A stretch of 64,000 nucleotides of DNA from Desulfobacteraceae bacterium (GTDB lineage: Bacteria > Desulfobacterota > Desulfobacteria > Desulfobacterales > Desulfosalsimonadaceae), in NCBI GenBank assembly GCA_011389935.1, contig JAABTJ010000010.1, positions 929 to 64,928 of the forward strand, written 5' to 3'. Positions 1 through 64,000 of this stretch are shown one piece after another. A program made the position numbers and the translations under genes. How positions within the stretch are numbered: the stretch's first letter is position 1; the number at the start of each line of letters is the position of its first letter. The notes under the pieces were generated by a model, which had not been told where the DNA came from, did not search any database, and saw nothing but the letters and a program-made list of their open reading frames with translations.

Positions 1-200
1 TTCAAGCGAGGGGTCTCGTCCGGGTCGAAAAAATTATTATACAGCGGCAGCGGTTTTTCAAGCCTGACGTTTCCTGACGCGTCATAGGCAAACGTCAGCT
101 TGATCAGCCCAAACGCCAACTGATCAACGGGCTGCGCCGGATTGATGCCCATGAAGATATCGAAGTCTTCTTTTGGAATGGTCGCTTTGGTTGCCGTCAT
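1..200 (-). CDS. Hypothetical protein, 5' fragment running off the window start; N-terminus resembles DUF2169
   Basis: ATG at 198-200 on the minus strand. Hand translation: MTATKATIPKEDFDIFMGINPAQPVDQLAFGLIKLTFAYDASGNVRLEKPLPLYNNFFDPDETPRL, with no stop before the window edge, so it is absent from the ORF track. The K-x-T-F...D-x-x-G pattern parallels the N-terminus of the DUF2169 protein at 1201-2262. Confidence 0.4.
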   Translation of the reverse strand, partial: MTATKATIPKEDFDIFMGINPAQPVDQLAFGLIKLTFAYDASGNVRLEKPLPLYNNFFDPDETPRL

Positions 201-257
201 ATATCTCTGTCCGGATGATACTGAAAAGGGTTTCAAAAACAATCGGGGCAACAAGGA

Positions 258-1181
258 TCAAAGGTCAGTAAAATTGCTCCAGGGAGTCTGGGAATCCGAT
301 GACCCGGCGCCGCCTTGAAAGCCGAAACCATGCGCTTCGGCGCCATGCTGCCCTTCACCGCTCACATCAATAACGCCTTCGCCTCCGACCCATGCGTTGC
401 CCAAACCAATCTTTATCTGAGGATTCCCGGTGCCGGTCAACGCCGTGATTCCCGCTCCGGCGAGGCCACTGATCGCATTTTTGAGCAGATTGTTGCCCTG
501 CGATTTTAAAAACTCTTTTCCGCTGGACCCAAACACCTCGCCAGCAATGGTTCTCATACCTTCTCTGCCGGCAATACGGTTAATTTGCTGGTTCGCATTT
601 CTTGTTACGCCCTTCAACGGATTCCAACTGCCTTTGGAAACCCTGTAAAAAATGAGATCCAGCGCCATGGAGACAGCAATGGAAAGTACTCCTGCCCAAA
701 TATCTCCAGCAGTCAAGCCCACACGAACCGTATTCAACGGACAAATCACCGAGTAACCAAAGGGAATACTAACCGGCTCGCAGCAGCACAGCATGACAAA
801 AGGCGGCCAAATCGTGGTGCAGCCCGTGGCTTTTCCGTCCATCTTCACCGTCGAGGCGCTGAACTTGACCTCCCTTTTGGAAAAGGGCCACATTGTAACA
901 TACCATAAATTGGAGGGGGGGATGGTCACGTCGGGGATAAGCGGGCCGATGTCGTGGCCTTCCTGCATAACGAAGACCCCTTTGTGGAAGACGCTATTTG
1001 TGAATTTGTTTTTCCCTAAAGCGAATCCAGCGGTCCACATCATGGTTGCGATCATTTCCACTCCAACCGTCACCACCGGAGCAGGCACTGCCGGAGGAGC
1101 CAGGAGCATATGCGTGCCCACCGTAATGGGCAGTGTGAAATCCCATATCACATTGACGGGACAAGTGGCTGCACTGGGCAT
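258..1181 (-). CDS. Candidate T6SS cargo effector (family not assignable): Cys-containing beta-rich N-terminal half, Gly-rich/hydrophobic C-terminal half
   Basis: 307-aa ORF lying 19 nt downstream of, and co-directional with, the DUF2169 adaptor gene in the vgrG-distal module. Hydrophobic segment GVLSIAVSMALDLIFY. Gly-rich stretch GLAGAGITALTGTGNPQIKIGLGNAWVGGEG. I recognise no catalytic motif. Confidence 0.6.
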   Translation of the reverse strand: MPSAATCPVNVIWDFTLPITVGTHMLLAPPAVPAPVVTVGVEMIATMMWTAGFALGKNKFTNSVFHKGVFVMQEGHDIGPLIPDVTIPPSNLWYVTMWPFSKREVKFSASTVKMDGKATGCTTIWPPFVMLCCCEPVSIPFGYSVICPLNTVRVGLTAGDIWAGVLSIAVSMALDLIFYRVSKGSWNPLKGVTRNANQQINRIAGREGMRTIAGEVFGSSGKEFLKSQGNNLLKNAISGLAGAGITALTGTGNPQIKIGLGNAWVGGEGVIDVSGEGQHGAEAHGFGFQGGAGSSDSQTPWSNFTDL

Positions 1182-1200
1182 AACTCTTCTATCCCATGGC

Positions 1201-2262
1201 TCAGTATTGATTCCATTCCCGGCAGGTCAGGCGAACGGTGCGCTCCGTGCCGGGTACGTATTCGTATGTAAAATTGAACCGGTAGACGATATAAAAACGC
1301 TTTTCTTCAGGAAGAAGGACCAGGGTGTCCGCACGGAGTTTGACCTCGACCCATTTTTCATTCAAAAGCAAATCCGCCCCGATCTCCCATCCGGGAACCG
1401 TAAACTGAAGGAGACCTTCCGGGGTAAGGCCTTCCAAGACCACATCCATGGCCGGGGTAAGCTGCAGATCCAGATCCAGGCTGGGATGGGCCCGGTGCCA
1501 CAGTTTTGATGTCGGGGCAATATCCGGCTTATTCGTCATTATGTCCGGGTCTTTCAGGTCCTGGTCGTTCAAGCCCATGGACCGGAAAGCATGGATGGCT
1601 GTAGACATGGGCACCGTGGCCCAATACGCCGGTGTCGGGGCATCCTCCGGGGAGGAAATGAGGTGGTCCGGGTCTTCGATATTGGGAAGGGGTCGTATTT
1701 CACTGAATCTCGGGTACCCTTCGGGCGTTTTGAACTGACTGGCGATGGAAGGGATCATGGCGGCAACGTTAAACCCTTTCCCGTCCGGGTTGCCGGGGTC
1801 CGCCAGGGTAATAAACGACCCCTGGTCGATTTCAACCTCGGCTTTACCGCCAAAGGCATTGGCATAGGTAATAGGCATTTTTTCAAAGGGTTCCGGATCG
1901 GTCATTTTTCCGTTGTGCCAGAAACGGTTTCCAAATACGGCCAGGGACCGTTTCACCGGACCGACCTGGACAGAAACCGTCGCCTGGGTTGCGGGTCGGC
2001 CGCCCGGCGGATAGGCGCACCCGAGGACAATGACATCCGTGTTTTTCCCCTTGGGCAGGTCGTCCCGGGGGAGAAGCCCAAGGAGGGTTTCCTCATCGTT
2101 CTGGAACATGGGGTATGGATCATCCGTATCCGGCGCACATTGACCGTCACTCCCAATCCGGAATGTCGCCTTGGCCGCCAGCACCCCCATCCGCCGATCA
2201 AATTCGGGCATCTCCCCGACACCAAGGCCGGCGGTCAAAAAGGTGGAATTCACCAGTTCCAT
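1201..2262 (-). CDS. DUF2169-family T6SS adaptor/chaperone protein
   Basis: 353 aa. The N-terminus MELVNSTF...AAKATFRIGSDG...LPKGKNTDVIVLGCAYPPGG...LAVFGNRFW matches the remembered DUF2169 consensus. Positioned downstream of vgrG. Confidence 0.85.
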   Translation of the reverse strand: MELVNSTFLTAGLGVGEMPEFDRRMGVLAAKATFRIGSDGQCAPDTDDPYPMFQNDEETLLGLLPRDDLPKGKNTDVIVLGCAYPPGGRPATQATVSVQVGPVKRSLAVFGNRFWHNGKMTDPEPFEKMPITYANAFGGKAEVEIDQGSFITLADPGNPDGKGFNVAAMIPSIASQFKTPEGYPRFSEIRPLPNIEDPDHLISSPEDAPTPAYWATVPMSTAIHAFRSMGLNDQDLKDPDIMTNKPDIAPTSKLWHRAHPSLDLDLQLTPAMDVVLEGLTPEGLLQFTVPGWEIGADLLLNEKWVEVKLRADTLVLLPEEKRFYIVYRFNFTYEYVPGTERTVRLTCREWNQY

Positions 2263-2271
2263 GCCGCTCCC

Positions 2272-2928
2272 TTAATTCAAATGAATCATCTCGCCCTGGA
2301 CATGGACATCGTCTTTGGCCTTCATGCGGATCTCGCCCCGCCTGGCCGCCATCTGTATGTCTTTGGCAGAAAAGCGCAAGCGCCCCTTGACTTCGATATT
2401 CAAATCGTCGTTTAACAGCCGGAGGACAGGCCCATGCTCCCCCTGTTCGATCTGTAGGACAGGATTGTCCCCGGAATCAACCACGTGAATGGCCTTGTTT
2501 TTTTCCAGCCGGATCGCCGGCCCGGGTTTGGGCGTGTGATCCTCCGCCCCGGCAAGCCCGTCCAGGATTCCGCAGACCAAAGGTTCGAACCAGTTTCCCG
2601 GCTGCTGGAGGAGTACGCGGTCGTGGCGCTGCGGCTTGACGTCCCGGATGCACGGCAGCCACTTCTCCTGCAGCTTTTTTGATGGGTCGGTCCACCGGAT
2701 GAGACATCGGCCCGAAAGTGAGGGGTGATGATTGTCCATGCACATGCCGATCAGTGTCGATGGTGCCCGGGTTTTATCGTATTCGGCGGCAATGGCCGAC
2801 ACCAGGGGTTGTTCATCAACGCCGCCCAACCCATTGGGTTCGCTTCCCGGGCCTTTGTCCATCTCATCACCGTCTTTTTCGACCCGGACGGTTCTGTCAT
2901 AAAGGGATTTAATCATATGGTGCTCCAT
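2272..2928 (-). CDS. VgrG-associated protein with spike-like beta-repeat C-terminus (family not assigned)
   Basis: 218-aa ORF starting 11 nt after the vgrG stop. The C-terminus IRLEKNKAIHVVD...LNIEVKGRLRFSAKDIQMAARRGEIRMKAKDDVHVQGEMIHLN has short alternating beta-strand repeats and ends like the VgrG needle (vgrG ends ...IDVTSSAVNLNS). Confidence 0.7.
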   Translation of the reverse strand: MEHHMIKSLYDRTVRVEKDGDEMDKGPGSEPNGLGGVDEQPLVSAIAAEYDKTRAPSTLIGMCMDNHHPSLSGRCLIRWTDPSKKLQEKWLPCIRDVKPQRHDRVLLQQPGNWFEPLVCGILDGLAGAEDHTPKPGPAIRLEKNKAIHVVDSGDNPVLQIEQGEHGPVLRLLNDDLNIEVKGRLRFSAKDIQMAARRGEIRMKAKDDVHVQGEMIHLN

Positions 2929-2938
2929 TTTAGATGGA

Positions 2939-4996
2939 TTATGAATTCAGATTAACGGCGCTGCTTGTTACATCAATGCTCCCCCCGGACACGGTGATAT
3001 TGCTTCCACCGGCCGCGATCCTCACCTCGCTGCTTGTCACCTGGACCTCGGCTCCGGCCGAGTAGAGCTTGGCCTGGCCGCCGTCAGTCAGCACATGATA
3101 ACCCCCATGATACATATGGGCGGAGCCGTCTTCCAGGCTCACGTGGCTGGAACCCCGCCAGGCATGAAGGGCACCGGTGCTCATGTGCAGGTTGTTGGTC
3201 CCGTCGGTGATTTGAATCAGGGAACCATTGTCATTGAGCACCACCTTCCTCCCCCCGGCGGATTCGAGCTGTACGGCGCCGGAAGGATCATGGAGGCTGA
3301 GATAATGGCCGCTGGTCGAATTCAGCCGCACTTCCTGAACCGCATCATCGAGCACAAGAAACCGGCCGTTCGGCGTGTAGGCATGGATCATCTGCTCCGT
3401 ATCGCAAAGCTTGATGCAGTATCCTGCGGGCGTACACAGGGTGATGGAGTTCCGCTGGTCCTCCATGATAATCCGGCAGTTGTTGTTCGTATTGATACGG
3501 ATAGAAGTCTGGCTGGAATCGTCGTCAAGGGTAAAGACATGGCCATACCGGGTACTGATGATATGCTGCGTCTGATTCTGGGAAGTCACGGGGCTGGCCG
3601 TGTCGGGATTGGGCACCGCGGAGGCAATGATCGGCCGGTCAGGATTTCCATCGATAAAGGTAAGCAGCACCTCGGCCCCCTTGTGCAGCGGAAGGTGCAT
3701 GCCGTATCCGGGACCTGTATGGGGCTGTGCCATGCGAACCCAGCGGGAGGCTTTGCCGCCGCTGTTGCCGCTCTGGTCAAAGGGGAGGATCACCTTGTAG
3801 CGTCCTTCTTCGTCGACTTCCGCGTACTGACCGTCGCCGGCCGCATCGACGGTCGCATTGATGCTGCCGTAAAATCTCGGCATGGCGGTGTTGCATTCCG
3901 GCCGGAACTGGACATCCGCGGGGATCAGAACCAACTGGTTGGTATAGCCCATTCGCCCCCCGCCATCGCCGGATGCCCCTTCCTCCCCGGTAAGAAACCG
4001 GGCGGAGCGCCCCTCATGGCTCACCTCGGTGACCAGGTACCGCTGGTTGCAAGAATCCCGGTAATGGTCCGTCAACTCGAAGATAAACCCGGGGCTGAGA
4101 TTGGCGGCCGTGCTCTCCCCGTAAAAAAGGCGCTCCCGGCACAGGAAGGCCTCGGCCCGGATCCGGGCCAGGGCGTTCCCCTGCTCCGGGGTCTTGAAAT
4201 GCTCGCCGTAAATATAGACCGTCCCCCTCCCCCCCCGTGCATCAACGTCTGCCTCTCCCCTCAGGTCCAGCGTCGGCCGCCGGTAATTATAGTCTTTCAG
4301 CAGTACCCGCATGGGAAGCACCTGGTGGCGGAAGGTAAACGCATGCACGCAATCCTCCTCTACCGGCGCCTGCCCCGACGGGGGGAGATAAGGGACGGCG
4401 GTGCGGCCGGCAACATCCTGGTGCGAGGTGGAGCTGTCGGTGATGATGACCTTGTCGCCGTCATCGGTTTGTTCAAAATAGTAATAAATGCCTTCCCTCT
4501 CCATCCACCGGGAGATAAAATGCAGATCCGTTTCCCTGAACTGGCAGATATACTCCCATGGCTCGTAGCTGCCTGTCAGGCGAAGATCATAGTCATTGCC
4601 GGTCAGGCCCGCCTGCTGCAATATTTCTTCAATGATATCCGGCACGCGTTTATCCAGGAACAACTGGTTTTCGTGGTAAAGGGATGCCTGCCAGAGCCGG
4701 GGGACCAATACAGCCCGGTAAAATACCGTTTCATCGACTTCCTGGAGCTGTTCGAACCGGGAGAGCATCCCGTAAAAGGGCATTTCGGCGTCTGCCTCGG
4801 AAATGGTAAATGCCGCGGGGTTCTGGAGAAGCAGCCGAAAATCAATTTCAGGGTCTTCTGATATCAGCGTAATATCGAACTCGTATAACCGGGACAGCCC
4901 CTCGATTCCTGTAAACCGGGCAACCGTAAACGTATCTGCCGGGTAGGCCCGGGATACGAACGTATACTCCTTTTGCGCCTGGTATCCAACTCTCAT
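2939..4996 (-). CDS. vgrG: T6SS spike protein VgrG (TssI)
   Basis: 685 aa. N-terminus FTGIEGLSRLYEFDITLIS and the gp27/gp5-like core ...RWVRMAQPHTGPGYGMHLPLHKGAEVLLTFIDGNPDRPII are classic VgrG sequences. Confidence 0.95.
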   Translation of the reverse strand: MRVGYQAQKEYTFVSRAYPADTFTVARFTGIEGLSRLYEFDITLISEDPEIDFRLLLQNPAAFTISEADAEMPFYGMLSRFEQLQEVDETVFYRAVLVPRLWQASLYHENQLFLDKRVPDIIEEILQQAGLTGNDYDLRLTGSYEPWEYICQFRETDLHFISRWMEREGIYYYFEQTDDGDKVIITDSSTSHQDVAGRTAVPYLPPSGQAPVEEDCVHAFTFRHQVLPMRVLLKDYNYRRPTLDLRGEADVDARGGRGTVYIYGEHFKTPEQGNALARIRAEAFLCRERLFYGESTAANLSPGFIFELTDHYRDSCNQRYLVTEVSHEGRSARFLTGEEGASGDGGGRMGYTNQLVLIPADVQFRPECNTAMPRFYGSINATVDAAGDGQYAEVDEEGRYKVILPFDQSGNSGGKASRWVRMAQPHTGPGYGMHLPLHKGAEVLLTFIDGNPDRPIIASAVPNPDTASPVTSQNQTQHIISTRYGHVFTLDDDSSQTSIRINTNNNCRIIMEDQRNSITLCTPAGYCIKLCDTEQMIHAYTPNGRFLVLDDAVQEVRLNSTSGHYLSLHDPSGAVQLESAGGRKVVLNDNGSLIQITDGTNNLHMSTGALHAWRGSSHVSLEDGSAHMYHGGYHVLTDGGQAKLYSAGAEVQVTSSEVRIAAGGSNITVSGGSIDVTSSAVNLNS

Positions 4997-7623
4997 TATT
5001 GACTCCCGTTAAAGCTGATATCAAACGATCCGTCTGCTGCGATGCCCAAATGCACCTGGGAGGGCATCTCGGCATCCCCCATTCGCGTCAGAATTTCATG
5101 GGACATGCGCGGCAGGATTGTCCCGGCCATGATGTAATCGATATTTCGGGCGCCGGTTTCCACCTCGGTGCACCGGTTGACGATCTGGGCGACGGCATCG
5201 TCCGAATAGGTCAATTTCATCTTGTGAGTATCGGCCATCCGCTTGACCAGCTTGTCCATTTTCAGGACGACAATATCCTTGAGAATATCCGCCGGCAGGG
5301 TTTTGTACGGAATGAGTTTCATCCGGGCCAGCAGGGCCGGTTTGAAATGATTGCTCAGCACCGGCCGGATCGCATCGGTGACGGTTTCAAGCGGGGGCAT
5401 CTCCTCGCCGGTGCACATCTCCGTAATGATATCGGTTGCCAGGTTGCTGGTCAAAAAAATGACCGTGTTTCGGAAATCGATGCTCCGTCCTTCGCCGTCG
5501 GACAGGCGCCCCTTGTCGAACACCTGATAAAAAAGGCTCATGACCTCAAGGTGCCCCTTTTCCACCTCGTCGATAAGGACGACGGAATATGGCCGCTGGC
5601 GAACGGCTTCCGTCAGAACGCCGCCTTCCCCGTAACCGACATATCCCGGGGGGGAGCCGATCAGGCGGCTGACCGTATGCTTCTCCTGGAACTCGCTCAT
5701 GTTAATGGTGACCATAAAGTTCTCGCCGCCGAACAGGAGTTCGGCAACGGCCAGGCCGGTTTCGGTTTTCCCCACCCCGCTGGGGCCGGCCAGCAAAAAC
5801 ACGCCCAGCGGCTGTGCCGGGTCCTTGATGCCGGCTTTTGCGGATTTGACCGTTTCGGCGATCATTTGCAGCGCCTCATCCTGCCCCTTGATTCTTTTCT
5901 TCAAGGAATCTTCAAGGGCAAGGAGGTTTCTGGCATCATCGCGCATTACCCTGCCCAGGGGGATCCCGGTCCAGTCTGACACCACCTGGCATACCACATC
6001 CGGATCGACCTCTATGGGAACCAGGGGATCCCCCTGGCGAAGGTCCTCAAGCACCCGCGCCCCCTGCTCTATCCGCCCGGCGATATCGCTTTTTTCGGCC
6101 TCGTCTGTGGCGGCATGCAAGGCTTGCCGCAGATCAATAATCTGGTGGGCCGCCTCCCGTTCACCCTGCCATTTTTCTTGTAACCGGGCCAATTCGTTCT
6201 GATGCGCTTCCAATGCCCCTGCAATGGATTCAAAACGGTCCTTGTCCACCGGCAGGCCGTGGTGCCGGTCCCGCTCGATTGCGTCAAGCTCCCTGGTAAG
6301 GTTCTGGATGCTGCGTTCCCTGTCCTCGATAATGCCGGGCTTTGCCGAAAGGAGCACCTTTACCCGGGCCGCGCTGGTATCGAGCAAGTCAACGGCCTTG
6401 TCCGGAAGCTGCCGACCGGTAATGTAGCGGTTGGAAAGCTCGGCAGCGGCCTGGACAGCATCATCCCTGACCACCACGCCGTGGGCCTGTTCGTATTTTT
6501 CCTTCAAGCCGCGCAGGATAAGCACCGCGATTTCCTCGGAGGGTTCATCGAGCTTGACCAGTTGAAATCGCCTGGCCAGGGCCGCATCTTTTTCAAAATA
6601 TTTCTTGTATTCCGACCAGGTGGTTGCGGCAACCGTGCGCAATTCCCCCCTGGCGAGCGCAGGCTTCAGAAGATTGGCCGCGTCACTGGTGCCGGCGGCC
6701 CCGCCCGAGCCGATGAGGGTATGGGCCTCGTCAATAAACAAGATGATCGGTTTCTCCGATGCCTTTACTTCATCGATAACCCCTTTCAAGCGGTTTTCAA
6801 ATTCCCCTTTCATGCCGGCCCCCGCCTGGAGAAGCCCCATGTCAAGCCCCAAAATGGAAACCTCCCGGAGCAATTCGGGAACGTCCCCTTCCACCACGCG
6901 AAGGGCGAGACCTTCCACTACGGCGGTTTTCCCCACACCCGCCTCCCCCACCACGATGGGATTATTCTTGCGCCGCCGGGCAAGGATATCCACCATCTGA
7001 CGGATTTCCCGGTCCCTGCCGAAAACCGGGTCAATCTCCCCGGCAGCCGCTTTGCCCGTAAAGTCGATGCAGAAACGGGACAACGCATCACCCGCAGCCG
7101 GCGCGCCTTCCGGCTGGTCAACGCGCACTTCCCCTTTCCTGGATGTTTCCACGGAATTTTTCGTGATATCCCAAAATGCGGCCATCAGGTTATCCCGGCT
7201 GATCGTGCCCAGCATTTCCGCACTGCTGCCGATTGAAAACTGGGCGGGCCGGTGCAGCAACGCCAGCACCAGTGCGCCGGAACGAATCCGCTGCTCTTCC
7301 AGGTTAATGGAAGCGACCAACCAGCCCTCTTGGAACCAGTCCAGCAGAACAGGCGAGAATACAGGCTTGGCGGCATTTCCGGTTTTAAGGGACTCAAGGG
7401 TCTGGTCCACCGCCTTTTTAAAACGCGACGGGTCAATTTCAAACTGCCGCAGGATCAGGGGGATATCCGATGACTGATTGTCATCGATCAGTCTGGCCAG
7501 CATATGTTCGACGGTCACTTCGTAATGGGTGCGGGATACGCAAAGCCCCGCAGCGGCTTCCAGGCTCCGGGTGCAGTATGCGTTTAAACGGCCCAGCAGC
7601 CCCTTGATATCAACGGTGATCAT
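4996..7623 (-). CDS. clpV: T6SS AAA+ ATPase ClpV (TssH)
   Basis: 875 aa. Clp N-domain plus two AAA+ modules, with Walker A motifs GEAGVGKTA and GPSGVGKTE. Embedded in the T6SS array. Confidence 0.95.
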   Translation of the reverse strand: MITVDIKGLLGRLNAYCTRSLEAAAGLCVSRTHYEVTVEHMLARLIDDNQSSDIPLILRQFEIDPSRFKKAVDQTLESLKTGNAAKPVFSPVLLDWFQEGWLVASINLEEQRIRSGALVLALLHRPAQFSIGSSAEMLGTISRDNLMAAFWDITKNSVETSRKGEVRVDQPEGAPAAGDALSRFCIDFTGKAAAGEIDPVFGRDREIRQMVDILARRRKNNPIVVGEAGVGKTAVVEGLALRVVEGDVPELLREVSILGLDMGLLQAGAGMKGEFENRLKGVIDEVKASEKPIILFIDEAHTLIGSGGAAGTSDAANLLKPALARGELRTVAATTWSEYKKYFEKDAALARRFQLVKLDEPSEEIAVLILRGLKEKYEQAHGVVVRDDAVQAAAELSNRYITGRQLPDKAVDLLDTSAARVKVLLSAKPGIIEDRERSIQNLTRELDAIERDRHHGLPVDKDRFESIAGALEAHQNELARLQEKWQGEREAAHQIIDLRQALHAATDEAEKSDIAGRIEQGARVLEDLRQGDPLVPIEVDPDVVCQVVSDWTGIPLGRVMRDDARNLLALEDSLKKRIKGQDEALQMIAETVKSAKAGIKDPAQPLGVFLLAGPSGVGKTETGLAVAELLFGGENFMVTINMSEFQEKHTVSRLIGSPPGYVGYGEGGVLTEAVRQRPYSVVLIDEVEKGHLEVMSLFYQVFDKGRLSDGEGRSIDFRNTVIFLTSNLATDIITEMCTGEEMPPLETVTDAIRPVLSNHFKPALLARMKLIPYKTLPADILKDIVVLKMDKLVKRMADTHKMKLTYSDDAVAQIVNRCTEVETGARNIDYIMAGTILPRMSHEILTRMGDAEMPSQVHLGIAADGSFDISFNGSQ

Positions 7624-7634
7624 ATGTTCCCCTC

Positions 7635-8663
7635 CTATGCGGCGAATGAATAGACCTTGCGCATTTCCCCGATGCGATCACTGGAAAAAACCCATGAGTT
7701 CAGCCCGAGACGGGCATGATCCGGTTCGCCAAGACAGACGGTTTTCGCTTCTCCTTCAGACAGGACGACTTCAATGTCATATTCCAGGCGCTCCAGGACA
7801 TAAAAATCCGTTAAAAAACGAACCATTTTGTAATTTTCGGCCTCGGGGTAAAAGCCTTGGTACGCTTCCGAGGAAAGCGGACCGATCCGGATAACAAACT
7901 TCCCCATGCGGTCCACTACCTCTTCGCCGATAATCGTGCTTTCACCTAAGCGATGATCCGGCGACCCCAAAAAAAGCCGCTGATCCCCGGGGATTTTTGC
8001 GCGCCTTTTTACGCAGGGGACAAGGCTTACGGGAACACCACCGAGGGCATCGTTCAAAACGGTTTCAAGCCCCATGGCGGAGCGGGGTTTTTGTATCAGC
8101 AGTCCGATATAGCGAATCAGTCGGTGGGGATCCGCAATCGCACCCCTGAGCGGGGCGTCCCCGATTCCCATCAGGCAGAAGATCCTTTCCAGGTGATGCC
8201 GGCTGCCGGCTTCTATGACCTGAAAAGACTGGCGATATTTGGTGCAGCAGTCGTAGAAAAGCTCATAGATACGCTGATTGATCACATCGATAAAATCCCT
8301 GCACACACTTTCATCTTCGGCGGCTTCATGCATCAGCTCTTCTGTATAGAAAGTGGGAAGGGGGGAAGAAATGCCGTAAAGCCCCAGAAAGTTCGCGGTG
8401 ATTTCATACCCCGAATGTTCCTGGCGATCCATTTCCCGGATCCGGTCAATGTCAGCCGGCGGAAACGCCAGTGACAAGGCCGGACGGATGCGGACCGGAT
8501 GGAGCAGTTCTCCGTTCGAATCCATCCGGCCTGCCTCGGTCCGCAGCAGCATTTTGAGAAGCCGCATTGCCTGAAAAAAACTGAAGGCACGGCTGTCCCT
8601 GAGAAGATCCGATTTCAGCATCGGACCGACGCCCGGGCCTGCTTTGGGTTCCTGTGGGGGCAT
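7635..8663 (-). CDS. tssG: T6SS baseplate subunit TssG
   Basis: 342 aa. N-terminal FSFFQAMRLL motif typical of TssG. Lies between tssF and clpV. Confidence 0.9.
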   Translation of the reverse strand: MPPQEPKAGPGVGPMLKSDLLRDSRAFSFFQAMRLLKMLLRTEAGRMDSNGELLHPVRIRPALSLAFPPADIDRIREMDRQEHSGYEITANFLGLYGISSPLPTFYTEELMHEAAEDESVCRDFIDVINQRIYELFYDCCTKYRQSFQVIEAGSRHHLERIFCLMGIGDAPLRGAIADPHRLIRYIGLLIQKPRSAMGLETVLNDALGGVPVSLVPCVKRRAKIPGDQRLFLGSPDHRLGESTIIGEEVVDRMGKFVIRIGPLSSEAYQGFYPEAENYKMVRFLTDFYVLERLEYDIEVVLSEGEAKTVCLGEPDHARLGLNSWVFSSDRIGEMRKVYSFAA

Positions 8664-8680
8664 AAAATGCGGCGCTCCAT

Positions 8681-8860
8681 TTGTTGACGGCTTCGTAAAA
8701 AGCCCAATATCTGCGTTGCGCCCAATCTTTCAATAATCTCACGTACGGCTAAGTACGCTCAATTCTTCAAAAATTGCACGCGCCTTGATCTTGAACTTTT
8801 TTCAAAGCCTTCTGATCAAGACTTTTTGCGATTCCATCATTTGTTGGTTTCACCAAAAGC
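8681..8860 (-). repeat. Copy A of a miniature IS110-related repeat, inserted between tssF and tssG
   Basis: The reverse complement of 8681-8795 aligns without gaps to 48550-48664, with about 9-10 mismatches in 115 nt by eye. Weaker similarity continues to about 8860, against 48505-48549. Confidence 0.8.
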
Positions 8861-8875
8861 GGAGATCTGCCGGAG

Positions 8876-10609
8876 CTATATCAGCGGATGCAGCCCGACG
8901 CGCGCCGGCCATTGGTAAACATCCCCTTTCACGGCCTCGTTTATCGCCATGCGCGTATAGGTATTGATGGACGCATAGTTGCCGAAAAAAAAGTCCATTA
9001 TGTTTCCAAAAAGATACAGATCGCCCGCACCCACGAAATGGTCCTGCCGGATTTTCATTCGCACTTCCAGTCCGCGCATCATCACCCCGGCCACCATCCG
9101 GTTGGAAGGTACGGCCTCAAGGGCTTCAATCCCGGCAATCCGTTTCCGGTTTGCAATGATGGATGTTTTGTCCCTGGTTTCTTCAAAAACATAGAGGCCC
9201 AGTAGTGTGCGCAGGTTTTCGGCCCGGGAAAGAGAGAGGTAGTTTAATGACAAATGGGACAAAAAGCGCCATAACAGGTTGCTCCCGATGGGCGGCAGCA
9301 CATTGTTGGTCGGAACCGTAATGTTCGTAAAATCCACGAATTCGGGGGAGCTGCTGGTGGGGTGCGCAATATCACCAACCTGCAGCCCTTCGGGAAGGCT
9401 GCCGTTGGTGCACTGTACCTTGACGGAAATAATTTCCGTCTGCGGCATATCAGCGGTATCCGGGTAGGCAAAGGAAAGCAGCACGTTGAATCCGCTTCCA
9501 ATGGGCGAACGCCTTAACTTGGTATAATATACCGGTTGGCTCGCCTGTTTTGCGGAAAACAGCTCAAACGGCACGTAGGTTTTCTCTTTTGCGCTGCCCT
9601 GGACAAAACCGGACACCCTGTCGACCGAATACACCTGGTAATGATTTACATTGCTGCCTGCGGGTCGAATCTCGTAATCGGTCTTTCGATGATCCAGGCG
9701 AAACGGATCGGCTTCATGGCTGAAAATATTAATAACCGGTGTCGCCCCCAGAACAAAATTGGAGGCTCTCACGCGGCCGGGTGTAAACGGCGGATTCTCC
9801 AGGACGAAACGGATCGTGAAATCATTGCCCTCCCCCCGATTGATCCAGTTCTGCCAGCCGGAAAGATCCAGAAACAGAAATTTCGAGGGAAGAATGAAAT
9901 ATTCCTGCAAAATCCGGTAGGCCGGAAATGAGTTGGATGGATAGGGAAACAGGCTTTCCGTTTCCTGAAATCCCACCGGGCGCAAACAATCCGGGGGGAG
10001 AATCCGGTTTCTGCCTTTTTCCGAAGGAATCAATTCAATATATTGCAAATATTTCTGCAGCAAAAAAAACAGGTCCGCGGCAGCGGAATAATCGCCCCCC
10101 ATAAAAAACCTTACAAAACCGGGCTGCCAGTCCGAAAGCGGCGGCCCGTTAAGGCGCATCTTCAGGACAATGGCAGGCGGTTGTCCGGCAGGCGCCAGAT
10201 ACCCGGCCTCCAGAACACGCAAGGGATGGACAACGGTCTCGAAACAGGTTCGGAACAGGCAGGGGGTGGCGTCCACGGGAACGGATGCAAGCTGGGCGCC
10301 GGCCGGCACGGTTATGGATTGTTTCAGGGTGGGCTTCGGCGAAAAGGCCACAATCGCAGCCGAAGGAACCGGGCGCAAATAGTGGGGCCATATCAATTGA
10401 ACCAGTTCATGGATAATTTCGGGGAACTCATCGTCTAATTTTTCCCGCAGAAGCGCGGTTAAAAAGGCAACGCCCTCCAAAAGGCGCTCCACGTCCGGAT
10501 CGGTGGAAGACCCGCTCAGCATGGGGGCCACCGCGGGATGGGCCTTTGAAAATGCCTGCCCCAGGTCCCTCAGATGATCAAGCTCCTGTTGAAAATATCG
10601 GTGTAACAA
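8876..10609 (-). CDS. tssF: T6SS baseplate subunit TssF
   Basis: 577 aa. N-terminus MLHRYFQQELDHLRDLGQAFSKAHPAVAPML is the canonical TssF start. Confidence 0.93.
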   Translation of the reverse strand: MLHRYFQQELDHLRDLGQAFSKAHPAVAPMLSGSSTDPDVERLLEGVAFLTALLREKLDDEFPEIIHELVQLIWPHYLRPVPSAAIVAFSPKPTLKQSITVPAGAQLASVPVDATPCLFRTCFETVVHPLRVLEAGYLAPAGQPPAIVLKMRLNGPPLSDWQPGFVRFFMGGDYSAAADLFFLLQKYLQYIELIPSEKGRNRILPPDCLRPVGFQETESLFPYPSNSFPAYRILQEYFILPSKFLFLDLSGWQNWINRGEGNDFTIRFVLENPPFTPGRVRASNFVLGATPVINIFSHEADPFRLDHRKTDYEIRPAGSNVNHYQVYSVDRVSGFVQGSAKEKTYVPFELFSAKQASQPVYYTKLRRSPIGSGFNVLLSFAYPDTADMPQTEIISVKVQCTNGSLPEGLQVGDIAHPTSSSPEFVDFTNITVPTNNVLPPIGSNLLWRFLSHLSLNYLSLSRAENLRTLLGLYVFEETRDKTSIIANRKRIAGIEALEAVPSNRMVAGVMMRGLEVRMKIRQDHFVGAGDLYLFGNIMDFFFGNYASINTYTRMAINEAVKGDVYQWPARVGLHPLI

Positions 10610-10610
10610 G

Positions 10611-11024
10611 TCATCTCCTGATCGTTATTTTCCCGTCCTGCCCCAATTGGCTCTCAAAAACGATTGCTTCCTCTGCGTTGTCAAATGCAAGGCGGGCATG
10701 AATTTCAAAATTGAGCGACAAGAGGCCCTCTTCGATGGGAATATACCGAACCCGAACCGCCCTGAGACGGGGTTCGTATTTCTGAATGGTCTGGCGGATC
10801 GATTTCTCGATCTCCCGCGGCGCCCCCGCCTGACTGTGAAGCACGTCATTAAAGTCGGGCAGGCCGTAATCCTCGGCAATCTGCACCCCGCCCTGCCGTG
10901 TGTTCAGCACGTTCTGAAGATGGGCCATGACGGAATCGACGACCTTGTTCGGATCTTCGGTCATGCTTCGATCCGGCATCTTCGCCCGCATCCGGATCCG
11001 TTCAAGAAGGCGCGCCTCTCTCAT
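10611..11024 (-). CDS. tssE: T6SS baseplate subunit TssE (gp25-like)
   Basis: 137 aa. The size, the LLERIR start and the position between hcp and tssF fit TssE. Confidence 0.88.
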   Translation of the reverse strand: MREARLLERIRMRAKMPDRSMTEDPNKVVDSVMAHLQNVLNTRQGGVQIAEDYGLPDFNDVLHSQAGAPREIEKSIRQTIQKYEPRLRAVRVRYIPIEEGLLSLNFEIHARLAFDNAEEAIVFESQLGQDGKITIRR

Positions 11025-11108
11025 TACGGGTACCCGTATTTACCGTTCGTTACCATCCATTGCCGCCCCCGGCGTATCGGAGGCGCAACGAGCTGCAATC
11101 ACTTACCA

Positions 11109-11624
11109 TCAGCCGCCGGCCGTCCGCCAGTCATCCGAGCCCTCGGTCCCGCCCACCTCGTGGGTCCAGGTAATCATCCGATAGGTAAAGGAGACATCTT
11201 CCAAATGCGTAAAATGGGACTGGGAAGGATCCTGGCAATTGGGCATATAGGCGTGAATATTCGTGATGATAGCGTCTTCCAGGGCAATGGTAAAATAATG
11301 CTCCGGCTGGCCGGAAACACTTGTTCGATACCATTTAAGCTCGCACTGGGTGAGCCTTTCCCCGCTGGTCAGGGCGTAATAAAGCAGCGGGGAGGACTTG
11401 TCAAAAACCTTGGTGATGGTCAGGGGTCTGTGCACCCGCTGGCCGGTGGGCTGACCGGACTGCGGATCCGTCGGCACCGTAACGGTATGATCGAATGCTT
11501 CCACCAGGATCTGATCTTCATGACCTTCCTGGTAAACATTGCCGACACTTTCTTCCGTAAATGCCCCTTGGGTAATCGGCCCCTGGGTTGCGCCTGTAAT
11601 GGACAAATAGCATGGTGTTGGCAT
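11109..11624 (-). CDS. hcp: T6SS inner tube protein Hcp (TssD)
   Basis: 171 aa. MPTPCYLSITGATQGPITQGAF...HRPLTITKVFDKSSPLLYYAL is Hcp-like. Confidence 0.93.
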   Translation of the reverse strand: MPTPCYLSITGATQGPITQGAFTEESVGNVYQEGHEDQILVEAFDHTVTVPTDPQSGQPTGQRVHRPLTITKVFDKSSPLLYYALTSGERLTQCELKWYRTSVSGQPEHYFTIALEDAIITNIHAYMPNCQDPSQSHFTHLEDVSFTYRMITWTHEVGGTEGSDDWRTAGG

Positions 11625-11663
11625 GATCTGATCTCCTTGTTCTTTCGTTGTTATGGGTTGGTT

Positions 11664-13151
11664 TTACTCTTTGTCGAGTTTTCCAACCAAAGACAGCGTA
11701 AAATCAGCGCCCATGTATTTAAAATGCGGCCTGACTTTCAGGCCGACCCTGTACCAGCCGGGTTCGCCCTCTACGTCCTCTACCGTCACCTTTGCCTGCC
11801 GCAGCGGCCGGCGGCTTCTCACTGCGGCGCTTGGATTTTCCTGGTCTGCGACATACTGCCGAATCCATTCGTTGAGTTCGCGGTCCAGATCCATGCGCTC
11901 TTTCCATGTTCCGATATTTTCCCGCTGAATGACTTTCAGGTAGTGGGCCAGCCGGTTGATGACGAACATGTAAGGTAATTGCAGGCCCAGCTTGTAGTTC
12001 AGCTCCGCATCCTTGCCTTCCTTGCTGATGCCGAAAAATTTGGGCTTCTGGACGGAGTTGGCGGAGAAGAACGCCGCATTGTCGCTCCCTTTCCGCATGG
12101 TCAATCCGATAAACCCTTCTTCGGCCAGCTCAAACTCCCTCCGCTCGGAAATCAGGACTTCCGTGGGAATTTTGGTCTGGACCGCTCCCATGGCTTCATA
12201 CTGATGGAGCGGAAGGTCTTCCACCGCACCCCCCCCCATGGGGCCGATGATGTTGGCACACCACCGGTACTTGGCAAAACTGTCGGTCAGGCGGGAAGCG
12301 AAGGTGAACGCGGCATTCCCCCACAAATAATGATCATGACTGGAAGAGACATTTTCCTGGTAATTAAACGCTTTGACCGGCTGCGTATCCGGCCCGTAGG
12401 GAATGCGCAGCAGAAAACGCGGCAATGCAAGGGCCACATACCGGGCATCCTCGCTTTCCCTGAAAGACTGCCACTTGGTGTACTTGGGTCCTTCAAAGAT
12501 GGATTTCAAATCCTTCAGCTGCGGAAGTTTCTGGAAATCATCGAGATCGAAAAACTCCGGGCCGGCCGCCGCGATAAAGGGGGCATGGGCCATGGCGCCC
12601 ACGCTGGCGACGTACTGGAGAAGTTTTATATCCTCCGGACCGGGGCCGAAGTCGAAGTTGGCCACCATGGCGGCATACGGCTTGCCGCCGAACTGGCCGT
12701 ACTCGGCCGTATAAACCGTCTTATAGAGCCCGGATTTCGGAATTTCGGGCGAATCTTCAAAATCTTCCAGCAAGTCGCCCTTGCTGACATTGAGCACTTC
12801 GATCTTGATATTTTCCCTGAAGTTGGTCTTATCCACCAGGTAATTCAGCGACCGCCATGCAGACTCCAGCTTCTGGAATTCCCTGCTGTGAAGGATGGCG
12901 TCCAACTGCAGACTCATCTTGTTGTCGATCTCGGCGATCATCTCGTCGACATCCGCCTTGGAAACCTTTTCCACCTTTTTCCCCGGTTCGATAAGCTGGC
13001 CGATCAGCGCCTCGATCCCTTTTTTGGCCAATCCGTAAGACTCGTCCCCGGGCTTCAGCTTGGTGGCCTGAACAATATCGTCGATCAGGGAGGTCGACTC
13101 CTGGGTTGTTTTTTCGACGCCTGCAGCATCCTGTGTTTGTTCTTCCGGCAT
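11664..13151 (-). CDS. tssC: T6SS contractile sheath large subunit TssC
   Basis: 495 aa. Conserved sheath sequence, for example SWRSLNYLV and LPRFLLRIPYG. Follows tssB. Confidence 0.95.
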   Translation of the reverse strand: MPEEQTQDAAGVEKTTQESTSLIDDIVQATKLKPGDESYGLAKKGIEALIGQLIEPGKKVEKVSKADVDEMIAEIDNKMSLQLDAILHSREFQKLESAWRSLNYLVDKTNFRENIKIEVLNVSKGDLLEDFEDSPEIPKSGLYKTVYTAEYGQFGGKPYAAMVANFDFGPGPEDIKLLQYVASVGAMAHAPFIAAAGPEFFDLDDFQKLPQLKDLKSIFEGPKYTKWQSFRESEDARYVALALPRFLLRIPYGPDTQPVKAFNYQENVSSSHDHYLWGNAAFTFASRLTDSFAKYRWCANIIGPMGGGAVEDLPLHQYEAMGAVQTKIPTEVLISERREFELAEEGFIGLTMRKGSDNAAFFSANSVQKPKFFGISKEGKDAELNYKLGLQLPYMFVINRLAHYLKVIQRENIGTWKERMDLDRELNEWIRQYVADQENPSAAVRSRRPLRQAKVTVEDVEGEPGWYRVGLKVRPHFKYMGADFTLSLVGKLDKE

Positions 13152-13161
13152 ACAAACCTCC

Positions 13162-13650
13162 TTATTTTTCTTCCACCCCGAGTTCTTTTAAAAGCTGTTC
13201 CCGGGCCGCATCATCCTTGACAAGCTCTTGAAGTTTCTTGCGAAATTCAGGCAGGTTGCTGAGCGGACCCTTGAGCGTCGTCAGAGCGCTGCGCAACTCC
13301 AAAAGCCGTTTCAGCTCAGGCGTTTTCCGGGCTATGGCTTCCGGTTCAAAATCCTTCATGGACTCAAAATTCAGCGCAACGTTCATCTCATCATCCGGCT
13401 CTCCGGAAATCTTGTTGGGAACGGTCATGGAAAGTTTGACGTTCTGCTCCTTCAGCACTTCGTTGAAATTGTCCTTGTCGATATTGACAGGTTCCCTTTC
13501 CTCCAGCATCCGGTCATCGGGACTTTGCGTAAAATCGCCCATTACCAGGAGCCTGAGCGGCAATTCGACTTCTTCTTTCGCATCGCCGGTGGCCGGCCGG
13601 TACACGATATTGACCCTTTCCTTCGGCGCCACTGAAGATTCTTTTGCCAT
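13162..13650 (-). CDS. tssB: T6SS contractile sheath small subunit TssB
   Basis: 162 aa. VAPKERVNIVYRP...ELPLRLLVMGDF is the TssB signature region. Confidence 0.95.
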   Translation of the reverse strand: MAKESSVAPKERVNIVYRPATGDAKEEVELPLRLLVMGDFTQSPDDRMLEEREPVNIDKDNFNEVLKEQNVKLSMTVPNKISGEPDDEMNVALNFESMKDFEPEAIARKTPELKRLLELRSALTTLKGPLSNLPEFRKKLQELVKDDAAREQLLKELGVEEK

Positions 13651-13700
13651 TTTTCACCCCCCTTTCTTGCATTGAATACATTATTACCGGTTTTTATCGA

Positions 13701-15323
13701 TTACCGGCTGAGCCGAAGGGCTTCCGCCGGATCAAGTCGCGAAATCCGCTGCAGCACTTCATCCGCCCGATCGCCGGATCGATTGTCCGATATGGCATGG
13801 AAACCGGTCCATGCCAATACGAGCCCTTTCAAGGCCATATCCGGATCCCATCGTTCCAAATGGTAATTGTCAATATCCGCAATAATCTGATCAATGTGCG
13901 GAACCGCCACATGTTTATGCTTGGAGCCCAACAGGATCCGGGACAAGGCCATGCGCCATGACAGCGCCGCCTTGCCGGACGAACTGCGCTGCAATTGCTC
14001 CTGGACCAAGCCTACCGCCTCCTTTATCTTCTTCCGCTGCGCCAATGACTGTGCCTTTTCCATAATTTCAGACACATGATCATCGGTTGTTCCAAAATAT
14101 CCGGCCGAGCCAGGAGCAACCTCACCGCTGCTGTCCGATATGCCGCCCAAAGCAATATGCTTCACCCATTGCCGGGTTTCCGCATCGGCAAAGGGCATGC
14201 CGTCGGAAAAGGTCAGATCATCTATACCGGGAACGCGCATCATAAAAAATGCGGTCTCGTCGCAAATCGCCTTATGGGCCTTTTGGTAGTCCCCCCCCAT
14301 ATGGTCCAGTGCTTCCGCGGAAAGGCGGCATAAATCCAGCCAAAAAATAAAACGGGAAAGTTTCTGCTCGGTTGTAGAGAGCAGCACGCTCCAGTTGCTG
14401 TCCGCTTTTGCCCTTTCAATGGCGTTGATTTCATCGGCCGAGGGGGGTGCAATTTGCGTTTTTCCGTTGCTTGCCGGCGGCAGGGAGGAAATTTTCGCCC
14501 ATGAAGCAATCCGGCGATACCGGTAGGCATCGGGATTTTTCGCATCCTTTTCAAAAAGGCCGACCCCGGCATTGCGAATTTTCTGAAACCCGGCGTTGGC
14601 ATCTTTTATGGCATCCTGTTCGGAGCCCACTTCCCCGGGGTCGGTTTCAATCGCGGCGGCAGGGGCGGTGGTGGAGATTTTCTGAGATCGGGATTCCGGG
14701 GGGGCCGCTTTGGCAGGCGTATCATTGGACGGCGCCTCGCGAGATCCGGCGCCGGTTCCGGAGGGCGGTTCCCGGGCGGCGTTTTTCGCTGCCCGGTCAA
14801 TGAATGTATTGATATGCCGGTTAATGGAATGCAGCAGGGGCGGGTCGGACATGTGCTCCTTAAGCAGTTCATCCAGCTCCAGCAGGTTCTGCCGGATCCG
14901 GGTGAGTTTTTCCATCTCAACCGTCTCATGCATTGCGCCAAGGGGGGCCTCGATCTTTTCCATCCAGAAATAAACGGCGCCGATTCTTCCCCGCATCCGC
15001 TTTTTCGGAGGGAACAGGGTTTCCCAATAGTGCTTGAGCAGATCGCGCAAAATCGTTACACCGGCATCCAATCCATCAATCCCGATGAGATGAACCTGGC
15101 TGACGGCCAGGTAGCTGGCTACCGTCAGGTCTTTTGATTTTTCCGAAAGGATGCGCGCGGCAAGATCGCTGACTTTGTTCCAGTCAACGCCGTCCATGGA
15201 GGAAGGCGAGGAAAGCTTATCGATCTCGGTCTGCAGCGCTTCAAAGTCCGAATCATAACGGATGTCCGAGCCGGCGGGAGTCTCTGGATGGATAGGGGTT
15301 TGCCCCAGCAACAAAAGATCCAT
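13701..15323 (-). CDS. tssA: T6SS protein TssA (ImpA N-terminal domain)
   Basis: 540 aa. ImpA_N-type start: PIHPETPAGSDIRYDSDFEALQTEIDKL. Has a central Pro/Ala-rich linker. Confidence 0.85.
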   Translation of the reverse strand: MDLLLLGQTPIHPETPAGSDIRYDSDFEALQTEIDKLSSPSSMDGVDWNKVSDLAARILSEKSKDLTVASYLAVSQVHLIGIDGLDAGVTILRDLLKHYWETLFPPKKRMRGRIGAVYFWMEKIEAPLGAMHETVEMEKLTRIRQNLLELDELLKEHMSDPPLLHSINRHINTFIDRAAKNAAREPPSGTGAGSREAPSNDTPAKAAPPESRSQKISTTAPAAAIETDPGEVGSEQDAIKDANAGFQKIRNAGVGLFEKDAKNPDAYRYRRIASWAKISSLPPASNGKTQIAPPSADEINAIERAKADSNWSVLLSTTEQKLSRFIFWLDLCRLSAEALDHMGGDYQKAHKAICDETAFFMMRVPGIDDLTFSDGMPFADAETRQWVKHIALGGISDSSGEVAPGSAGYFGTTDDHVSEIMEKAQSLAQRKKIKEAVGLVQEQLQRSSSGKAALSWRMALSRILLGSKHKHVAVPHIDQIIADIDNYHLERWDPDMALKGLVLAWTGFHAISDNRSGDRADEVLQRISRLDPAEALRLSR

Positions 15324-15516
15324 GGGTTAGGCCGATATTTTATTTTGTGTTCATATGAAACAGCAAAAAAAATCGATTACCAAGATCTGCTACTTGTGCT
15401 GCGCTGTAAAATACTCCGGAACAGAGAATGATGGAAATAAATGTCAGGAAATTTTATCTTTCAATACCATAAAAACCGTAAAAAAACCAATATATATTTT
15501 TTCTCCGCAGCCGTTT

Positions 15517-16305
15517 CTAAAACACCTTGCCGCTGGAAATCTCTGTTTCCCCGGCCGACCAGAGGCGGACAAAATCCTCCGGGTTTACAGGGCGGGTAAA
15601 CATCACGAAAAATACCTTCCCCGGGGTGCCGCCGAGAAAAAACGCCTGGGGCACTTCCACGCCATGCTTTTTCAACTGAAGGCCCCAGAGGACCGCCCAG
15701 CGCGACGGTTCCCTTCGGGATGCTTCGTCAAGGGGTATCCATAGCACCTGTTTCTCTTTTAACCGGTCCACAATGTATTCCGCGTCTACCAGGCTCCCGT
15801 GGCTGTCAGCGGGAAACCTGACATCGGAAACGATTTCATCCTTGTCCACAATTTCGGTGCAATCCTGTCCCGGCGGTGCTATCCGGCGGACGGCATTCCC
15901 CAGTTCCTGCAGGCTGTCAAATCGTCTTGAAGCAACATATTCGATCTGTTGCCAGCTTGTTTCAAGCAGCCGGGGGAGAAACTCCCAGTTTTTTTCCCAT
16001 CCGTTGCAGGCCCCGGTGCCGACGATCAACAAGGGATAAGGACGCCCGATTCCATCACTGCTGGCTTTTAAAAAACCGCAGACCATCTGCCCCTTTTTTA
16101 TTCCTTTTGCCCAGAAACGCCAGAAACAAATGGCGCGGCGGGCTTCCGAATATTTGGGCAGGGCGGAAAACCCTTTGTCCATCCAGGTTGCGAACGCGGA
16201 CTGAAGCGGCGTGCTGAACTGCAGCTGAAAATAGTCTTTTCCCAGCGGGTGTTTCCCGCAAACCGCCCAGTGCCATCCGTCTTTGTCCTTGCCTAATCCC
16301 AGCAT
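15517..16305 (-). CDS. tagF: T6SS-associated protein TagF (DUF2094/ImpM-like)
   Basis: 262 aa. CGKHPLGKDYF...WMDKGF...FWRFW...SSDGIGRPYPLLIV matches the TagF pattern. Overlaps the tssM 3' end by 13 nt. Confidence 0.8.
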   Translation of the reverse strand: MLGLGKDKDGWHWAVCGKHPLGKDYFQLQFSTPLQSAFATWMDKGFSALPKYSEARRAICFWRFWAKGIKKGQMVCGFLKASSDGIGRPYPLLIVGTGACNGWEKNWEFLPRLLETSWQQIEYVASRRFDSLQELGNAVRRIAPPGQDCTEIVDKDEIVSDVRFPADSHGSLVDAEYIVDRLKEKQVLWIPLDEASRREPSRWAVLWGLQLKKHGVEVPQAFFLGGTPGKVFFVMFTRPVNPEDFVRLWSAGETEISSGKVF

Positions 16306-19300
16306 GCGGCAACCGCCTCCGGAACCGGTTCAGCCGCCACCTTCAAAAAATCGAGAACAGGTTCATGACCTTTGAAACCAAAGCCCATGGAAATATATTC
16401 AACCCCCATCTGCCGAAGCGCAAATTGATGCTCCGGAAACGCCGCGGCCGGAAACCGACGGCTTCCTTTTTCAAAATCCTTGATAAACCGGGGAAATGCC
16501 AGATAACCGGAATAGGTTTTCGTCAAAACCAGATTGCCGACACTCACCGTTATTTCAACATCATTGCAGGCCTGCGGAGAATAGGAAAAATTTTTGCTGA
16601 CCGGATAATTTACATTGACAAGCCGCGTCGCCCCCGGCATGCACTGCAACTGCACCACCGTCTGATGGGGGCGCACCCGTGCCTCCGGGTTCGCACCGGT
16701 CGGCTCGGCCCGGACAACAACGTTATACGTGGATCGCGCTGTTCGAAAGGCTCTTTCTCCCCTGTTCAGGTACGACAGGAAGGGCGGCAGAAAACCGGCC
16801 GATTTTTGCTGTTTCACGGCAGGATAATACCCTTTCTGCATGCTTCTGTCGATAAAGGGGGCAGCCGGCCCGTCAATAAATTTCCGGGCAAGTCCCCCAT
16901 CCCCCATAAGCAGCTGATTGATATTCTGGTGGGCGATATCTTTTACCTCAAGGATAACCTGCCTCTCCCAGACATCCTGAAGATAGCAGGCAGCCTCCCG
17001 GATCGCATACTCGTGGAGAAAAGAAACAGGCCCCGCAAGCAGACTGTCCATTGCCGACAGTTCCCGGCCGGGGTCGCTCAAAACACGCTTCAGGGCATCC
17101 ACCTGCTCATATGCACGGTCAAATGCCGACCCGCCCGATTCGGAAGCGCCTTCCTTTTCATAAAATTCCGCGGCCAACTGGTACGCCAGCCGCCTTGATG
17201 CGGCAACCGGCGTAATCTCGGCCAGCGACTCCCGGTACAATAACAGGGCCTGCCCCGCCAGCAGGAGATTTCCGGAATCCAGCATTCTATCCGACCGGAC
17301 GCCTAAGGCACGTTCGGATCGCCGGAGGGTTGACTGGACCTGACGGGTTGCTTTGCGGACAAGCGTGGAATCCTCCAAGCCTTCTTTTTTGGCACTGACG
17401 GCCGCTTCCTGCTTTGCCGCCTGAAAATCAAAAACAAAATCCACCCAGGCAGGACGTCCGGCAATATCGGCATACGGCGCAAGATGCCGGGCCATGGCGT
17501 CAAGTAAGAGAAAATAGGGGTCCTGCTCCGTTCCAATGCGGGAAGCAATACGGGCCCATTTTTCCTTGTCTTCGAGCGTTTCCGGCCCGGATGAAAAAAC
17601 GGCGGCAAAATCATGCCACGCAGTGATGTAGCGCTGATCATACCAGTTATAAAAATCGAGTTTTTTTTCGGCGATCACCAGTGGGTCATAGAGCGCGGCT
17701 TCGATCTCCGATACAAAAAGGTCAATATGGTTTTTGCCGTCTACGGTAAACGCCTGCAGGACGTCCTCTTCAAACCGTAGATTCCCCCAGTAATCGGACA
17801 TCAGGACCGGCGAAACAGCGGGATCCGTATTTACCCAATCCACAAGCCAATTCAGGGTAACACCGTCAAGCGCAAGGATATGCTTGAGCCATTTCTGCAG
17901 ATGATTGAGTTCTTCATTCAAAACAGACGCATCCGACTGCCAGAGAACATAGTGCAGGTACAGGCGGGACAACTTTTCGTCAAGATCCGGAATGGCTATG
18001 GGGTCGCCGGTACGGGCGGTAAAAGGCGTAAAGGCCGGATGGGAAAGACTGTAAAGCGCATCAGCGCTTCGGCCGTCCATTTTTGCCTTTACCAGGTGAA
18101 TCCGCCGGACCATATGCGCAACATGCCTTCCGATGGTTTCGTTTGGGGTGGCTGCCGAGAACCGGGCCATTTGCGCAGCGCTTTGATTATTGAAAGGGGC
18201 CAGGAACCCTTCATGATACCTGTTGCAGAAATTTTCTTTCAGCCGTCTTTCCACGCTTCGGCTTTCTTTCAATCCCAAACGGGGAATCCGAAACCGCCTG
18301 TTTTTTTGCTCAACACCGATAATGCCGCCCAGAAACCTGTCCATGGTGATGGCATCGGCCATGATATCCTTTTGAAAAACAATCGGCTTTTGAAACTCCC
18401 GGGAAATTTCCCGAATTGCCGAGAGGTTTTTGACAAAAGAAAAGCTGAGCATGCCGCAAAGGGCGATGCAAATGGCCACCCAGGCGGTTAGACCGAGATT
18501 TCGTGTCAACCGCCCCCAGGCCAGCGCCCGCTGGGTGGGCGCAAAAAGCCCCCTGTCGCCGGGCAGTATTTTTGAAAAGAAGTCATGCAGGAACAATCCC
18601 TTGCTGGTGCCGGGCAGCACCTCCTTCTGGTCGATCAACCCGAGTTCCTTGAGCAGATGCGAGAACGGCGCCCCCTCCTGCTTGCCGCTGCTGAAAAAAA
18701 GGCCCCGCAATATCGGCTTTTCCTGATAGGGATTTTCCTGAAAAGCGCCGCGGATAAAGGCGTCGAGACCGGGTTTGAGCTTAGCGAACTCATCCGGGAA
18801 CATCAAAATTCCCGGCGCGGAACGGTTGGAAGCAAATTTCTGAGACAGCAGGAGCCGCAAATCCTTCAAACGATCGGCCATTGCAGCAATGGTCTGATGA
18901 ATAAACTCGGAATGCGTTTTCGAAAAGTCATGGTTCAAAGCCCCCATTGCCTGTTTCAGGCCGCTTTCGTCGAGCTGGTCACAGAAATGGGTCATTCCCT
19001 GTATCAGGTCGCATTTCGTCACCAGGATATAGATGGGAAATTTTGTCCCGAGAACATACATCAGCTCATCAATTCGGCGGCGGACGAGTTTCGCGGAGGC
19101 CTCAACCGGTTCCGCCCTCCCCTCCAGGAGCTTGTCGGCGGCAATCGTTACCACGAGCCCGTTGAGGGATTCTTTTTTCCGGAATTTTTTCAGGTGGGCC
19201 AGGAATTTTTGCCATTCCTCGTTATCGCGGCTTTCATCAACAGGCACTGTATACCGGCCGGCCGTATCAAGGAGAATGGCATTGTCGAAAAACCACCAGT

Positions 19301-19784
19301 CGCAGTTTTTGGTTCCGGATATACCGGACGTGCTGCTGATCTCTGCAAAAGGAGAGGAAAGCCGGGCGCTTTGAATCGCCGTTGTTTTTCCGGATCCGCT
19401 TTCTCCGACCAGCATGTACCAGGGGAGAACATAAAGGGGGTTTCCGTATTTCCGCAAATGGGATTTCCGCAATGTCTCAACGGCCTCTTTCCAACGGGCC
19501 TGGAGCTCCTTGTAATCCTTCTTGTCTTTTTCACTCAGGCTACGGATATAGGCCTCATCCTGGGCAACCACCTCGTTGACAAACCGCTGTTCCCGGCGCC
19601 GCAGCCAGATTTTTCGCAAAAGGAAAATACCGACGCCGATGCCGAACAGGCCGATAAGCAAAACCCCCCCGACCCACAACGGCCAGCCGAAGCTTAAAAC
19701 AATGCCCAGCACCAGAAGCACCCCGAGAACGACGAGCGACAGGATCAAAAAGATCTTTAATGCCTTCAGAAGAATCGTAAACAT
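16293..19784 (-). CDS. tssM: T6SS membrane complex protein TssM (IcmF)
   Basis: 1163 aa. N-terminal TM segments and Walker A GESGSGKTT. IcmF-size protein directly after tssL. Confidence 0.93.
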   Translation of the reverse strand: MFTILLKALKIFLILSLVVLGVLLVLGIVLSFGWPLWVGGVLLIGLFGIGVGIFLLRKIWLRRREQRFVNEVVAQDEAYIRSLSEKDKKDYKELQARWKEAVETLRKSHLRKYGNPLYVLPWYMLVGESGSGKTTAIQSARLSSPFAEISSTSGISGTKNCDWWFFDNAILLDTAGRYTVPVDESRDNEEWQKFLAHLKKFRKKESLNGLVVTIAADKLLEGRAEPVEASAKLVRRRIDELMYVLGTKFPIYILVTKCDLIQGMTHFCDQLDESGLKQAMGALNHDFSKTHSEFIHQTIAAMADRLKDLRLLLSQKFASNRSAPGILMFPDEFAKLKPGLDAFIRGAFQENPYQEKPILRGLFFSSGKQEGAPFSHLLKELGLIDQKEVLPGTSKGLFLHDFFSKILPGDRGLFAPTQRALAWGRLTRNLGLTAWVAICIALCGMLSFSFVKNLSAIREISREFQKPIVFQKDIMADAITMDRFLGGIIGVEQKNRRFRIPRLGLKESRSVERRLKENFCNRYHEGFLAPFNNQSAAQMARFSAATPNETIGRHVAHMVRRIHLVKAKMDGRSADALYSLSHPAFTPFTARTGDPIAIPDLDEKLSRLYLHYVLWQSDASVLNEELNHLQKWLKHILALDGVTLNWLVDWVNTDPAVSPVLMSDYWGNLRFEEDVLQAFTVDGKNHIDLFVSEIEAALYDPLVIAEKKLDFYNWYDQRYITAWHDFAAVFSSGPETLEDKEKWARIASRIGTEQDPYFLLLDAMARHLAPYADIAGRPAWVDFVFDFQAAKQEAAVSAKKEGLEDSTLVRKATRQVQSTLRRSERALGVRSDRMLDSGNLLLAGQALLLYRESLAEITPVAASRRLAYQLAAEFYEKEGASESGGSAFDRAYEQVDALKRVLSDPGRELSAMDSLLAGPVSFLHEYAIREAACYLQDVWERQVILEVKDIAHQNINQLLMGDGGLARKFIDGPAAPFIDRSMQKGYYPAVKQQKSAGFLPPFLSYLNRGERAFRTARSTYNVVVRAEPTGANPEARVRPHQTVVQLQCMPGATRLVNVNYPVSKNFSYSPQACNDVEITVSVGNLVLTKTYSGYLAFPRFIKDFEKGSRRFPAAAFPEHQFALRQMGVEYISMGFGFKGHEPVLDFLKVAAEPVPEAVAACWD

Positions 19785-20468
19785 TTAGGACACCGTTTGA
19801 ATAAAAGATTCGCCAATGTTGCTCAGCACGAAACGATATAAAACATACAGCACCCCATAAAGCAGCACCGGCGCAGCCAGGAGGATTCCGGTAACAGGGG
19901 AAAACCCGCCTTTTGAAATGCCGGCCAGGGCATTCTCCGCATCCGGTGCATAGGCTTCCGGGAACATCTCCCGGTTCTCAAGGGTGGGAATCCCCATGGA
20001 ACTGCCGGTCAGAATTTTCAGATTCTCGTTTTTCAATCCCTCCAGGAGCACCTTATCCCCTTCATTGCGATATTGGCCGGTAAATCCCATGGCCAGGCAG
20101 AGATAGTATATTTCCCGCACATCGGCCTGATGAAGGCCGATCTGGTTCAAGCGATCAAAAAAAAGCTCGCCTGCGTCCACCGTTTCATAATACTGGCGCT
20201 GGAGCAGCGCCTTCTGCCACATGCGCTTCCCCTCCCAGTCGGAGTTCATGATGGCCTCATCAATCCACGCAAAAACGGCAAACCGGGCCATGTCATAATC
20301 CCCGGGATTGATACCCCCTTTTCCCATATCGCTCTCACTTTGCCCGATGAGCCGCTGGACATCCCTTCTGACCGTCTCATAATCGGGCTGATTGCCGGAA
20401 TCTTTGCGCAAAAGGAGGGCGACATACGCCATCAGCAGGACAAAACAATCAACAAGCCGCATTTTCAA
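19785..20468 (-). CDS. tssL: T6SS membrane protein TssL (DotU family), no peptidoglycan-binding extension
   Basis: 227 aa. DotU-like cytoplasmic domain plus a single C-terminal TM segment (ILLAAPVLLYGVLYVLY). Confidence 0.88.
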   Translation of the reverse strand: MKMRLVDCFVLLMAYVALLLRKDSGNQPDYETVRRDVQRLIGQSESDMGKGGINPGDYDMARFAVFAWIDEAIMNSDWEGKRMWQKALLQRQYYETVDAGELFFDRLNQIGLHQADVREIYYLCLAMGFTGQYRNEGDKVLLEGLKNENLKILTGSSMGIPTLENREMFPEAYAPDAENALAGISKGGFSPVTGILLAAPVLLYGVLYVLYRFVLSNIGESFIQTVS

Positions 20469-21856
20469 GTCCTCTCCACGACCATCATTTCAATTTTTAA
20501 ATCCTGGGGGGCGGAATCCCAGTACAATGCGAGATTTTTTTCCCGCTGCACCTGTGCCCAGTGGTCATTGTTGTGATCAATCTGGAAATACGAGCAGTGC
20601 GCCCGCCTCGGCAATTCCTGCGGGGGGACGGGCATGTGCTGAAGCTTGATTCCAGGAAGGGACCTGGCAATAAGGATGGGAAGAAGTTCCCGGGTGCCCA
20701 GTTTCGCAATGTTTTGCGCGTCCGGAACCATTGTCGCAGGGTCGGCTTCCGTCTCGAAAACGAGGAAATACCGGTTCCGCCCTTCAAAAACCGAGGGCGA
20801 AAGCTCCGCGCTGAAATAGGTCTCGTCGTATATCAACTGAATCACATGTTCCGGGCCTGCCGTAATTTCATCAAGCAGCCGGACGATCATTTTTTGAACC
20901 CCGGAGAAGCAGGCCCCCAGATCCTCATGGTCGTAGGGGGGGAGCAGGACACTGCCGTCGGCCAGCTCCCCGGTAACAGAAATGTGCGCCGAAAAAGCGG
21001 ACAGTTCGCCGGCCAGTTGCCGCAGTATTCCGTAAACATGCCAGGGACTTACTCTTTTTGTCTCGGTCAAATGGTGCAGCATCGGCACGTATCGATTCAA
21101 AGAACGCAGGGCAAGCAGAAAAACCATGTCTCTTGCACCGAAATCCGAGGTATGAATGCCGCGCTCCCGTTTGTAGGCCTCCAGCTGCCGCGCCCGGGAG
21201 GCAACCTGGTCCCGTATCTCCCGGAGCCGTTTTAAAAGCGTGTCAGCCCCCCCAAGGCTGATGCATGGCGGAATAAACCGGCTTGATAAAACCGTTTCTT
21301 CGCCGCTTTTTTCCAGCCTGCCGATGGGGATCAACTCATAATCACCGGAAACCTCCCTTTCCGTTTCCCAGATCAATTTCAAGACGTAATAAAGGCGCTT
21401 GACCTGTGCCGGAGGGCCTCCCTGATGACAATCAGGGGCTTCTTCCGCATCTGCAAGCGCTGCGAACCGGGTGTCCACATCGGATATGGAATGGATACTG
21501 GAGATAACCGTCACGTTCTCGTCGGATTCGTTCCATTTTCGTACCCCGAGATAAACCTGGATTCCCTTCCCGTCGTCCATCCAGGCCTCCTCAAAAGACC
21601 GGGATTCAATAACGGCGTTGCCGGGAAGCGCCACGTAGGTCATATCCGGAAAAAGGAATTTACCTTGTAAAAGTTCGAACGAATGGTTTCCCAGAGCAGC
21701 CTCACGAATCTCCATTTCTCCCACGCCCCAGAAATGAGGCGTTATAAAGCGGTTGTACGGCTCCAACAGCGCCTGGTCATACCGATCCTTGATCTGGAAG
21801 TGCTGGGGCTGTAGAAAAAGGCCCTGATACCAGAAAAGCGGTCGTTCCATATTCAA
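20465..21856 (-). CDS. tssK: T6SS baseplate protein TssK
   Basis: 463 aa. N-terminus PLFWYQGLFLQPQHFQ is the TssK hallmark. Confidence 0.92.
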   Translation of the reverse strand: MNMERPLFWYQGLFLQPQHFQIKDRYDQALLEPYNRFITPHFWGVGEMEIREAALGNHSFELLQGKFLFPDMTYVALPGNAVIESRSFEEAWMDDGKGIQVYLGVRKWNESDENVTVISSIHSISDVDTRFAALADAEEAPDCHQGGPPAQVKRLYYVLKLIWETEREVSGDYELIPIGRLEKSGEETVLSSRFIPPCISLGGADTLLKRLREIRDQVASRARQLEAYKRERGIHTSDFGARDMVFLLALRSLNRYVPMLHHLTETKRVSPWHVYGILRQLAGELSAFSAHISVTGELADGSVLLPPYDHEDLGACFSGVQKMIVRLLDEITAGPEHVIQLIYDETYFSAELSPSVFEGRNRYFLVFETEADPATMVPDAQNIAKLGTRELLPILIARSLPGIKLQHMPVPPQELPRRAHCSYFQIDHNNDHWAQVQREKNLALYWDSAPQDLKIEMMVVERT

Positions 21857-22470
21857 TTTCCTTTAACCGATAGTATTTGTTGGGGGCCCAAGGTGATTTG
21901 AATCTCAACATGCTGCGGTTTCTGCTTCTTTTTCCGCCATAAAAAACCGCTCCGTTCGACAGTGACGGGGATATCGTACATGCTTACGATTCTTTCCTTT
22001 TCAATGGTGTAGTATCCGGCGACCATGGCCACATGCCTGGCCCCCTGGGCCCGGTCAAGGACCTTGTGCTGGTCTTCGCCCGGATGAACGAACAGCCGGG
22101 TGGACGTCGCAACAGAGGCATCGAACAATTCGCACTCAAGGAGCCTATAAAGGCCTGCGGCATCCGCGGCCAGCCGATCGAACGGGATCGGGTTTTCAAG
22201 CTGGTATACGCAGACAAGCAGGGTGTGGGGAGCGCCGTCTTTCAGGTTCAGCTGGGGGTCGGCCTTGATGTGAAGATCAATGGCCTCCCGCTGAAACGTC
22301 CAGTCGGGGGGAGGAAGCGACGACGCACATGCGCTGATGACCAAAACAGAAAGGATTACCAGCAGATACCGCCCGTCACGTCCGGAGCGCACGATCGTGT
22401 TTTTTAGAAAGGTCCTGGCATTTTTTTTCAAATTCACGCAAAAAGCCCTCCATGAAATTTCCCGAATCAA
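21853..22470 (-). CDS. tssJ: T6SS outer-membrane lipoprotein TssJ
   Basis: Lipobox LVISAC followed by LNLKDGAPHTLLVCVYQLENPIPF, which is TssJ-like. The real start is probably the GTG at 22392 (VRSGRDGRYLL...), which reduces the overlap with the upstream gene to 17 nt. Confidence 0.8.
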   Translation of the reverse strand: MIREISWRAFCVNLKKNARTFLKNTIVRSGRDGRYLLVILSVLVISACASSLPPPDWTFQREAIDLHIKADPQLNLKDGAPHTLLVCVYQLENPIPFDRLAADAAGLYRLLECELFDASVATSTRLFVHPGEDQHKVLDRAQGARHVAMVAGYYTIEKERIVSMYDIPVTVERSGFLWRKKKQKPQHVEIQITLGPQQILSVKGN

Positions 22471-23134
22471 CCCAGCGTTTTATTCTATCAAATTTATCCG
22501 TATACGCTTCAAAGCAGTCCGCCTTTCGAAACGGACCAGGTTTCCAGCTGCGGGGAGTCTCGCGACCAATCCGTTCCGGATCGATTTCGTCCAGGATCCG
22601 CAGGACTTGATTCAGGGCGGTTTCTTTAAATGATTGCTGCACGGTTAGAAAAGCGTTATTGATCTGGCCGAGATGGGCTTCCAGGGGCGTTGATGATGCA
22701 GTCCCCTCCAACTGAGAGCCGATTACCTGTCGAATGGTTTTGTCATTATCCGGGGCGCCCCCGAGCGTTTTGTTGATAATACCGATCAGGTGGTTAAGCG
22801 CGTCGAATATGGTATTCAAGGATTCCCACAACCGGCGGGCCAGCTCCTCGGAGGAAAGATCGGACCGGAAAACCTGTTTGCCGAGCAGCAATGCGGATAT
22901 TTGTGCCATCAGATCCTCATCGATCTCTATGCCTGCGCCTGCGGGTGGCTGTTCTACGGCCCCTTCAAATTCAGCAACCAGTTTTTCCAGCATCTTGAGC
23001 TTTTCGCCATCCGGCAGATGGTGAAACTTTTCCTGCAAAAAGGCTTCAATGTCGGCCGCTGCATTTTCAGCGTCGGATTTGTAAAGGTGCCATACGTCGG
23101 ATGCCAGTTGGTCGAGCAGTATGGGTTCCGTCAT
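22376..23134 (-). CDS. Hypothetical, apparently all-helical, acidic protein; second gene of the T6SS array
   Basis: ORF 22376-23197. I place the start at the ATG at 23134 (MTEPILLDQL...), 13 nt after the upstream stop. Co-directional with tssJ and overlapping it. No family recognised. Confidence 0.6.
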   Translation of the reverse strand: MTEPILLDQLASDVWHLYKSDAENAAADIEAFLQEKFHHLPDGEKLKMLEKLVAEFEGAVEQPPAGAGIEIDEDLMAQISALLLGKQVFRSDLSSEELARRLWESLNTIFDALNHLIGIINKTLGGAPDNDKTIRQVIGSQLEGTASSTPLEAHLGQINNAFLTVQQSFKETALNQVLRILDEIDPERIGRETPRSWKPGPFRKADCFEAYTDKFDRIKRWVDSGNFMEGFLREFEKKCQDLSKKHDRALRT

Positions 23135-23147
23135 AATAAAACCGCCG

Positions 23148-24485
23148 CTATTTGTTGTTCCCGGTTTTGCACCGGCCGATGATAACCGTTTTTTCAAGGC
23201 GGACGTCTGCAGTGCCGTCTGCTGCCGGTTTTTCGGCCGCCGCTGACTTTTTTTCTGCGCCCGGTTTTCCTCCCGGGGTCTGGTCCGGACCTGCGTCCCC
23301 GTTCACGGATTGACCCGGCATATACTCCCCATCGGACGAGGACGGCGCCTTGATGGCCGCGGGGCTGATAATCCGTGTCTTTTCCAGCCCCCCGGCATTG
23401 TCTGCAGCGTTGTTTTTTGACGGTGCGGCTTGTTTTGACGACGGTCGAAGGATGCGGGTCTTTGCCAGGGCATCACCGGCCGGACCGACACCGGCTGCCG
23501 CATGAGAATCCTTCATCCCGGAACGCCACCGGAGCAGGATGCGCTGCAAAACTGCCGCGATCGGCTGCTCTTCTTTACCGGCGCCGCTGGACACACCCCC
23601 TTTTGCGGTTCTTTCTCCGGGTTTTGCCAATGCCGCGCCGGACTCCAGTCTCCCGCGATCTGCGGCGCTGATCTGATCCGCACGGAATGTCAGCATGTAA
23701 AAGGGGTACAATGAAAAAACGGATATTCTTTCAAATACAGGCTCCTCTGGCCCATAGCAGGTTTGCCGCTGGCTGCAGCTTGGACAGGGAACCGGACTTT
23801 TAACGGGATCCGACCCCTCACCGATCAAGCCTGTTTTCCGGATCAAACCGGTCTGGTCGATCACCCATTCCGGGTCATCCGGTTTTTTTTCAAATGCGTA
23901 GAATTCGGCCATCATCCCCGCGCTGACGCATAAATCGCAAAACAGGAAGCGTTCAAGCGTTGTGGAATAAGGGGGCAGCCCGTATTCGTTCAGGAGCACA
24001 TCATTTCGGCAAAGGCGCAGCGCCCGCCCGCAGCGGGGGCATACCGGCGGGAAATAGACCTTCTTCGACCGGCAGAAAAATAAGGATTGAAACGGCAGCA
24101 GCGTATGGTCATGGCTGATTTGATCCTTTAAGAGCAGCAGCGCCCCGCTCCCGCTTGCCCCGGATCCGCGATATGCGGAAAACAGCTTTTGCCATTGCGC
24201 CTCCACCAACACATTGTTGTACAATGACGAGCCCGCCGGTTCAGCGGCGCACACGTCTTTCTGGACAAATAAAATCATAGGCACTACGGGCTGGTCTGCG
24301 TCGGTACAAAGGGTCGCCGGAAGAATTCTGGAAAACGGGGCGGCGTCTGAAATGCCTGAAAAAGGGGATGGGGTCGATACGCGGCCATAACCATCCGGGA
24401 ACGTCGGGGACAAACGCAGATAAAACCGGTTTGTTTCCGACGAAAGATAGGGAATCAATGAGGCTGCGTCAATAATCATTGTCAC
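23148..24485 (-). CDS. Hypothetical Cys-rich (putative zinc-ribbon) protein with a disordered C-terminal tail; first gene of the T6SS array
   Basis: 445 aa. Cys pairs CPRCG...C, CDLC and CPSCSQRQTC. The C-terminal ~170 aa is Ala/Gly/Pro/Lys-rich and carries three K-T-[RV]-I-[LI] motifs. Preceded by a 415-nt AT-rich divergent intergenic region. Confidence 0.7.
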   Translation of the reverse strand: MTMIIDAASLIPYLSSETNRFYLRLSPTFPDGYGRVSTPSPFSGISDAAPFSRILPATLCTDADQPVVPMILFVQKDVCAAEPAGSSLYNNVLVEAQWQKLFSAYRGSGASGSGALLLLKDQISHDHTLLPFQSLFFCRSKKVYFPPVCPRCGRALRLCRNDVLLNEYGLPPYSTTLERFLFCDLCVSAGMMAEFYAFEKKPDDPEWVIDQTGLIRKTGLIGEGSDPVKSPVPCPSCSQRQTCYGPEEPVFERISVFSLYPFYMLTFRADQISAADRGRLESGAALAKPGERTAKGGVSSGAGKEEQPIAAVLQRILLRWRSGMKDSHAAAGVGPAGDALAKTRILRPSSKQAAPSKNNAADNAGGLEKTRIISPAAIKAPSSSDGEYMPGQSVNGDAGPDQTPGGKPGAEKKSAAAEKPAADGTADVRLEKTVIIGRCKTGNNK

Positions 24486-24835
24486 AATCGCATTTAACTC
24501 AATGTGAAAGGATTATCTCAATAAATCATGCGCTCCACGTATCATTTTCCGGTGGTGTGTAATCGGATCTGTGCGTTTTGGATGCCGTTTCCAAAACAAC
24601 CTTTACAGGTGCTTGTTTCAGAAGATCGTCGCGCTGCGGCATATCAGGAAGACAATTGCGCCCTTTTTAAAGGCCCCGGGGCAATCAAAAGGACACGCCA
24701 TCATATATATATTTTTATAATATTTTTTCAGTAAATGTCCAGCAATAATTCAAATACAATGCAAGAGGGGTTATGTCCGGCGTTACCCCCAAGGTTTCAC
24801 CTGAATCTAAATAACAAATGCAATTGCAATTCTTC

Positions 24836-24864
24836 TTGACATGAAAAATAAAAAAGCGTTTAAT
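24836..24864 (+). promoter_or_regulatory. Putative sigma70 promoter of the rpsF operon
   Basis: TTGACA (24836-24841), 17-nt spacer, TTTAAT (24859-24864), about 78 nt upstream of the rpsF ATG. Confidence 0.4.
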
Positions 24865-24941
24865 TATGAGATTTAAAAATTCACCTCATCCTTGCTCCGG
24901 TGACCACTTCGCCGGGGCTGAATGAACCGAAAGGAGCAGGA

Positions 24942-25409
24942 ATGAACAGGTACGAAACGTTTATCATTTTCGAAGCGGACCTCGCGGAAGAGGAACGCAA
25001 GGCGATTCTTGAGCGTGTCGAGTCGCTTATCTCCGGAGACAACGGGCTCCTCCTGGTCTTTGATGAATGGGGCAGCCGAAAACTGGCTTATCCCATCCGG
25101 AAAAAGAACCAGGGCTACTACGTGCGCGCGGATTACTGCGCTACCGGGAATGCCGTTTTGTCCATCGAAAGAATTCTCAGCCAGGACCAGCGGATTTTGC
25201 GATTTATGACGGTTCGACTGGAAGCAGACGCCGATCCGGAAACCCTGAAGGCGGAAATGGCAGCACCTGAAGAGGTGCCCGCCGCCGTTGAGCCGGAGAA
25301 GGATGTTGCCGAAACGAAAAGCGAACCAGCCGAAATGGAAACAGCGGCGGCCGAAGACGAAACGCCGTCAACTGTTGAAACCGAAAGCGAAAGCGTCGAT
25401 AAGGAGTAG
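24942..25409 (+). CDS. rpsF: 30S ribosomal protein S6 with acidic C-terminal tail
   Basis: MNRYETFIIFEADL...WGSRKLAYPI is S6. AAGGAG RBS before the ATG at 24942; the track ORF starts upstream at a GTG at 24900. Confidence 0.93.
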   Translation: MNRYETFIIFEADLAEEERKAILERVESLISGDNGLLLVFDEWGSRKLAYPIRKKNQGYYVRADYCATGNAVLSIERILSQDQRILRFMTVRLEADADPETLKAEMAAPEEVPAAVEPEKDVAETKSEPAEMETAAAEDETPSTVETESESVDKE

Positions 25410-25415
25410 CAGAAA

Positions 25416-25661
25416 ATGGCGGTAATGACAAAAAGACGTTTTTTCCATCGGCGCAAAGTATGCCGCTTCTGTGCCGACGGCAAACTCAAAATAAATTACA
25501 AGGAACCCAACACGCTCAAATATTTTATTACCGAGCGGGGGAAAATCATACCACGGCGGATATCGGGAACCTGTGCAAAACACCAGCGCCACCTTGCCCT
25601 TGAAATCAAGCGTGCGCGGAAAATCGCCCTTCTGCCGTACGTAGGGAATTACGAGCAGTAA
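25416..25661 (+). CDS. rpsR: 30S ribosomal protein S18
   Basis: 81 aa. [45 protein letters not shown] is S18. Confidence 0.95.
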
Positions 25662-25746
25662 AAGCGGCTTCAACACCGGGGATAAGACAAGGCCGGATTA
25701 TACCGGATCCGCTTACACAATCCGGTCTGCAGGAGCACAGATTCGA

Positions 25747-26712
25747 TTGGCCAGATCGTCACTTGATGCAACCGCGGGGGAATTGCTTGCCGGCGCGGCG
25801 ATTATTACCCTTGGCTGCGCAACAGCAGCGTACATCCCGGTACTGGGATTTGCGTGCTTCTTTCTTCTGCCGCTCCCTGCGATGTTTTACCATGTCAGGC
25901 ACGGCGGCCACGCGGCTTTCATCGTATCCGCCCTGCCCCTGTTGATTCTTTCCCTGCTTTCATGGGGAATTCATACCGATACGCTATTGATGGCAGGGAT
26001 GCTGGGGTATGGACTGCTGCTTGGAAATTATGTCAAGCATAATGCCGCTATTGAAAAGACAATCGCCTATCCGGCATTGATGATCCTTGCAGGGGCCTTT
26101 TTCATAATTGTCCTGGCGGGAAACCTGTCCGGGGCCGGGCCCTTTGGTCTTGTCTCGGACCATATTCAACAGAATCTGGAATTAACGGTTGCGCTCTACA
26201 AGCAGGTGGAAGCTTCCGAGGAAACCATCCGGATGCTCGAAGCGTCCATCGACAGGATACATTATGCCCTGCTGGCCATATTTCCGGCCATTACGGCGGC
26301 GGCGCTGTTGATTAGCGGATGGATCAACCTGCTTTTGGGACGAATCACGCTCAAAGCGGCGGGATTCCATTTGCCCGCCCTGGGCCGGCTGAATGTATGG
26401 CAGGCACCGGACTCCCTGGTTTGGGGCGTTATCGCCTGCAGCCTGTTTCTGCTTCTGCCGTTCCAGGCGCCGCGGATTATTGCGCTCAATATTTTAATCG
26501 TGGTACTGATGGTTTATCTGTTCCAGGGATTTGCCATCATATCCTTTTATTTTGACAAAAAAGAGGTTCCTGTGTTTATCCGGGCGTTGATATACGGTGC
26601 CGTCGCCATCCAGCAGTTTCTTCTGCTGTTTGTGATCGGGCTCGGGTTTTTCGACACCTGGCTGAACCTGAGGCGAATAAATGCCGGGGGCAATGAACCG
26701 TCATCATCATAA
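25747..26712 (+). CDS. Polytopic membrane protein, DUF2232/YybS-like
   Basis: 321 aa with many hydrophobic segments. Sits in the conserved slot between rpsR and rplI. Start codon uncertain (TTG in the track). Confidence 0.7.
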   Translation: MARSSLDATAGELLAGAAIITLGCATAAYIPVLGFACFFLLPLPAMFYHVRHGGHAAFIVSALPLLILSLLSWGIHTDTLLMAGMLGYGLLLGNYVKHNAAIEKTIAYPALMILAGAFFIIVLAGNLSGAGPFGLVSDHIQQNLELTVALYKQVEASEETIRMLEASIDRIHYALLAIFPAITAAALLISGWINLLLGRITLKAAGFHLPALGRLNVWQAPDSLVWGVIACSLFLLLPFQAPRIIALNILIVVLMVYLFQGFAIISFYFDKKEVPVFIRALIYGAVAIQQFLLLFVIGLGFFDTWLNLRRINAGGNEPSSS

Positions 26713-26917
26713 CAGGCAGCGCCGAAACGGAAACCGCAATTTTTTTTACACGTTCGAGAAAAACGCCCCGCCATGCGGAGCAACCGACGGAATACGGGGC
26801 GTCGTATTTTGACAATTCCAATTTGAGGCCTGATGCAAAGGCCCGGCCAGGGACTTTGGCGGAAAAGACGGTTTTCGTTCAGGCGCCAGGTATAAAACGT
26901 ACACCGGAGGGTACAAA

Positions 26918-27385
26918 ATGAGAGTCATATTGAAAGAAACCATCGACTCCCTCGGAATCATCGGTTCCGAAGTGGATGTAAAAAAAGGGTATGCCAGAAA
27001 CTTCCTGATTCCCCAGGGGAAAGCGGTTTTCGCCACCGAGCAGAGCCGCCGGCAGATGGAGCAGGAAAGGGCCAAAATTGAACTCCAGATGGCAAAAGAG
27101 CGGGAAACTGCAGCGCAGATGGCGGCAAAGATCGAAGGCCTGGTCTGCCGTATTCCTGCGAAAGTGGCCGAGGGAGAACGCCTCTACGGTTCCGTGACCA
27201 CGAAAGACATCGCGGAAGCCATGAAACAGCAAAACATTGAGATTCCCAAAAGGATGATCCTGCTTGTCGAACCCATCAAGCAGACCGGCACATACCAGGT
27301 GCCCATACGGATATACAAGGACGTCGAACCGGAAATTACCGTGGAAGTCGTTTCGGACAAGATGGAAGCGGAAACGCAGCAATAG
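26918..27385 (+). CDS. rplI: 50S ribosomal protein L9
   Basis: MRVILKETIDSLGIIGSEVDVKKGYARNFLIPQGKAV is L9. Confidence 0.95.
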   Translation: MRVILKETIDSLGIIGSEVDVKKGYARNFLIPQGKAVFATEQSRRQMEQERAKIELQMAKERETAAQMAAKIEGLVCRIPAKVAEGERLYGSVTTKDIAEAMKQQNIEIPKRMILLVEPIKQTGTYQVPIRIYKDVEPEITVEVVSDKMEAETQQ

Positions 27386-27408
27386 GGAGGCGTCCCGCGA
27401 GCACGGCA

Positions 27409-27432
27409 GCGGGCACGGTTCGCCGTGCCCGC
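27409..27432 (+). other. Perfect 10-bp GC-rich stem with TTCG tetraloop between rplI and dnaB
   Basis: GCGGGCACGG-TTCG-CCGTGCCCGC. No T-tract follows, so it is not a classic intrinsic terminator. It may be an attenuator or RNA-stability element. Confidence 0.45.
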
Positions 27433-27469
27433 GCATTGAACGGATTCATCCTTGCGTTGACAGGTACCC

Positions 27470-28858
27470 ATGAAAAAAGCAGGTTCCAAGGCCACAACCG
27501 ACCCCTCCTTTCAAAAACTGCCCCCCCAGAGCATCGAGGCGGAAGAGTCCATCATCAGCGCCGCTCTTTTGGACAACGACATACTTCTGGATATCCTGGA
27601 AACCGTCGCGCCCGATGATTTCTACAAGCCCGCTCACAGTAAAATTTTTTCGGCCATCACGGAGCTGTTTTCGGAAGGCGAGCCGGTCGACCTGGTCACC
27701 CTTGCCGAGCGCCTGAGACACAACAATCAGCTCGAATCCGTGGGCGGCGCGGTCTACCTCGCCAAAATCGTCGATACGGCACCGGTGCCGGCCAATGCAA
27801 AGCATTATGCCAGGATCATTCATGAAAAAGCCTCCCTGCGCAAAATGATTGCCACTGCCAGTGAAATCGTCACCCGGTGCTACGAGGAAAGCGGGGACGT
27901 GGACGAGGTGATCGATTATGCGGAAAGCATGCTCTTTGACATTGCGGAGCAGAAGGTCAAGCACAACATTTTCCCCCTGGGGAAACTGATCGATTCCAAC
28001 ATCGATGCCCTGGAGGAACGCCAGGGTTCAGGATCGATGATGAATGGCGTCCCTTCCGGGTTTAAAAAGCTCGACAAGCTGACATCGGGTTTCCAAAGAT
28101 CCGATTTGATCATCACGGCTGCCCGGCCCGGTATGGGGAAAACCGCTTTTGCCCTGAACCTGGCCCGCCACAGCGCGGTGGAAGCGGAAATCCCTGTTGC
28201 GATTTTTTCCCTGGAAATGTCCAAAGAGCAGTTGTCGCTCCGGCTGCTGTGCTCGGAAGCAAGAATTGATTCCGCACGCGTCCGGGAATGTTTTTTCAAC
28301 GAAGACGACTGGCTCAGCCTGACCAACGCCGCAGGCGTTCTTTCCGGGGCCCCCATTTTCATCGATGACTCGACCAATCTGAGCTCCCTTGACATCAAAA
28401 CCAAAGCCCGCCGGTTAAAACGGGAAAAAAACATCGGGATGATCATTATCGATTACCTCCAGCTCATGCGGCCGGCAAGGGCGCAGGAGCGGCGGGATCT
28501 GGAAATTTCCGAAATGTCCAGGACGCTCAAAAACCTGGCAAAAGAGCTGAGCATACCGGTCATCGCCTTGTCCCAGCTAAACCGCCGCCTGGAGGAAAGA
28601 AGCGACAAGCGGCCCCAGCTTTCTGACCTGAGAGAGTCCGGCGCCCTTGAACAAGACGCGGATCTGGTTATATTTATATACAGGGATGACGTGTACAACA
28701 CGGATGAAAACAATCCCAACAAAAACATTGCCGAAATCCACCTGGCAAAACAGAGAAGCGGGCCGACCGGCTCGTGCCGCCTTGTTTTCAAGGGGGAATA
28801 CACCCGGTTCGAGAACATGGCATACGGCGATTTCGGCGGGGCGCTGGAAAGCCCCTGA
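27470..28858 (+). CDS. dnaB: Replicative DNA helicase DnaB
   Basis: 462 aa. PPQSIEAEESIISAALLDN start, Walker A ARPGMGKTAF, and the LRESGALEQDADLV motif. Confidence 0.95.
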   Translation: MKKAGSKATTDPSFQKLPPQSIEAEESIISAALLDNDILLDILETVAPDDFYKPAHSKIFSAITELFSEGEPVDLVTLAERLRHNNQLESVGGAVYLAKIVDTAPVPANAKHYARIIHEKASLRKMIATASEIVTRCYEESGDVDEVIDYAESMLFDIAEQKVKHNIFPLGKLIDSNIDALEERQGSGSMMNGVPSGFKKLDKLTSGFQRSDLIITAARPGMGKTAFALNLARHSAVEAEIPVAIFSLEMSKEQLSLRLLCSEARIDSARVRECFFNEDDWLSLTNAAGVLSGAPIFIDDSTNLSSLDIKTKARRLKREKNIGMIIIDYLQLMRPARAQERRDLEISEMSRTLKNLAKELSIPVIALSQLNRRLEERSDKRPQLSDLRESGALEQDADLVIFIYRDDVYNTDENNPNKNIAEIHLAKQRSGPTGSCRLVFKGEYTRFENMAYGDFGGALESP

Positions 28859-28890
28859 TGGAGAGAAAAGGAGAATATCCCTAACCATAC

Positions 28891-30657
28891 ATGAAAAAAC
28901 TCTATGGCAATACCGGCGGGTTAAAAGCCACCCAGATTCGCCGGATCGAAAACCTGCATCATCACCGCATTCCTCCAGAATCGGTGATTTCAAACCAGCT
29001 GGCAATAGAAATTTGTGCGTTGACCCGCGAGATTCGAAGACAGATCGGACTGCTGGTCGACCGCTCCGGGAAACTTGTAACGGTCATTGTCGGCGACCAC
29101 CAGAAAATCAACATCCCCGATACAAGCGACTACAAAACCCCACCGGGCAGGCTTAAAGGCATCCGTTGCGTCCACACCCATGTCAGGGAAGAGGGGTTGA
29201 CCAAAGACGACTTGACAGACCTCTCCCTTCTCCATCTCGATTTGATGGCGGCAATAACGGTGACCCAGGACGGGAAGCCCGGCGTGATGCACATCGCCCA
29301 TATTCTGCCGCAACCCGCAAAAAACGGGGACCGTCATCGCCTGCTGGCACCTGTACCCCTTGCCGAACCGGATTCGGATGCAGGGGGGGATGCGGACATC
29401 GACTGTCTTTCGCTGGTAAAGGCGATAGAGGACGAACTTTCCCTCTACCAGGGGGTGCGCCGGGTTGACACTGGAAAAGAAAGGGCCATACTGGTCAGCG
29501 TAAGCACGCAGCCCAGGCACCGCGCCCTGGCATCCATGGAAGAGCTTGCGGAACTGGCCCGCTCATGCGATATTGAGGTCATCGACACCGTTTTGCAGTC
29601 ACGAAAAAAAATCAACCCGCGCTTTGCCCTGGGCACGGGAAAGCTCGAAGAGCTGACGGTTCATGCCATGCAGCAGGGGGCGAGCCTCATTATATTCGAC
29701 CAGGAGCTGAATCCGTCGCAGATCAAGGAGATCACCGATCTCATCGAATTCAAGGTCATTGACCGCACCCAGCTCATCCTCGATATTTTCGCCCAGCGCG
29801 CCAAGAGCCGGGACGGGAAAATCCAGGTGGAACTGGCGCAGTTGAAATACATGCTGCCGCGCCTGGCCACAAAAAATACGGCCATGTCCCGTCTGACCGG
29901 CGGCATCGGCGGACGCGGTCCCGGTGAGACAAAACTGGAAATCAACCGGCGGCGCGTCCGGGACAAGATCACGCGGCTTGAAAAATCTCTGGTGAATATC
30001 AAAAAACATCGCGGCCGGCAGAAAGCCAGGCGAACCCGCAGCAATCTTCCCGTGATTTCCATAATCGGGTATACCAATGCGGGCAAATCCACGCTGCTCA
30101 ACACCCTGACAAACAGTGAGGTGCTGGCGGAGAGCCGACTGTTTGCAACGCTCGATCCGTCGAGCCGGCGGCTGCGTTTCCCCCGGGATACCGACGTGAT
30201 CATCACTGATACCGTGGGCTTCATAAAAGATCTGCCCAGGGAGCTGAAGGTCGCCTTCCGCGCCACGCTGGAAGAGCTGGAAAGCGCGGATATCCTCCTG
30301 CACGTTATCGATATGGACAATCCGGCCTATGAAGCCCAAATGGAATCCGTAGAATCCATTCTCGAGGAATTGGGCATAGAAGACATTCCGGTAATCCGCG
30401 TGCTAAACAAAGCGGACAGGCTGGACAACGCATTCGTGGCGCAGGTAGTCCGACAGACCGGCGGCATCGCCATCTGCGCCAGAGACAGCAAAAGCCTGCA
30501 TCCTTTGATTGACAAAATGGAAACAATGGTTAATGCTATTGTCAACAATAATAATATCCTGGTGGACAGGTCGGCCGGGGATACGGACGGCATCCCCGTA
30601 CCCTTCCCCGTGACGGAAAACGGAAACGGCGCCGCAGCGAACGGGTATGACGATTGA
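28891..30657 (+). CDS. hflX: GTPase HflX (long form with N- and C-terminal extensions)
   Basis: 588 aa. G1 GYTNAGKSTL, G3 DTVGF, G4 NKAD. HflX N-domain sequence LAQLKYMLPRL. Confidence 0.9.
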   Translation: MKKLYGNTGGLKATQIRRIENLHHHRIPPESVISNQLAIEICALTREIRRQIGLLVDRSGKLVTVIVGDHQKINIPDTSDYKTPPGRLKGIRCVHTHVREEGLTKDDLTDLSLLHLDLMAAITVTQDGKPGVMHIAHILPQPAKNGDRHRLLAPVPLAEPDSDAGGDADIDCLSLVKAIEDELSLYQGVRRVDTGKERAILVSVSTQPRHRALASMEELAELARSCDIEVIDTVLQSRKKINPRFALGTGKLEELTVHAMQQGASLIIFDQELNPSQIKEITDLIEFKVIDRTQLILDIFAQRAKSRDGKIQVELAQLKYMLPRLATKNTAMSRLTGGIGGRGPGETKLEINRRRVRDKITRLEKSLVNIKKHRGRQKARRTRSNLPVISIIGYTNAGKSTLLNTLTNSEVLAESRLFATLDPSSRRLRFPRDTDVIITDTVGFIKDLPRELKVAFRATLEELESADILLHVIDMDNPAYEAQMESVESILEELGIEDIPVIRVLNKADRLDNAFVAQVVRQTGGIAICARDSKSLHPLIDKMETMVNAIVNNNNILVDRSAGDTDGIPVPFPVTENGNGAAANGYDD

Positions 30658-31432
30658 TCTGGAACATGTAAAAAATGTAGGCATCGGTGCGGCATACGGC
30701 AGCGCCGAGATTCTGAGAAATCATTTCGGCGGGCTCACGACGATTCAAAAAAAAGGGCCTGAAGACTTGGTCACCGCTGCGGATATTGAATCCGAACGGC
30801 ACATCGTGGATGCGATCCGGGCCAGATTTCCGGATCATGATATTTACGCCGAGGAAAGCCGTGAAAAGCACCATATGGACTCGGATTTCAAGTGGATCAT
30901 CGACCCACTGGACGGAACCACGAATTATGCCCACCAGGTGCCGATTTTTTCCGTTTCCATCGCATTTTCCGTTTCCGGCGAAATCCGGGTGGGAATCGTT
31001 CTGCAGCCCATGACCGGTGAGCTCTTTGTTGCCGTAAAAAACAAGGGGGCATGGCTGAATGGCCGCCCCATTTCGGTTTCCGAAGGCCAGAGACTCTCGG
31101 AGGCGCTTCTTGTGACCGGGTTCCCGTATGATGTCAAAACGAACAGCCGCCCCTACATGGCCCGTTTTGAAAAAATGCTGAACGCGGCCCGGGGCATCCG
31201 GCGTCTGGGCTCTGCCGCGGTTGATCTTTGCTACGTGGCCTGCGGGCGCTTCGAGGGCTTCTGGGAAGAGCACCTGCAGCCGTGGGATACGGCGGCGGGC
31301 GTCCTGATCGCGGAAGAAGCCGGCGCGAAAATAACCGATTTCTCGGGGGATGCATATACAATCGACAAACCGGAAATACTTGCGACAAATCATCATGTTC
31401 ATGACGAAATGCGCACGATATTGAACGAATAA
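30647..31432 (+). CDS. suhB: Inositol monophosphatase family protein (SuhB-like)
   Basis: 261 aa. The WIIDPLDGTTNY and WDTAAG motifs are diagnostic of the IMPase family. Overlaps hflX by 11 nt. Confidence 0.88.
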   Translation: MTIDLEHVKNVGIGAAYGSAEILRNHFGGLTTIQKKGPEDLVTAADIESERHIVDAIRARFPDHDIYAEESREKHHMDSDFKWIIDPLDGTTNYAHQVPIFSVSIAFSVSGEIRVGIVLQPMTGELFVAVKNKGAWLNGRPISVSEGQRLSEALLVTGFPYDVKTNSRPYMARFEKMLNAARGIRRLGSAAVDLCYVACGRFEGFWEEHLQPWDTAAGVLIAEEAGAKITDFSGDAYTIDKPEILATNHHVHDEMRTILNE

Positions 31433-31442
31433 AAGGAGTACT

Positions 31443-31637
31443 ATGGAACAATTGTTTACGGAAGGTGAATATACCGATACGGTGGACTGCTACGGGAGAT
31501 TTGATTTCAGTGCGACGCTCTGCCGAAAATTCTGCGCGGTACGACTCCGGTGTGCCGTGGAGCAGTCCGAACAGCTGAAAATCGAACAACTGGAAGACAT
31601 GATCGGGGCGTACGAAATTTCACAAAAAATTCAGTGA
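31443..31637 (+). CDS. Small Cys-containing hypothetical protein
   Basis: 64-aa ORF. AAGGAG RBS 6 nt before the ATG, 10 nt after the suhB stop. Four Cys residues. No family recognised. Confidence 0.45.
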   Translation: MEQLFTEGEYTDTVDCYGRFDFSATLCRKFCAVRLRCAVEQSEQLKIEQLEDMIGAYEISQKIQ

Positions 31638-31664
31638 GCAAAAAGCGCTCCGGTTGCAGAAAAA

Positions 31665-31687
31665 AGGGCGATCATAAGGATCGCCCT
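31665..31687. terminator. Hairpin between convergent genes; terminator-like for the minus-strand glcD-like gene
   Basis: AGGGCGATC-ATAAG-GATCGCCCT. The flanking AAAAA on the plus strand gives a T-tract when read on the minus strand. Confidence 0.45.
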
Positions 31688-31694
31688 CCCCCAT

Positions 31695-33074
31695 TTATAA
31701 AAGCATCTTTCCCGGGTTCAATATACCGGCCGGATCGAAAGCGCGTTTGATCCGCTTCATCAAGGCAAGCACATCGTCTGAAATTTCCTTTTTCATGTAA
31801 GGCGCCTTTGCAATGCCCACTCCATGCTCCCCGGACATGGTGCCGCCCAGCGCCAGCGTATAATCGAACACCGCATCTACCGCTTCAAGCGCCAGGCTTG
31901 TCTGCCGGGCGTCGTCCTTGTCGAACATCACATTAAAATGGATGTTGCCGTCTCCGGCATGGCCGAAGCTGAGCATGGTCAGTCCCGTTTTTTCAGCCAG
32001 AGATCTTATTTTCGCCACCATGTCCGGTATCCGGTTTCTCGGCACAACGATATCCTCATTCAACTTGCCCGTGCCGTAGCGCCGCAATGCAGGCGATATG
32101 GCTTTCCGGGCTTTCCACATACGCGCGGCTTCTTCCCTGGTCTCCGCCACCTGGATACGCCCCCGGCATTCCCCTTCAAGGACCGAAACGATCCTGTCGA
32201 GCAGCAGACGGGTTTCGCTTTCGTTTCCATCCACCTCTATCAGCAGAATGGCCTCTGCATCCACCGGCAGTCCGGCATCAAGAAGGTTCTCCACGCACCG
32301 GATCGCCGTATTATCCATGTATTCAATGGCTCTCGGGATAATCCCCCTGCGGATAATTTCCGCAACGGCTTCAGCGGCCGTCTCCATCCTGTCATAAACG
32401 GCCAGCATGGTTCTCGATGTTTCCGGAAGCGGCAGCAGGCGCAGCGTCATCTCGGTGATCACCCCGAGGGTACCCTCTGAGCCCACGATCAGCCGGGCAA
32501 GATCATATCCCACAACGCCTTTTGTGGTCTGAACGCCAACACGCACGATTTCGCCTGTGGGCAGAACCACTTCCATACCGAGAACGTAATCCCGGGTCAC
32601 ACCGTACTTGAGCGCCCTGACGCCGCCGGCGCATTCCGCAAGGTTGCCGCCCAGGGTCGAAAAATCGGCGCTCGACGGGTCCGGCGGATAAAAAAGGCCT
32701 TTGCTCTCAACGGCCCTTTGAAAGACGCCGGTGACCACGCCCGGCTGGGCGACCGCTACCAGGTTGTCCGTATCGATCGTCAGAATCCGGTCAAACCGGG
32801 TCATCACCATTGCAATACCGCCCGCCACCGGGAGCGAACCGCCGCTCATGCCGGATCCGGCGCCCCTTGGCGTCACGTAAAATCCGTGCGTATTGGCAAG
32901 CTGTAAAATGGCGGATACGTCTTGCGCATCTTTCGGAAAAACGACTGCTTCGGGAGGATAGAAGCGGCGGGTGGCATCGTAGGCGTAGCATACCTGATCC
33001 TCGGCCGAACGGGTGCAATACTCCTTGCCCACGATGTTGCACAGCTGGTGGAAAACTTTCGGAGAAAGTCCCAT
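31695..33074 (-). CDS. FAD-linked oxidase (GlcD / D-lactate dehydrogenase family)
   Basis: 459 aa. FAD-binding PCMH-type N-domain (VTPRGAGSGMSGGSLP) and C-terminal motif SGEHGVGIAK...DPAGILNPGK. Confidence 0.88.
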   Translation of the reverse strand: MGLSPKVFHQLCNIVGKEYCTRSAEDQVCYAYDATRRFYPPEAVVFPKDAQDVSAILQLANTHGFYVTPRGAGSGMSGGSLPVAGGIAMVMTRFDRILTIDTDNLVAVAQPGVVTGVFQRAVESKGLFYPPDPSSADFSTLGGNLAECAGGVRALKYGVTRDYVLGMEVVLPTGEIVRVGVQTTKGVVGYDLARLIVGSEGTLGVITEMTLRLLPLPETSRTMLAVYDRMETAAEAVAEIIRRGIIPRAIEYMDNTAIRCVENLLDAGLPVDAEAILLIEVDGNESETRLLLDRIVSVLEGECRGRIQVAETREEAARMWKARKAISPALRRYGTGKLNEDIVVPRNRIPDMVAKIRSLAEKTGLTMLSFGHAGDGNIHFNVMFDKDDARQTSLALEAVDAVFDYTLALGGTMSGEHGVGIAKAPYMKKEISDDVLALMKRIKRAFDPAGILNPGKMLL

Positions 33075-33076
33075 TT

Positions 33077-34450
33077 CTAGAACTGCCCGGATTCGAGTTT
33101 TTTCTCGATGATCCCGATCTGTTGGTACACCTCTCCTTTGAGCTTCATTTCCCGTTCCACGCTATTGATGGCGTGAATCACCGTACCATGCATCCGGTTG
33201 AATTTTTTTCCGATCTGCGCAAGAGAGTGGCTCGTGTGTCTTCGGGAAAGAAAAATGGCGACTTGCCTTGGCCTCACAAAGGATTGCTTCCGGGAGCGGG
33301 ACACCACATCCTTGATGGAAACGCCATACTCGCGCCCCACAAGCCGGGTGATGGCATCGATGGTAATGCTCCTGCGCTGGGCGACAATGTTCCGGACGAC
33401 ATCTTCGGCAAGTGTCAGGTCAATGGGGACACCCATCAGGCAGGATCTGGATATTACGCTGACAAGCCCGCTTTCAATCTGGCGAACATTGTCCGAGAGC
33501 TCGCTGGCCATATATTCGGCAACATTCGTCGGAACCTCCACCCCCCTTTCGGCGGCTTTCCGGCGCAGAATCTTGAAGCGTGTGGCATAGTCCGGCGTCT
33601 CTATAACGGTCAGCATGCTCTGGGAAAGGCGCGACACCAGGTGATCGCTCATTTTGGGAATCTCGGAGGGCGCATAGCAGCTTGAGAATATAAGCTTCTT
33701 GCCGGATTCCAGCAGATAGTCGAGGGTCAGGGCCAGCTCGGTCTGGGTCCGGGTGCGCCCGGACAGCAAGTGCACCTCTTCAAGAAGCAGCACGTCGCAA
33801 TTTTCACGATACCGGCGCTTGAAGTTTTCAATGGTGTTGTTGCGAAGGCTGTGAACCATGTCATTGGTAAAATCCTCCGCGCTCATATAGTACACCCTTT
33901 CCCTGGGGTGGGAGGAAAGAATCTTATGCCCGACGGCCTGCGACAGATGGCTTTTGCCCATACCCGACTTGGAAAGGAGAAACAGGGCGCTGGGCTCGGA
34001 CATTTTCTTCGATGCAAGGGAGAAAGCCGCCCGGTATGCCAAGTCGCTGTTTTTACCGACGACGAAGTGCTTGAACGTATAGTCCCTTCGAAACCGGCGT
34101 CCGTTTACAGGCTGGACCTGTACATTCGGCAGCAGCAGCTGGGAGGATTCGGAATGCTCTTTGTCCGTCGCCGAATCCTTTGCATTGCCATTGCCATTGC
34201 CATTGCCGTTTCCATTAATTTTGAAGCAGAACGTCAACGCCTTTCCCGCCGCACGGCTGAGTTCATTATTGATCAGCGATTCGTAGTTGGCCTGGATCCG
34301 TTTTTTAATGAAAAAATTCGGGCAGGACAAAACAACCTGCCGGCCGTCACCGGCTTCCAGGAAATCAAGTGGCTCGATCCACAAACGATAGATATTTGAT
34401 GGAATCTGTTCTTTAATTGCATTTTTCGCTTTTCTCCACAAGGTTTCCAT
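33077..34450 (-). CDS. dnaA: Chromosomal replication initiator DnaA
   Basis: Start placed at METLWRKAK (ATG at 34450). Walker A LLSKSGMGKSHL. C-terminal HTH region ...RPRQVAIFLSRRHTSHSLAQIGKKFNRMHGTVIHAI. Confidence 0.93.
   Translation of the reverse strand: METLWRKAKNAIKEQIPSNIYRLWIEPLDFLEAGDGRQVVLSCPNFFIKKRIQANYESLINNELSRAAGKALTFCFKINGNGNGNGNGNAKDSATDKEHSESSQLLLPNVQVQPVNGRRFRRDYTFKHFVVGKNSDLAYRAAFSLASKKMSEPSALFLLSKSGMGKSHLSQAVGHKILSSHPRERVYYMSAEDFTNDMVHSLRNNTIENFKRRYRENCDVLLLEEVHLLSGRTRTQTELALTLDYLLESGKKLIFSSCYAPSEIPKMSDHLVSRLSQSMLTVIETPDYATRFKILRRKAAERGVEVPTNVAEYMASELSDNVRQIESGLVSVISRSCLMGVPIDLTLAEDVVRNIVAQRRSITIDAITRLVGREYGVSIKDVVSRSRKQSFVRPRQVAIFLSRRHTSHSLAQIGKKFNRMHGTVIHAINSVEREMKLKGEVYQQIGIIEKKLESGQF
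34181..34219 (-). repeat. Hexanucleotide microsatellite (ATTGCC x4 perfect, plus degenerate flanks) encoding (NG)5 in the DnaA linker
   Basis: Plus strand: tgcATTGCCATTGCCATTGCCATTGCCgtttccattaat. Minus-strand translation: INGNGNGNGNGNA. Confidence 0.9.
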
Positions 34451-35232
34451 GAAACAATCTCCATTTTCGTAAAACCGGATGAACAACAAACAAAAATAAA
34501 TATGGATTATCTGCAAGTAACCTGCTTGCGAAAAACCGAATCATATGATTGCGTATGTGCAACCTGTTCAGGTAAAAAATCGGAAGGATCTTTGATTCAA
34601 CGCCATTTTCTTGAAAGGAATGAAATATGCTCGCGTCCCTCAAAAGTGACTATTTAAATAATCCGAATTGCGCATCGGGTCAAATCAGGTACGCATCGGT
34701 TTGGACCGGTTTGGGAGATCACCTGACCTTTTTATGAACACTGTTATATCTAATGGAATACAAATGCGATTTGAACACCGGTAGTATAACTATTGGACAA
34801 ATCAGACAGATGGGACTGCCACAGATTTGTAACATTTCCGGGACGATTTTTTATTTCCGGGGCGTTCCGGATACACCGTATAAAAAATCCCTTCCTTCTA
34901 TTTCCTTTAATTTTCATTTTTTTTTCACCGCAAACAGGATATTTCAGCGAAAATAGGGGAAAAATTTTTAGCCCCATTATGTAGTAGTACAAAATATATG
35001 ATGCGTATATATTGTACCCTAAAGGGGGGCGTTCCCCAATGGCGGGGCGTTTGCCGGATGCATTATCGATTGCATTGATTTGCCTTGCCATGGTAAACAG
35101 TCTCCATCCGGGGCCGGTCGGGCATATCGACACCTTGCAAATGGGCGCGGAATAAAAACAAATATAAATATCGGTCCGGATATGCGCCCGGCCGCAAGGC
35201 GAAACAAATTACACAATTGGGGAATCCATATT
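34451..35232. other. 782-nt AT-rich non-coding region upstream of dnaA; weak oriC candidate
   Basis: The only long AT-rich gap in the window, adjacent to dnaA. However, I could not find convincing TTATCCACA-type DnaA boxes (best is TTATGAACA at 34732), and the flanking gene orientation does not fit an origin here. Confidence 0.25.
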
Positions 35233-36408
35233 ATGGCCAGGGTAGAGACCGGCCTTGAAAACCTGATCGCATCGCCGCCGCCATGGCTGGAGAACAAGCG
35301 CCTGGGGCTTCTGTGCAACCCGGCATCCGTGGACGGCCGGCTTTCCCATGCCAAAGACCTTGTACATGAAAAATTCGGCTCCCGGCTCAAGGCGCTGTTT
35401 TCCCCCCAGCATGGCCTTTATGCGGAAAAACAGGACAATATGATCGAATCCGATGATTTTTACGATCCGGTGCTGAAAATTCCGGTTTTCAGCCTCTACG
35501 GAAAAACACGCCGCCCCACGGCCGAAATGATGGATTTGATCGACGTGCTGATTGTGGATTTACTCGACGTGGGGACACGGGTATACACCTTTCTGACCAC
35601 CCTTTCCTATTGTCTCGAAGAGGCGGGGAAAACCGGGAAAACCGTGCTGGTACTTGATCGGCCAAACCCCACAGGGGGGGCGCAGGTGGAGGGAAACTGC
35701 CTCAGGCCGCCATACACCTCCTTTGTGGGGCGCTATCCCGTGCCGATGCGCCACGGCTTGACGATCGGCGAGTATGCCGGCTGGATCAACAGCCGCTTTC
35801 CTATTGGATGCGATCTGAAAGTCATTCCCATGAAAGGCTGGCGCAGGCAAATGTATTACAGGGATACTGGACTCTTCTGGGTTGCGCCGTCACCCAACCT
35901 GCCGACACCGGAGTCGGCCGTGGTGTATCCCGGGCAGGTCATATGGGAGGGGACCAATGTATCCGAAGGGAGGGGAACCACGCAGCCCTTCGAGCTTTTT
36001 GGCGCCCCCTTTATTGACATTGACCGGATCCTCTCATTTATGGGCGGAAGCCGTCTTCCGGGATGCGTCCTGCGGCCGGCGGTCTTTGAGCCCACCGCCA
36101 ACAAGTGGAAAGGCACCACATGCCGGGGATTCCAACTCCACGTAACCGATCCATACGTATACCAGCCGTATGAAACCTCGCTCAAACTGCTCTCGGGGAT
36201 CCTGTTTCACCACAAAGACCGGTTTGAATGGAAGGCCCCGCCATACGAGTACGAGCTCGAAACGCTCCCCATTGACCTGATCATCGGCGACAATCAAATC
36301 CGCCAGGCAATCGAGGCCGGAGAGGACGTCTGCCATATATTGGCACACTGCCGGCCGGACCTGGAGGGATTTGTGGAATCCACCCGCCCCTTCCGGCTTT
36401 ATGAATAA
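35233..36408 (+). CDS. DUF1343 family protein (NamZ-like exo-beta-N-acetylmuramidase)
   Basis: Start at MARVETGLENL (ATG at 35233). LGLLCNPASV...LFSPQHG...PVFSLYG matches the DUF1343 family. Confidence 0.8.
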   Translation: MARVETGLENLIASPPPWLENKRLGLLCNPASVDGRLSHAKDLVHEKFGSRLKALFSPQHGLYAEKQDNMIESDDFYDPVLKIPVFSLYGKTRRPTAEMMDLIDVLIVDLLDVGTRVYTFLTTLSYCLEEAGKTGKTVLVLDRPNPTGGAQVEGNCLRPPYTSFVGRYPVPMRHGLTIGEYAGWINSRFPIGCDLKVIPMKGWRRQMYYRDTGLFWVAPSPNLPTPESAVVYPGQVIWEGTNVSEGRGTTQPFELFGAPFIDIDRILSFMGGSRLPGCVLRPAVFEPTANKWKGTTCRGFQLHVTDPYVYQPYETSLKLLSGILFHHKDRFEWKAPPYEYELETLPIDLIIGDNQIRQAIEAGEDVCHILAHCRPDLEGFVESTRPFRLYE

Positions 36409-36425
36409 AGGGGTTTACAAATAAA

Positions 36426-36455
36426 AAGCCCTCCAGGAAAAATCCTGCAGGGCTT
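36426..36455 (-). terminator. Intrinsic terminator for the 95-aa membrane protein gene (convergent with the NamZ-like gene)
   Basis: AAGCCCTCCAGGA-AAAA-TCCTGCAGGGCTT (13-bp stem, one mismatch). Read on the minus strand it is followed by TTTTAT. Confidence 0.5.
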
Positions 36456-36494
36456 ACCATCCCGGGAAAATTGTCAAAAAATCCTGAGATTGAT

Positions 36495-36782
36495 TTATTT
36501 CTGTGCCTTGAGGGACTCCAGTTCTTTTTTAAGGGCCTCATTTTCTTTTTTCAACTGGCTCGTGTCTTCCGCGCCACCGCCGGCAACAGCAGGTTCAACC
36601 GGGGTTTCTTTCTGCCAGGTGTCTTTCAGTTCATCAAATCCCAGGTACAGGGCAAGGCAACCGCCAAGGAGCAGCATAACAGGAATGGCCCCGGCCAAAA
36701 GCGTCAGAAATTCTTTAAACCAAACCGCCAGACCAATCACACCGATTACGGCTGCTACTGCACCGCCAACTAAAGTCTTCAT
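36495..36782 (-). CDS. Small membrane protein with two TM segments and a C-terminal coiled-coil tail
   Basis: 95 aa. Strong RBS (AAAGGAGG, 8 nt before the ATG). Hydrophobic N-terminal 50 aa, then QLKKENEALKKELESLKAQK. Competing plus-strand ORFs lack an RBS. Confidence 0.65.
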   Translation of the reverse strand: MKTLVGGAVAAVIGVIGLAVWFKEFLTLLAGAIPVMLLLGGCLALYLGFDELKDTWQKETPVEPAVAGGGAEDTSQLKKENEALKKELESLKAQK

Positions 36783-37174
36783 AAAGCCACGTCCTCCTTT
36801 AAATTAAATATTCATGCGTATGCGCTATAATTCGAGGCTCCCAAGGGGGTGGGGTACGTACTTGTTAAATATGCAGTTTCATTTACCACAACCATGAACG
36901 TAAAGCAAGGAAAAATCGAAGATTGCCGGCAAGGTTGCCGCTTGCAATTTCTCCTGCCCGTTGCTATTGTAACCCGCGTTGGCAGAGATTATAATTGTTT
37001 CTGATCAGGGGGCCATGTTCAAATGCCGCGCGCTGCCGGAAATATTGGCTGCTTTTGCGGGCACGGCAAAGCAACCCTCCCCCCGATCCTGTTGGCAGGC
37101 AGACAGATGAAGCAACGGGAACGCCTGGTGTGTTTCATCGCCATGGCCGTTACCGTACACAAAACACCCATACA

Positions 37175-39817
37175 ATGTCACTGTTGAAACGACCCATGCC
37201 GAAAAAAACCCCTTTGGAAATACGTGATGAACCGGAAAAACGGGCCGATGAACGGCCGTTTTTCAGCTATATCCCTGAAAAAAAAGGTTTTTTTCTTGAC
37301 CTTCTTCTCAAGGCCCTTTTTTTCCGGATCAAGCTCGACCTTGAGTTTACAAAAACCCTTAAAAAAATTGAAAAATCAGGCATAGTCATATTTGTCAACA
37401 AGTACAAAAGCACCTTTGACATTCTGTTTTACCACACCCGGCTCCGCCACGAAAAGCTGCCCTACCCTGTTGTCGGTTTTGATTACCGGTTTGTTTTCTT
37501 ACAGCCGCTGCGCCGCATAATCAAGGGCGCCCTCTTTTATGTCCGCCATCTGTATAAATACCGAAGGCTGCCAAGTCCGTATGCCACCCATTTTTACAAA
37601 AACTGCCTCATAAGCGGCCAATCCGGAATGGTTTCGCTTATCGAGGAAAAAGGATTTTACCGGCGCCTGGTTCAATCGAGAACCGACCCTGTCGATTACC
37701 TTATCGAAATGCAGAAAACCATAAATGAGCCGGTTTATCTCGTACCCCAGATTATCCTGTACGACAAAACGCCCCCCTCGAAACACCTTTCCATGACCGA
37801 CCTCTTGTTCGGCACAAAGGAACGTCCGGGCAGGATCCGGCGGCTGTATATGATCCTGAAAAACCCGAAAAAAATCGTCATTGAGGCGGCCGAACCGCTG
37901 AATCTGAGGGAATACCTGCAACGGTCCGATATCCGTGAGCTCAGCCATAAAAACCAGGTCGCTTCCCTTCGCCGGCACCTGCTGGAGCAAATCAACCGGC
38001 AGCGTCAATCCATCACCGGCCCGGCCTTGAAATCCAGGGACGAAATCATCGAAGAGGTTCTGACCCATTCAGAAATGCAGAAAACGATCGTTTCCTACGC
38101 CGCCGAGAACCAGAAGCCGGTTCATGCAGCCCAGAAGGAGGCAGCAGGACAACTGGACGAAATTGCATCCAACTACAACCAGAAAATCATCCGTCTGTTC
38201 GACATCGTTCTGGGATGGACCATGAAAATGCTGTTCGATGGCATGGTCATCGACTTTGACGGCTTGAACCGCGTCAAGCAGCAGTCGAAAAACGGGCCCA
38301 TCATATTGGTTCCCTGCCATAAGAGCCACCTGGACTATCTCATTCTTTCATACGTATTTTATCACAACAATATGCCGCCCCCCCATATCGCCGCCGGCAA
38401 AAATCTCTCCTTCTGGCCGCTTGGCCCCATCTTCCGGGGAGGGGGGGCCTTTTTTCTGCGGCGGTCCTTTAAAGGGGATCCGCTGTACCCGAAAATCTTT
38501 TCCGCGTACATATATAAAATACTCGATGAAGGCTTCCAGGTGGAATTTTTCATCGAGGGGGGGCGGAGCCGTACGGGAAAGCTGCTGGCGCCGAAAATCG
38601 GTTTCCTCCAGCTCCTGTGGGAAGCGTTTCTGAAAAGCAACTGGAACGACATGTGTTTTGTTCCGGTTTATATCGGGTATGACCGGGTTCTCGAGGAAAA
38701 GGCATATATTCACGAACTCGGCGGCGGGAAAAAGACGCCGGAAAACCTGAAAAACATATTCAAAGCCAGGAAATTATTACGGAAAAAATATGGAAAAATA
38801 TACATCAACTTTGAAAACCCCTTTTCGCTGAAAGAGTATCTGCATCGGATGGACATCGATTTTTCAAAACTCTCCCGGGACGAACAGAAAGAAACATGCT
38901 ACCGGTATGGGGAAAAAATCGTCAGCGCCATCAACAGCCAATCCGTGATTACGCCCTATGCCATTGTCGCCGGGGCCCTGCTCAACTGCTCCCGCAAAAG
39001 GATTTACTATAAGCAGCTGATGGAAACCCTGGAAACATACATGAATTACCTCGTAAACCGGCGGACAAAACTTGCGGATACCCTTTTTATCGACCGGCAA
39101 AGCACCATCGACTATGTGATGGAAACCTTTGTCGCAAACAAGTATATTGACCGGAGCGCGCCCCACAAAAACGCGTTTCCTCCGCCGAATCCGATCATCA
39201 AGGTGCACGACAGCAAGCGCCCCCACCTGGAATTTTATAAAAACAACGGGGTTATCCATTTCATACCAGGGGCGTATACCGCCCTGGGCATCCTGGCACT
39301 CGACGCTTTTCAATTCCAGGCGTCCGCCGTTCACTCCCACTACGCCTTTTTACGGGATTATTTCCAGCTTGAATTTGTCTTCGACCCCGACGACGCCATT
39401 GAAACGGCCGTCCGGAAAAATATCAAGGCCTTTATCGACGACGCGATACTGATGCCGCATTCCGTGATGCCCGACACCTACAACCTCACGTCATCCGGCT
39501 ACCGAAAACTGCAGCTTTTCGCTGAATTTCTGGCCCCCTATTTCGATTCATACTGGGTGGTTTTGAATTTTTTCATCCGCTATACCAACAAGTCCATATT
39601 TGATATCAAGGATCCCATTAAGAAAATCCAGAACATGGGCACCCGCATGTACAAGCGCCAGGAAATCACCAGGGCCGAGGGGCTCTCCAGGATCAACTAC
39701 AAAAACGGCGTGTCTTTTTTCACCCAGCACGGCCTGATAAACCCCGAAACCGACAGGGAAAAACTGGACTATTTCGTCGAAAAAACGCAGCTTTACATGC
39801 ATCTTTTGGCGCACTGA
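37175..39817 (+). CDS. plsB: Glycerol-3-phosphate acyltransferase PlsB
   Basis: Start at MSLLKRP (ATG at 37175). HxxxxD motif VPCHKSHLDYL, then GGAFFLRRSF and FFIEGGRSRTGK, the GPAT blocks. Confidence 0.88.
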   Translation: MSLLKRPMPKKTPLEIRDEPEKRADERPFFSYIPEKKGFFLDLLLKALFFRIKLDLEFTKTLKKIEKSGIVIFVNKYKSTFDILFYHTRLRHEKLPYPVVGFDYRFVFLQPLRRIIKGALFYVRHLYKYRRLPSPYATHFYKNCLISGQSGMVSLIEEKGFYRRLVQSRTDPVDYLIEMQKTINEPVYLVPQIILYDKTPPSKHLSMTDLLFGTKERPGRIRRLYMILKNPKKIVIEAAEPLNLREYLQRSDIRELSHKNQVASLRRHLLEQINRQRQSITGPALKSRDEIIEEVLTHSEMQKTIVSYAAENQKPVHAAQKEAAGQLDEIASNYNQKIIRLFDIVLGWTMKMLFDGMVIDFDGLNRVKQQSKNGPIILVPCHKSHLDYLILSYVFYHNNMPPPHIAAGKNLSFWPLGPIFRGGGAFFLRRSFKGDPLYPKIFSAYIYKILDEGFQVEFFIEGGRSRTGKLLAPKIGFLQLLWEAFLKSNWNDMCFVPVYIGYDRVLEEKAYIHELGGGKKTPENLKNIFKARKLLRKKYGKIYINFENPFSLKEYLHRMDIDFSKLSRDEQKETCYRYGEKIVSAINSQSVITPYAIVAGALLNCSRKRIYYKQLMETLETYMNYLVNRRTKLADTLFIDRQSTIDYVMETFVANKYIDRSAPHKNAFPPPNPIIKVHDSKRPHLEFYKNNGVIHFIPGAYTALGILALDAFQFQASAVHSHYAFLRDYFQLEFVFDPDDAIETAVRKNIKAFIDDAILMPHSVMPDTYNLTSSGYRKLQLFAEFLAPYFDSYWVVLNFFIRYTNKSIFDIKDPIKKIQNMGTRMYKRQEITRAEGLSRINYKNGVSFFTQHGLINPETDREKLDYFVEKTQLYMHLLAH

Positions 39818-39913
39818 CCAAAGCCCCATGTACGCGCGAAGGCTCTATCAATAAAGGGGAGCACGGAGCACGGTAATGGGCCGGATGGATTGCGAGGACA
39901 AACGAAACGCAGT

Positions 39914-41677
39914 ATGAAAGCACTTGTATTATCAGCCGGATTCGGCACCCGCCTGAAGCCGTACACCCTTGAGGTGCCCAAACCGCTGTTTCCCGTCGGC
40001 GGCCGCCCGATACTCGATATCATCATAAAACGGCTCATCCGGGCCGGCGTAACCGGCGTCGCGGTCAATACCCACTACATGGCGGACAAGATCGAATTTT
40101 TCTTGCAGCAGCAGCGCTACGGCATCGATATGGTTATCCGCTACGAACCGATCCTCCTTGGAACAGGCGGAGCGGTCGGCAATTTTTCGGATTTTTTTAC
40201 GGACGGCCCCTTTATCGTTATCAACAGCGACGTGCTGACCGATATTGACATGCGCAGCGTCCACGACGCGCACGTGGCCCGCAAATACCCCGTATCCCTT
40301 GTAATGCACGATTATCCCCTGTTCAACAAGGTATCGGTAAACCCGGACGGATCGATCCGCGGGTTTTCCGGCAAAGGGGGAAACGGTCATACACTGCTTG
40401 CATTTACGGGCATATCCGTCATTGACCCTTCGATATACCGGTATATCGAGCCGGGGGAAGCCTGCTGCATCCTCGATATTTACCGGCGAATGATCCGTGC
40501 CGGCGAAAAAATCGCTGCCCACAGCGTCTCCGGCCATTACTGGAACGATTTGGGGACGCCGGAAAGATTCCGGGACGCCGTGGTGGAGTATATGGCACCG
40601 ACAGTCTTTGAAACCGCCTGCAAAAAGCCTCTCACGAGCGGCTTCCGGAAAAATAAACTGGCCGGGGACGGCTCTGACCGGAAATGGTACCGGATCACGG
40701 CCGGGGAATTGACCCTCATCATGGCGGATCACGGCATCCATCCCGGTCCGTCCACGGCCCAGGTGGACGCTTTTGTGGCAATCGGTCGGCATCTGCATGA
40801 AAAAAAGGTTCCGGTGCCGGAAATCTACGATTACGACCGGTTTTCCGGCCTTGTTTTTCTGCAGGACCTGGGGGATACCCTTTTGCAGGAGATTGTTTCC
40901 AGCCATGCGGATCCCGAAGAAACCATTGCCCATTACCGGCGCATCATTGACATTCTCATTGAAATCTCGGTTTCCGGAAAAAACGGTTTTGATCCGGCCT
41001 GGGCGTACGAGGGGCCCCGCTATGACCGGAGGATGATTATCGAAAAGGAATGCCGGTATTTTACGGACTGCTTTGTAAAAGGATATCTTGGCCTTCCGGA
41101 TCCTTCGGTGCCACGCCTTGCAGGGCCGTTCGGGCACCTGGCCGACGCCATTATGGCCAACGCTTATACCGGCCTGATGCACCGCGACTTCCAGTCCAGA
41201 AACATCATGGTAAAAGGGGGCCGCCATTACATCATCGATTTTCAGGGGGCGAGGCTTGGCCCCATACAATATGATCTGGCCTCCCTGCTGACGGACCCCT
41301 ATGTGGATCTGAACCGTGACGTCCGGGAATCCCTGCTTGCCTATGCGGCCAATGCCATGGAAATCCGCATCGGCCGCAAACGGATGGATCGTTCCCGGTT
41401 CGTCAGGGGATACCGATACTGCTGCATATCGCGCCTTATGCAGGCCCTCGGGGCATATGGGTTTCTCAGCCGGGTCAAAAAGAAACCCTGGTTTGAAAAA
41501 TATATTCCACCGGCGCTTGCCGGACTGTTATTCGAGCTTGAAGCGCTGCCTGATACCTGCGACGATACAAGCCTCTCCAGGCTTGCCGAAACCGTATCCG
41601 CCGCAATGATCCGGCTGCAGTCAAATATCGCGGCCGACGAACCCGGCGGAAGCGAAATTCACCGGGAAACCCGTTGA
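39914..41677 (+). CDS. Bifunctional fusion: sugar-1-phosphate nucleotidyltransferase (MurU-like) plus aminoglycoside-phosphotransferase-fold sugar kinase (AmgK-like)
   Basis: N-terminus MKALVLSAGFGTRLKP (G-x-G-T-R nucleotidyltransferase motif). C-terminal half has the kinase catalytic loop HRDFQSRNIMV and IIDFQGA. Confidence 0.8.
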   Translation: MKALVLSAGFGTRLKPYTLEVPKPLFPVGGRPILDIIIKRLIRAGVTGVAVNTHYMADKIEFFLQQQRYGIDMVIRYEPILLGTGGAVGNFSDFFTDGPFIVINSDVLTDIDMRSVHDAHVARKYPVSLVMHDYPLFNKVSVNPDGSIRGFSGKGGNGHTLLAFTGISVIDPSIYRYIEPGEACCILDIYRRMIRAGEKIAAHSVSGHYWNDLGTPERFRDAVVEYMAPTVFETACKKPLTSGFRKNKLAGDGSDRKWYRITAGELTLIMADHGIHPGPSTAQVDAFVAIGRHLHEKKVPVPEIYDYDRFSGLVFLQDLGDTLLQEIVSSHADPEETIAHYRRIIDILIEISVSGKNGFDPAWAYEGPRYDRRMIIEKECRYFTDCFVKGYLGLPDPSVPRLAGPFGHLADAIMANAYTGLMHRDFQSRNIMVKGGRHYIIDFQGARLGPIQYDLASLLTDPYVDLNRDVRESLLAYAANAMEIRIGRKRMDRSRFVRGYRYCCISRLMQALGAYGFLSRVKKKPWFEKYIPPALAGLLFELEALPDTCDDTSLSRLAETVSAAMIRLQSNIAADEPGGSEIHRETR

Positions 41678-41706
41678 ACCGAACGACACATGAAAAGGAA
41701 ATACCC

Positions 41707-42534
41707 ATGGCTGCACAAAAAATAATGATCAATGGTCTCCCCGGAAACGTCGCGAAAATGCTCGTTTCCAACGTCATTTCGGACGACCGGTTCGAACTGG
41801 TGGAATACTCCCTCACCGGCCCGGAAATAACCGATGAGGTCTGCCTTGCAGCGGAGCGCTCCATTGCCCTGGTAACGCCTGAAAACCGGGATACGGCCAT
41901 AAAAGAAATCCGGCAGGCGGCCGGGAATTTCATATCCATCGATTTCACGCACCCCGCTGCGGTAAACGAAAATGCTTCCTTTTACTGCAGACACGGCCTT
42001 CCCTTTGTCATGGGCACGACCGGGGGGGACCGGGAGGCGCTGCTGCAAACCGTGGCGTCATCTTCCATATCCGCGGTCATTGCCCCCAACATGGCAAAAC
42101 AGATCGTGGGATTCCAGGCCATGATGGCATATGCGGCGGAAAATTTCCCCGGCCTTTTCTCCGGATACAGCCTCGACATCAAAGAAAGCCACCAGGCAGC
42201 CAAGGCGGATACCAGCGGCACCGCCAAGGCCATGGTCAGATATTTCAACCGGCTGGGGATCGATTTCAGGGAATCGGAGATCGTCAAAATCCGCAACCCG
42301 GAAGAACAGAAATCCATGGGGGTCCCCCAAGCGCATCTCAACGGGCACGGGTGGCACACCTATACCCTGGTTTCCCCGGACAAAAATGCCACCTTCCAGT
42401 TCGTCCACAATATCAACGGCCGTGACATCTATGCCCAGGGGACATTTGACGCCGTATTGTTTTTATCGGAAAAAATCCGTCGCGGCGAAACAGGCCGGGC
42501 ATATTCAATGATCGACGTTTTAAAAGGCGTGTAA
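41707..42534 (+). CDS. dapB: 4-hydroxy-tetrahydrodipicolinate reductase, plant/type-2 DapB-like
   Basis: Start at MAAQKIMINGLPG. Contains DFTHP..., VMGTTGG and ESHQAAKADTSGTA, characteristic of the DapB family. Confidence 0.75.
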   Translation: MAAQKIMINGLPGNVAKMLVSNVISDDRFELVEYSLTGPEITDEVCLAAERSIALVTPENRDTAIKEIRQAAGNFISIDFTHPAAVNENASFYCRHGLPFVMGTTGGDREALLQTVASSSISAVIAPNMAKQIVGFQAMMAYAAENFPGLFSGYSLDIKESHQAAKADTSGTAKAMVRYFNRLGIDFRESEIVKIRNPEEQKSMGVPQAHLNGHGWHTYTLVSPDKNATFQFVHNINGRDIYAQGTFDAVLFLSEKIRRGETGRAYSMIDVLKGV

Positions 42535-42543
42535 GGCGGGCGA

Positions 42544-44367
42544 ATGCATCGTTTTTCCATCATTTTTGCATTGTTTCTTGCAGCAGGCATTTCTCTCGGC
42601 GCATTTTCCGACGCCGGTGCAAAACAGGTCTTTCCGGACAGCGGGTGGAAAGACAGCCCCGACCCCCTTGCCAGCACGGAAGCGCGCCCCGGCGGCGAGA
42701 TCGTCGTATTCGGCGGGCAGTACCCCAAAAGCCTGAACTATTACCTGGACCGGAATGTCCTTTCATCGGAGATCTTCGGGGTAATGTTCGAGTCGCTTTT
42801 GGGGATCAATCCCGTCACGCTGGACTACGAGCCGGCCATCGCCAGCTCCTGGTCGATTTCCCGGGACAAGACCACGTATACATTCCATATCGATGAAGAT
42901 GCCCGCTGGAGCGACGGAAAGCCGATTACGGCAGAAGACGTCAAGTGGACCTATGACGCCGTCATGGATCCGCAGAACATGACGGGGCCGCACAAGATAA
43001 ACCTGGAGCGGTTTCATCCGCCGGAAGTGATTGACGAGCGGACCATCCGTTTTGAAGCCAAGGATGTGCACTGGAAAAACCTGCTTGCCCTGGGGGGATT
43101 TTCCATTCTGCCTGCCCATGCTTACGCGGGTATGGATTTCAACCGGCTCGTATTCGAGTTTCCGGTTGTCTCGGGTCCGTATCGGCCGGGGCGCATCAAT
43201 GAAGGCAACGCCATATCCTTTGAACGCAGGAGAGACTGGTGGCAAAACGACCGCCTCCGCTACCGGAACAAATTTAATTTTGACACGGTCACTTTCCGGT
43301 TTTTCGCAGAGCGGGTCAATGCCTTCGAGGCATTCAAAAAGGGGCGCATCGATCTCTTCCCCGTCTATACCTCGCGCATCTGGGTCAATGAAACCACGGG
43401 CAGTGCGTTTTTCCAGAATCATATTGTCAAGCAGCGGATCTACAACAAGCAGCCCATCGGTTTCCAGGGATTCGCCATGAACATGCGTCGGTTTCCCTTC
43501 GACGACCAGCGGGTGCGCAAGGCCATGGCCCTTCTCCTCGACCGGGAAAAAATGAACCGGACGATCATGTACAACCAGTATTTCCTGCACAGGTCCTACT
43601 TTGAAGACCTGTATTCCCCGGACAACCCGTGCCCCAATCCCTTCGTGAAAAAAGACGGCCGCGAGGCCAGGAAGCTGCTTGCCGACGCCGGATGGAAGGC
43701 CAATCCGGAAACCGGGTATCTGGAAAAAGACGGCCGGCGATTGGCCTTCAAGTTTCTCACCAGGGATGCCGGCTCCGGCAAATTTCTCGCCATTTATGCA
43801 GAAGACCTGAAAGACGCGGGCATTGAAATGGAGGTTGACCAGAAGGACTGGTCTGCATGGGCCAGGGACATGGAAGAATTCAACTACGACATGACGTGGG
43901 CGGCATGGAGCTCGGGCATATTCAAGGATCCGGAAAGCATGTGGTCATCCGAAGAGGCCGACCGGGACGGCGGATCGAACATAACCGGGTATAAGAACCC
44001 GGCGGTCGACCGGCGCATTGAACAGCAGAAAACCCTTTTCGATGTGGCAAAGAGAAACAGTCTCTACAGGGAAATGGACCGGATCATCTTTGAAGCCTAT
44101 CCGTACGCGCTCTTGTGGAATATCGACTACATACGCCTGCTCTACTGGAACAAGTTCGGCACCCCCGATACGGTATTGTCCAAATACGGGGGGGAAAACA
44201 GTGCGCTCTGGTACTGGTGGTCCGACCCGGATGCCAGCGACGCCCTTTCGGACGCGGTCGCCATGGATCTTCCCCTCCCGCCCCGGGAAATGAACATCCA
44301 TTTTGATGAAATCTTTTCGGGCCAGGGCACGGAGCCCCCTACCCCTGCGGGCAGGGATGCACATTAA
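42544..44367 (+). CDS. ABC transporter substrate-binding protein, family 5 (peptide/YejA-like); orphan
   Basis: 607 aa. Signal peptide MHRFSIIFALFLAAGISLGAFSDAGA. SBP_bac_5-like core. No permease or ATPase genes adjacent. Confidence 0.8.
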   Translation: MHRFSIIFALFLAAGISLGAFSDAGAKQVFPDSGWKDSPDPLASTEARPGGEIVVFGGQYPKSLNYYLDRNVLSSEIFGVMFESLLGINPVTLDYEPAIASSWSISRDKTTYTFHIDEDARWSDGKPITAEDVKWTYDAVMDPQNMTGPHKINLERFHPPEVIDERTIRFEAKDVHWKNLLALGGFSILPAHAYAGMDFNRLVFEFPVVSGPYRPGRINEGNAISFERRRDWWQNDRLRYRNKFNFDTVTFRFFAERVNAFEAFKKGRIDLFPVYTSRIWVNETTGSAFFQNHIVKQRIYNKQPIGFQGFAMNMRRFPFDDQRVRKAMALLLDREKMNRTIMYNQYFLHRSYFEDLYSPDNPCPNPFVKKDGREARKLLADAGWKANPETGYLEKDGRRLAFKFLTRDAGSGKFLAIYAEDLKDAGIEMEVDQKDWSAWARDMEEFNYDMTWAAWSSGIFKDPESMWSSEEADRDGGSNITGYKNPAVDRRIEQQKTLFDVAKRNSLYREMDRIIFEAYPYALLWNIDYIRLLYWNKFGTPDTVLSKYGGENSALWYWWSDPDASDALSDAVAMDLPLPPREMNIHFDEIFSGQGTEPPTPAGRDAH

Positions 44368-47000
44368 CCCGCTGCCCGGCGGATAACTTCCAGGGCTTTT
44401 TCCATGGCGCTGTCCAGTTTTTCAGGATTCGACCCGCCCGCCTGGGCCATGTCCGGGCGTCCGCCGCCGCCGCCGCCTACTTCCGCAGCGACTTCACGGA
44501 TGATATTTCCCGCGTGGAAACGGTCGGTAAGATCCTTTGTCACCGTTACCACGAGCATGGCCTTTTCGCCGCTCGGCGCCCCGAGCACGACAATCCCGGA
44601 TGTGAGATTGTCCCGGAACCGGTCGGCCAGATTCCTTAGTGCACCCGGATTGTCCGCGGAAACGGTCTTTGCGATGACCTTTACACCGTTGACCGAATGG
44701 ATATCATCCCCCATTTGACCGGCCGATGCCGATGCCAGCTTCAGCTTCAGCTGCTCAACGGATTTTTCCAGGGATTTATGGTTGGCCAGCAGGGTTTCGA
44801 TACGACCCGCCAGCGCCTCAGGGCGATCCTTGAACAGTCGTGCAGCCTCGGCAAGCATCCTGTCCATGTTCTGGACATGGTTCAGCGCGGCTTCCCCCGT
44901 GATGGCTTCAATACGCCGGACCCCGGAGGCGATGCCGGTTTCAGAAAGGATCTTGAACAGCCCGATGTCTCCCGTCCTGTCCGTGTGGGTACCGCCGCAC
45001 AACTCCTTGCTGAACGATTCAAGGGAAACCACCCGGACCCGGTCGCCGTATTTTTCTTCAAAAAGGGCCGTGGCCCCGCTTTTAAAGGCCTCTTCGGCAT
45101 CCATTTCATGTGTTTCAACCGCGACGTTCTCCCGGATGCGCGCATTGACCAGCTGTTCGATGCGTTCGCGTTCATCCATGGAAACAGGGGAAAAGTGCGT
45201 AAAATCAAACCGCATGCGATCGGGCCCCACAAAAGAGCCGGCCTGCCGCACATGATCCCCCAGGACCGATCGCAGCGCATAATGCAGCAAATGGGTGGCG
45301 GTATGGTTGTTTGCCGTTGATTTTCTCTTTTTCTCATCTACGGCCAGGCGGACCTTCGCCCCCTTTGAAACAGTGCCGGAGGTGATCTTCCCCCGGTGTA
45401 TGATCAAACCGGTCGGGTCCTTGAACGTATCGGTAACGGCGATCTCAAATCCGTCTCCGGAAATGATCCCGCAATCCCCCACCTGTCCGCCCGATTCGGC
45501 GTAAAACGGCGTTTTCCCCGTCACCACCTCAACGTCTTGGCCGGCCTGCGCCTGCTCGACGCCGCTGCCGTCAACTACCACAAACAACAGCTCCGATTCG
45601 TCTTCAACATTGTGATGACCCGTGAATTCGGGCATCTGTGACGCAGATGCCGAAAACTCCCGGTAGGCGTCGCTGATACTGGAAAAGGCCGCAACGGATC
45701 GCGATTGTTCTCTTCGCTGCGCCATGGCCTGCTCAAAACCCGCCATATCGACGTCCAGGTCTTTTTCCCGCACGATGTCGGTAACAATATCTACCGGAAA
45801 CCCGAAGGTGTCATACAGCTTGAAAATCACATCCCCCGGTACGACCGAAATATTCCTGCTTTCCATATCCCGGAGGGTTTCCTCCAGCAGCTTGAGCCCG
45901 TTGTCCAGGGTTTCAAAAAACCGCACCTCCTCATTTTTGCACACGTTGGTGATAAACGCCGCTTCCTCGGCAAGCTCGGGATAGCCGTCCTTCATAATGT
46001 CGAAGACCGATTCCACCACCTTGTAGAGAAAGGGTTCGGTCAGGTTGAGGCTCCTGCCATAGCGGATGGCCCGGCGCAGGATACGCCGCAATACATACCC
46101 CCGCCCCTCGTTTGACGGCAGCACCCCGTCCCCGATCAAAAATGCGGCAGCCCGGCTGTGATCGGCGATGACCTTCATGGCCACATCGGTTTTCCGGCTG
46201 TCCTTTGCCTTGCGCCCGCAAAGCGATTCAACGGTCTTTATGATGGGGACAAACAGGTCGGTATCATAGTTGGTCGCAACGTTCTGGACCACCGAGGTGA
46301 TGCGCTCCAGCCCCATGCCGGTATCGATGCTCGGTTTCGGCAGGGGGTTCATGTTCCCGTCGGCATCTCTATTATACTGCATGAACACGAGATTCCAAAG
46401 CTCCAGGTACCGGTCGCACTCGCACCCCACCGCACACCCCGGCGTTTGACAGCCGGTTTCCTCGCCGCGGTCGATCAGAATTTCCGAGCAAGGCCCGCAT
46501 GGGCCGGTTTCCCCCATGGACCAGAAATTGTCCTTCTCCCCGAGGCGGACAATCCGGTCTTCGGGGACGCCGATCTGTCTCGCCCAGATGTCATGGGCTT
46601 CATCATCGTCCAGGTATATCGAAACCCACAGCTTTTCCGGCGGGAGCTTCATCTCGTTGATCAAAAAATCCCAGGCATAGCCAATGGCTTTTTCCTTGAA
46701 GTAATCGCCGAATGAAAAATTGCCCAGCATTTCAAAAAAGGTATGGTGCCGTGCCGTGTATCCAACATTTTCCAGGTCATTGTGCTTGCCGCCGGCGCGA
46801 AGGCATTTCTGCGATGTTGCCGCCCGTGAATAATCCCGCTTTTCCTCACCCAGAAAAATCCGCTTGAACTGGACCATACCGGCGTTGGTAAACAGGAGGG
46901 TCGGGTCGTCATGCGGCACCAGCGAGGAGCTTCGGACGATCTGGTGATCGTTGCCCCTGAAATATTCAAAGAACAATTTTCTGATTTCGTTTCCTGTCAT
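44364..47000 (-). CDS. alaS: Alanine--tRNA ligase
   Basis: Start at MTGNEIRKLFFEYF (ATG at 47000, GGAGGG RBS). Contains HHTFFEMLGNFSFGDYFK. C-terminal DHHA1-like region. Confidence 0.95.
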   Translation of the reverse strand: MTGNEIRKLFFEYFRGNDHQIVRSSSLVPHDDPTLLFTNAGMVQFKRIFLGEEKRDYSRAATSQKCLRAGGKHNDLENVGYTARHHTFFEMLGNFSFGDYFKEKAIGYAWDFLINEMKLPPEKLWVSIYLDDDEAHDIWARQIGVPEDRIVRLGEKDNFWSMGETGPCGPCSEILIDRGEETGCQTPGCAVGCECDRYLELWNLVFMQYNRDADGNMNPLPKPSIDTGMGLERITSVVQNVATNYDTDLFVPIIKTVESLCGRKAKDSRKTDVAMKVIADHSRAAAFLIGDGVLPSNEGRGYVLRRILRRAIRYGRSLNLTEPFLYKVVESVFDIMKDGYPELAEEAAFITNVCKNEEVRFFETLDNGLKLLEETLRDMESRNISVVPGDVIFKLYDTFGFPVDIVTDIVREKDLDVDMAGFEQAMAQRREQSRSVAAFSSISDAYREFSASASQMPEFTGHHNVEDESELLFVVVDGSGVEQAQAGQDVEVVTGKTPFYAESGGQVGDCGIISGDGFEIAVTDTFKDPTGLIIHRGKITSGTVSKGAKVRLAVDEKKRKSTANNHTATHLLHYALRSVLGDHVRQAGSFVGPDRMRFDFTHFSPVSMDERERIEQLVNARIRENVAVETHEMDAEEAFKSGATALFEEKYGDRVRVVSLESFSKELCGGTHTDRTGDIGLFKILSETGIASGVRRIEAITGEAALNHVQNMDRMLAEAARLFKDRPEALAGRIETLLANHKSLEKSVEQLKLKLASASAGQMGDDIHSVNGVKVIAKTVSADNPGALRNLADRFRDNLTSGIVVLGAPSGEKAMLVVTVTKDLTDRFHAGNIIREVAAEVGGGGGGRPDMAQAGGSNPEKLDSAMEKALEVIRRAAG

Positions 47001-47125
47001 TATCCCTCCACTGCTGAACAGGCACCGGCTTGCCGGGGGTCGCCAAAGCGACATTCCGCAACACCCGGTTTCATGCCGCACCAGTAATCCACCGTTTTAC
47101 AGCACGGTCCTTATCTGATCTGCCA

Positions 47126-48196
47126 TTATTTGCCGGGGGCCTTTTTCTCACCGGCGGCTTCACCCGCCTCGGTTTTCGCCTGGTCCTTGGCTGCCGATGC
47201 TGCAAGGCCCAGGGCCTCCTTTACCCTGGCTTTCAGATTGGTATAAAATTCCGGATTGTCGTCGAAATATTTTTTGACATTTTCACGCCCCTGCCCGATT
47301 CGTTCCCCCTGGTAGCTGTACCATGAACCGCTCTTGTCGATCACCTCCATTTTAACCCCCACGTCGAGCAGGTCGCCGCTGGCGGAGATCCCCTCCCCGT
47401 ACATGATGTCGAATTCCGCTTCCTTGAACGGCGGGGCGACCTTGTTTTTCACGACCTTGGCCCGCGTCCGGCTCCCGACGGTCTCCTGGTTCTCCTTGAT
47501 GGCGCCGGTGCGCCGGACCTCGATCCGGACGGTGGAATAAAACTTGAGCGCATTCCCCCCCGTCGTGGTTTCCGGGTTGCCGAAAACCACGCCGATCTTC
47601 ATGCGGATCTGGTTGATGAAAATCAGTGAGGTCATGGTTTTGCTGATGGAACCGGTCAGTTTCCGCAGCGCCTGGGACATGAGCCTGGCCTGGAGCCCCA
47701 TGTGGGAATCCCCCATCTCCCCCTCGATTTCCGCACGGGGCACCAGTGCGGCCACCGAATCAATCACCAGTATATCGATCGCACCGCTTCGGATCAGCAT
47801 GTCGGCGATTTCCAGGGCCTGCTCCCCGGTATCCGGCTGGGAAACCAGGAGCTCATCGACATTGACGCCCAGTTTCCTGGCATAAGAGGTATCCAGGGCA
47901 TGCTCGGCGTCGATAAAGGCGGCGATACCCCCCTGCTTCTGGGCTTCGGCAACCGCATGAAGCGCAAGCGTCGTTTTTCCGGAAGCCTCCGGGCCGTATA
48001 TCTCCGTTATCCTCCCCCGGGGCAGCCCGCCTACGCCCAGGGCCTGATCCAGTGCGATGGAGCCTGTCGGAATGGCGGGAATATCCACAATATAATTGCT
48101 GCCCAGCTTCATGACCGCCCCTTTGCCGAACTGGCGTTCGATCTGCCCCATGGCTGCCTGAACCGCTTTTTCCTTGTCCATCACCGGTTTGTTCAT
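47126..48196 (-). CDS. recA: Recombinase RecA
   Basis: 356 aa. Walker [19 protein letters not shown] and the L2 region. Lys/Ala-rich C-terminal tail. Confidence 0.96.
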
Positions 48197-48434
48197 CTAT
48201 CTGTCCCTCCGACTGGCTTTATTGATCATTTTTTCCGGCAGGCACCGTCTCCGGTTCATTTCCCCCCGGCTGCAAGGCTTTGCCGCAACATCGATATGAT
48301 GCATGCGAACAGGTAATGTAGCATTTTCTTTTCCATTAATAAACCATGATAGACTCGTAAATACCATGTTGGTCCCAAACGATGTTAGAATAAGAGGGCT
48401 ACAAAAACCTTATTCAACAAAGGAGGGAACCAAC

Positions 48435-48587
48435 ATGGCGAAAATCAATTTATCACAGTTAAACGATGTTTTGGAAAAACAAATTGGTACTGTTTTTCAC
48501 GTTGGTATTGATGTTCATAAAAAGTCGTTTTCAGACGGCTTTGTAAAATGTTCAAGATCAAGGCGCGTGCAATTTTTGAAGAATTGA
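48435..48587 (+). pseudogene. 5' stub of an IS110-family (DEDD) transposase gene
   Basis: AGGAGGG RBS then MAKINLSQLNDVLEKQIGTVFHVGIDVHKKSF, where VGIDV-x-K is the N-terminal catalytic motif of IS110 transposases. The reading frame collapses about 20 codons later, and the rest of the gene is absent. Confidence 0.6.
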
Positions 48588-48664
48588 TCGTACTTCGCCG
48601 TACGTGAGATTCTTCAGAAATTGTGCGCAACGCAGATATTGGACTCTTTACGAAGCCGTCAACC
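48505..48664 (+). repeat. Copy B of the miniature IS110-related repeat
   Basis: 48550-48664 matches the reverse complement of 8681-8795. It is contiguous with the transposase stub, suggesting an internally deleted IS. Confidence 0.8.
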
Positions 48665-48665
48665 A

Positions 48666-49313
48666 TCATTCTTCCGTAAGACCACCAAGGGAATGGGCTT
48701 GACGGCATGTATACACGGGCCCGCGGGGGGTAAGACGGCTTTCAAAAAGGCAGAGCACACCCGCCCGAAAAGACCCTGAAGCGAAATCTCCGTAACGGGA
48801 GATCACGGAAATGACATTTTCCGGATCGATTTTTCCCTTGAACCGGGCAAGGGTCAAATGGGGGGTAAATCTCCTGTCTTCCTTTTCAAAACCAATGTCG
48901 GACAGATTGTCCTTTACCCGGTTCTGCAGCCGGGAAAGCCTGTCTGTCTCCCCCAACACGCCGGTCCACAGCACCCGGGGCCGCTTTACGCCCGGAAAAA
49001 CCGACAAGCCCGCGGCCCATAGCGTTATGGGCGGGAAACCGACTGCTGCATCCGCAAGCTGCCGGCCGATATCCTCTATTCGTGACGCAGGGGTTTCTCC
49101 AAGAAACGCAAGCGTCAGGTGGATGTTTTCCGCTGCACTCCATTTTGCCGGAAAACCGGATTGCCGTATTTTCTCCTGAAGCTGGGACAGGGATTCCTTT
49201 ACGAATTCCGGCAGTTCAATGGCCACGAACAGGCGCACCCGTCTCTCCCGGTAAACGCTTTGGGCGCCGGACGGTTTTTCACCCGTAACGCCCTGATGCC
49301 CGTCCATATGCAC
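48666..49313 (-). CDS. thpR: RNA 2',3'-cyclic phosphodiesterase (2'-5' RNA ligase, ThpR/LigT family)
   Basis: Two H-x-T-x motifs (HLTLAFLG and HLTLARF). The RLFVAIELP start region is typical. The true start may be the GTG at 49238. Confidence 0.82.
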   Translation of the reverse strand: MHMDGHQGVTGEKPSGAQSVYRERRVRLFVAIELPEFVKESLSQLQEKIRQSGFPAKWSAAENIHLTLAFLGETPASRIEDIGRQLADAAVGFPPITLWAAGLSVFPGVKRPRVLWTGVLGETDRLSRLQNRVKDNLSDIGFEKEDRRFTPHLTLARFKGKIDPENVISVISRYGDFASGSFRAGVLCLFESRLTPRGPVYTCRQAHSLGGLTEE

Positions 49314-49316
49314 CCC

Positions 49317-50495
49317 TTATCCCTTCCCTTGCACGTGGTCTTCTTCGGCATGCCGCATCACCAGTTCATACACTTCGCGAATGGGCAGGTTCATGGACAA
49401 TGCGATTCTTTTACATTCTTCGAACTCCGGCGCAATGCGTCTTTTGCCGTCGGGCGTCCGGATCTCCTTGGCCTGAACCCGTCCGTAGGGCGTGGAGACA
49501 AACACCGCTTTTCTCTCCAGCACCCGGCGCCCGACGCTGTGATGCCTCAGCCCGGCGGCGCTGGTTTCCGTCAGGATCATGCGGCTGATCACCGGCAATA
49601 TCGCCCGGTGACACAACACCTGCAGAAACGTTCCGGGACGCCCTTTTTTCATATACACCGGAAAAAGGCATACATCGAGGGCGCCGGCGTCAAACAGTCT
49701 GTCGGCCAGGTATCCGAACACTTCCGGATTCATGTCGTCAATGCTGGTTTCGACGATTTCCACATAATCGGAGGAAGCCGTTTCCGGATGCCCCGTAATA
49801 ATCCGAAGCATATTGGGCTGACGGGGAAGATCGCGGCTTCCGGCGCCATAACCGATGCCTGTTACCACCATGTCCGGCACCGGCTCAAACGATTGTGCAA
49901 AGGTTGCAAGGATGGCCGCACCCGTCGGCGTCACCAGCTCAGACACGATATCGGTGCCGTAAACCGGTATGCCGGTAAGGATGGACAACGTGGCCGGTGC
50001 CGGCACCGGCAGCCGGCCATGAGCGCACTCGACCATGCCCGAACCAACGGCGACCCTGGATGCCGCTACGCTCCGGAAGCCCATGCGCTCCATGCAGATG
50101 GCCGTCCCCACCACATCCACGATGGCATCCATACCCCCCAGCTCGTGAAAGTGAACGTCATCTTCCGGAACCCCGTGAATCGCGGCCTCCGCACCGGCGA
50201 TTTTTTGAAACATGGCCAGGCTCTTTTCGGCCGCAAATTGGGAGAGCCGGGAGTTTTCGATGAGCGCCCGGATCGCTGCATAATCCCGGACCCCGGCATC
50301 GGAGACGATCACGTCGACCTTTTTCCCGGAGATGCCCCCCCGCTCGACCCCGTGGGCGCGGATGGAAAAGCCATCAAGACCGAGCGCCTCCTTGAGCCGG
50401 TCTTCCAGCCAGCCGGCAGAAATGCCCAGATCCACCAGTGCCCCCAGGGTCATGTCCCCGCTGATTCCCGAAAAACAGTCAAAATAAGCAATCAT
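49317..50495 (-). CDS. larC: Nickel-pincer cofactor nickel insertion protein LarC (DUF111)
   Basis: 392 aa. MIAYFDCFSGISGDMTLGALVDLG is the LarC/DUF111 N-terminal signature. Confidence 0.88.
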   Translation of the reverse strand: MIAYFDCFSGISGDMTLGALVDLGISAGWLEDRLKEALGLDGFSIRAHGVERGGISGKKVDVIVSDAGVRDYAAIRALIENSRLSQFAAEKSLAMFQKIAGAEAAIHGVPEDDVHFHELGGMDAIVDVVGTAICMERMGFRSVAASRVAVGSGMVECAHGRLPVPAPATLSILTGIPVYGTDIVSELVTPTGAAILATFAQSFEPVPDMVVTGIGYGAGSRDLPRQPNMLRIITGHPETASSDYVEIVETSIDDMNPEVFGYLADRLFDAGALDVCLFPVYMKKGRPGTFLQVLCHRAILPVISRMILTETSAAGLRHHSVGRRVLERKAVFVSTPYGRVQAKEIRTPDGKRRIAPEFEECKRIALSMNLPIREVYELVMRHAEEDHVQGKG

Positions 50496-51679
50496 ATTGC
50501 TTTTTCTTCCCCCCGGCCGGCATGGACGCCCATGATTTCAACAACAAGCGCAACGGTCTTCACCATGTCCGCCAGGCGGATGCTCTCGCGCACGGTATGG
50601 GCATCGCGCATGCCGGTACCGATCACGCCGGTAACGATATTTTTCGAAAAAAAGATGTTGGCATCCGAGCCGCCGCCGGTTTTTTTGGAAACCAGGGTGC
50701 GCCCCAGGTTTTGTGCCGCCGTCCTGGCAATCGTGACGACCGGGTGATCTTCGGAGATGAACGTATTGGGGAACTGGTTTTTAATGGAAACCGTCAGCCG
50801 CGGCAGATCCCCGTTGGTTTGCCTTTCCGGGGCATTGTGAACCGTCTCTTCAAAAACGGCCGTAATCTCGCGGGTTACCTTTTCCAGCATCGACGCATCG
50901 TGGCTTCTGGCCTCCCCTTTGATATGCACCGTCTCCGGAACGATATTCGTGGCCCCGGCACATTCGATAAAACCGATATTGCACGTGGTTTCGGAATCGA
51001 TCCTCCCCAGGCGCAGCCCGGCGATCGCCCTTGCCGCAACCACGATGGCATTGATCCCTTTTTCCGGCTCGGCTCCGGCATGGGCGGACTTCCCGTGCAC
51101 GGTGAACTCGAAATGATTCGCCGCAGGGGCGCTGGTGACAATCGACTCCGTGTCGAAGGTATCCAGGGCATACCCATACCCGGCGTTCAAAAGGGAATAA
51201 TCGAGATGGCTTGCCCCCAGCAGACCGATTTCCTCGCAGGTGGTCAACACCACTTCGATGGGGCCATGGGGGAGGTCATTTTCCTGGATGACCCGCATGG
51301 CTTCAATAATGATGGCAATGGCGCTTTTGTCATCCGCCCCTAAAACGGTGGTGCCGTCGCTGACAAACACACCGTCCGCAAACTGCGGCTTGATCCCTTT
51401 TCCGGGTTCAACCGTATCCATGTGCGCATTAAAAAACAGCGGCGGGGCAGCGCGATTCCCCTTGAACCTGGCGATGAGATTGCCGGTGTCGCTCCCGGTA
51501 TGGCGACCGCTGTCGTCAATGAATATATCCGCTCCCATGGATTCCAGTATTTTCCGTATCTCCCGGGATATGACGCCTTCCTGCCTGGAAACACTGTCGA
51601 TCTGTACCAGGTATTCGAAAAGATCCCGCAGCCGCCTTTCATTTATCATCGCAGTTCGTCCTTTAAAAAGCTTGACCAA
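50492..51679 (-). CDS. M20 family metallopeptidase (tripeptidase/PepT-like)
   Basis: 395 aa. LFFNAHMDTVEPG, TTCEEIGLLGA and the dimerisation-domain pattern fit the M20 family. Overlaps larC by 4 nt. Confidence 0.8.
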   Translation of the reverse strand: MVKLFKGRTAMINERRLRDLFEYLVQIDSVSRQEGVISREIRKILESMGADIFIDDSGRHTGSDTGNLIARFKGNRAAPPLFFNAHMDTVEPGKGIKPQFADGVFVSDGTTVLGADDKSAIAIIIEAMRVIQENDLPHGPIEVVLTTCEEIGLLGASHLDYSLLNAGYGYALDTFDTESIVTSAPAANHFEFTVHGKSAHAGAEPEKGINAIVVAARAIAGLRLGRIDSETTCNIGFIECAGATNIVPETVHIKGEARSHDASMLEKVTREITAVFEETVHNAPERQTNGDLPRLTVSIKNQFPNTFISEDHPVVTIARTAAQNLGRTLVSKKTGGGSDANIFFSKNIVTGVIGTGMRDAHTVRESIRLADMVKTVALVVEIMGVHAGRGEEKAI

Positions 51680-51700
51680 TCAAAAAATAAACGGTATTTT
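51672..51700 (+). promoter_or_regulatory. Putative sigma70 promoter for selC
   Basis: TTGACC, 17-nt spacer, TATTTT, ending about 31 nt upstream of the tRNA 5' end. Confidence 0.35.
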
Positions 51701-51731
51701 TCCACGCGTTGTACCATCAGGCAAAAACCAC

Positions 51732-51829
51732 GGAAGTGCGCAGCTCACTGGTGGGGCTCCCGGACTTCAAATCCGGTGTGGGGCGTTAAAACCGTCCCGG
51801 GTGGGTTCGATTCCCATGCACTTCCGCCA
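51732..51829 (+). tRNA. selC: tRNA-Sec (anticodon UCA)
   Basis: GGAAGTGC...GCACTTCC-G-CCA forms an 8-bp acceptor stem. Anticodon loop CTTCAAA, long variable arm, T-arm GGTTCGATTCC. The layout matches E. coli selC almost block for block. Confidence 0.93.
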
Positions 51830-52916
51830 TATCCCCTTTTGCATATCCCAGCACATTGTAGCAAATCACGGGCTCCAGCTTGTTTTTCACGTAGACTTCA
51901 CCGCGGCTTTCAAAATGGAAGTTTCCCGTATTCTGGAGGCAGGTCTTCTCGCCAACGAGGATTTCCCCCCCATTTGCCATTTGCTCCAGGCGCGCCGCCA
52001 CGTTGACGCAGTCGCCGATGACAGTGTAATCCATCCGGTTTTCAGATCCGATATTGCCGATGATAGCCGTGCCGGTATTGATGCCAATGCCGATATCAAA
52101 CACTTCCTGTCCTTTTTCCTGCCGCATCTTCCGGATTTCCCGGGTGGCGGCCATCATCTCCAGGGCCGTCCGAATCGCGTTTTCCGGATGATTGCCCACG
52201 GAATCGACCAGGCCGAATACGGCGATCAGCTGGTCCCCCACAAATTTATCCAGCAATCCATGGTTTTTAAAAATAATATCCACCATCACCGAAAAATACT
52301 CGTTGAGCATGGCAACCACGTCTTCCGCCGCCATACGCTCGGCAATGGCCGTAAAAGAACGGATATCCGCGAAAAGGATGGTCACCATGTTTCTTTCGGT
52401 TTCAAGAAAAACGCCGTCTTTCAGGTCGATGAGCTTTTCGACCAGGTTGTTCCCAACGTAACGGCTGATCCGGTTTCGCAGTTCTTCTTCCTGCTTGGAC
52501 CGCTGGTAGGAAAGGGACAGGTCCCGGGCATATACCATCAGCTGGGTGGCCTGCTCCTGGTTTTTCCGATTCAGGTGGTTGAGTTTTTGCGCCATTGAAT
52601 TGAAATGCTTCGCGATTTCGGCAATCTCGGAATCGCCTCTGATTGTTATGGGGTCCTTTTTTTCACCGGATTGGAGCTTGCTGATTTCCCTGCTCAACAT
52701 GGAAATCTGGTCGGCGGACCGGCGAAGCAGTGCATAACCCGCAAAGATGGAAAGCAACGCCAGAATGGCAAAAAGATATCCCGTTTCAGACGGCGTGATG
52801 CGCTCGTAAAAAAAGAGGTAAATGACCAGCAGATACGGCAGAAGGGCCATCATCCCGAGGGCTACAAGGATTTTACCTGAAAATGTATTATAGGTTCTTC
52901 GAAAACCCGATTTCAT
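51786..52916 (-). CDS. Membrane-anchored HAMP plus class III adenylate/guanylate cyclase
   Basis: 376 aa. Two N-terminal TM segments and a HAMP-like linker. Cyclase core VTILFADIRSFTAIAE...GDQLIAVFG...GINTGTAIIGNIGS. The last ~15 codons run antisense through selC. Confidence 0.85.
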   Translation of the reverse strand: MKSGFRRTYNTFSGKILVALGMMALLPYLLVIYLFFYERITPSETGYLFAILALLSIFAGYALLRRSADQISMLSREISKLQSGEKKDPITIRGDSEIAEIAKHFNSMAQKLNHLNRKNQEQATQLMVYARDLSLSYQRSKQEEELRNRISRYVGNNLVEKLIDLKDGVFLETERNMVTILFADIRSFTAIAERMAAEDVVAMLNEYFSVMVDIIFKNHGLLDKFVGDQLIAVFGLVDSVGNHPENAIRTALEMMAATREIRKMRQEKGQEVFDIGIGINTGTAIIGNIGSENRMDYTVIGDCVNVAARLEQMANGGEILVGEKTCLQNTGNFHFESRGEVYVKNKLEPVICYNVLGYAKGDMAEVHGNRTHPGRF

Positions 52917-53389
52917 CCAATTGACCCAGAATCATGGTTGTCAATCCGCTCAAATTCAAAGGAGCGATCAAACTGAACGGCAATACCGGCCGGCTGTTTT
53001 TCATTTGCCTGCCCATCGGCCTTACCCTCGTGATGAATTCGTACGACTGTGGCTTCCGTACGTATCTGCGCCCGTACATCATTGGTTCCATCAAGCATTA
53101 TGGAAAGGTGGAGCAACTGGCCGGGATAATAATTTTCCGGGTTTCGGGAAACAAACAGGGCGCCGCCTCCCGATATATCCTTTAATACGGTTTTTTCATG
53201 GTCCGTCCCGTTTTCAAAACCCTTTTTCCAGGAAACGATTACCGGAAAAGAAACCCAGTGCCGTGAAAATTCCCTGTGATCACGCGTCATATGATCCGGG
53301 CAATCCACCTGCTGCTCCGGGAACGGTTCTTTCTTTTTGCGAAACATCCCGCCGGGCAAATATTTCCTGAAAAAACGCAAAAATCCCAT
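52913..53389 (-). CDS. PilZ domain protein (putative c-di-GMP receptor)
   Basis: 158 aa. R-x-x-x-R (REFSRH) followed by DISGGGALF, the bipartite PilZ motif. Overlaps the cyclase gene by 4 nt. Confidence 0.8.
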   Translation of the reverse strand: MGFLRFFRKYLPGGMFRKKKEPFPEQQVDCPDHMTRDHREFSRHWVSFPVIVSWKKGFENGTDHEKTVLKDISGGGALFVSRNPENYYPGQLLHLSIMLDGTNDVRAQIRTEATVVRIHHEGKADGQANEKQPAGIAVQFDRSFEFERIDNHDSGSIG

Positions 53390-53526
53390 CCACTGAATCC
53401 CATTATTTCATGTGATTCCTTCGGGCTTTCCGAACCCCTGAAAAAAAATTGCCGGTGCTGCGCCGGAAAACATCGCCAGCGCAGACCGCCAACCCTTTCT
53501 GCATGAAGCGCAATGCGGATCGCCAC

Positions 53527-55908
53527 TTAGATGATACAAACGCGGCGGACTTCGGTCATATCGGTCAACCCCTGAAATACCTTCAGTATGCCGTCCTGCA
53601 TCAAGGTGGACATGCCCTGGCTGCTTGCCTGGTGAAACAGCTCTTCCGCGCTGGCCTGCTTTTTAATCATCCGCTTGATCTCGGGCGTTCCCTCCATCAT
53701 CTCATGAATCCCGAGCCGTCCCTTGTACCCGGTACCATTGCACTGTTCGCAGCCCACCGGCGCATAAAGCTTCAAGTCCTTCGAATATTCGATATTCACC
53801 GCCTTGAAGGCATCCGGTCGATACGCATCAACAATTTCATCAAATTCTTCTTTCGACGGATTATACTCATTTCTGCACTTTTTGCAGAGCCGCCGGAGAA
53901 GCCGCTGTGCCAGAACGCAGATAAACGCATCGGAAAAGTTAAGGGGGTTGAGCCCCATGTCCAGAAGACGGGTAACGGTTTCCGGCGCAGAGTTCGTATG
54001 AAGCGTCGAGAAAACAAGATGCCCGGTCAGTGATGCCTCGATGCCGATGGAGGCGGTTTCATAATCCCGCATTTCGCCGACCATGATAACGTCCGGGTCG
54101 GCCCGGAGAAAGGAACGCATGATCCGGGCAAAATCAAGCCCGATTTTGTTGTGCGTCTCGACCTGGCGCAACCCCTGCTGGCTGATTTCCACCGGATCCT
54201 CCGCCGTCCAGATTTTCCGCTCCGGGGTGTTGATGGCCCCCAGGGCGGAGTGGAGGGTGGTTGTCTTTCCGGAACCGGTGGGGCCGACACAGAGCACAAG
54301 CCCGTAAGGCTTGGCGATGGAGCGCTTCAAGACGCCCAGGTTCCTCTCGGTCAGGCCCATTTCGTCGATTTTCATGGCCCCGGATGCGGCCAGGATACGC
54401 AGCACCACATCTTCAAGACCGCCGCTGGTGGGCAGGGTCGCGACCCGCAGTTCAAACTGGGGGATCCCCCTGCGACGGAACTTGATCTTGCCGTCCTGGG
54501 GCAGGCGCCGCTCCGAAATATCCAGGTTGGACATGATTTTTATCCTGGATAAAATCGCCGTGGCAAAGGTGTTCGGCACTTCCGTAAAGTCCTGGCACAC
54601 GCCGTCGATTCGGAAACGCACCTTTGTACGCTTGGCGATGCCGCATGGCTCTATATGGATATCCGACGCGTTTCGCCGGTATGCGGTTATCAGAATCTGG
54701 TCGACCAGCCGGACCACTTTGCTGGAGGATTCGTCATACACATCCGCAACGTCTTCCTCTTCGTCCTCGTCCTCCTCGAAGGCGATGTCCGGAAGTTCTT
54801 CTATTGCTGCAGCAGGCGCGGGGCCTTCCGCGACCTGCTTCTTTTTTCCGGCAAAAAAATGATTGATGATCGCTTCGATATCTTCCTTGATGCCGACCGA
54901 AAATGTAAATTTGTTCGTATTAAACAGGGCCTTGGCATGATCCAGCTTTCTCAGGTCCTTGGGATCATCCAGGAGGATTTCGATATAATCGATTTCCCAG
55001 TGCAGGGGCACCCAGAGGTCCTGGAGAAGAAACGGCTTTTTCAGGTTGGCAAGGAGTTCATACGGGGCGCCCATTTCCGGATCAAACGTTTTAAACGGGC
55101 AGTTATAGTAGGCGGACAGGGATTTGCCGATCTCCTCCTTTGAAATCCGGAACTGGCTCATGAGCACATGTTCCACGCTCTTTTTGCTCTTCTTGGAAAT
55201 GCCCAGCGCCTTTTGGAGCTGATCCGTGGTCACGATCTCATTTCGGAGCAGGTAATCGTAGCGCGACTCATAACTTTTGCCCGGTTCGACCGACTTGATT
55301 TTCTCCTTGATCTTCGGGTATACCGGATCAATTTTCTGGACCGATTCAAAACTGCTTACCGCAAGCTCCTTGTAATCCCGCTGTTCCAGGGCCTGGCCCA
55401 GTTCATAACGGAGCGCGGCCTCGGCCTCTTTTTCCAGTTTGTATTCGGCTATTGTTTGATTGACCCACTCGACGACTTTTTCCGGGGGATACACGGCAAA
55501 CAGGCACTCCATGAGATGGGGCAGAAAATCCCCCACGGAAAAATCCATGGCAAAGAGTTTCCGGTATTCATCCACCGATTCCTTGTAGAGACCCAGCTCC
55601 TTGAATGCGGAAGCGCTGTCAAACGTTTCCGGGGCGCTTTCGCCGATGGAAAGCCCCGACTTGATATGGGAAACATCCTGGGAGGAAAGGTCCTGGGCCG
55701 CTTCCTGCTCGATTTCCTCCATTTCCTGGCCCAGTTCTTTTATCTTTGATTCGATTTGCCCCCGTTTCTCCCCATCGATGTCATGATATTCGGCAAGGAT
55801 GCTCTGATACAGGGCAACCGCTTCATCGAACAGGCCGTGGGATTCATATGCCTCGGCGGCTTTTATTTTGGACTGCAGGTCGTCGGATTGTTCGGATATG
55901 GTTTCCAT
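53527..55908 (-). CDS. GspE/PilB-family secretion ATPase with ~230-aa TPR-like N-terminal extension
   Basis: 793 aa. T2SSE N-domain (TTDQLQKALGISKKS...), Walker A GPTGSGKTT, Asp box, His box LVFSTLHTNSA, and a tetracysteine cluster CKKC...CEQC. Confidence 0.9.
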   Translation of the reverse strand: METISEQSDDLQSKIKAAEAYESHGLFDEAVALYQSILAEYHDIDGEKRGQIESKIKELGQEMEEIEQEAAQDLSSQDVSHIKSGLSIGESAPETFDSASAFKELGLYKESVDEYRKLFAMDFSVGDFLPHLMECLFAVYPPEKVVEWVNQTIAEYKLEKEAEAALRYELGQALEQRDYKELAVSSFESVQKIDPVYPKIKEKIKSVEPGKSYESRYDYLLRNEIVTTDQLQKALGISKKSKKSVEHVLMSQFRISKEEIGKSLSAYYNCPFKTFDPEMGAPYELLANLKKPFLLQDLWVPLHWEIDYIEILLDDPKDLRKLDHAKALFNTNKFTFSVGIKEDIEAIINHFFAGKKKQVAEGPAPAAAIEELPDIAFEEDEDEEEDVADVYDESSSKVVRLVDQILITAYRRNASDIHIEPCGIAKRTKVRFRIDGVCQDFTEVPNTFATAILSRIKIMSNLDISERRLPQDGKIKFRRRGIPQFELRVATLPTSGGLEDVVLRILAASGAMKIDEMGLTERNLGVLKRSIAKPYGLVLCVGPTGSGKTTTLHSALGAINTPERKIWTAEDPVEISQQGLRQVETHNKIGLDFARIMRSFLRADPDVIMVGEMRDYETASIGIEASLTGHLVFSTLHTNSAPETVTRLLDMGLNPLNFSDAFICVLAQRLLRRLCKKCRNEYNPSKEEFDEIVDAYRPDAFKAVNIEYSKDLKLYAPVGCEQCNGTGYKGRLGIHEMMEGTPEIKRMIKKQASAEELFHQASSQGMSTLMQDGILKVFQGLTDMTEVRRVCII

Positions 55909-56081
55909 TTGTTGTAAAATCCTTTTTCTTCTATATCCATGGTTTCATCCGCCCTCTCCGGATGGCGCACCGGAAAAGGGGCACCTTGAAACCCCCGAAA
56001 TGCACAGGATTCACTTGTAACGATTGTATGGCAAAACAATGGGCGGTTGCAAAGATGTGATTGAAAACCCGCATGAACGCG

Positions 56082-56480
56082 TTAAAAAAATTTTTTCTTG
56101 AAAATACGACCGATCCTGCTGCCGAAATTTTTCATTGAATCCAGTTCCGGCATCAATATTTCACAATTCAGGCGGACCATCGCGATCGGCGCGATATCAT
56201 CCATTATCACAAGGAAAAACCCGTTTTGCAGTTTTCTGAGATAAATCCGCCCCTGGTCAAACACAAAATCGGCCTCCGTGAGTTCCCCCAGCTCAGAGAC
56301 AAAGGGTCCCCATTGAAACGCCTCTATCGCCGATGCGTCTTTCTGGTATTGGTCCGAGAAACGTTTTGCGATCAAACCTCCCGCCGGGTCCAGCACCAAC
56401 GCGCCGTGAACCCCTTCTATGCCGACAAGATCCTTAAAGATATCTTTCATGGGAATTTCCGCAGCCTTTTTTTCATACAA
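56082..56480 (-). CDS. Roadblock/LC7-like small protein (MglC/MglB-like paralogue)
   Basis: 132 aa. LVGIEGVHGALVLDPAGGLIAK...GFFLVIMDDIAPIAMVRLN fits the Roadblock fold pattern. Confidence 0.65.
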   Translation of the reverse strand: MYEKKAAEIPMKDIFKDLVGIEGVHGALVLDPAGGLIAKRFSDQYQKDASAIEAFQWGPFVSELGELTEADFVFDQGRIYLRKLQNGFFLVIMDDIAPIAMVRLNCEILMPELDSMKNFGSRIGRIFKKKFF

Positions 56481-56630
56481 TCGTGACTTGTTGTGTCAAC
56501 CCAGCCCAAAAAACAGAAACGATGCAAAGCGCCTCTAAGGAGGCATGAGTCGCGGTTTCTTCGACCGTGCCTTGCAGGCGCAATACGCTTTTTCAGCGGA
56601 AAGCCGAAACAGACGGTCTGCACCGACGAT

Positions 56631-57752
56631 TCAGGCAAATGCAGCGATCAATCCTTCCCGGGAAAGGTTCTTGTCAAGCATGACAACCACATTTTCCGCG
56701 TCCGGAACAACCAGGACCTGCTTGTCATTCCGGTTCATGTATATCACATTTAAGACGCCGATTTCAAATAATTGCCCAATGCTTTCCGCCTGGTATATCA
56801 ATTCCGCCGATTTCGGATCGCTGTAGGCATCCAAGATGCCGTTGTCGGTGCCCATGGCGGCGACAATCTTCTTCTCCGCAGATTGAACCGGCGACAATTT
56901 TTCATCCGGGGAAACGGCCTGCCGGGCCGGGGTTCCGGTTTCCTGATTCGCGGCGTTTGTATTCTCCCTGCCGACCACGTTTGCCGCACCCGGGTGCAGC
57001 GGCGGTTCCGACCCGGCCTTCGAACCTGTTTCCGAAAAAACATCCTCGCCTGTTTCTTCATCAGCGCCTTCATCCCTGGAACGCATGGCATCTAGAAGAA
57101 TCGCCTGCAGCTCTCCGTCAATGAGCTTTTCTGAAACCGCGCAGCTGTTTTCGATGGACAAAGAGACACCGGCCCACGACAGTATTTCGTAGGCCGCATC
57201 AATCCCTTTCAGATTTCCAATGCGGGCGTCCATCAACTGCCCGTTCCGGAAAAACAAAATGCCGCTTCTGTTCCCGGATTCACGTCGTATCCGAAGGGTG
57301 CAGGTCTGCTCTTCCATTTCAACGAGCTGCAGGTAGGTCTCGAGCGATACCTTGTTAAGGCTCCCCCCCTCCTCCTTTTTTTTCAGGATCTTCATGATAC
57401 GGCGAAACAGCCCCATGCCGTCCACCGGCTTGGTCAGGTAATCCACTGCGCCGCTTTTCATGACCACGTCTTTGGTTTTCGGCTTGTCAAAAGCGGTCAT
57501 GGCGATCACCGGAATATCCGGGTAGTGCTTTGTGACAAGGCCCATCAGCTCAAATCCGTCAAGGCCCGGCATGCGGAGGTCGGTAAGAATGACGGAAACA
57601 TCCGTCCCGGAAAGGATTGCCAGGGCCGATTGTCCATCTGCCGCGGTTGCCACGGAAAAAAAATCGGCATACTCTTCGAGTTCTTTTTCCAGCAAGCGGA
57701 GCAGGGTCTGGTCATCATCGATAATCAATACTTTCGGAATCATATGCCACAT
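56631..57752 (-). CDS. Response regulator: REC + PATAN (DUF4388) + linker + Roadblock-like C-terminus
   Basis: 373 aa. REC domain with VLIIDDD and LTDLRMPGLDG. PATAN-like LETYLQLVEMEEQTCTLRI...GILFFRNGQLMDA. C-terminal VLNVIYMNRNDKQVLVVPDAENVVVMLD. Confidence 0.8.
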   Translation of the reverse strand: MWHMIPKVLIIDDDQTLLRLLEKELEEYADFFSVATAADGQSALAILSGTDVSVILTDLRMPGLDGFELMGLVTKHYPDIPVIAMTAFDKPKTKDVVMKSGAVDYLTKPVDGMGLFRRIMKILKKKEEGGSLNKVSLETYLQLVEMEEQTCTLRIRRESGNRSGILFFRNGQLMDARIGNLKGIDAAYEILSWAGVSLSIENSCAVSEKLIDGELQAILLDAMRSRDEGADEETGEDVFSETGSKAGSEPPLHPGAANVVGRENTNAANQETGTPARQAVSPDEKLSPVQSAEKKIVAAMGTDNGILDAYSDPKSAELIYQAESIGQLFEIGVLNVIYMNRNDKQVLVVPDAENVVVMLDKNLSREGLIAAFA

Positions 57753-57802
57753 CCTGTTGAATTGGCTTTGTTTTCAGGAAACGCAAATCGCCACGTAATA
57801 TA

Positions 57803-58888
57803 TTACAACCGAAGATCAAACGCAATTACCTCGTTGGCGAATTTGCTTCGCCAGGGGTGCAGCTCCTTTCGCAACTGGGGGGTCAAATCAAAACGGTCTG
57901 CAATTTCAGAGACGCATTCGGATATGGCCGCCACCAGTACCTGGGGGTCGGATTCACCGGTATAGGAGACGCTTCCGTTTGAATAGCGGAATTCCGCTGC
58001 AAAAGGATCCAGAAATTCGTATTTGTCCACTTTTTCGACAAATTTCTGGTTTAAAAGCGTTTCAAAATCATGACGGATCTTCCGGTTGCTCCGGACAACC
58101 TGTTCCATGGTGCCAAGCAGGTCTTGCAGCATCGCAAGGACCCTTGCCGTATCCGTTCCGGATTTCGAAGCCCCGGACGGCGCAGACGTTTTGCTTTTTT
58201 CCGTTTCCGCTTTTGCCTTTGTCTTTGATTGGGAAGGCCCGCTTTTTTTCTTGTCCCGAAACGCAACCGCCGGGGATGCACTGCCGTTGGCCTTTTCCTC
58301 CATAAAAATCCGGGAAACACTGAACTTTCCGCCATGTTCCCGTGCGTGCGTGATCAACTCGTCCCGAAACGAGGAGGACCGGTCAATGTTGCCCTGGTTC
58401 TTCGCCGACAGGCCGCCGATAATTTCGCCGTTGAAAAAAAACAACAGCCCCCCCTTGAAGTCACCGCGCAACCGGACGTCAATATAGCCGGTGAGCTTTT
58501 CCGCTTCCATTTTACGAATGAGCCCGTCGAGGTCTGTAAATTCTGTACTGAGGTTGCTGTGTATTACTTCTGAATTCGGGAGGTTGGCCCAGAAATAAAG
58601 GCGATCCGGACGGATCCAGTATACCGATACGGCAAAATTCTTGAGGGATGACAGCTTCACTGTCCGGTCAATCGCCGCTTTCCCCACGGTCATTTTTTTC
58701 TTTTCCTCGCAGCACCCGTTTACCACCTGGTATTCATCAAAAAAAAGCGCGCACTGCATTGTCGGCGCCTTGAAATATACGACGCCGGCGCCCAATTCCC
58801 CCTGGTAATGCTCGATGAGCTTCTGCATGTCCAGGTAGTAACTGTTCATATTCGTAATTGCCGGCTTTTCTTTCGGTATAATAATCAT
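57803..58888 (-). CDS. Hypothetical protein with two PATAN/DUF4388-like repeats, a Lys/Ser-rich linker and a conserved-looking C-domain
   Basis: 361 aa. LDGLIRKMEAEKLTGYIDVRLRGDFKGGLLFFFNGEIIGG is PATAN-like, and a weaker copy lies at the N-terminus. Confidence 0.65.
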   Translation of the reverse strand: MIIIPKEKPAITNMNSYYLDMQKLIEHYQGELGAGVVYFKAPTMQCALFFDEYQVVNGCCEEKKKMTVGKAAIDRTVKLSSLKNFAVSVYWIRPDRLYFWANLPNSEVIHSNLSTEFTDLDGLIRKMEAEKLTGYIDVRLRGDFKGGLLFFFNGEIIGGLSAKNQGNIDRSSSFRDELITHAREHGGKFSVSRIFMEEKANGSASPAVAFRDKKKSGPSQSKTKAKAETEKSKTSAPSGASKSGTDTARVLAMLQDLLGTMEQVVRSNRKIRHDFETLLNQKFVEKVDKYEFLDPFAAEFRYSNGSVSYTGESDPQVLVAAISECVSEIADRFDLTPQLRKELHPWRSKFANEVIAFDLRL

Positions 58889-59072
58889 TTCTCATTTCCC
58901 TCAAAAAACGGATGTGATGGCATTGGCAACCATTGCCTCTCTTATCGGTCTACCGATCGGTTTTACGAAAACGCTGCTCGCAAACGGACCCCTCAATGCA
59001 AAACAAGCAATGCGGCACCTTGTTGCCCGGCATTGCTTGTTTTGCATGCAGTTTCTACCCTTCAAAACCCGA

Positions 59073-60266
59073 TTACCGGCGGCGGCGCCTCAGTCGTTCA
59101 ATGGAAAAACGCAGGCTGTCCTGCATCCTGGAAATCGCATCCCCAAGACTTCCGATCTCGTCGTTGGAACGTATATCGATTTCCGCTTCCATGTCGCCAA
59201 CGCTGATCCGGTCCGCCACATCCGTGAGGTACTGGATTTTCCGGGTCAGCCGGTAACCGTAAATAATAATGCAAAGACCAATCAGAACAATGGCCGCAAG
59301 GAAAATACCCATATTGACATAAAGCGTCTGGGTGGCCAGAAACTCGGCACTGTTTCTGAGGTCTTCGGTTCTTTGTTCAAATTCCTCGATGTTCGAGGTA
59401 GCCATCAGCAAAAACGGCGCCCCCTCGAGCTGAATGGGCGCGATCGCCATGAACTTTTCCCGGACAACACCATCCGGATCCATCCAATAGTAGCGGCCCG
59501 TAATTTCGGTTTCACCCCCATCCGCCTGCTTGAGCAGTTCGAAGAATGGGTCGAAATGCGGACCGAGCGCCGCGCGGACGGCGTCTATGTCCTCGATGCC
59601 GATGACGTGCGGATTCGGATGCGCCCATATGGTCCAGTCCTGATCCGGTTCCGGATACTGCAGAATAAGCGTATACCCCGATTCCCCGATCGCCTGCACC
59701 GCGATCTGGCTGAACTCCGGGTCATATGCAAAATCGTCGCGGTCCAGGTCCGGGTTGGCTCTCAGGTAAAGTTCGGCCTGGAATGCTATGTCGCGCGCTT
59801 TCTCCAGAAGCATTTCCGCGCCCGCCTCGGTCAGCAGTTCGGTGCTTTCCCCGGTGATTTCGTCAACGAGCAGGTTGATCTGCCACTGGGAGAAAGCCCC
59901 GGATATGGCGATGAGGACAATCGGCACCAGAAAAAACAATAGAAACATTTTTCCCCGCAGACCGATCGCCCCCTGCCTGCGCCCCGAACCCGTAATTTTT
60001 CTCGAGGGCGTATCCATCGCAGGTTCTGCCGGTGCGGCATCTTCGGGGGGAGCAGCGCCCCCGGCTTGTTCCTGCTGCTGTTTTTCGATCATCTTGTCCC
60101 CGGGCCACATCTCCGAAGGGCTGGCGGTCGTATCAAGAAGGCTTGACAGTGTTGTCACATGGTTGCATTCACTGCACCGGACCTTGACGTTTTTGTCCTT
60201 GTACTTCTGGATTTTTTTGGGATCAATATGGTATATCTTCCCGCATTCCTCGCAAATCAAACTCAT
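59073..60266 (-). CDS. Membrane sensor: N-terminal MJ0042-type zinc ribbon, TM, periplasmic (Cache-like?) domain, TM, HAMP; no output domain
   Basis: 397 aa. CEECGKIYHI...VRCSECNHV. TM segments LFFLVPIVLIAISGAF and IFLAAIVLIGLCIIIYGY. HAMP sequence ...DEIGSLGDAISRMQDSL, then the protein ends. Confidence 0.8.
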   Translation of the reverse strand: MSLICEECGKIYHIDPKKIQKYKDKNVKVRCSECNHVTTLSSLLDTTASPSEMWPGDKMIEKQQQEQAGGAAPPEDAAPAEPAMDTPSRKITGSGRRQGAIGLRGKMFLLFFLVPIVLIAISGAFSQWQINLLVDEITGESTELLTEAGAEMLLEKARDIAFQAELYLRANPDLDRDDFAYDPEFSQIAVQAIGESGYTLILQYPEPDQDWTIWAHPNPHVIGIEDIDAVRAALGPHFDPFFELLKQADGGETEITGRYYWMDPDGVVREKFMAIAPIQLEGAPFLLMATSNIEEFEQRTEDLRNSAEFLATQTLYVNMGIFLAAIVLIGLCIIIYGYRLTRKIQYLTDVADRISVGDMEAEIDIRSNDEIGSLGDAISRMQDSLRFSIERLRRRRR

Positions 60267-60371
60267 CAGTAACTCCTCCTTGCTAAAAAAAGGTTGGCTT
60301 GCCCTGGAAAATACTGTCTTTTTCGCCTTGAACCGTTTGGATAAAGATCTACGCGATTCAGGCGCTTATCA

Positions 60372-60839
60372 TTAAACTTCCCGTAATTTCTTCACCATGG
60401 ATTGCTGGAATGCCACTTTTCGTTCTTCCCGCAAGATCTGCCGCGCCAGGACATCGACAAGCTCGGCAGCCCGATGCGCGGGAAAGCGGTCCTGCGTTTC
60501 GCCCATATCAGCGATTTCATCCTCGATCACCACATCCGCAATGGGGCCCATCGCTTTTGAAAGTTCAACGGACAGCTCATTGAAAAAATCGCGTCCAAGG
60601 GCCGGCATCGATTCAGCAGCCGCTTCACAAAGCCGCATCTGGTAGAGGCGACTCGCAATATCCCGCAATGTCTTCATGTTCATGTTCAGGGATTGTGCAA
60701 CCTGGCCGAGCGTTTTCTTGCCATCCAGTTCCATCAGAACATTGAGCATCTGGCTATCCAGTGAAACCTCCCCTACATCCGCCCTGACGGTCCGTTTCAG
60801 AATCAGCTTCGAAATGTCACCCGAAAATATATCCCCCAT
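60372..60839 (-). CDS. Hypothetical protein, possible winged-helix N-domain
   Basis: 155-aa ORF co-directional in the array. VLMELDGKKTLGQVAQSL resembles a wHTH recognition region. No family assigned. Confidence 0.55.
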   Translation of the reverse strand: MGDIFSGDISKLILKRTVRADVGEVSLDSQMLNVLMELDGKKTLGQVAQSLNMNMKTLRDIASRLYQMRLCEAAAESMPALGRDFFNELSVELSKAMGPIADVVIEDEIADMGETQDRFPAHRAAELVDVLARQILREERKVAFQQSMVKKLREV

Positions 60840-60969
60840 GAAAAAGCCTCCGTAATATTTTGGCCGTAAAAAAAAGGATTCCTGCCCACGCGATAGCCGC
60901 TGCCTGCTATGTATGCCTGTGAACGCCCGGTATCCAATCGCTTGGTTTTACCCGCTCCGGCAGTGCGTT

Positions 60970-61692
60970 TCATGAACCGGGCGATGCCAGGTCCCGCCTG
61001 ATTTTTTCAAACTCTTCCGCTATAACCTTTTTCAACTTCTCCACAATATATTCGGCGAGAGAATCGACTGCTTCCCGGCTCTCCAGGGAAACGGTCCCGG
61101 GCATTTGACCGCCAACGGCATCCGCCGGCCGGGCAGTCCGCTTGTGCTCCGTCAATTTCTGCTTCAATTCCTTGAAGGCTTTCACTTCAACGGCAAGCAG
61201 CTGCTTTTGCTGATTCATTGGCATGGAAGGCGTCCTGACGATTCTTTCAAGGACGTTGAATGACGAACTGACCAGTTTTATGGCATCGGGATGGGTATTG
61301 ACCTTCTTCGCCCGGATATACTTCCCGATCGACTCCTGCAGCTTCAGGCACGTGGACAGAACCGGATCCTGCCCGTATTTCTGCTTTAGAAGCGCCACCT
61401 CGTTTAAGAATGCGCGCATCGTGTCGTCGGTGATTTCCCACTCGATTTCCGCCACCAGCGCCCTGAGGTTGTCAATGGGCGATTCGTCCCGGCTGATGTC
61501 GGCCGTCCGCGCTTCCGGCGGAGATCCGGAGCCAAAAGCGCCCGCTACCTTTTCCTGCTGGCGTTTTCCCCCCGAAGCGGCGGCCTGCTCCTCCTCTTCG
61601 AATGCCCCGTCGTCGTCGTCTTCGGCAAACAATTCATCAAGCCGGCTGGATACCTCGGCACCAAGGCCTCCATCATCTTCGTTAGTAACCAA
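60970..61692 (-). CDS. Hypothetical protein with acidic disordered N-terminus and helical C-terminal domain
   Basis: 240 aa. TTG start with AGGAGG RBS 8 nt upstream, overlapping the mglA stop, which suggests translational coupling. No family assigned. Confidence 0.6.
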   Translation of the reverse strand: MVTNEDDGGLGAEVSSRLDELFAEDDDDGAFEEEEQAAASGGKRQQEKVAGAFGSGSPPEARTADISRDESPIDNLRALVAEIEWEITDDTMRAFLNEVALLKQKYGQDPVLSTCLKLQESIGKYIRAKKVNTHPDAIKLVSSSFNVLERIVRTPSMPMNQQKQLLAVEVKAFKELKQKLTEHKRTARPADAVGGQMPGTVSLESREAVDSLAEYIVEKLKKVIAEEFEKIRRDLASPGS

Positions 61693-61704
61693 TACTCTAT
61701 CCTC

Positions 61705-62310
61705 CTATTCCAGTTTTTTTCGAAGTGAACTCACCGTCAATGCGATGATCTTTTTCATTGTAGCGGTAACATTTTCACCGCTCACGGCACTTGCTGGAAA
61801 ATAAGGCGCTTTCAACTGGTGGTTCAAGTCTTTCTGCATGGTTTCGATCGGCAGAATGGGAATGCCCTCTTCGGAGAGATCACGCTTGTTGTATTGCATG
61901 ACAATGGGAACGTTTAAAATGTTTTTATTAAACGATTCCAGGTTTTCCTTTAAATTCTGAAGGGAGCGGATGTTCATCTCCCGGCGGAGGTCCATCGAGT
62001 CAGCGACGAAGACCACGCCGTCGACACCCCGCAATACGAGACGACGCGTGGCATTGTACTTGACCTGACCCGGTACGGTATAGAGCTGGATTTTTATGCT
62101 GTGCCCTTTTATCTCGCCCATGTCAAACGGCAGAAAGTCAAAAAAGAGGGTCCGGTCGCCATAGGTTTTGACCGTTACCATTTCACTCAATATTCTCTTT
62201 TTGAACTTTCGGTTAATATATTCAAGGTTGGTTGTTTTACCACCCCTTCCGGGACCGTAATAAACAATTTTTACTTGAACCTCCCGCTTTTTCGGATTAA
62301 TTAATGCCAA
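61705..62310 (-). CDS. mglA: Ras-like small GTPase MglA
   Basis: 201 aa. KIVYYGPGRGGKTTNL, DRTLFFDFLP, LYTVPGQV (the MglA-specific TVPGQ in place of DxxGQ), VFVADS and QYNKRDL. Near-collinear with Myxococcus xanthus MglA as I remember it. Confidence 0.93.
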   Translation of the reverse strand: MALINPKKREVQVKIVYYGPGRGGKTTNLEYINRKFKKRILSEMVTVKTYGDRTLFFDFLPFDMGEIKGHSIKIQLYTVPGQVKYNATRRLVLRGVDGVVFVADSMDLRREMNIRSLQNLKENLESFNKNILNVPIVMQYNKRDLSEEGIPILPIETMQKDLNHQLKAPYFPASAVSGENVTATMKKIIALTVSSLRKKLE

Positions 62311-62489
62311 ATCATCATCCTCCGAAACAATTAAGGTTAGCCCCGCTGCTGCAATTGCATAGACAGGTTAAACGGCACAACGCGTTGACGTGAAGTTCTT
62401 TCCCGGCGGCACCGCATGTCGCTTTTCCGCCCGCAAAAAGTTCATTTCCCAGTAAATACTTAAGAAATGCAGGATTTTTGACCGGCATA

Positions 62490-62882
62490 TCAAACCAGCA
62501 GCTGTATGCGCTTTACGGCCTCAGCCACTTTCAAACGGAGAAAACCGAGGGACACGTTTTTATTGAAAATCGTCAGGAGAAGCAAATCATCAACGACCTT
62601 GCTGAAATGAATGCTTTCTTCCTCCCCCTTGTGAAAGAGAAGGGAGAACTCCTGTTCCCCGATAATGTTGGCCATCGCACTGACAGCGCCGTAATTGCCC
62701 GCTGCAAGGGCTGCGAGGGAGAACACGTCGTGACTGGTATCACCGGAGTCGAGATTGACGATAACATTACCGGCCAGGTCCATAAGGATCACGCTTTGGA
62801 CGCCGAGCTCGATGAGCTCCTCTTCCAGCACATTTTCGATCGCCTCGATCTGCTCTTTCGTAAAGTCGATTGTAAAATCCAT
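62490..62882 (-). CDS. mglB: Roadblock/LC7 protein MglB (putative MglA GAP)
   Basis: 130 aa. GVQSVILMDLAGNVI...LAALAAGNYGA...LLLLTIF Roadblock pattern. Upstream of and co-directional with mglA. Confidence 0.82.
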   Translation of the reverse strand: MDFTIDFTKEQIEAIENVLEEELIELGVQSVILMDLAGNVIVNLDSGDTSHDVFSLAALAAGNYGAVSAMANIIGEQEFSLLFHKGEEESIHFSKVVDDLLLLTIFNKNVSLGFLRLKVAEAVKRIQLLV

Positions 62883-63440
62883 TCTTTATCACCCCTTTTT
62901 AAAATCGGATACCCTGGTAGAACCCATACCAAAATTGTCTTCCGGCCCGAAATACGAATTTTAGGGCAGGGTCTAGTGATATTTTCATAAAACGGCGCTC
63001 AGGCATACTGTTTCAATGCTGGAAAACGGACCGATACTTTTTTTACAGGAACTCACCGTACAATTAAATCATTTGAAGATTTTACGCAATAAAAAAAAGC
63101 ACTTAAAAAAGCGGGCAATATCAGTGTAAGGACTGGAAACGAAGGTGGCGGCATTTCCTCACAACCCGCGTCACGCCGAATGGAAGCGCTGTGCTTCGAT
63201 AAGAAAAGCCGGCATTTCGGCCGGGTCATGTACTCGGTTGTTCTACAAAAAGCCGATTCTGCCCGTTTATCCGCCGTTCTGAAAGCGTGTAAAGCATGAT
63301 TCGCTTTTTAAAGGGCGCTTATGCTTTCTTTTTATTTAAATTAAACCATAAAGTCAATACTTTCCTTGGCAGCGGGTCGTTTCAACGCCCCCATGGCTGC
63401 CGCCATGCGGAACCTTTGGGGGGCAACCGACCGGCGCGGT

Positions 63441-64000
63441 TCATTCGGGCTTTTCCGAGGCAGAAAAATATTGTTCAACCAGTTTTTCTGCCAGACCGAC
63501 ATACTCGGCGGTCTGCATCCCGGCAATTCGATTTTTCAGCGGCGCCGGCAGGCTTTCAAGGTTGTCTATGAAAGCAGTAAGATCTTCGCGGGAAATTTTC
63601 CTGCCGCGCGTCAATTCCTTTAATTTTTCATAGGGCCGACTCTCCCCGTGCAGCCGCATTGCCGTCTGTATCGGCTCGGCAAGTAGTTCAAGATTGTCGG
63701 CAAGGTCTTTTTGAATGATCGCCTCGTTGACCGCAAGCTTGTCCATGCCTTTTCGCGTACTTTTCAGCCCGATGACAAAGTAGCCGAACAGCGCGCCGAT
63801 GTTGCGCAATACGGTGCTGTCGCTTAAATCTCTCTGGAAACGGGAGATCAACAGCTTGACCGCCATGTGATCCATCATGGAAATGGCAAGGCCCATATTG
63901 CCTTCGCTGTTTTCAAAATCAATGGGGTTCACCTTATGCGGCATGGTCGAAGAACCCACTTCGCCGTCCTTGAGCTTTTGAGAGAAATACCCGTGCGATA
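63441..64000 (-). CDS. purB: Adenylosuccinate lyase, C-terminal part (gene continues beyond the window)
   Basis: GSSTMPHKVNPIDFEN is the fumarate-lyase signature. The frame stays open to the window edge. Confidence 0.9.
   Translation of the reverse strand, partial: SHGYFSQKLKDGEVGSSTMPHKVNPIDFENSEGNMGLAISMMDHMAVKLLISRFQRDLSDSTVLRNIGALFGYFVIGLKSTRKGMDKLAVNEAIIQKDLADNLELLAEPIQTAMRLHGESRPYEKLKELTRGRKISREDLTAFIDNLESLPAPLKNRIAGMQTAEYVGLAEKLVEQYFSASEKPE

Follow-up and report, generated by a model that had tools for sequence, protein, structure and literature searches.

Unannotated proteins encoded with two DUF2169 paralogues, a mini-VgrG and VgrG: a conserved gene association in type VI secretion loci

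What does a DUF2169 chaperone load onto the VgrG spike in a type VI secretion system (T6SS) cluster that holds no PAAR or DUF4150 gene? The question is raised by a stretch of 64,000 nucleotides from a Desulfobacteraceae bacterium (contig JAABTJ010000010.1), referred to below as the window. Its T6SS core operon (4996..21856, minus strand; Pfam assignments) encodes ClpV, TssG, TssF, TssE, Hcp, TssC, TssB, TssA, TagF, TssM, TssL and TssK. Pfam assignments show no PAAR or DUF4150 gene in this cluster, as a first-pass annotation made from the sequence alone had supposed for PAAR, and local PAAR and DUF4150 HMMs gave no match anywhere in the 64 kb. DUF2169 proteins chaperone PIPY/DUF4150 tips on VgrG and co-occur with them at about 1:1 (PMC11883445); canonical PAAR proteins do without such a chaperone and are seldom encoded beside one (PMC11883445). 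According to two studies, DUF2169 goes strictly with DUF4150/PIPY tips and all such systems belong to three classes (PMC11883445, PMC13373197). These are the Tvp classes I-III of Monlezun et al. 2026 (PMC13373197); DUF2169 synteny types A-C are those of Sachar et al. 2025 (PMC11883445).

The genes next to the core operon, all on the minus strand, are distributed as follows. The VgrG spike protein (685 aa, 2939..4996; Phage_GPD E=1.6e-82, TIGR03361 E=3.2e-110) ends in a blunt beta-prism (...VNLNS). It is followed by a 218-aa protein (2272..2928) and by a DUF2169 protein of TvpA type (353 aa, 1201..2262; Pfam DUF2169 E=5.4e-52), here called paralogue a. After a gap of 19 nt comes the gene under study (307 aa, 258..1181, ATG start), which belongs to an unannotated family of about 300-aa proteins and whose product we call the client. 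The N-terminal 66 codons of a second DUF2169 gene, paralogue b (1..200; DUF2169 profile match 4e-06), lie downstream of the client and are cut by the window edge. Orthologues of b have 396-430 aa; the one in locus L008 (421 aa) has an N-terminus matching the window fragment, and the b genes of L001, L002 and L005 match Pfam DUF2169. ORFs and Pfam assignments thus agree with the first-pass gene order (ClpV, VgrG, 218-aa protein, DUF2169, client), with a client that comes behind vgrG and a DUF2169 gene, and with a DUF2169-like gene downstream. What that annotation missed is that the two DUF2169 proteins are specialised paralogues, that the 218-aa neighbour is a mini-VgrG, and that the whole has a new module organisation.

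The 218-aa neighbour is of TvpC type; proteins of this type mimic VgrG and keep the tip protein bound in a pre-complex (PMC13373197). It comprises an OB fold and a short beta-prism with a VgrG-like tip motif. By hhalign it matches the VgrG OB fold at E=2.5e-4, with the prism and C-terminal segments collinear, and its profile matches the VgrG structure 8gra_I at E=1e-5. The terminal motif x-V-x-V-x-G-x-x-I-x-L-N is common to both proteins, and their last 12 residues align with a BLOSUM62 score of 20.9 vs -9.0 +/- 8.7 for residue-shuffled tails. No match was obtained with the Pfam DUF6484 and DUF3540 models, and no within-locus covariation of the VgrG and mini-VgrG tails was seen (p=0.35).

The client ORF is a real gene. 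Compared with the 86%-identical orthologue in L008 it shows 92 synonymous-only vs 42 non-synonymous codon differences, which indicates purifying selection; residues 1-91 are identical in the two proteins. An exhaustive profile search (E<=1e-3) collected 868 clusters at 50% identity, all without annotation, from Desulfobacterales, Myxococcota, Planctomycetota, Gemmatimonadota and several gamma- and alphaproteobacterial lineages. Pfam, NCBIfam and PHROGs give no family match to the window client, nor do the sequences of PDB chains. Scans of the first three with the client and up to 76 relatives gave nothing usable, and PDB sequence searches with the single client and with the profile gave noise, for example a beta-lactamase at E=0.087 over the helical part. 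A tblastn search of plasmids found no match. The first-pass view of a new family carrying no recognisable toxin, PAAR or DUF4150 signature is therefore borne out by these scans, in which no known housekeeping family (Pfam, NCBIfam, PHROGs) appeared either, and every motif string that it quoted is found in the translation of 258..1181. Four identities were considered separately. A lipoprotein or secreted protein was rejected (no signal peptide, Cys7 not conserved), as were a prePAAR effector (AARxxDxxxH motif not seen by eye) and a TvpD-like thiolase fold (no Pfam match); a COMMD-like protein (PMC13392464) was also considered, and the client has no Pfam COMM match. PMC13392464 predicts a hetero-hexamer of Polyangium fumosum TKD03568-TKD03571, which may correspond to four genes of the client module.

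The gene neighbourhood was surveyed in 26 non-redundant client loci, which span seven or more phyla or orders; Enhygromyxa salina SWB005 is one carrier of the module. All 26 loci contain the client together with two DUF2169 genes. The mini-VgrG is present in 24 and VgrG in 20, the contig being too short to reach it in the rest; no other gene family is conserved around the client in these loci. No homologue was found away from such genes: all those examined adjoin DUF2169, and also vgrG wherever the contig is long enough. The five-gene association of client, two DUF2169, mini-VgrG and VgrG is conserved. Across loci the DUF2169 proteins measure about 350 aa (a) and about 410 aa (b) and form separate clades. 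The mean distance inside a clade is 0.62 (a) or 0.61 (b), against 0.89 from one clade to the other; this paralogue split is ancient. In a distant branch, at about 24% identity, the trio of a, b and client is retained but arranged as a-b-client, not a-client-b; it has therefore survived a change of gene order. A DUF4150/PIPY or PAAR gene is a module member in none of the 26 loci, and 24 of them have no such gene within 10 kb. The two exceptions (L005 and L023) each have one behind a second vgrG, and in L005 it is also accompanied by its own DUF2169 gene.

To describe the client itself, an AF2 model was built with a 118-sequence alignment (pLDDT 85.6; an earlier model with 18 sequences, at pLDDT 50.7, was unusable), and conservation was computed over 195 family representatives. 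In order, the model shows an N-domain rich in beta strands, a hydrophobic helix, a helical linker that is variable in the family, and strands towards the C-terminus. The N-domain (residues 1-157; 711..1181, minus strand) contains 12 strands that extend through residue 156, with pLDDT >90 for residues 1-180, so that the beta-rich N-half suggested by the first reading is confidently modelled. Its near-invariant residues are H24, G52, H76/D77, G79, N91, F107, V112, C133, P136, P140 and G155. Among Cys and His, H24 and C133 alone are near-invariant, while H76, H66 and C121 are conserved at 83%, 69% and 67%. Three strand-turn motifs of the form T/S-T-V-x-h-x-G are present (residues 61-71, 109-119 and 150-155); self-alignment detected no significant internal repeat, the best off-diagonal pairing being 109-119 vs 61-71 (E=0.37).

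The hydrophobic helix GDIWAGVLSIAVSMALDLIFYRV (residues 158-181; 639..710, minus strand), also anticipated from the letters, reaches a Kyte-Doolittle 19-residue mean of 1.88 at residues 161-179. Across the family the hydrophobicity maximum has its median at about position 155, and D160 and G164, at the start of the helix, are near-invariant (97% each). The helical linker (residues 182-218; 528..638, minus strand) is poorly conserved, has pLDDT of about 57-60 and concentrates most of the differences from the L008 orthologue. Its length is 11-95 aa among 180 members, and long members (P0039, P0067, P0071 and P0144) have a charged coiled coil of roughly 200 aa; in 10 long members scanned no fused toxin domain was found, the insertions being coiled coils only. 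A second long helix (residues 219-249; 435..527, minus strand; pLDDT 75-89) includes the Gly/Ala-rich stretch LLKNAISGLAGAGITALTG and stays below transmembrane hydrophobicity. The Gly-rich segment that had been described does exist, but not as a conserved GxxxGxxxG zipper; G239 is kept in 118 of 181 members. The C-terminal region (residues 250-307; 261..434, minus strand) has a conserved NPxxK, four strands (255-261, 265-272, 280-285 and 288-292; pLDDT about 84-88) and a short C-terminal helix, with the family consensus G.PT.K...G.

The first-pass annotation had proposed that the N-half is a degenerate PAAR-like fold and had looked to structure comparison for support. This was not obtained: Foldseek of the client model vs PDB gave no similar structure (best E=3.4), and vs PDB and BFVD no match below E=0.39, with PAAR chains 4jiv, 4jiw, 9rce_c, 8gra_J, 7pq5_L and 6ox6 and a DUF4150 domain in 8qjc_A all in the PDB set searched. 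At the profile level, hhalign of the client alignment vs a 28-sequence DUF4150 alignment had a probability of 0.7%; with the single sequence, the alignment or the N-domain only, in local and global mode, values stayed between 0.7 and 7.4% and were not significant. Pfam DUF4150 was not matched in 94 scans of family members. Searches with a small self-built PAAR alignment (hhalign and hmmsearch) remained at noise level, and Pfam PAAR_motif does not match the window client.

Could the N-domain nevertheless be a true member of PAAR/DUF4150, of an already known kind that has diverged so far that profiles miss it? Several traits point that way. Pfam PAAR_motif matches 3 of 76 family members weakly (best E=0.038, below threshold). 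The PAAR hhalign is collinear over residues 23-145 and matches H24 to a PAAR His and C133 to the His of HGG, at a probability of 2.7%. Residues 57-76 pair with the last strand motif of DUF4150 over 20 columns (N-domain only; E=0.0048, probability 7.4%), and the pattern PDV..(T/P)P ... P(F/Y) is common to the client and DUF4150. Judged from their conservation, H24, C133 and H76/D77 might together bind a metal, and three motifs resembling STVK.xGKP are present. These His/Cys residues, strand-turn motifs and faint profile matches are weak PAAR-like hints. The supporting scores, however, are all at noise level, Foldseek returned no PAAR or DUF4150 structure, and the family lacks the GDEPG..GGV.SG core of DUF4150 in its consensus as well as the P(I/V)P(Y/F) PIPY motif, the consensus at residues 98-103 being WPFSSRK. 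We regard such a hidden kinship as doubtful.

Set beside known tips, the client resembles the DUF4150/PIPY proteins (PF13665; e.g. Tse7 PA0099, Tde2, VP1415 and Serratia Paar1) in its slot downstream of vgrG beside a DUF2169 chaperone gene, in being cytoplasmic without signal peptide, in its beta-rich and Pro-rich N-domain and in that it may occur as a stand-alone protein. Unlike them it has no Pfam match, PIPY motif, GDEPG..GGV core or Foldseek match to 8qjc_A, it has two DUF2169 partners instead of one, and its C-terminal half is a fixed helical hairpin plus beta region where theirs carry polymorphic toxin domains. With PAAR (PF05488; 4JIV, 4JIW) it would share, as its context suggests, the capping of the VgrG prism; it also has near-invariant, putatively metal-binding His/Cys, and its repeated S-T-V-x-h-x-G-(K-P) strand-turn motifs recall the PAAR pattern GS.TV.I.G.PAAR.GD. 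It is about three times longer than PAAR, with no significant sequence or Foldseek match. At the level of the module, the set of VgrG, DUF2169 (TvpA), a candidate TvpC-like small trimer and one client gene, inside or beside T6SS clusters, is that of Tvp systems. It differs from the Tvp classes in having as second chaperone a further DUF2169 paralogue, from a clade of its own, instead of a thiolase-like TvpD (PRK06147) or a pentapeptide-repeat TvpB, neither of which was found in the module. In addition, its TvpC-like protein matches neither DUF6484 nor DUF3540, and its client is no DUF4150 protein. Neither a-client-b nor a-b-client corresponds to one of the DUF2169 types A-C.

As the client is always encoded with two DUF2169 genes, mini-VgrG and VgrG, its most probable role is that of tip or payload in a spike-loading variant not described before. 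The conserved association, the DUF2169 a/b split, the published roles of DUF2169 and TvpC, the mini-VgrG neighbour and the lack of an alternative tip in the module argue for this reading. So do, weakly, the PAAR-like hints, together with the absence of a fused toxin domain from the 10 long members scanned and of a conserved immunity gene from the window's branch. Against it count the Foldseek and hhalign results, the missing PIPY motif, the lack of covariation between the VgrG and mini-VgrG tails, and small membrane proteins that accompany the module in some branches. Put more precisely, the client would be the chaperoned and possibly membrane-active client of a DUF2169 (Tvp-type) module of a fourth type, outside the three described classes, most likely in the place of DUF4150/PIPY or PAAR; we give this about an even chance. 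As the client is not a DUF4150-type PAAR, the module is filed as a variant and not as a member of classes I-III.

Two other functions have to be weighed against that of a tip. The client may be a cargo effector acting on membranes (pore-forming or depolarising), which rides VgrG without capping it while the DUF2169 proteins serve as adaptors or chaperones for its hydrophobic helices. This fits the hydrophobic helix 158-181 followed by a second long helix, and also some of the neighbours: a conserved two-TM protein of about 110 aa lies directly after the client gene in five of seven loci of the distant branch (e.g. L032 8882-9229 and L035 5968-6309), and one of about 180 aa between vgrG and DUF2169a in five main-branch loci (e.g. 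L023 2487-3065). Both look immunity-like. A parallel is Vai1 of Serratia, an immunity protein anchored in the membrane and encoded directly after vgrG1; it belongs to a Tvp system with a spike that depolarises the cells it hits (PMC13373197). These small membrane proteins of some branches fit a toxin with its immunity no less well than a tip of structural function only. However, a homologue of the downstream two-TM family was sought in the main branch and is absent from all of it, and the modules of the window, L001, L005 and L008 contain no two-TM ORF and no conserved immunity-like gene. A single helix attains the hydrophobicity of a transmembrane segment, and conserved Asp residues lie in it. 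The glycine-zipper pore-former proposed at first, which drew on that single borderline helix and on a Gly pattern that is not a conserved zipper, is a weak idea. Moreover, if the client did not cap VgrG the module would have no tip protein, and DUF2169 has so far been shown to bind PIPY tip domains only (PMC11883445). Taken together, a membrane-acting cargo seems unlikely. Ssp6 and Tse4 are small membrane-depolarising T6SS effectors; as they are generally described, the client is similar in its small size, its hydrophobic and Gly/Ala-rich helices, the lack of an enzymatic motif and the adjacent small membrane proteins of some branches. The client is not known to be homologous to them, and in the window's branch an immunity-like gene is missing. 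A conserved beta-rich N-domain and an obligatory chaperone pair are not known from Ssp6 or Tse4.

The client could also stay in the cell, as a TvpD- or TvpB-like accessory or co-chaperone that loads a PAAR/PIPY protein encoded elsewhere. Classes II and III do place an extra accessory gene between the DUF2169 and PAAR-like genes (PMC13373197), the client has no detectable similarity to PAAR or PIPY, and L005 and L023 have another PAAR/DUF4150 gene nearby. Those two genes, however, have a vgrG of their own, and in L005 a DUF2169 as well, and nothing of the kind lies within 10 kb in the 24 other loci. The module would then consist of three accessories and a pre-complex scaffold with no client, unlike all three described classes, and Pfam scans give the client no similarity to thiolase-like or pentapeptide-repeat accessories. 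We consider an accessory role improbable.

Returning to the client as spike tip, capping of the VgrG prism end would be its most likely role, as the genomic context suggests, and we infer tip binding, chaperone coverage, secretion and membrane activity in the following form. The N-domain, closed by the C-terminal strands, would dock on the blunt beta-prism end, presumably of the mini-VgrG trimer first, in a TvpC-like pre-complex, and then of VgrG. DUF2169 a and b would cover the hydrophobic surfaces of the client, including helix 158-181, until firing; the chaperones would stay behind while the client leaves the cell on the spike, and the hairpin of helices might thereupon enter or perturb the membrane of the target. 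A bolder version we hold only tentatively: a structurally new kind of spike tip, with a fold unrelated to PAAR/PIPY, a mini-VgrG pre-complex and a dedicated DUF2169 pair, would make up a fourth Tvp class, in which the hairpin of 11 to about 200 residues would be a membrane-inserting device and the spike itself the effector.

The client family is widespread; its partners are two DUF2169 paralogues, and a PIPY gene is not among them. It breaks both published statements, that of a strict DUF2169-DUF4150/PIPY pairing and that of three classes only (PMC11883445, PMC13373197). Roughly 20% of single-domain DUF2169 loci stayed uncategorised in PMC11883445, and the client module may account for some of them. 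If the client caps VgrG, it represents a new tip family and would explain how T6SS clusters apparently without PAAR come to be complete; as a cargo toxin it would add a further sort of client to those known for DUF2169. Either reading provides a defined five-gene unit for experiment.

The minus-strand ORF 258-1181 has an ATG start codon and a 307-aa product, in which all the peptide strings quoted in the first-pass annotation are found. It is a real gene: the orthologue in a Desulfosalsimonadaceae MAG (locus L008), labelled "hypothetical protein" at NCBI, is 86% identical, with 92 codons differing by synonymous changes only, 42 by non-synonymous ones, and residues 1-91 unchanged. On the same strand are found, in order, ClpV (4996-7623), VgrG (2939-4996), a 218-aa protein (2272-2928), a DUF2169 protein (1201-2262, Pfam E=5.4e-52; hereafter DUF2169a), then, after a 19-nt gap, the 307-aa protein (hereafter the client) and a gene that begins near 200 and is cut off by the window edge. 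The complete T6SS core set TssK, TssL, TssM, TagF, TssA, TssB, TssC, Hcp, TssE, TssF, TssG lies upstream; no TssJ was recognised in this cluster, and the T6SS operon opens with two ORFs (273 and 445 aa; 22376-24485, minus strand) that match nothing in Pfam. On the plus strand, ORFs 3095-4861 (588 aa) and 4999-5979 (326 aa), antisense inside vgrG and clpV, are shadow ORFs; similar antisense ORFs gave spurious "conserved" clusters when ORFs were clustered across all loci. The observation of an unassignable protein in a T6SS effector slot is confirmed.

The client had no match in Pfam, NCBIfam or PHROGs, and searching PDB sequences with either the protein or its family profile returned noise only. 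Its relatives scanned singly (18, then 76) gave three weak PAAR_motif matches, all sub-threshold (best E=0.038). A word-indexed search had found 18 relatives; with an exhaustive profile search the count was 868 cluster representatives (50% identity, E<=1e-3), 197 of them below 1e-30. Nearly all are about 270-340 aa long, and in no case is there a Pfam domain or an informative name. The client is a member of a large, as yet unnamed family. Among 195 representatives H24, G52, V64, D77, G79, N91, F107, V112, C133, P136, P140, G155, D160 and G164 are near-invariant, and H76 (83%, otherwise Asn), H66 (69%) and C121 (67%) are frequently conserved.

A first AF2 model, built with 18 sequences, reached a pLDDT of 50.7; the usable one came from 118 sequences and is confident (mean pLDDT 85.6, pTM 0.79, residues 1-180 above 90). 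It predicts twelve short strands (residues 1-157), a helix (158-181) which is the only segment with transmembrane-like hydrophobicity (KD19 1.88), a low-confidence helical stretch (182-218), a second helix (219-249) and four strands (255-292). The linker measures 11-95 aa in 180 aligned members. What sets the long members (430-530 aa) apart is solely a charged coiled-coil segment inserted after the hydrophobic helix and before the conserved C-terminal part, and those scanned contain no fused toxin domain. In P0039, P0067, P0071 and P0144 a Lys/Glu/Ala-rich repetitive coiled coil of roughly 150-250 aa separates the hydrophobic helix from the C-terminal strands, which points to a helical hairpin of very variable length.

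The first-pass annotation had suggested that the N-half could be a degenerate PAAR-like fold and that the C-half recalls glycine-zipper pore-forming toxins. We compared the family with a purpose-built alignment of 28 DUF4150 (PIPY) sequences: hhalign gave a probability of 0.7% for the whole family and 7.4% over 20 columns for the N-domain alone, where client residues 57-76 align to the final strand motif of DUF4150. The match to a small PAAR alignment is collinear over residues 23-145 but insignificant (2.7%). Three "T/S-T-V-x-h-x-G" units occur in the client (residues 61-71, 109-119 and 150-155), the first against the second giving the best off-diagonal self-alignment (E=0.37). Since these scores are sub-significant and the client lacks both the PIPY motif and the DUF4150 core GDEPG..GGV.SG, membership of PAAR or PIPY is not demonstrated. 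There may be a very remote relationship. The earlier interpretation is supported in part.

Loci carrying homologues were collected by exact-protein look-ups and a scan of GTDB representative genomes, and all their ORFs were annotated with local profiles, then clustered. In 26 non-redundant loci the client and two DUF2169 genes are always present (26/26 each); 24 encode a homologue of the 218-aa protein, and 20 a VgrG, contig extent being the limit in the other six. No further conserved family was found. The order is VgrG, DUF2169a, client, DUF2169b, with the 218-aa type optional before DUF2169a and after DUF2169b. The DUF2169 proteins (about 356 aa for a, 414 aa for b) form separate clades, with mean distances of 0.62 within a, 0.61 within b and 0.89 between them. 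In a distant branch, which shares about 24% identity with the window protein, the genes run VgrG, short prism protein, a, b, client; the first of the two DUF2169 proteins clusters with a and the second with b, so the trio predates the branch split and survived rearrangement. The module is carried by, among others, Desulfobacterales, Myxococcota (Enhygromyxa salina SWB005), Gemmata, Gemmatimonadota, Lysobacterales, Granulosicoccus, Oceanospirillales and Limibaculum.

Among all these loci there are just two PAAR or DUF4150 genes, each after a second vgrG (L005 14543-19240, L023 7200-10056), the L005 one also having its own DUF2169 gene. The L005 protein (17375-19240, 621 aa, DUF4150), encoded with its own VgrG and DUF2169 genes on the same contig as the client module, ends in about 480 aa of acidic helical repeats without Pfam match. 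The L023 protein (9187-10056) has a canonical PAAR domain (9rce_c, 7.5e-16) joined to a second domain that bears an HExxH motif and resembles a botulinum-neurotoxin-like light-chain metalloprotease (9b6m_A, 9gy5_A, E ~0.008). Other neighbours were observed: a double-FHA protein directly after DUF2169b in L008, a Ser/Thr protein kinase gene between the 218-aa type and DUF2169a in Enhygromyxa salina (L016 8010-8900), and ORFs of about 500 aa whose product matches the Pfam models of both TssB (VipA) and TssC (VipB) (L008 10848-12419, L032 3687-5198), which look like a fused sheath-like paralogue.

The 218-aa protein matches no Pfam model, DUF6484 and DUF3540 included. In profile alignment it is collinear with VgrG over the OB fold (E=2.5e-4), part of the prism and the very C-terminus, and the profile matches VgrG structure 8gra_I (E=1e-5). 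The last 12 residues of VgrGs and of these proteins share the motif x-V-x-V-x-G-x-x-I-x-L-N (mean BLOSUM62 score 20.9 versus -9.0 +/- 8.7 for residue-shuffled tails), with no within-locus covariation of the two tails (p=0.35). The protein is a mini-VgrG, an OB fold plus short beta-prism. In most loci its gene follows DUF2169b; in the window it is found between vgrG and DUF2169a, and L005 carries two copies.

We give about an even chance to the client being chaperoned into the PAAR/PIPY position on VgrG: its hydrophobic surfaces would be shielded by the DUF2169 pair, and assembly would take place on the mini-VgrG. That it is a very diverged true PAAR/PIPY relative is compatible with this reading rather than exclusive of it, and less likely than not. 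It is rather unlikely that the client is instead a membrane-active cargo effector, a reading that small membrane proteins in other branches support. In 5/7 distant-branch loci (among them L032 8882-9229, L033 8977-9297, L035 5968-6309, L036 5932-6249) the gene directly after the client encodes a conserved protein of about 110 aa (105-115) with two TM helices; without Pfam match or main-branch homologue, it is a candidate immunity protein or membrane partner. Five main-branch loci encode, between vgrG and DUF2169a, a protein of about 180 aa (up to 250) with two N-terminal TM helices and a soluble C-domain (L017 521-1087, L020 7039-7791, L022 8381-8917, L023 2487-3065, L024 8281-8814), which recalls Serratia Vai1 and is placed like the immunity gene vai1. 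Neither family is present in the window's own branch. A non-secreted accessory role, which would leave the module without a client, is improbable.

DUF2169 proteins chaperone PIPY (DUF4150) tips on VgrG, and synteny types A-C all contain DUF4150, about 20% of single-domain DUF2169 loci being left uncategorised (Sachar et al. 2025, PMC11883445). In the Tvp systems, classes I-III of Monlezun et al. 2026 (PMC13373197), TvpA (DUF2169) acts with an optional co-chaperone, thiolase-like TvpD or pentapeptide-repeat TvpB, and TvpC, which mimics VgrG, retains the PAAR-like protein in a pre-complex until VgrG replaces it. The client module shares this logic with different parts: its co-chaperone is a second DUF2169 paralogue in place of TvpD or TvpB, its client is not DUF4150 and its TvpC family is unrecognised, the lack of DUF6484 or DUF3540 matches making that family unannotated also. 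A study of COMMD origins (PMC13392464) describes clusters in Myxococcota that combine DUF2169, OB-fold, VgrG and "PAAR" folds, lists a Ser/Thr kinase around COMMD-like genes, and gives an AlphaFold hetero-hexamer from Polyangium fumosum of one homotrimer and three single proteins. This stoichiometry is that expected of the client module, to which these genes may correspond; no COMM domain was matched in the ORFs scanned. With the client at its centre, this DUF2169 module has an organisation outside the described ones.

Follow-up and report, generated by a model that had tools for sequence, protein, structure and literature searches.

A MITE of a family widespread in Desulfobacterota occupies the tssF-tssG spacer of a type VI secretion operon and shares its ends with an IS1182-like insertion sequence

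Among the described prokaryotic MITEs, Correia and ERIC elements are flanked by TA, and Chunjie of Geobacter uraniireducens measures 178-235 bp, with 21-bp terminal inverted repeats (TIRs) and 9-bp direct repeats (PMC3184786). Promoters have been found in Correia elements, which RNase III also cleaves, and mRNA decay is influenced by ERIC elements (PMC10969869, PMC3184786). Within the IS1182 family of insertion sequences (IS), the captured element ISPse1 of Paracoccus seriniphilus is 1653 bp long, with 16-bp inverted repeats and 4-bp duplications (PMC3281130). A published description of the repeat family reported here, or of any MITE or REP element in Desulfobacterales, was not found in the literature. 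The repeat is a new MITE family member, a well-defined element of a known kind, located in a T6SS operon.

The window is a stretch of 64,000 nt from the genome of an uncultured member of the Desulfosalsimonadaceae (2.84 Mb in 58 contigs, 54% GC). The following features of its T6SS operon concern us here:

11664-13151, minus strand: tssC, confirmed by Pfam.
11109-11624, minus strand: hcp, confirmed by Pfam.
10611-11024, minus strand: tssE (TssE/gp25), confirmed by Pfam.
8876-10609, minus strand: tssF, 577 aa (Pfam T6SS_TssF, E = 5.5e-152), with its TAG stop at 8876-8878.
8675-8678, minus strand: Shine-Dalgarno sequence GGAG of tssG, intact, in the mRNA 6 nt downstream of the left end of the MITE.
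7635-8663, minus strand: tssG, 342 aa (Pfam T6SS_TssG, E = 1e-85), with its ATG at 8661-8663.
4996-7623, minus strand: clpV/tssH, 875 aa (Pfam AAA_2, AAA_lid_9, ClpB_D2-small), downstream in the same operon.

The intergenic gaps are 39 nt (hcp-tssC), 84 nt (tssE-hcp), 1 nt (tssF-tssE), 212 nt (tssF-tssG, 8664-8875) and 11 nt (clpV-tssG). The first-pass annotation had pointed to the 212-nt separation, which was reproduced, and had proposed that a miniature element, occurring a second time in the window in inverted orientation, had inserted into a normally tight junction. The repeat pair is real: a formal search returned a single inverted pair across the whole window, 8683-8827 against 48519-48663, 145 nt long and 90% complementary. 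The core of 115 nt with about nine mismatches that had been aligned by eye was thus a conservative estimate. Comparison with T6SS loci lacking the insertion had also been suggested, and in four such relatives the tssF and tssG ORFs overlap. Since these four loci overlap and both gapped loci hold a MITE, the tssF/tssG junction is normally tight.

Copies of the repeat were then counted, as the annotation had proposed. BLAST of the tssF-tssG spacer against its own genome gave 158 matches, and an nhmmer profile built from 39 full-length copies detected 172 non-overlapping loci, about 120 of them full length, which make up 0.8% of the genome. Such a number of loci shows that the repeat did not arise as a chance match. 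Because 30 of the 116 contig ends lie inside a copy, the true copy number exceeds 172. The element is also a main cause of the fragmentation of this MAG, with a quarter of the contig ends falling in it.

The ends and duplications, which the annotation had likewise left to be defined, were taken from the alignment of copies. The consensus runs 5'-TGACGGCTTCGTAAAAAG...CTTTTTACGAGTYCATC(A)-3' (its ends can also be written TGAYGG..TCGTAAAAAG), with TIRs of about 18-20 nt, and the terminal module recurs a third time inside the element. The alignment of 74 copies taken from many genomes shows conservation of TGACGGCTTCGTAAAAAG at one terminus and of CTTTTTACGAGTYCATCA at the opposite one. The family unit is 154 nt long, and forms of about 124 nt also occur in some genomes. 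Among 105 copies with both flanks available, a perfect target-site duplication of 4 bp was found in 66 and one of 5 bp in 61, compared with 0-15 copies in other registers; the duplications, of 4-5 bp, have the form A-W-W-W-T. The reconstructed target is T-Y-A/NNNN/T-R-A, with A present in 92% and T in 92% of the sites, flanked by Y and R. The duplication can be read as 4, 5 or 6 bp because the first T and the last A of the MITE repeat the flanking T and A. A filled site in the sister species (G006, locus L032) reads ttttATAAT/TGACGA...GCATC/ATAATtgatg, and the matching empty site in the genome of the window (G000, C32:3107-3111), ttttATAATtgatg, contains ATAAT once. At 154 nt, with no transposase gene but with TIRs, duplications, an empty site and many dispersed copies, the repeat is a MITE in every respect tested; elements of this sort are ordinary selfish DNA. 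The idea of a miniature element in the tssF-tssG junction is thereby borne out by TIRs, target-site duplications, an empty/filled pair and some 170 copies.

The boundaries of the copy in the T6SS operon were set from the 39-copy alignment and the empty-site comparison:

8685-8838, plus strand: MITE copy of 154 nt, matched by nhmmer to positions 1-155 of the family profile, from TGACGGCTTCG to GATTCCATC.
8679-8684, no strand: left target-site duplication, ATTTGT, read from the sequence.
8839-8844, no strand: right target-site duplication, ATTTGT, read from the sequence.
8685-8705, plus strand: left terminal module TGACGGCTTCGTAAAAAGCCC, presumed transposase-binding end.
8789-8812, minus strand: inner right module, which repeats the terminal module in inverted orientation.
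8816-8838, minus strand: outer right terminal module TGATGGAATCGCAAAAAGTC (minus-strand sequence), which forms the actual right end of the MITE.
8706-8733, minus strand: weak sigma-70-like match TTGAAA-16 nt-GATATT, inside the MITE and reading towards tssG.

The copy has a GC content of 42%, compared with 54% in the window as a whole. It is turned with its left end towards tssG and lies antisense to T6SS transcription; along the mRNA it starts 36 nt past the TAG stop of tssF and ends 6 nt before the tssG Shine-Dalgarno sequence. Together with the 6-nt duplication it accounts for 160 of the 212 nt, which implies a spacer of about 52 nt before insertion. The width of the gap requires no special explanation, and the T6SS operon is probably intact despite the MITE.

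In the genome of the window all copies are intergenic and occur in either orientation; the apparent cases inside ORFs are short frames made by the MITE itself, or over-extended starts. Copies lie between 37 convergent, 28 divergent and 53 same-strand gene pairs (25 sense, 28 antisense), and the two MITE ends adjoin stop codons and start codons without bias (20/21 and 19/20). About 12 other same-strand copies leave a residual spacer of at most 100 nt, indicating that insertion within operons is not peculiar to the T6SS.

Several smaller observations concern the copies themselves. In 15 of them the neighbouring gene uses the TGA at one or the other MITE terminus as its stop codon (for example C11:89318-89472, C7:16274-16428 and C29:10575-10728 of the same genome), which fits the stop-codon-like target T-Y-A/N4/T-R-A. 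One frame of the MITE is open in 82 of 116 copies and produces spurious ORFs of 70-160 aa. This frame matched no Pfam family and, by eye, a copy in a distant relative (locus L042, see below) has a stop in it, so that a peptide-coding reading was rejected; most simply, the open frame was inherited from a master copy. Mini forms with duplications are present elsewhere in the genome, and the solo ends or matches restricted to positions 1-37 proved to be mini forms or truncated copies and not IS ends. A plasmid collection gave no useful match to the whole MITE or to its 37-nt end.

The second copy in the window has a different neighbourhood:

48515-48661, minus strand: MITE copy 2, between recA and the next gene, truncated at its right end and without target-site duplication.

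The short ORF adjoining it (48435-48587) encodes a true N-terminus of IS110 type (MAKINLSQLNDVLEKQIGTVFHVGIDVHK...) and has a ribosome-binding site. The corresponding 5' unit (48357-48587, plus strand) combines a strong ribosome-binding site with the initial ~30 codons of a transposase of IS110 type (VGIDVHK...), and such units were also seen at C37:17147-17236 of the same genome, beside a MITE copy at a contig end, and at L120:1380-1698. A real N-terminus next to copy 2, and the same unit beside the copy on C37, would be expected if the MITE were an internally deleted IS110-type element. Several findings leave this origin scarcely any probability, and IS110 was rejected as the parent. The stub accompanies only 2 of the 172 copies (copy 2 and the one on C37), and copy 2 is truncated at the IS110 junction and has no duplication. 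In a genome of another genus (G010), the stub ORF continues as ...VGIDVHKNSYHVAFWGDAGQ, a normal IS110 N-terminus with no relation to the MITE. Terminal inverted repeats and regular duplications, both present in the MITE, are not known from IS110 elements. Copy 2 lacks a duplication because the IS110 stub cuts off its right end. In the genus of G010, this same stub lies directly downstream of a MITE-like left-end fragment. Going by these sequences, the arrangement suggests that IS110-type elements insert into or beside the MITE.

A candidate for the mobilising enzyme came from twelve well-assembled genomes rich in MITE copies, which were searched for DDE_Tnp_1 genes. The search gave one locus, L142, at which the MITE end modules lie about 1.9 kb apart. 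The IS at L142:352-2240 has the ends TGATGGACCTGTAAAAAGTC and TGATGGACTTGTAAAAAGTC, identical to the MITE TIRs at 19 of 20 positions, and is flanked by the duplication AAGT in the context A-AAGT-T. It contains a single ORF of 529 aa (L142:507-2096) with DUF772, DDE_Tnp_1_6 and DDE_Tnp_1 domains. The best NCBIfam match of this transposase is IS1182 (NF033551; positions 43-485 of 488), and since the score of 176.7 bits is below the cut-off of 270, we refer to it as IS1182-like and not as an IS1182 member; the IS is a divergent relative within the IS1182/IS5 group. Homologues with 50-59% identity were found in four genomes of the family to which the window belongs and in four more of the order. 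Eight further IS loci in seven genomes have inverted TGAYG...CGTAAAAAG ends spaced 1889-1913 bp apart, so that the same 18-20 nt that form the left module of the MITE delimit these 1.9-kb IS1182-like elements. Of the nine IS copies in eight genomes, five show a 4-bp duplication and four no clear duplication. The IS1182 family spans about 1.3-1.95 kb, and the candidate fits it with a single DDE ORF, inverted ends, a size of 1889-1913 bp and short duplications of 4 bp, as made by ISPse1 (PMC3281130).

Likeness between the MITE and the IS does not extend beyond about 20 nt, which indicates that the MITE uses the ends of the IS and is not a simple deletion derivative of it. No trace of the IS1182-like transposase was found in the genome of the window or in its genus, and a search for paired ends 0.2-6 kb apart in this genome and three well-assembled members of the phylum returned no autonomous element. 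With the partner IS absent from the assembly, the local MITE copies are probably immobile now. Given the shared ends and duplications, we consider it likely that the MITE has been mobilised in trans by an IS1182-like transposase.

Other transposases were considered as well. An IS3 or IS21 parent, both of the rve type, was rejected: the genome of the window has no gene with an rve domain (PF00665), and 12 rve loci in eight relatives lack MITE ends. In genome G030, contig C6 carries a Mu-type transposase (rve + Mu-transpos_C, 433 aa) together with an AAA_22 ATPase (285 aa) at L096:1551-5393; a 16-nt match upstream of this pair belongs to a longer stretch of homology between genomes and was rejected as an end. 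The pair adjoins a ThsB-like TIR-domain protein and is unrelated to the MITE; it looks like a Tn-like element with a possible Thoeris defence component.

Each MITE copy folds into a rod of about 47 pairs, in which the left end pairs with the inner inverted end module to close some 125 nt, and the outer right end forms a 28-nt tail outside the rod. The rod was derived from per-sequence folds, on which the pairs were counted; RNAalifold on the mixed alignment did not recover it. Over an alignment of 74 copies drawn from many genomes, pairs are formed in 91% of cells. Changes on both sides were found in 21 of the 47 pairs, against 10.5 +/- 2 in column shuffles (0 of 500 reached 21) and 10-14 in slid registers of the rod, a difference that is suggestive of selection on the rod among copies that are related to one another. 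As RNA, the TGATG...GTCA strand is the more stable one in 115 of 116 full-length copies (means -66 vs -49 kcal/mol). On the TGACGG strand, A-C mismatches number 129 and G-T mismatches 54. The compensatory changes and the strand asymmetry could reflect a role at the level of the host or of the RNA; the lack of gene-orientation bias argues against a general RNA-level function. In Rfam 15, tRNA-Sec was the only hit in the window at gathering score, and matches of the spacer were at chance level.

A host palindrome of the REP/BIME or ERIC kind, moved by RAYT/HUH enzymes or immobile, and not derived from a DDE element, would agree with several of these properties. Compensatory changes preserve the rod across subfamilies, conservation of the first 37 nt between families is very strong, many copies have been inherited stably at orthologous positions, and the genus lacks the transposase. 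Nevertheless, we regard such an origin as very improbable, given that most copies have 4-5-bp duplications, that an empty/filled pair exists, and that the termini are common to a transposase-encoding IS with the same duplications. Moreover, REP sequences are 20-40 nt long without duplications and ERIC is flanked by TA (PMC3184786).

The six other genomes of the genus all carry the MITE family, as do 43 of 61 close relatives, and it also occurs in several other families of the order, there with 70-78% identity and with the first 37 nt 92-97% conserved. In an even sample of the phylum Desulfobacterota it was present in 60 of 201 genomes. At least six sampled copies of G006 and G001 occupy sites orthologous to those in the genome of the window, with flanks 75-95% identical, and copies in the latter are at most 99.4% identical to their nearest neighbour, with a median identity of 95.9%. 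Judged by these sequence comparisons, the family is an old one, and most local copies have long been in place. One orthologous pair (L109:1000-1153 and C58:85701-85853 of the genome of the window) is 100% identical in the MITE with flanks of 92-94%; other orthologous MITE pairs are 86-97% identical. Gene conversion, or a binning or assembly effect, is a possible cause of the identical pair.

The T6SS insertion can itself be followed into relatives. In the sister species, whose TssG has 95-96% amino-acid identity to that of the window, an element of only 50 nt occupies exactly the same site and shares both the flanks and the unusual GCGATTCC end. This form consists of the left and the outer right ends, the outer right module being kept, and lacks a 105-nt core between two AAAGCC repeats. 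The shared site, flanks and GCGATTCC end point to one insertion event that is older than the species split, followed by a deletion in one lineage. In G006, tssG is split over contigs C100 and C230 (loci L046, L049, L052 and L053), and codons 45-132 of tssG are repeated in inverted orientation at one contig end, probably an assembly artefact beside the palindromic MITE, which makes the 50-nt form there provisional.

A distant Desulfobacteraceae MAG (L042), with a TssG 58% identical to that of the window, also has a MITE at the tssF/tssG junction, in the opposite orientation. It sits exactly at the formerly overlapping tssF stop and tssG start (ATGA), and a further MITE copy follows clpV at this locus. 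The tssF/tssG insertion in L042 is an independent event. The MITE at L042:5823-5995 is flanked by a perfect 12-nt direct repeat, CTGATATGATTT, which contains the overlapping stop and start, so that both genes keep their signals. This repeat is much longer than the usual 4-5 bp, and the last ~10 nt of the MITE are atypical.

Taken together, a MITE, an IS1182-like partner and a tolerated passage in the T6SS operon form the joint explanation that we consider best and highly probable. A non-autonomous DNA transposon, of a family widespread in Desulfobacterota, fills the spacer. It landed in the ~52-nt tssF-tssG spacer before the separation from the sister species, and the enzyme that moved it in trans would be the DDE transposase of an IS1182-like IS of ~1.9 kb. 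The MITE would probably be co-transcribed with the operon as a 5'-UGAUGG...CGUCA-3' rod hairpin of about -57 kcal/mol, and the insertion has left the ribosome-binding site and start codon of tssG intact. The predicted fold of the MITE in T6SS mRNA sense has -57.3 kcal/mol, and that of the whole spacer -74.6 kcal/mol (z = -5.4), with the ribosome-binding site predicted to remain unpaired. On this evidence the T6SS insertion is most likely a tolerated passenger. At most, by analogy with Correia and ERIC elements, it may modulate mRNA processing or stability. It does not appear to be a T6SS-specific regulator, as nothing in the sequence marks dedicated regulation.

The first-pass annotation had also raised an effect on expression of the downstream genes through a processing site, terminator or promoter, and the MITE might have been co-opted as a cis-acting RNA element of the operon. 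It would then act as a processing site such as a target of RNase III, as a stabiliser of the upstream tssBC-hcp-tssEF part, or as an internal promoter that uncouples tssG-clpV-vgrG. The long rod in mRNA sense (-57.3 kcal/mol; spacer z = -5.4), the weak promoter-like site facing tssG, the retention of the insertion in two species, the independent insertion at the same junction in another lineage and the precedents of Correia and ERIC (PMC10969869, PMC3184786) would all be compatible with co-option. However, nothing but the ends remains at this site in the sister species, where the whole 105-nt rod is gone, the two lineages have the MITE in opposite orientations, and about 170 copies lie in unrelated contexts without orientation bias. 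In addition, a consensus scan of the tssF-tssG spacer region found no terminator-like site, and the promoter match, by consensus only, reaches 9 of 12 positions, where chance alone would give 0.6 such sites in the region. The ~12 other copies at tight junctions and the survival of the insertion past the species split argue against strong polarity. We therefore consider co-option unlikely.

In a broader form, the hairpin may have been recruited as a general element of mRNA punctuation, stability or processing, as has been proposed for ERIC and REP. This reading draws on the helix that compensatory substitutions maintain in subfamilies from many desulfobacterotal families, the more stable strand, the persistence at orthologous sites across genus-level divergence and the two independent hits at tssF-tssG, and it seems improbable. 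If it were true, the hairpin would set the ratio of upstream to downstream products of the T6SS baseplate.

Whatever its effect on the transcript, the tolerated MITE matters for the genomes that carry it, roughly 30% of the sampled Desulfobacterota. In the genome of the window it takes up 0.8% of the sequence and a quarter of the contig breaks, and it makes spurious ORFs and the stop codons of about 15 genes. Naming and masking the family would improve the assembly and annotation of genomes of sulfate reducers. The link to the IS1182-like element provides a testable pair of donor and enzyme, and would explain the stop-codon-like target T-Y-A/N4/T-R-A.

Compared with known systems, the element resembles REP/BIME sequences in being an intergenic palindrome with many copies, some in operons, that form hairpins in mRNA. 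REP/BIME, however, are GC-rich palindromes of 20-40 nt without duplications or TIRs and are associated with RAYT; with 154 nt, 42% GC, duplications and an empty site, the element is not REP/BIME. The likeness to IS1182 lies in the candidate IS, a single-ORF DDE element of 1.89-1.91 kb with ~20-bp inverted ends and 4-bp duplications, whereas the window element lacks a transposase gene and has no more than its first ~20 nt in common with that IS. It is not a Correia or ERIC element, which have a TA flank and occur in Neisseria and enterobacteria, since its duplications are 4-5 bp and its host belongs to the Desulfobacterota. Nor is it Chunjie, with 154 nt and 4-5-bp duplications against 178-235 bp and 9 bp. 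The closest likeness in kind, with no sequence relationship to any of them, is to the prokaryotic MITEs Correia/NEMIS of Neisseria, ERIC, Nezha and Chunjie: like these, the element is short, non-coding and A+T-rich, has TIRs and duplications, occurs in many intergenic copies, forms a long hairpin and is found within operons.
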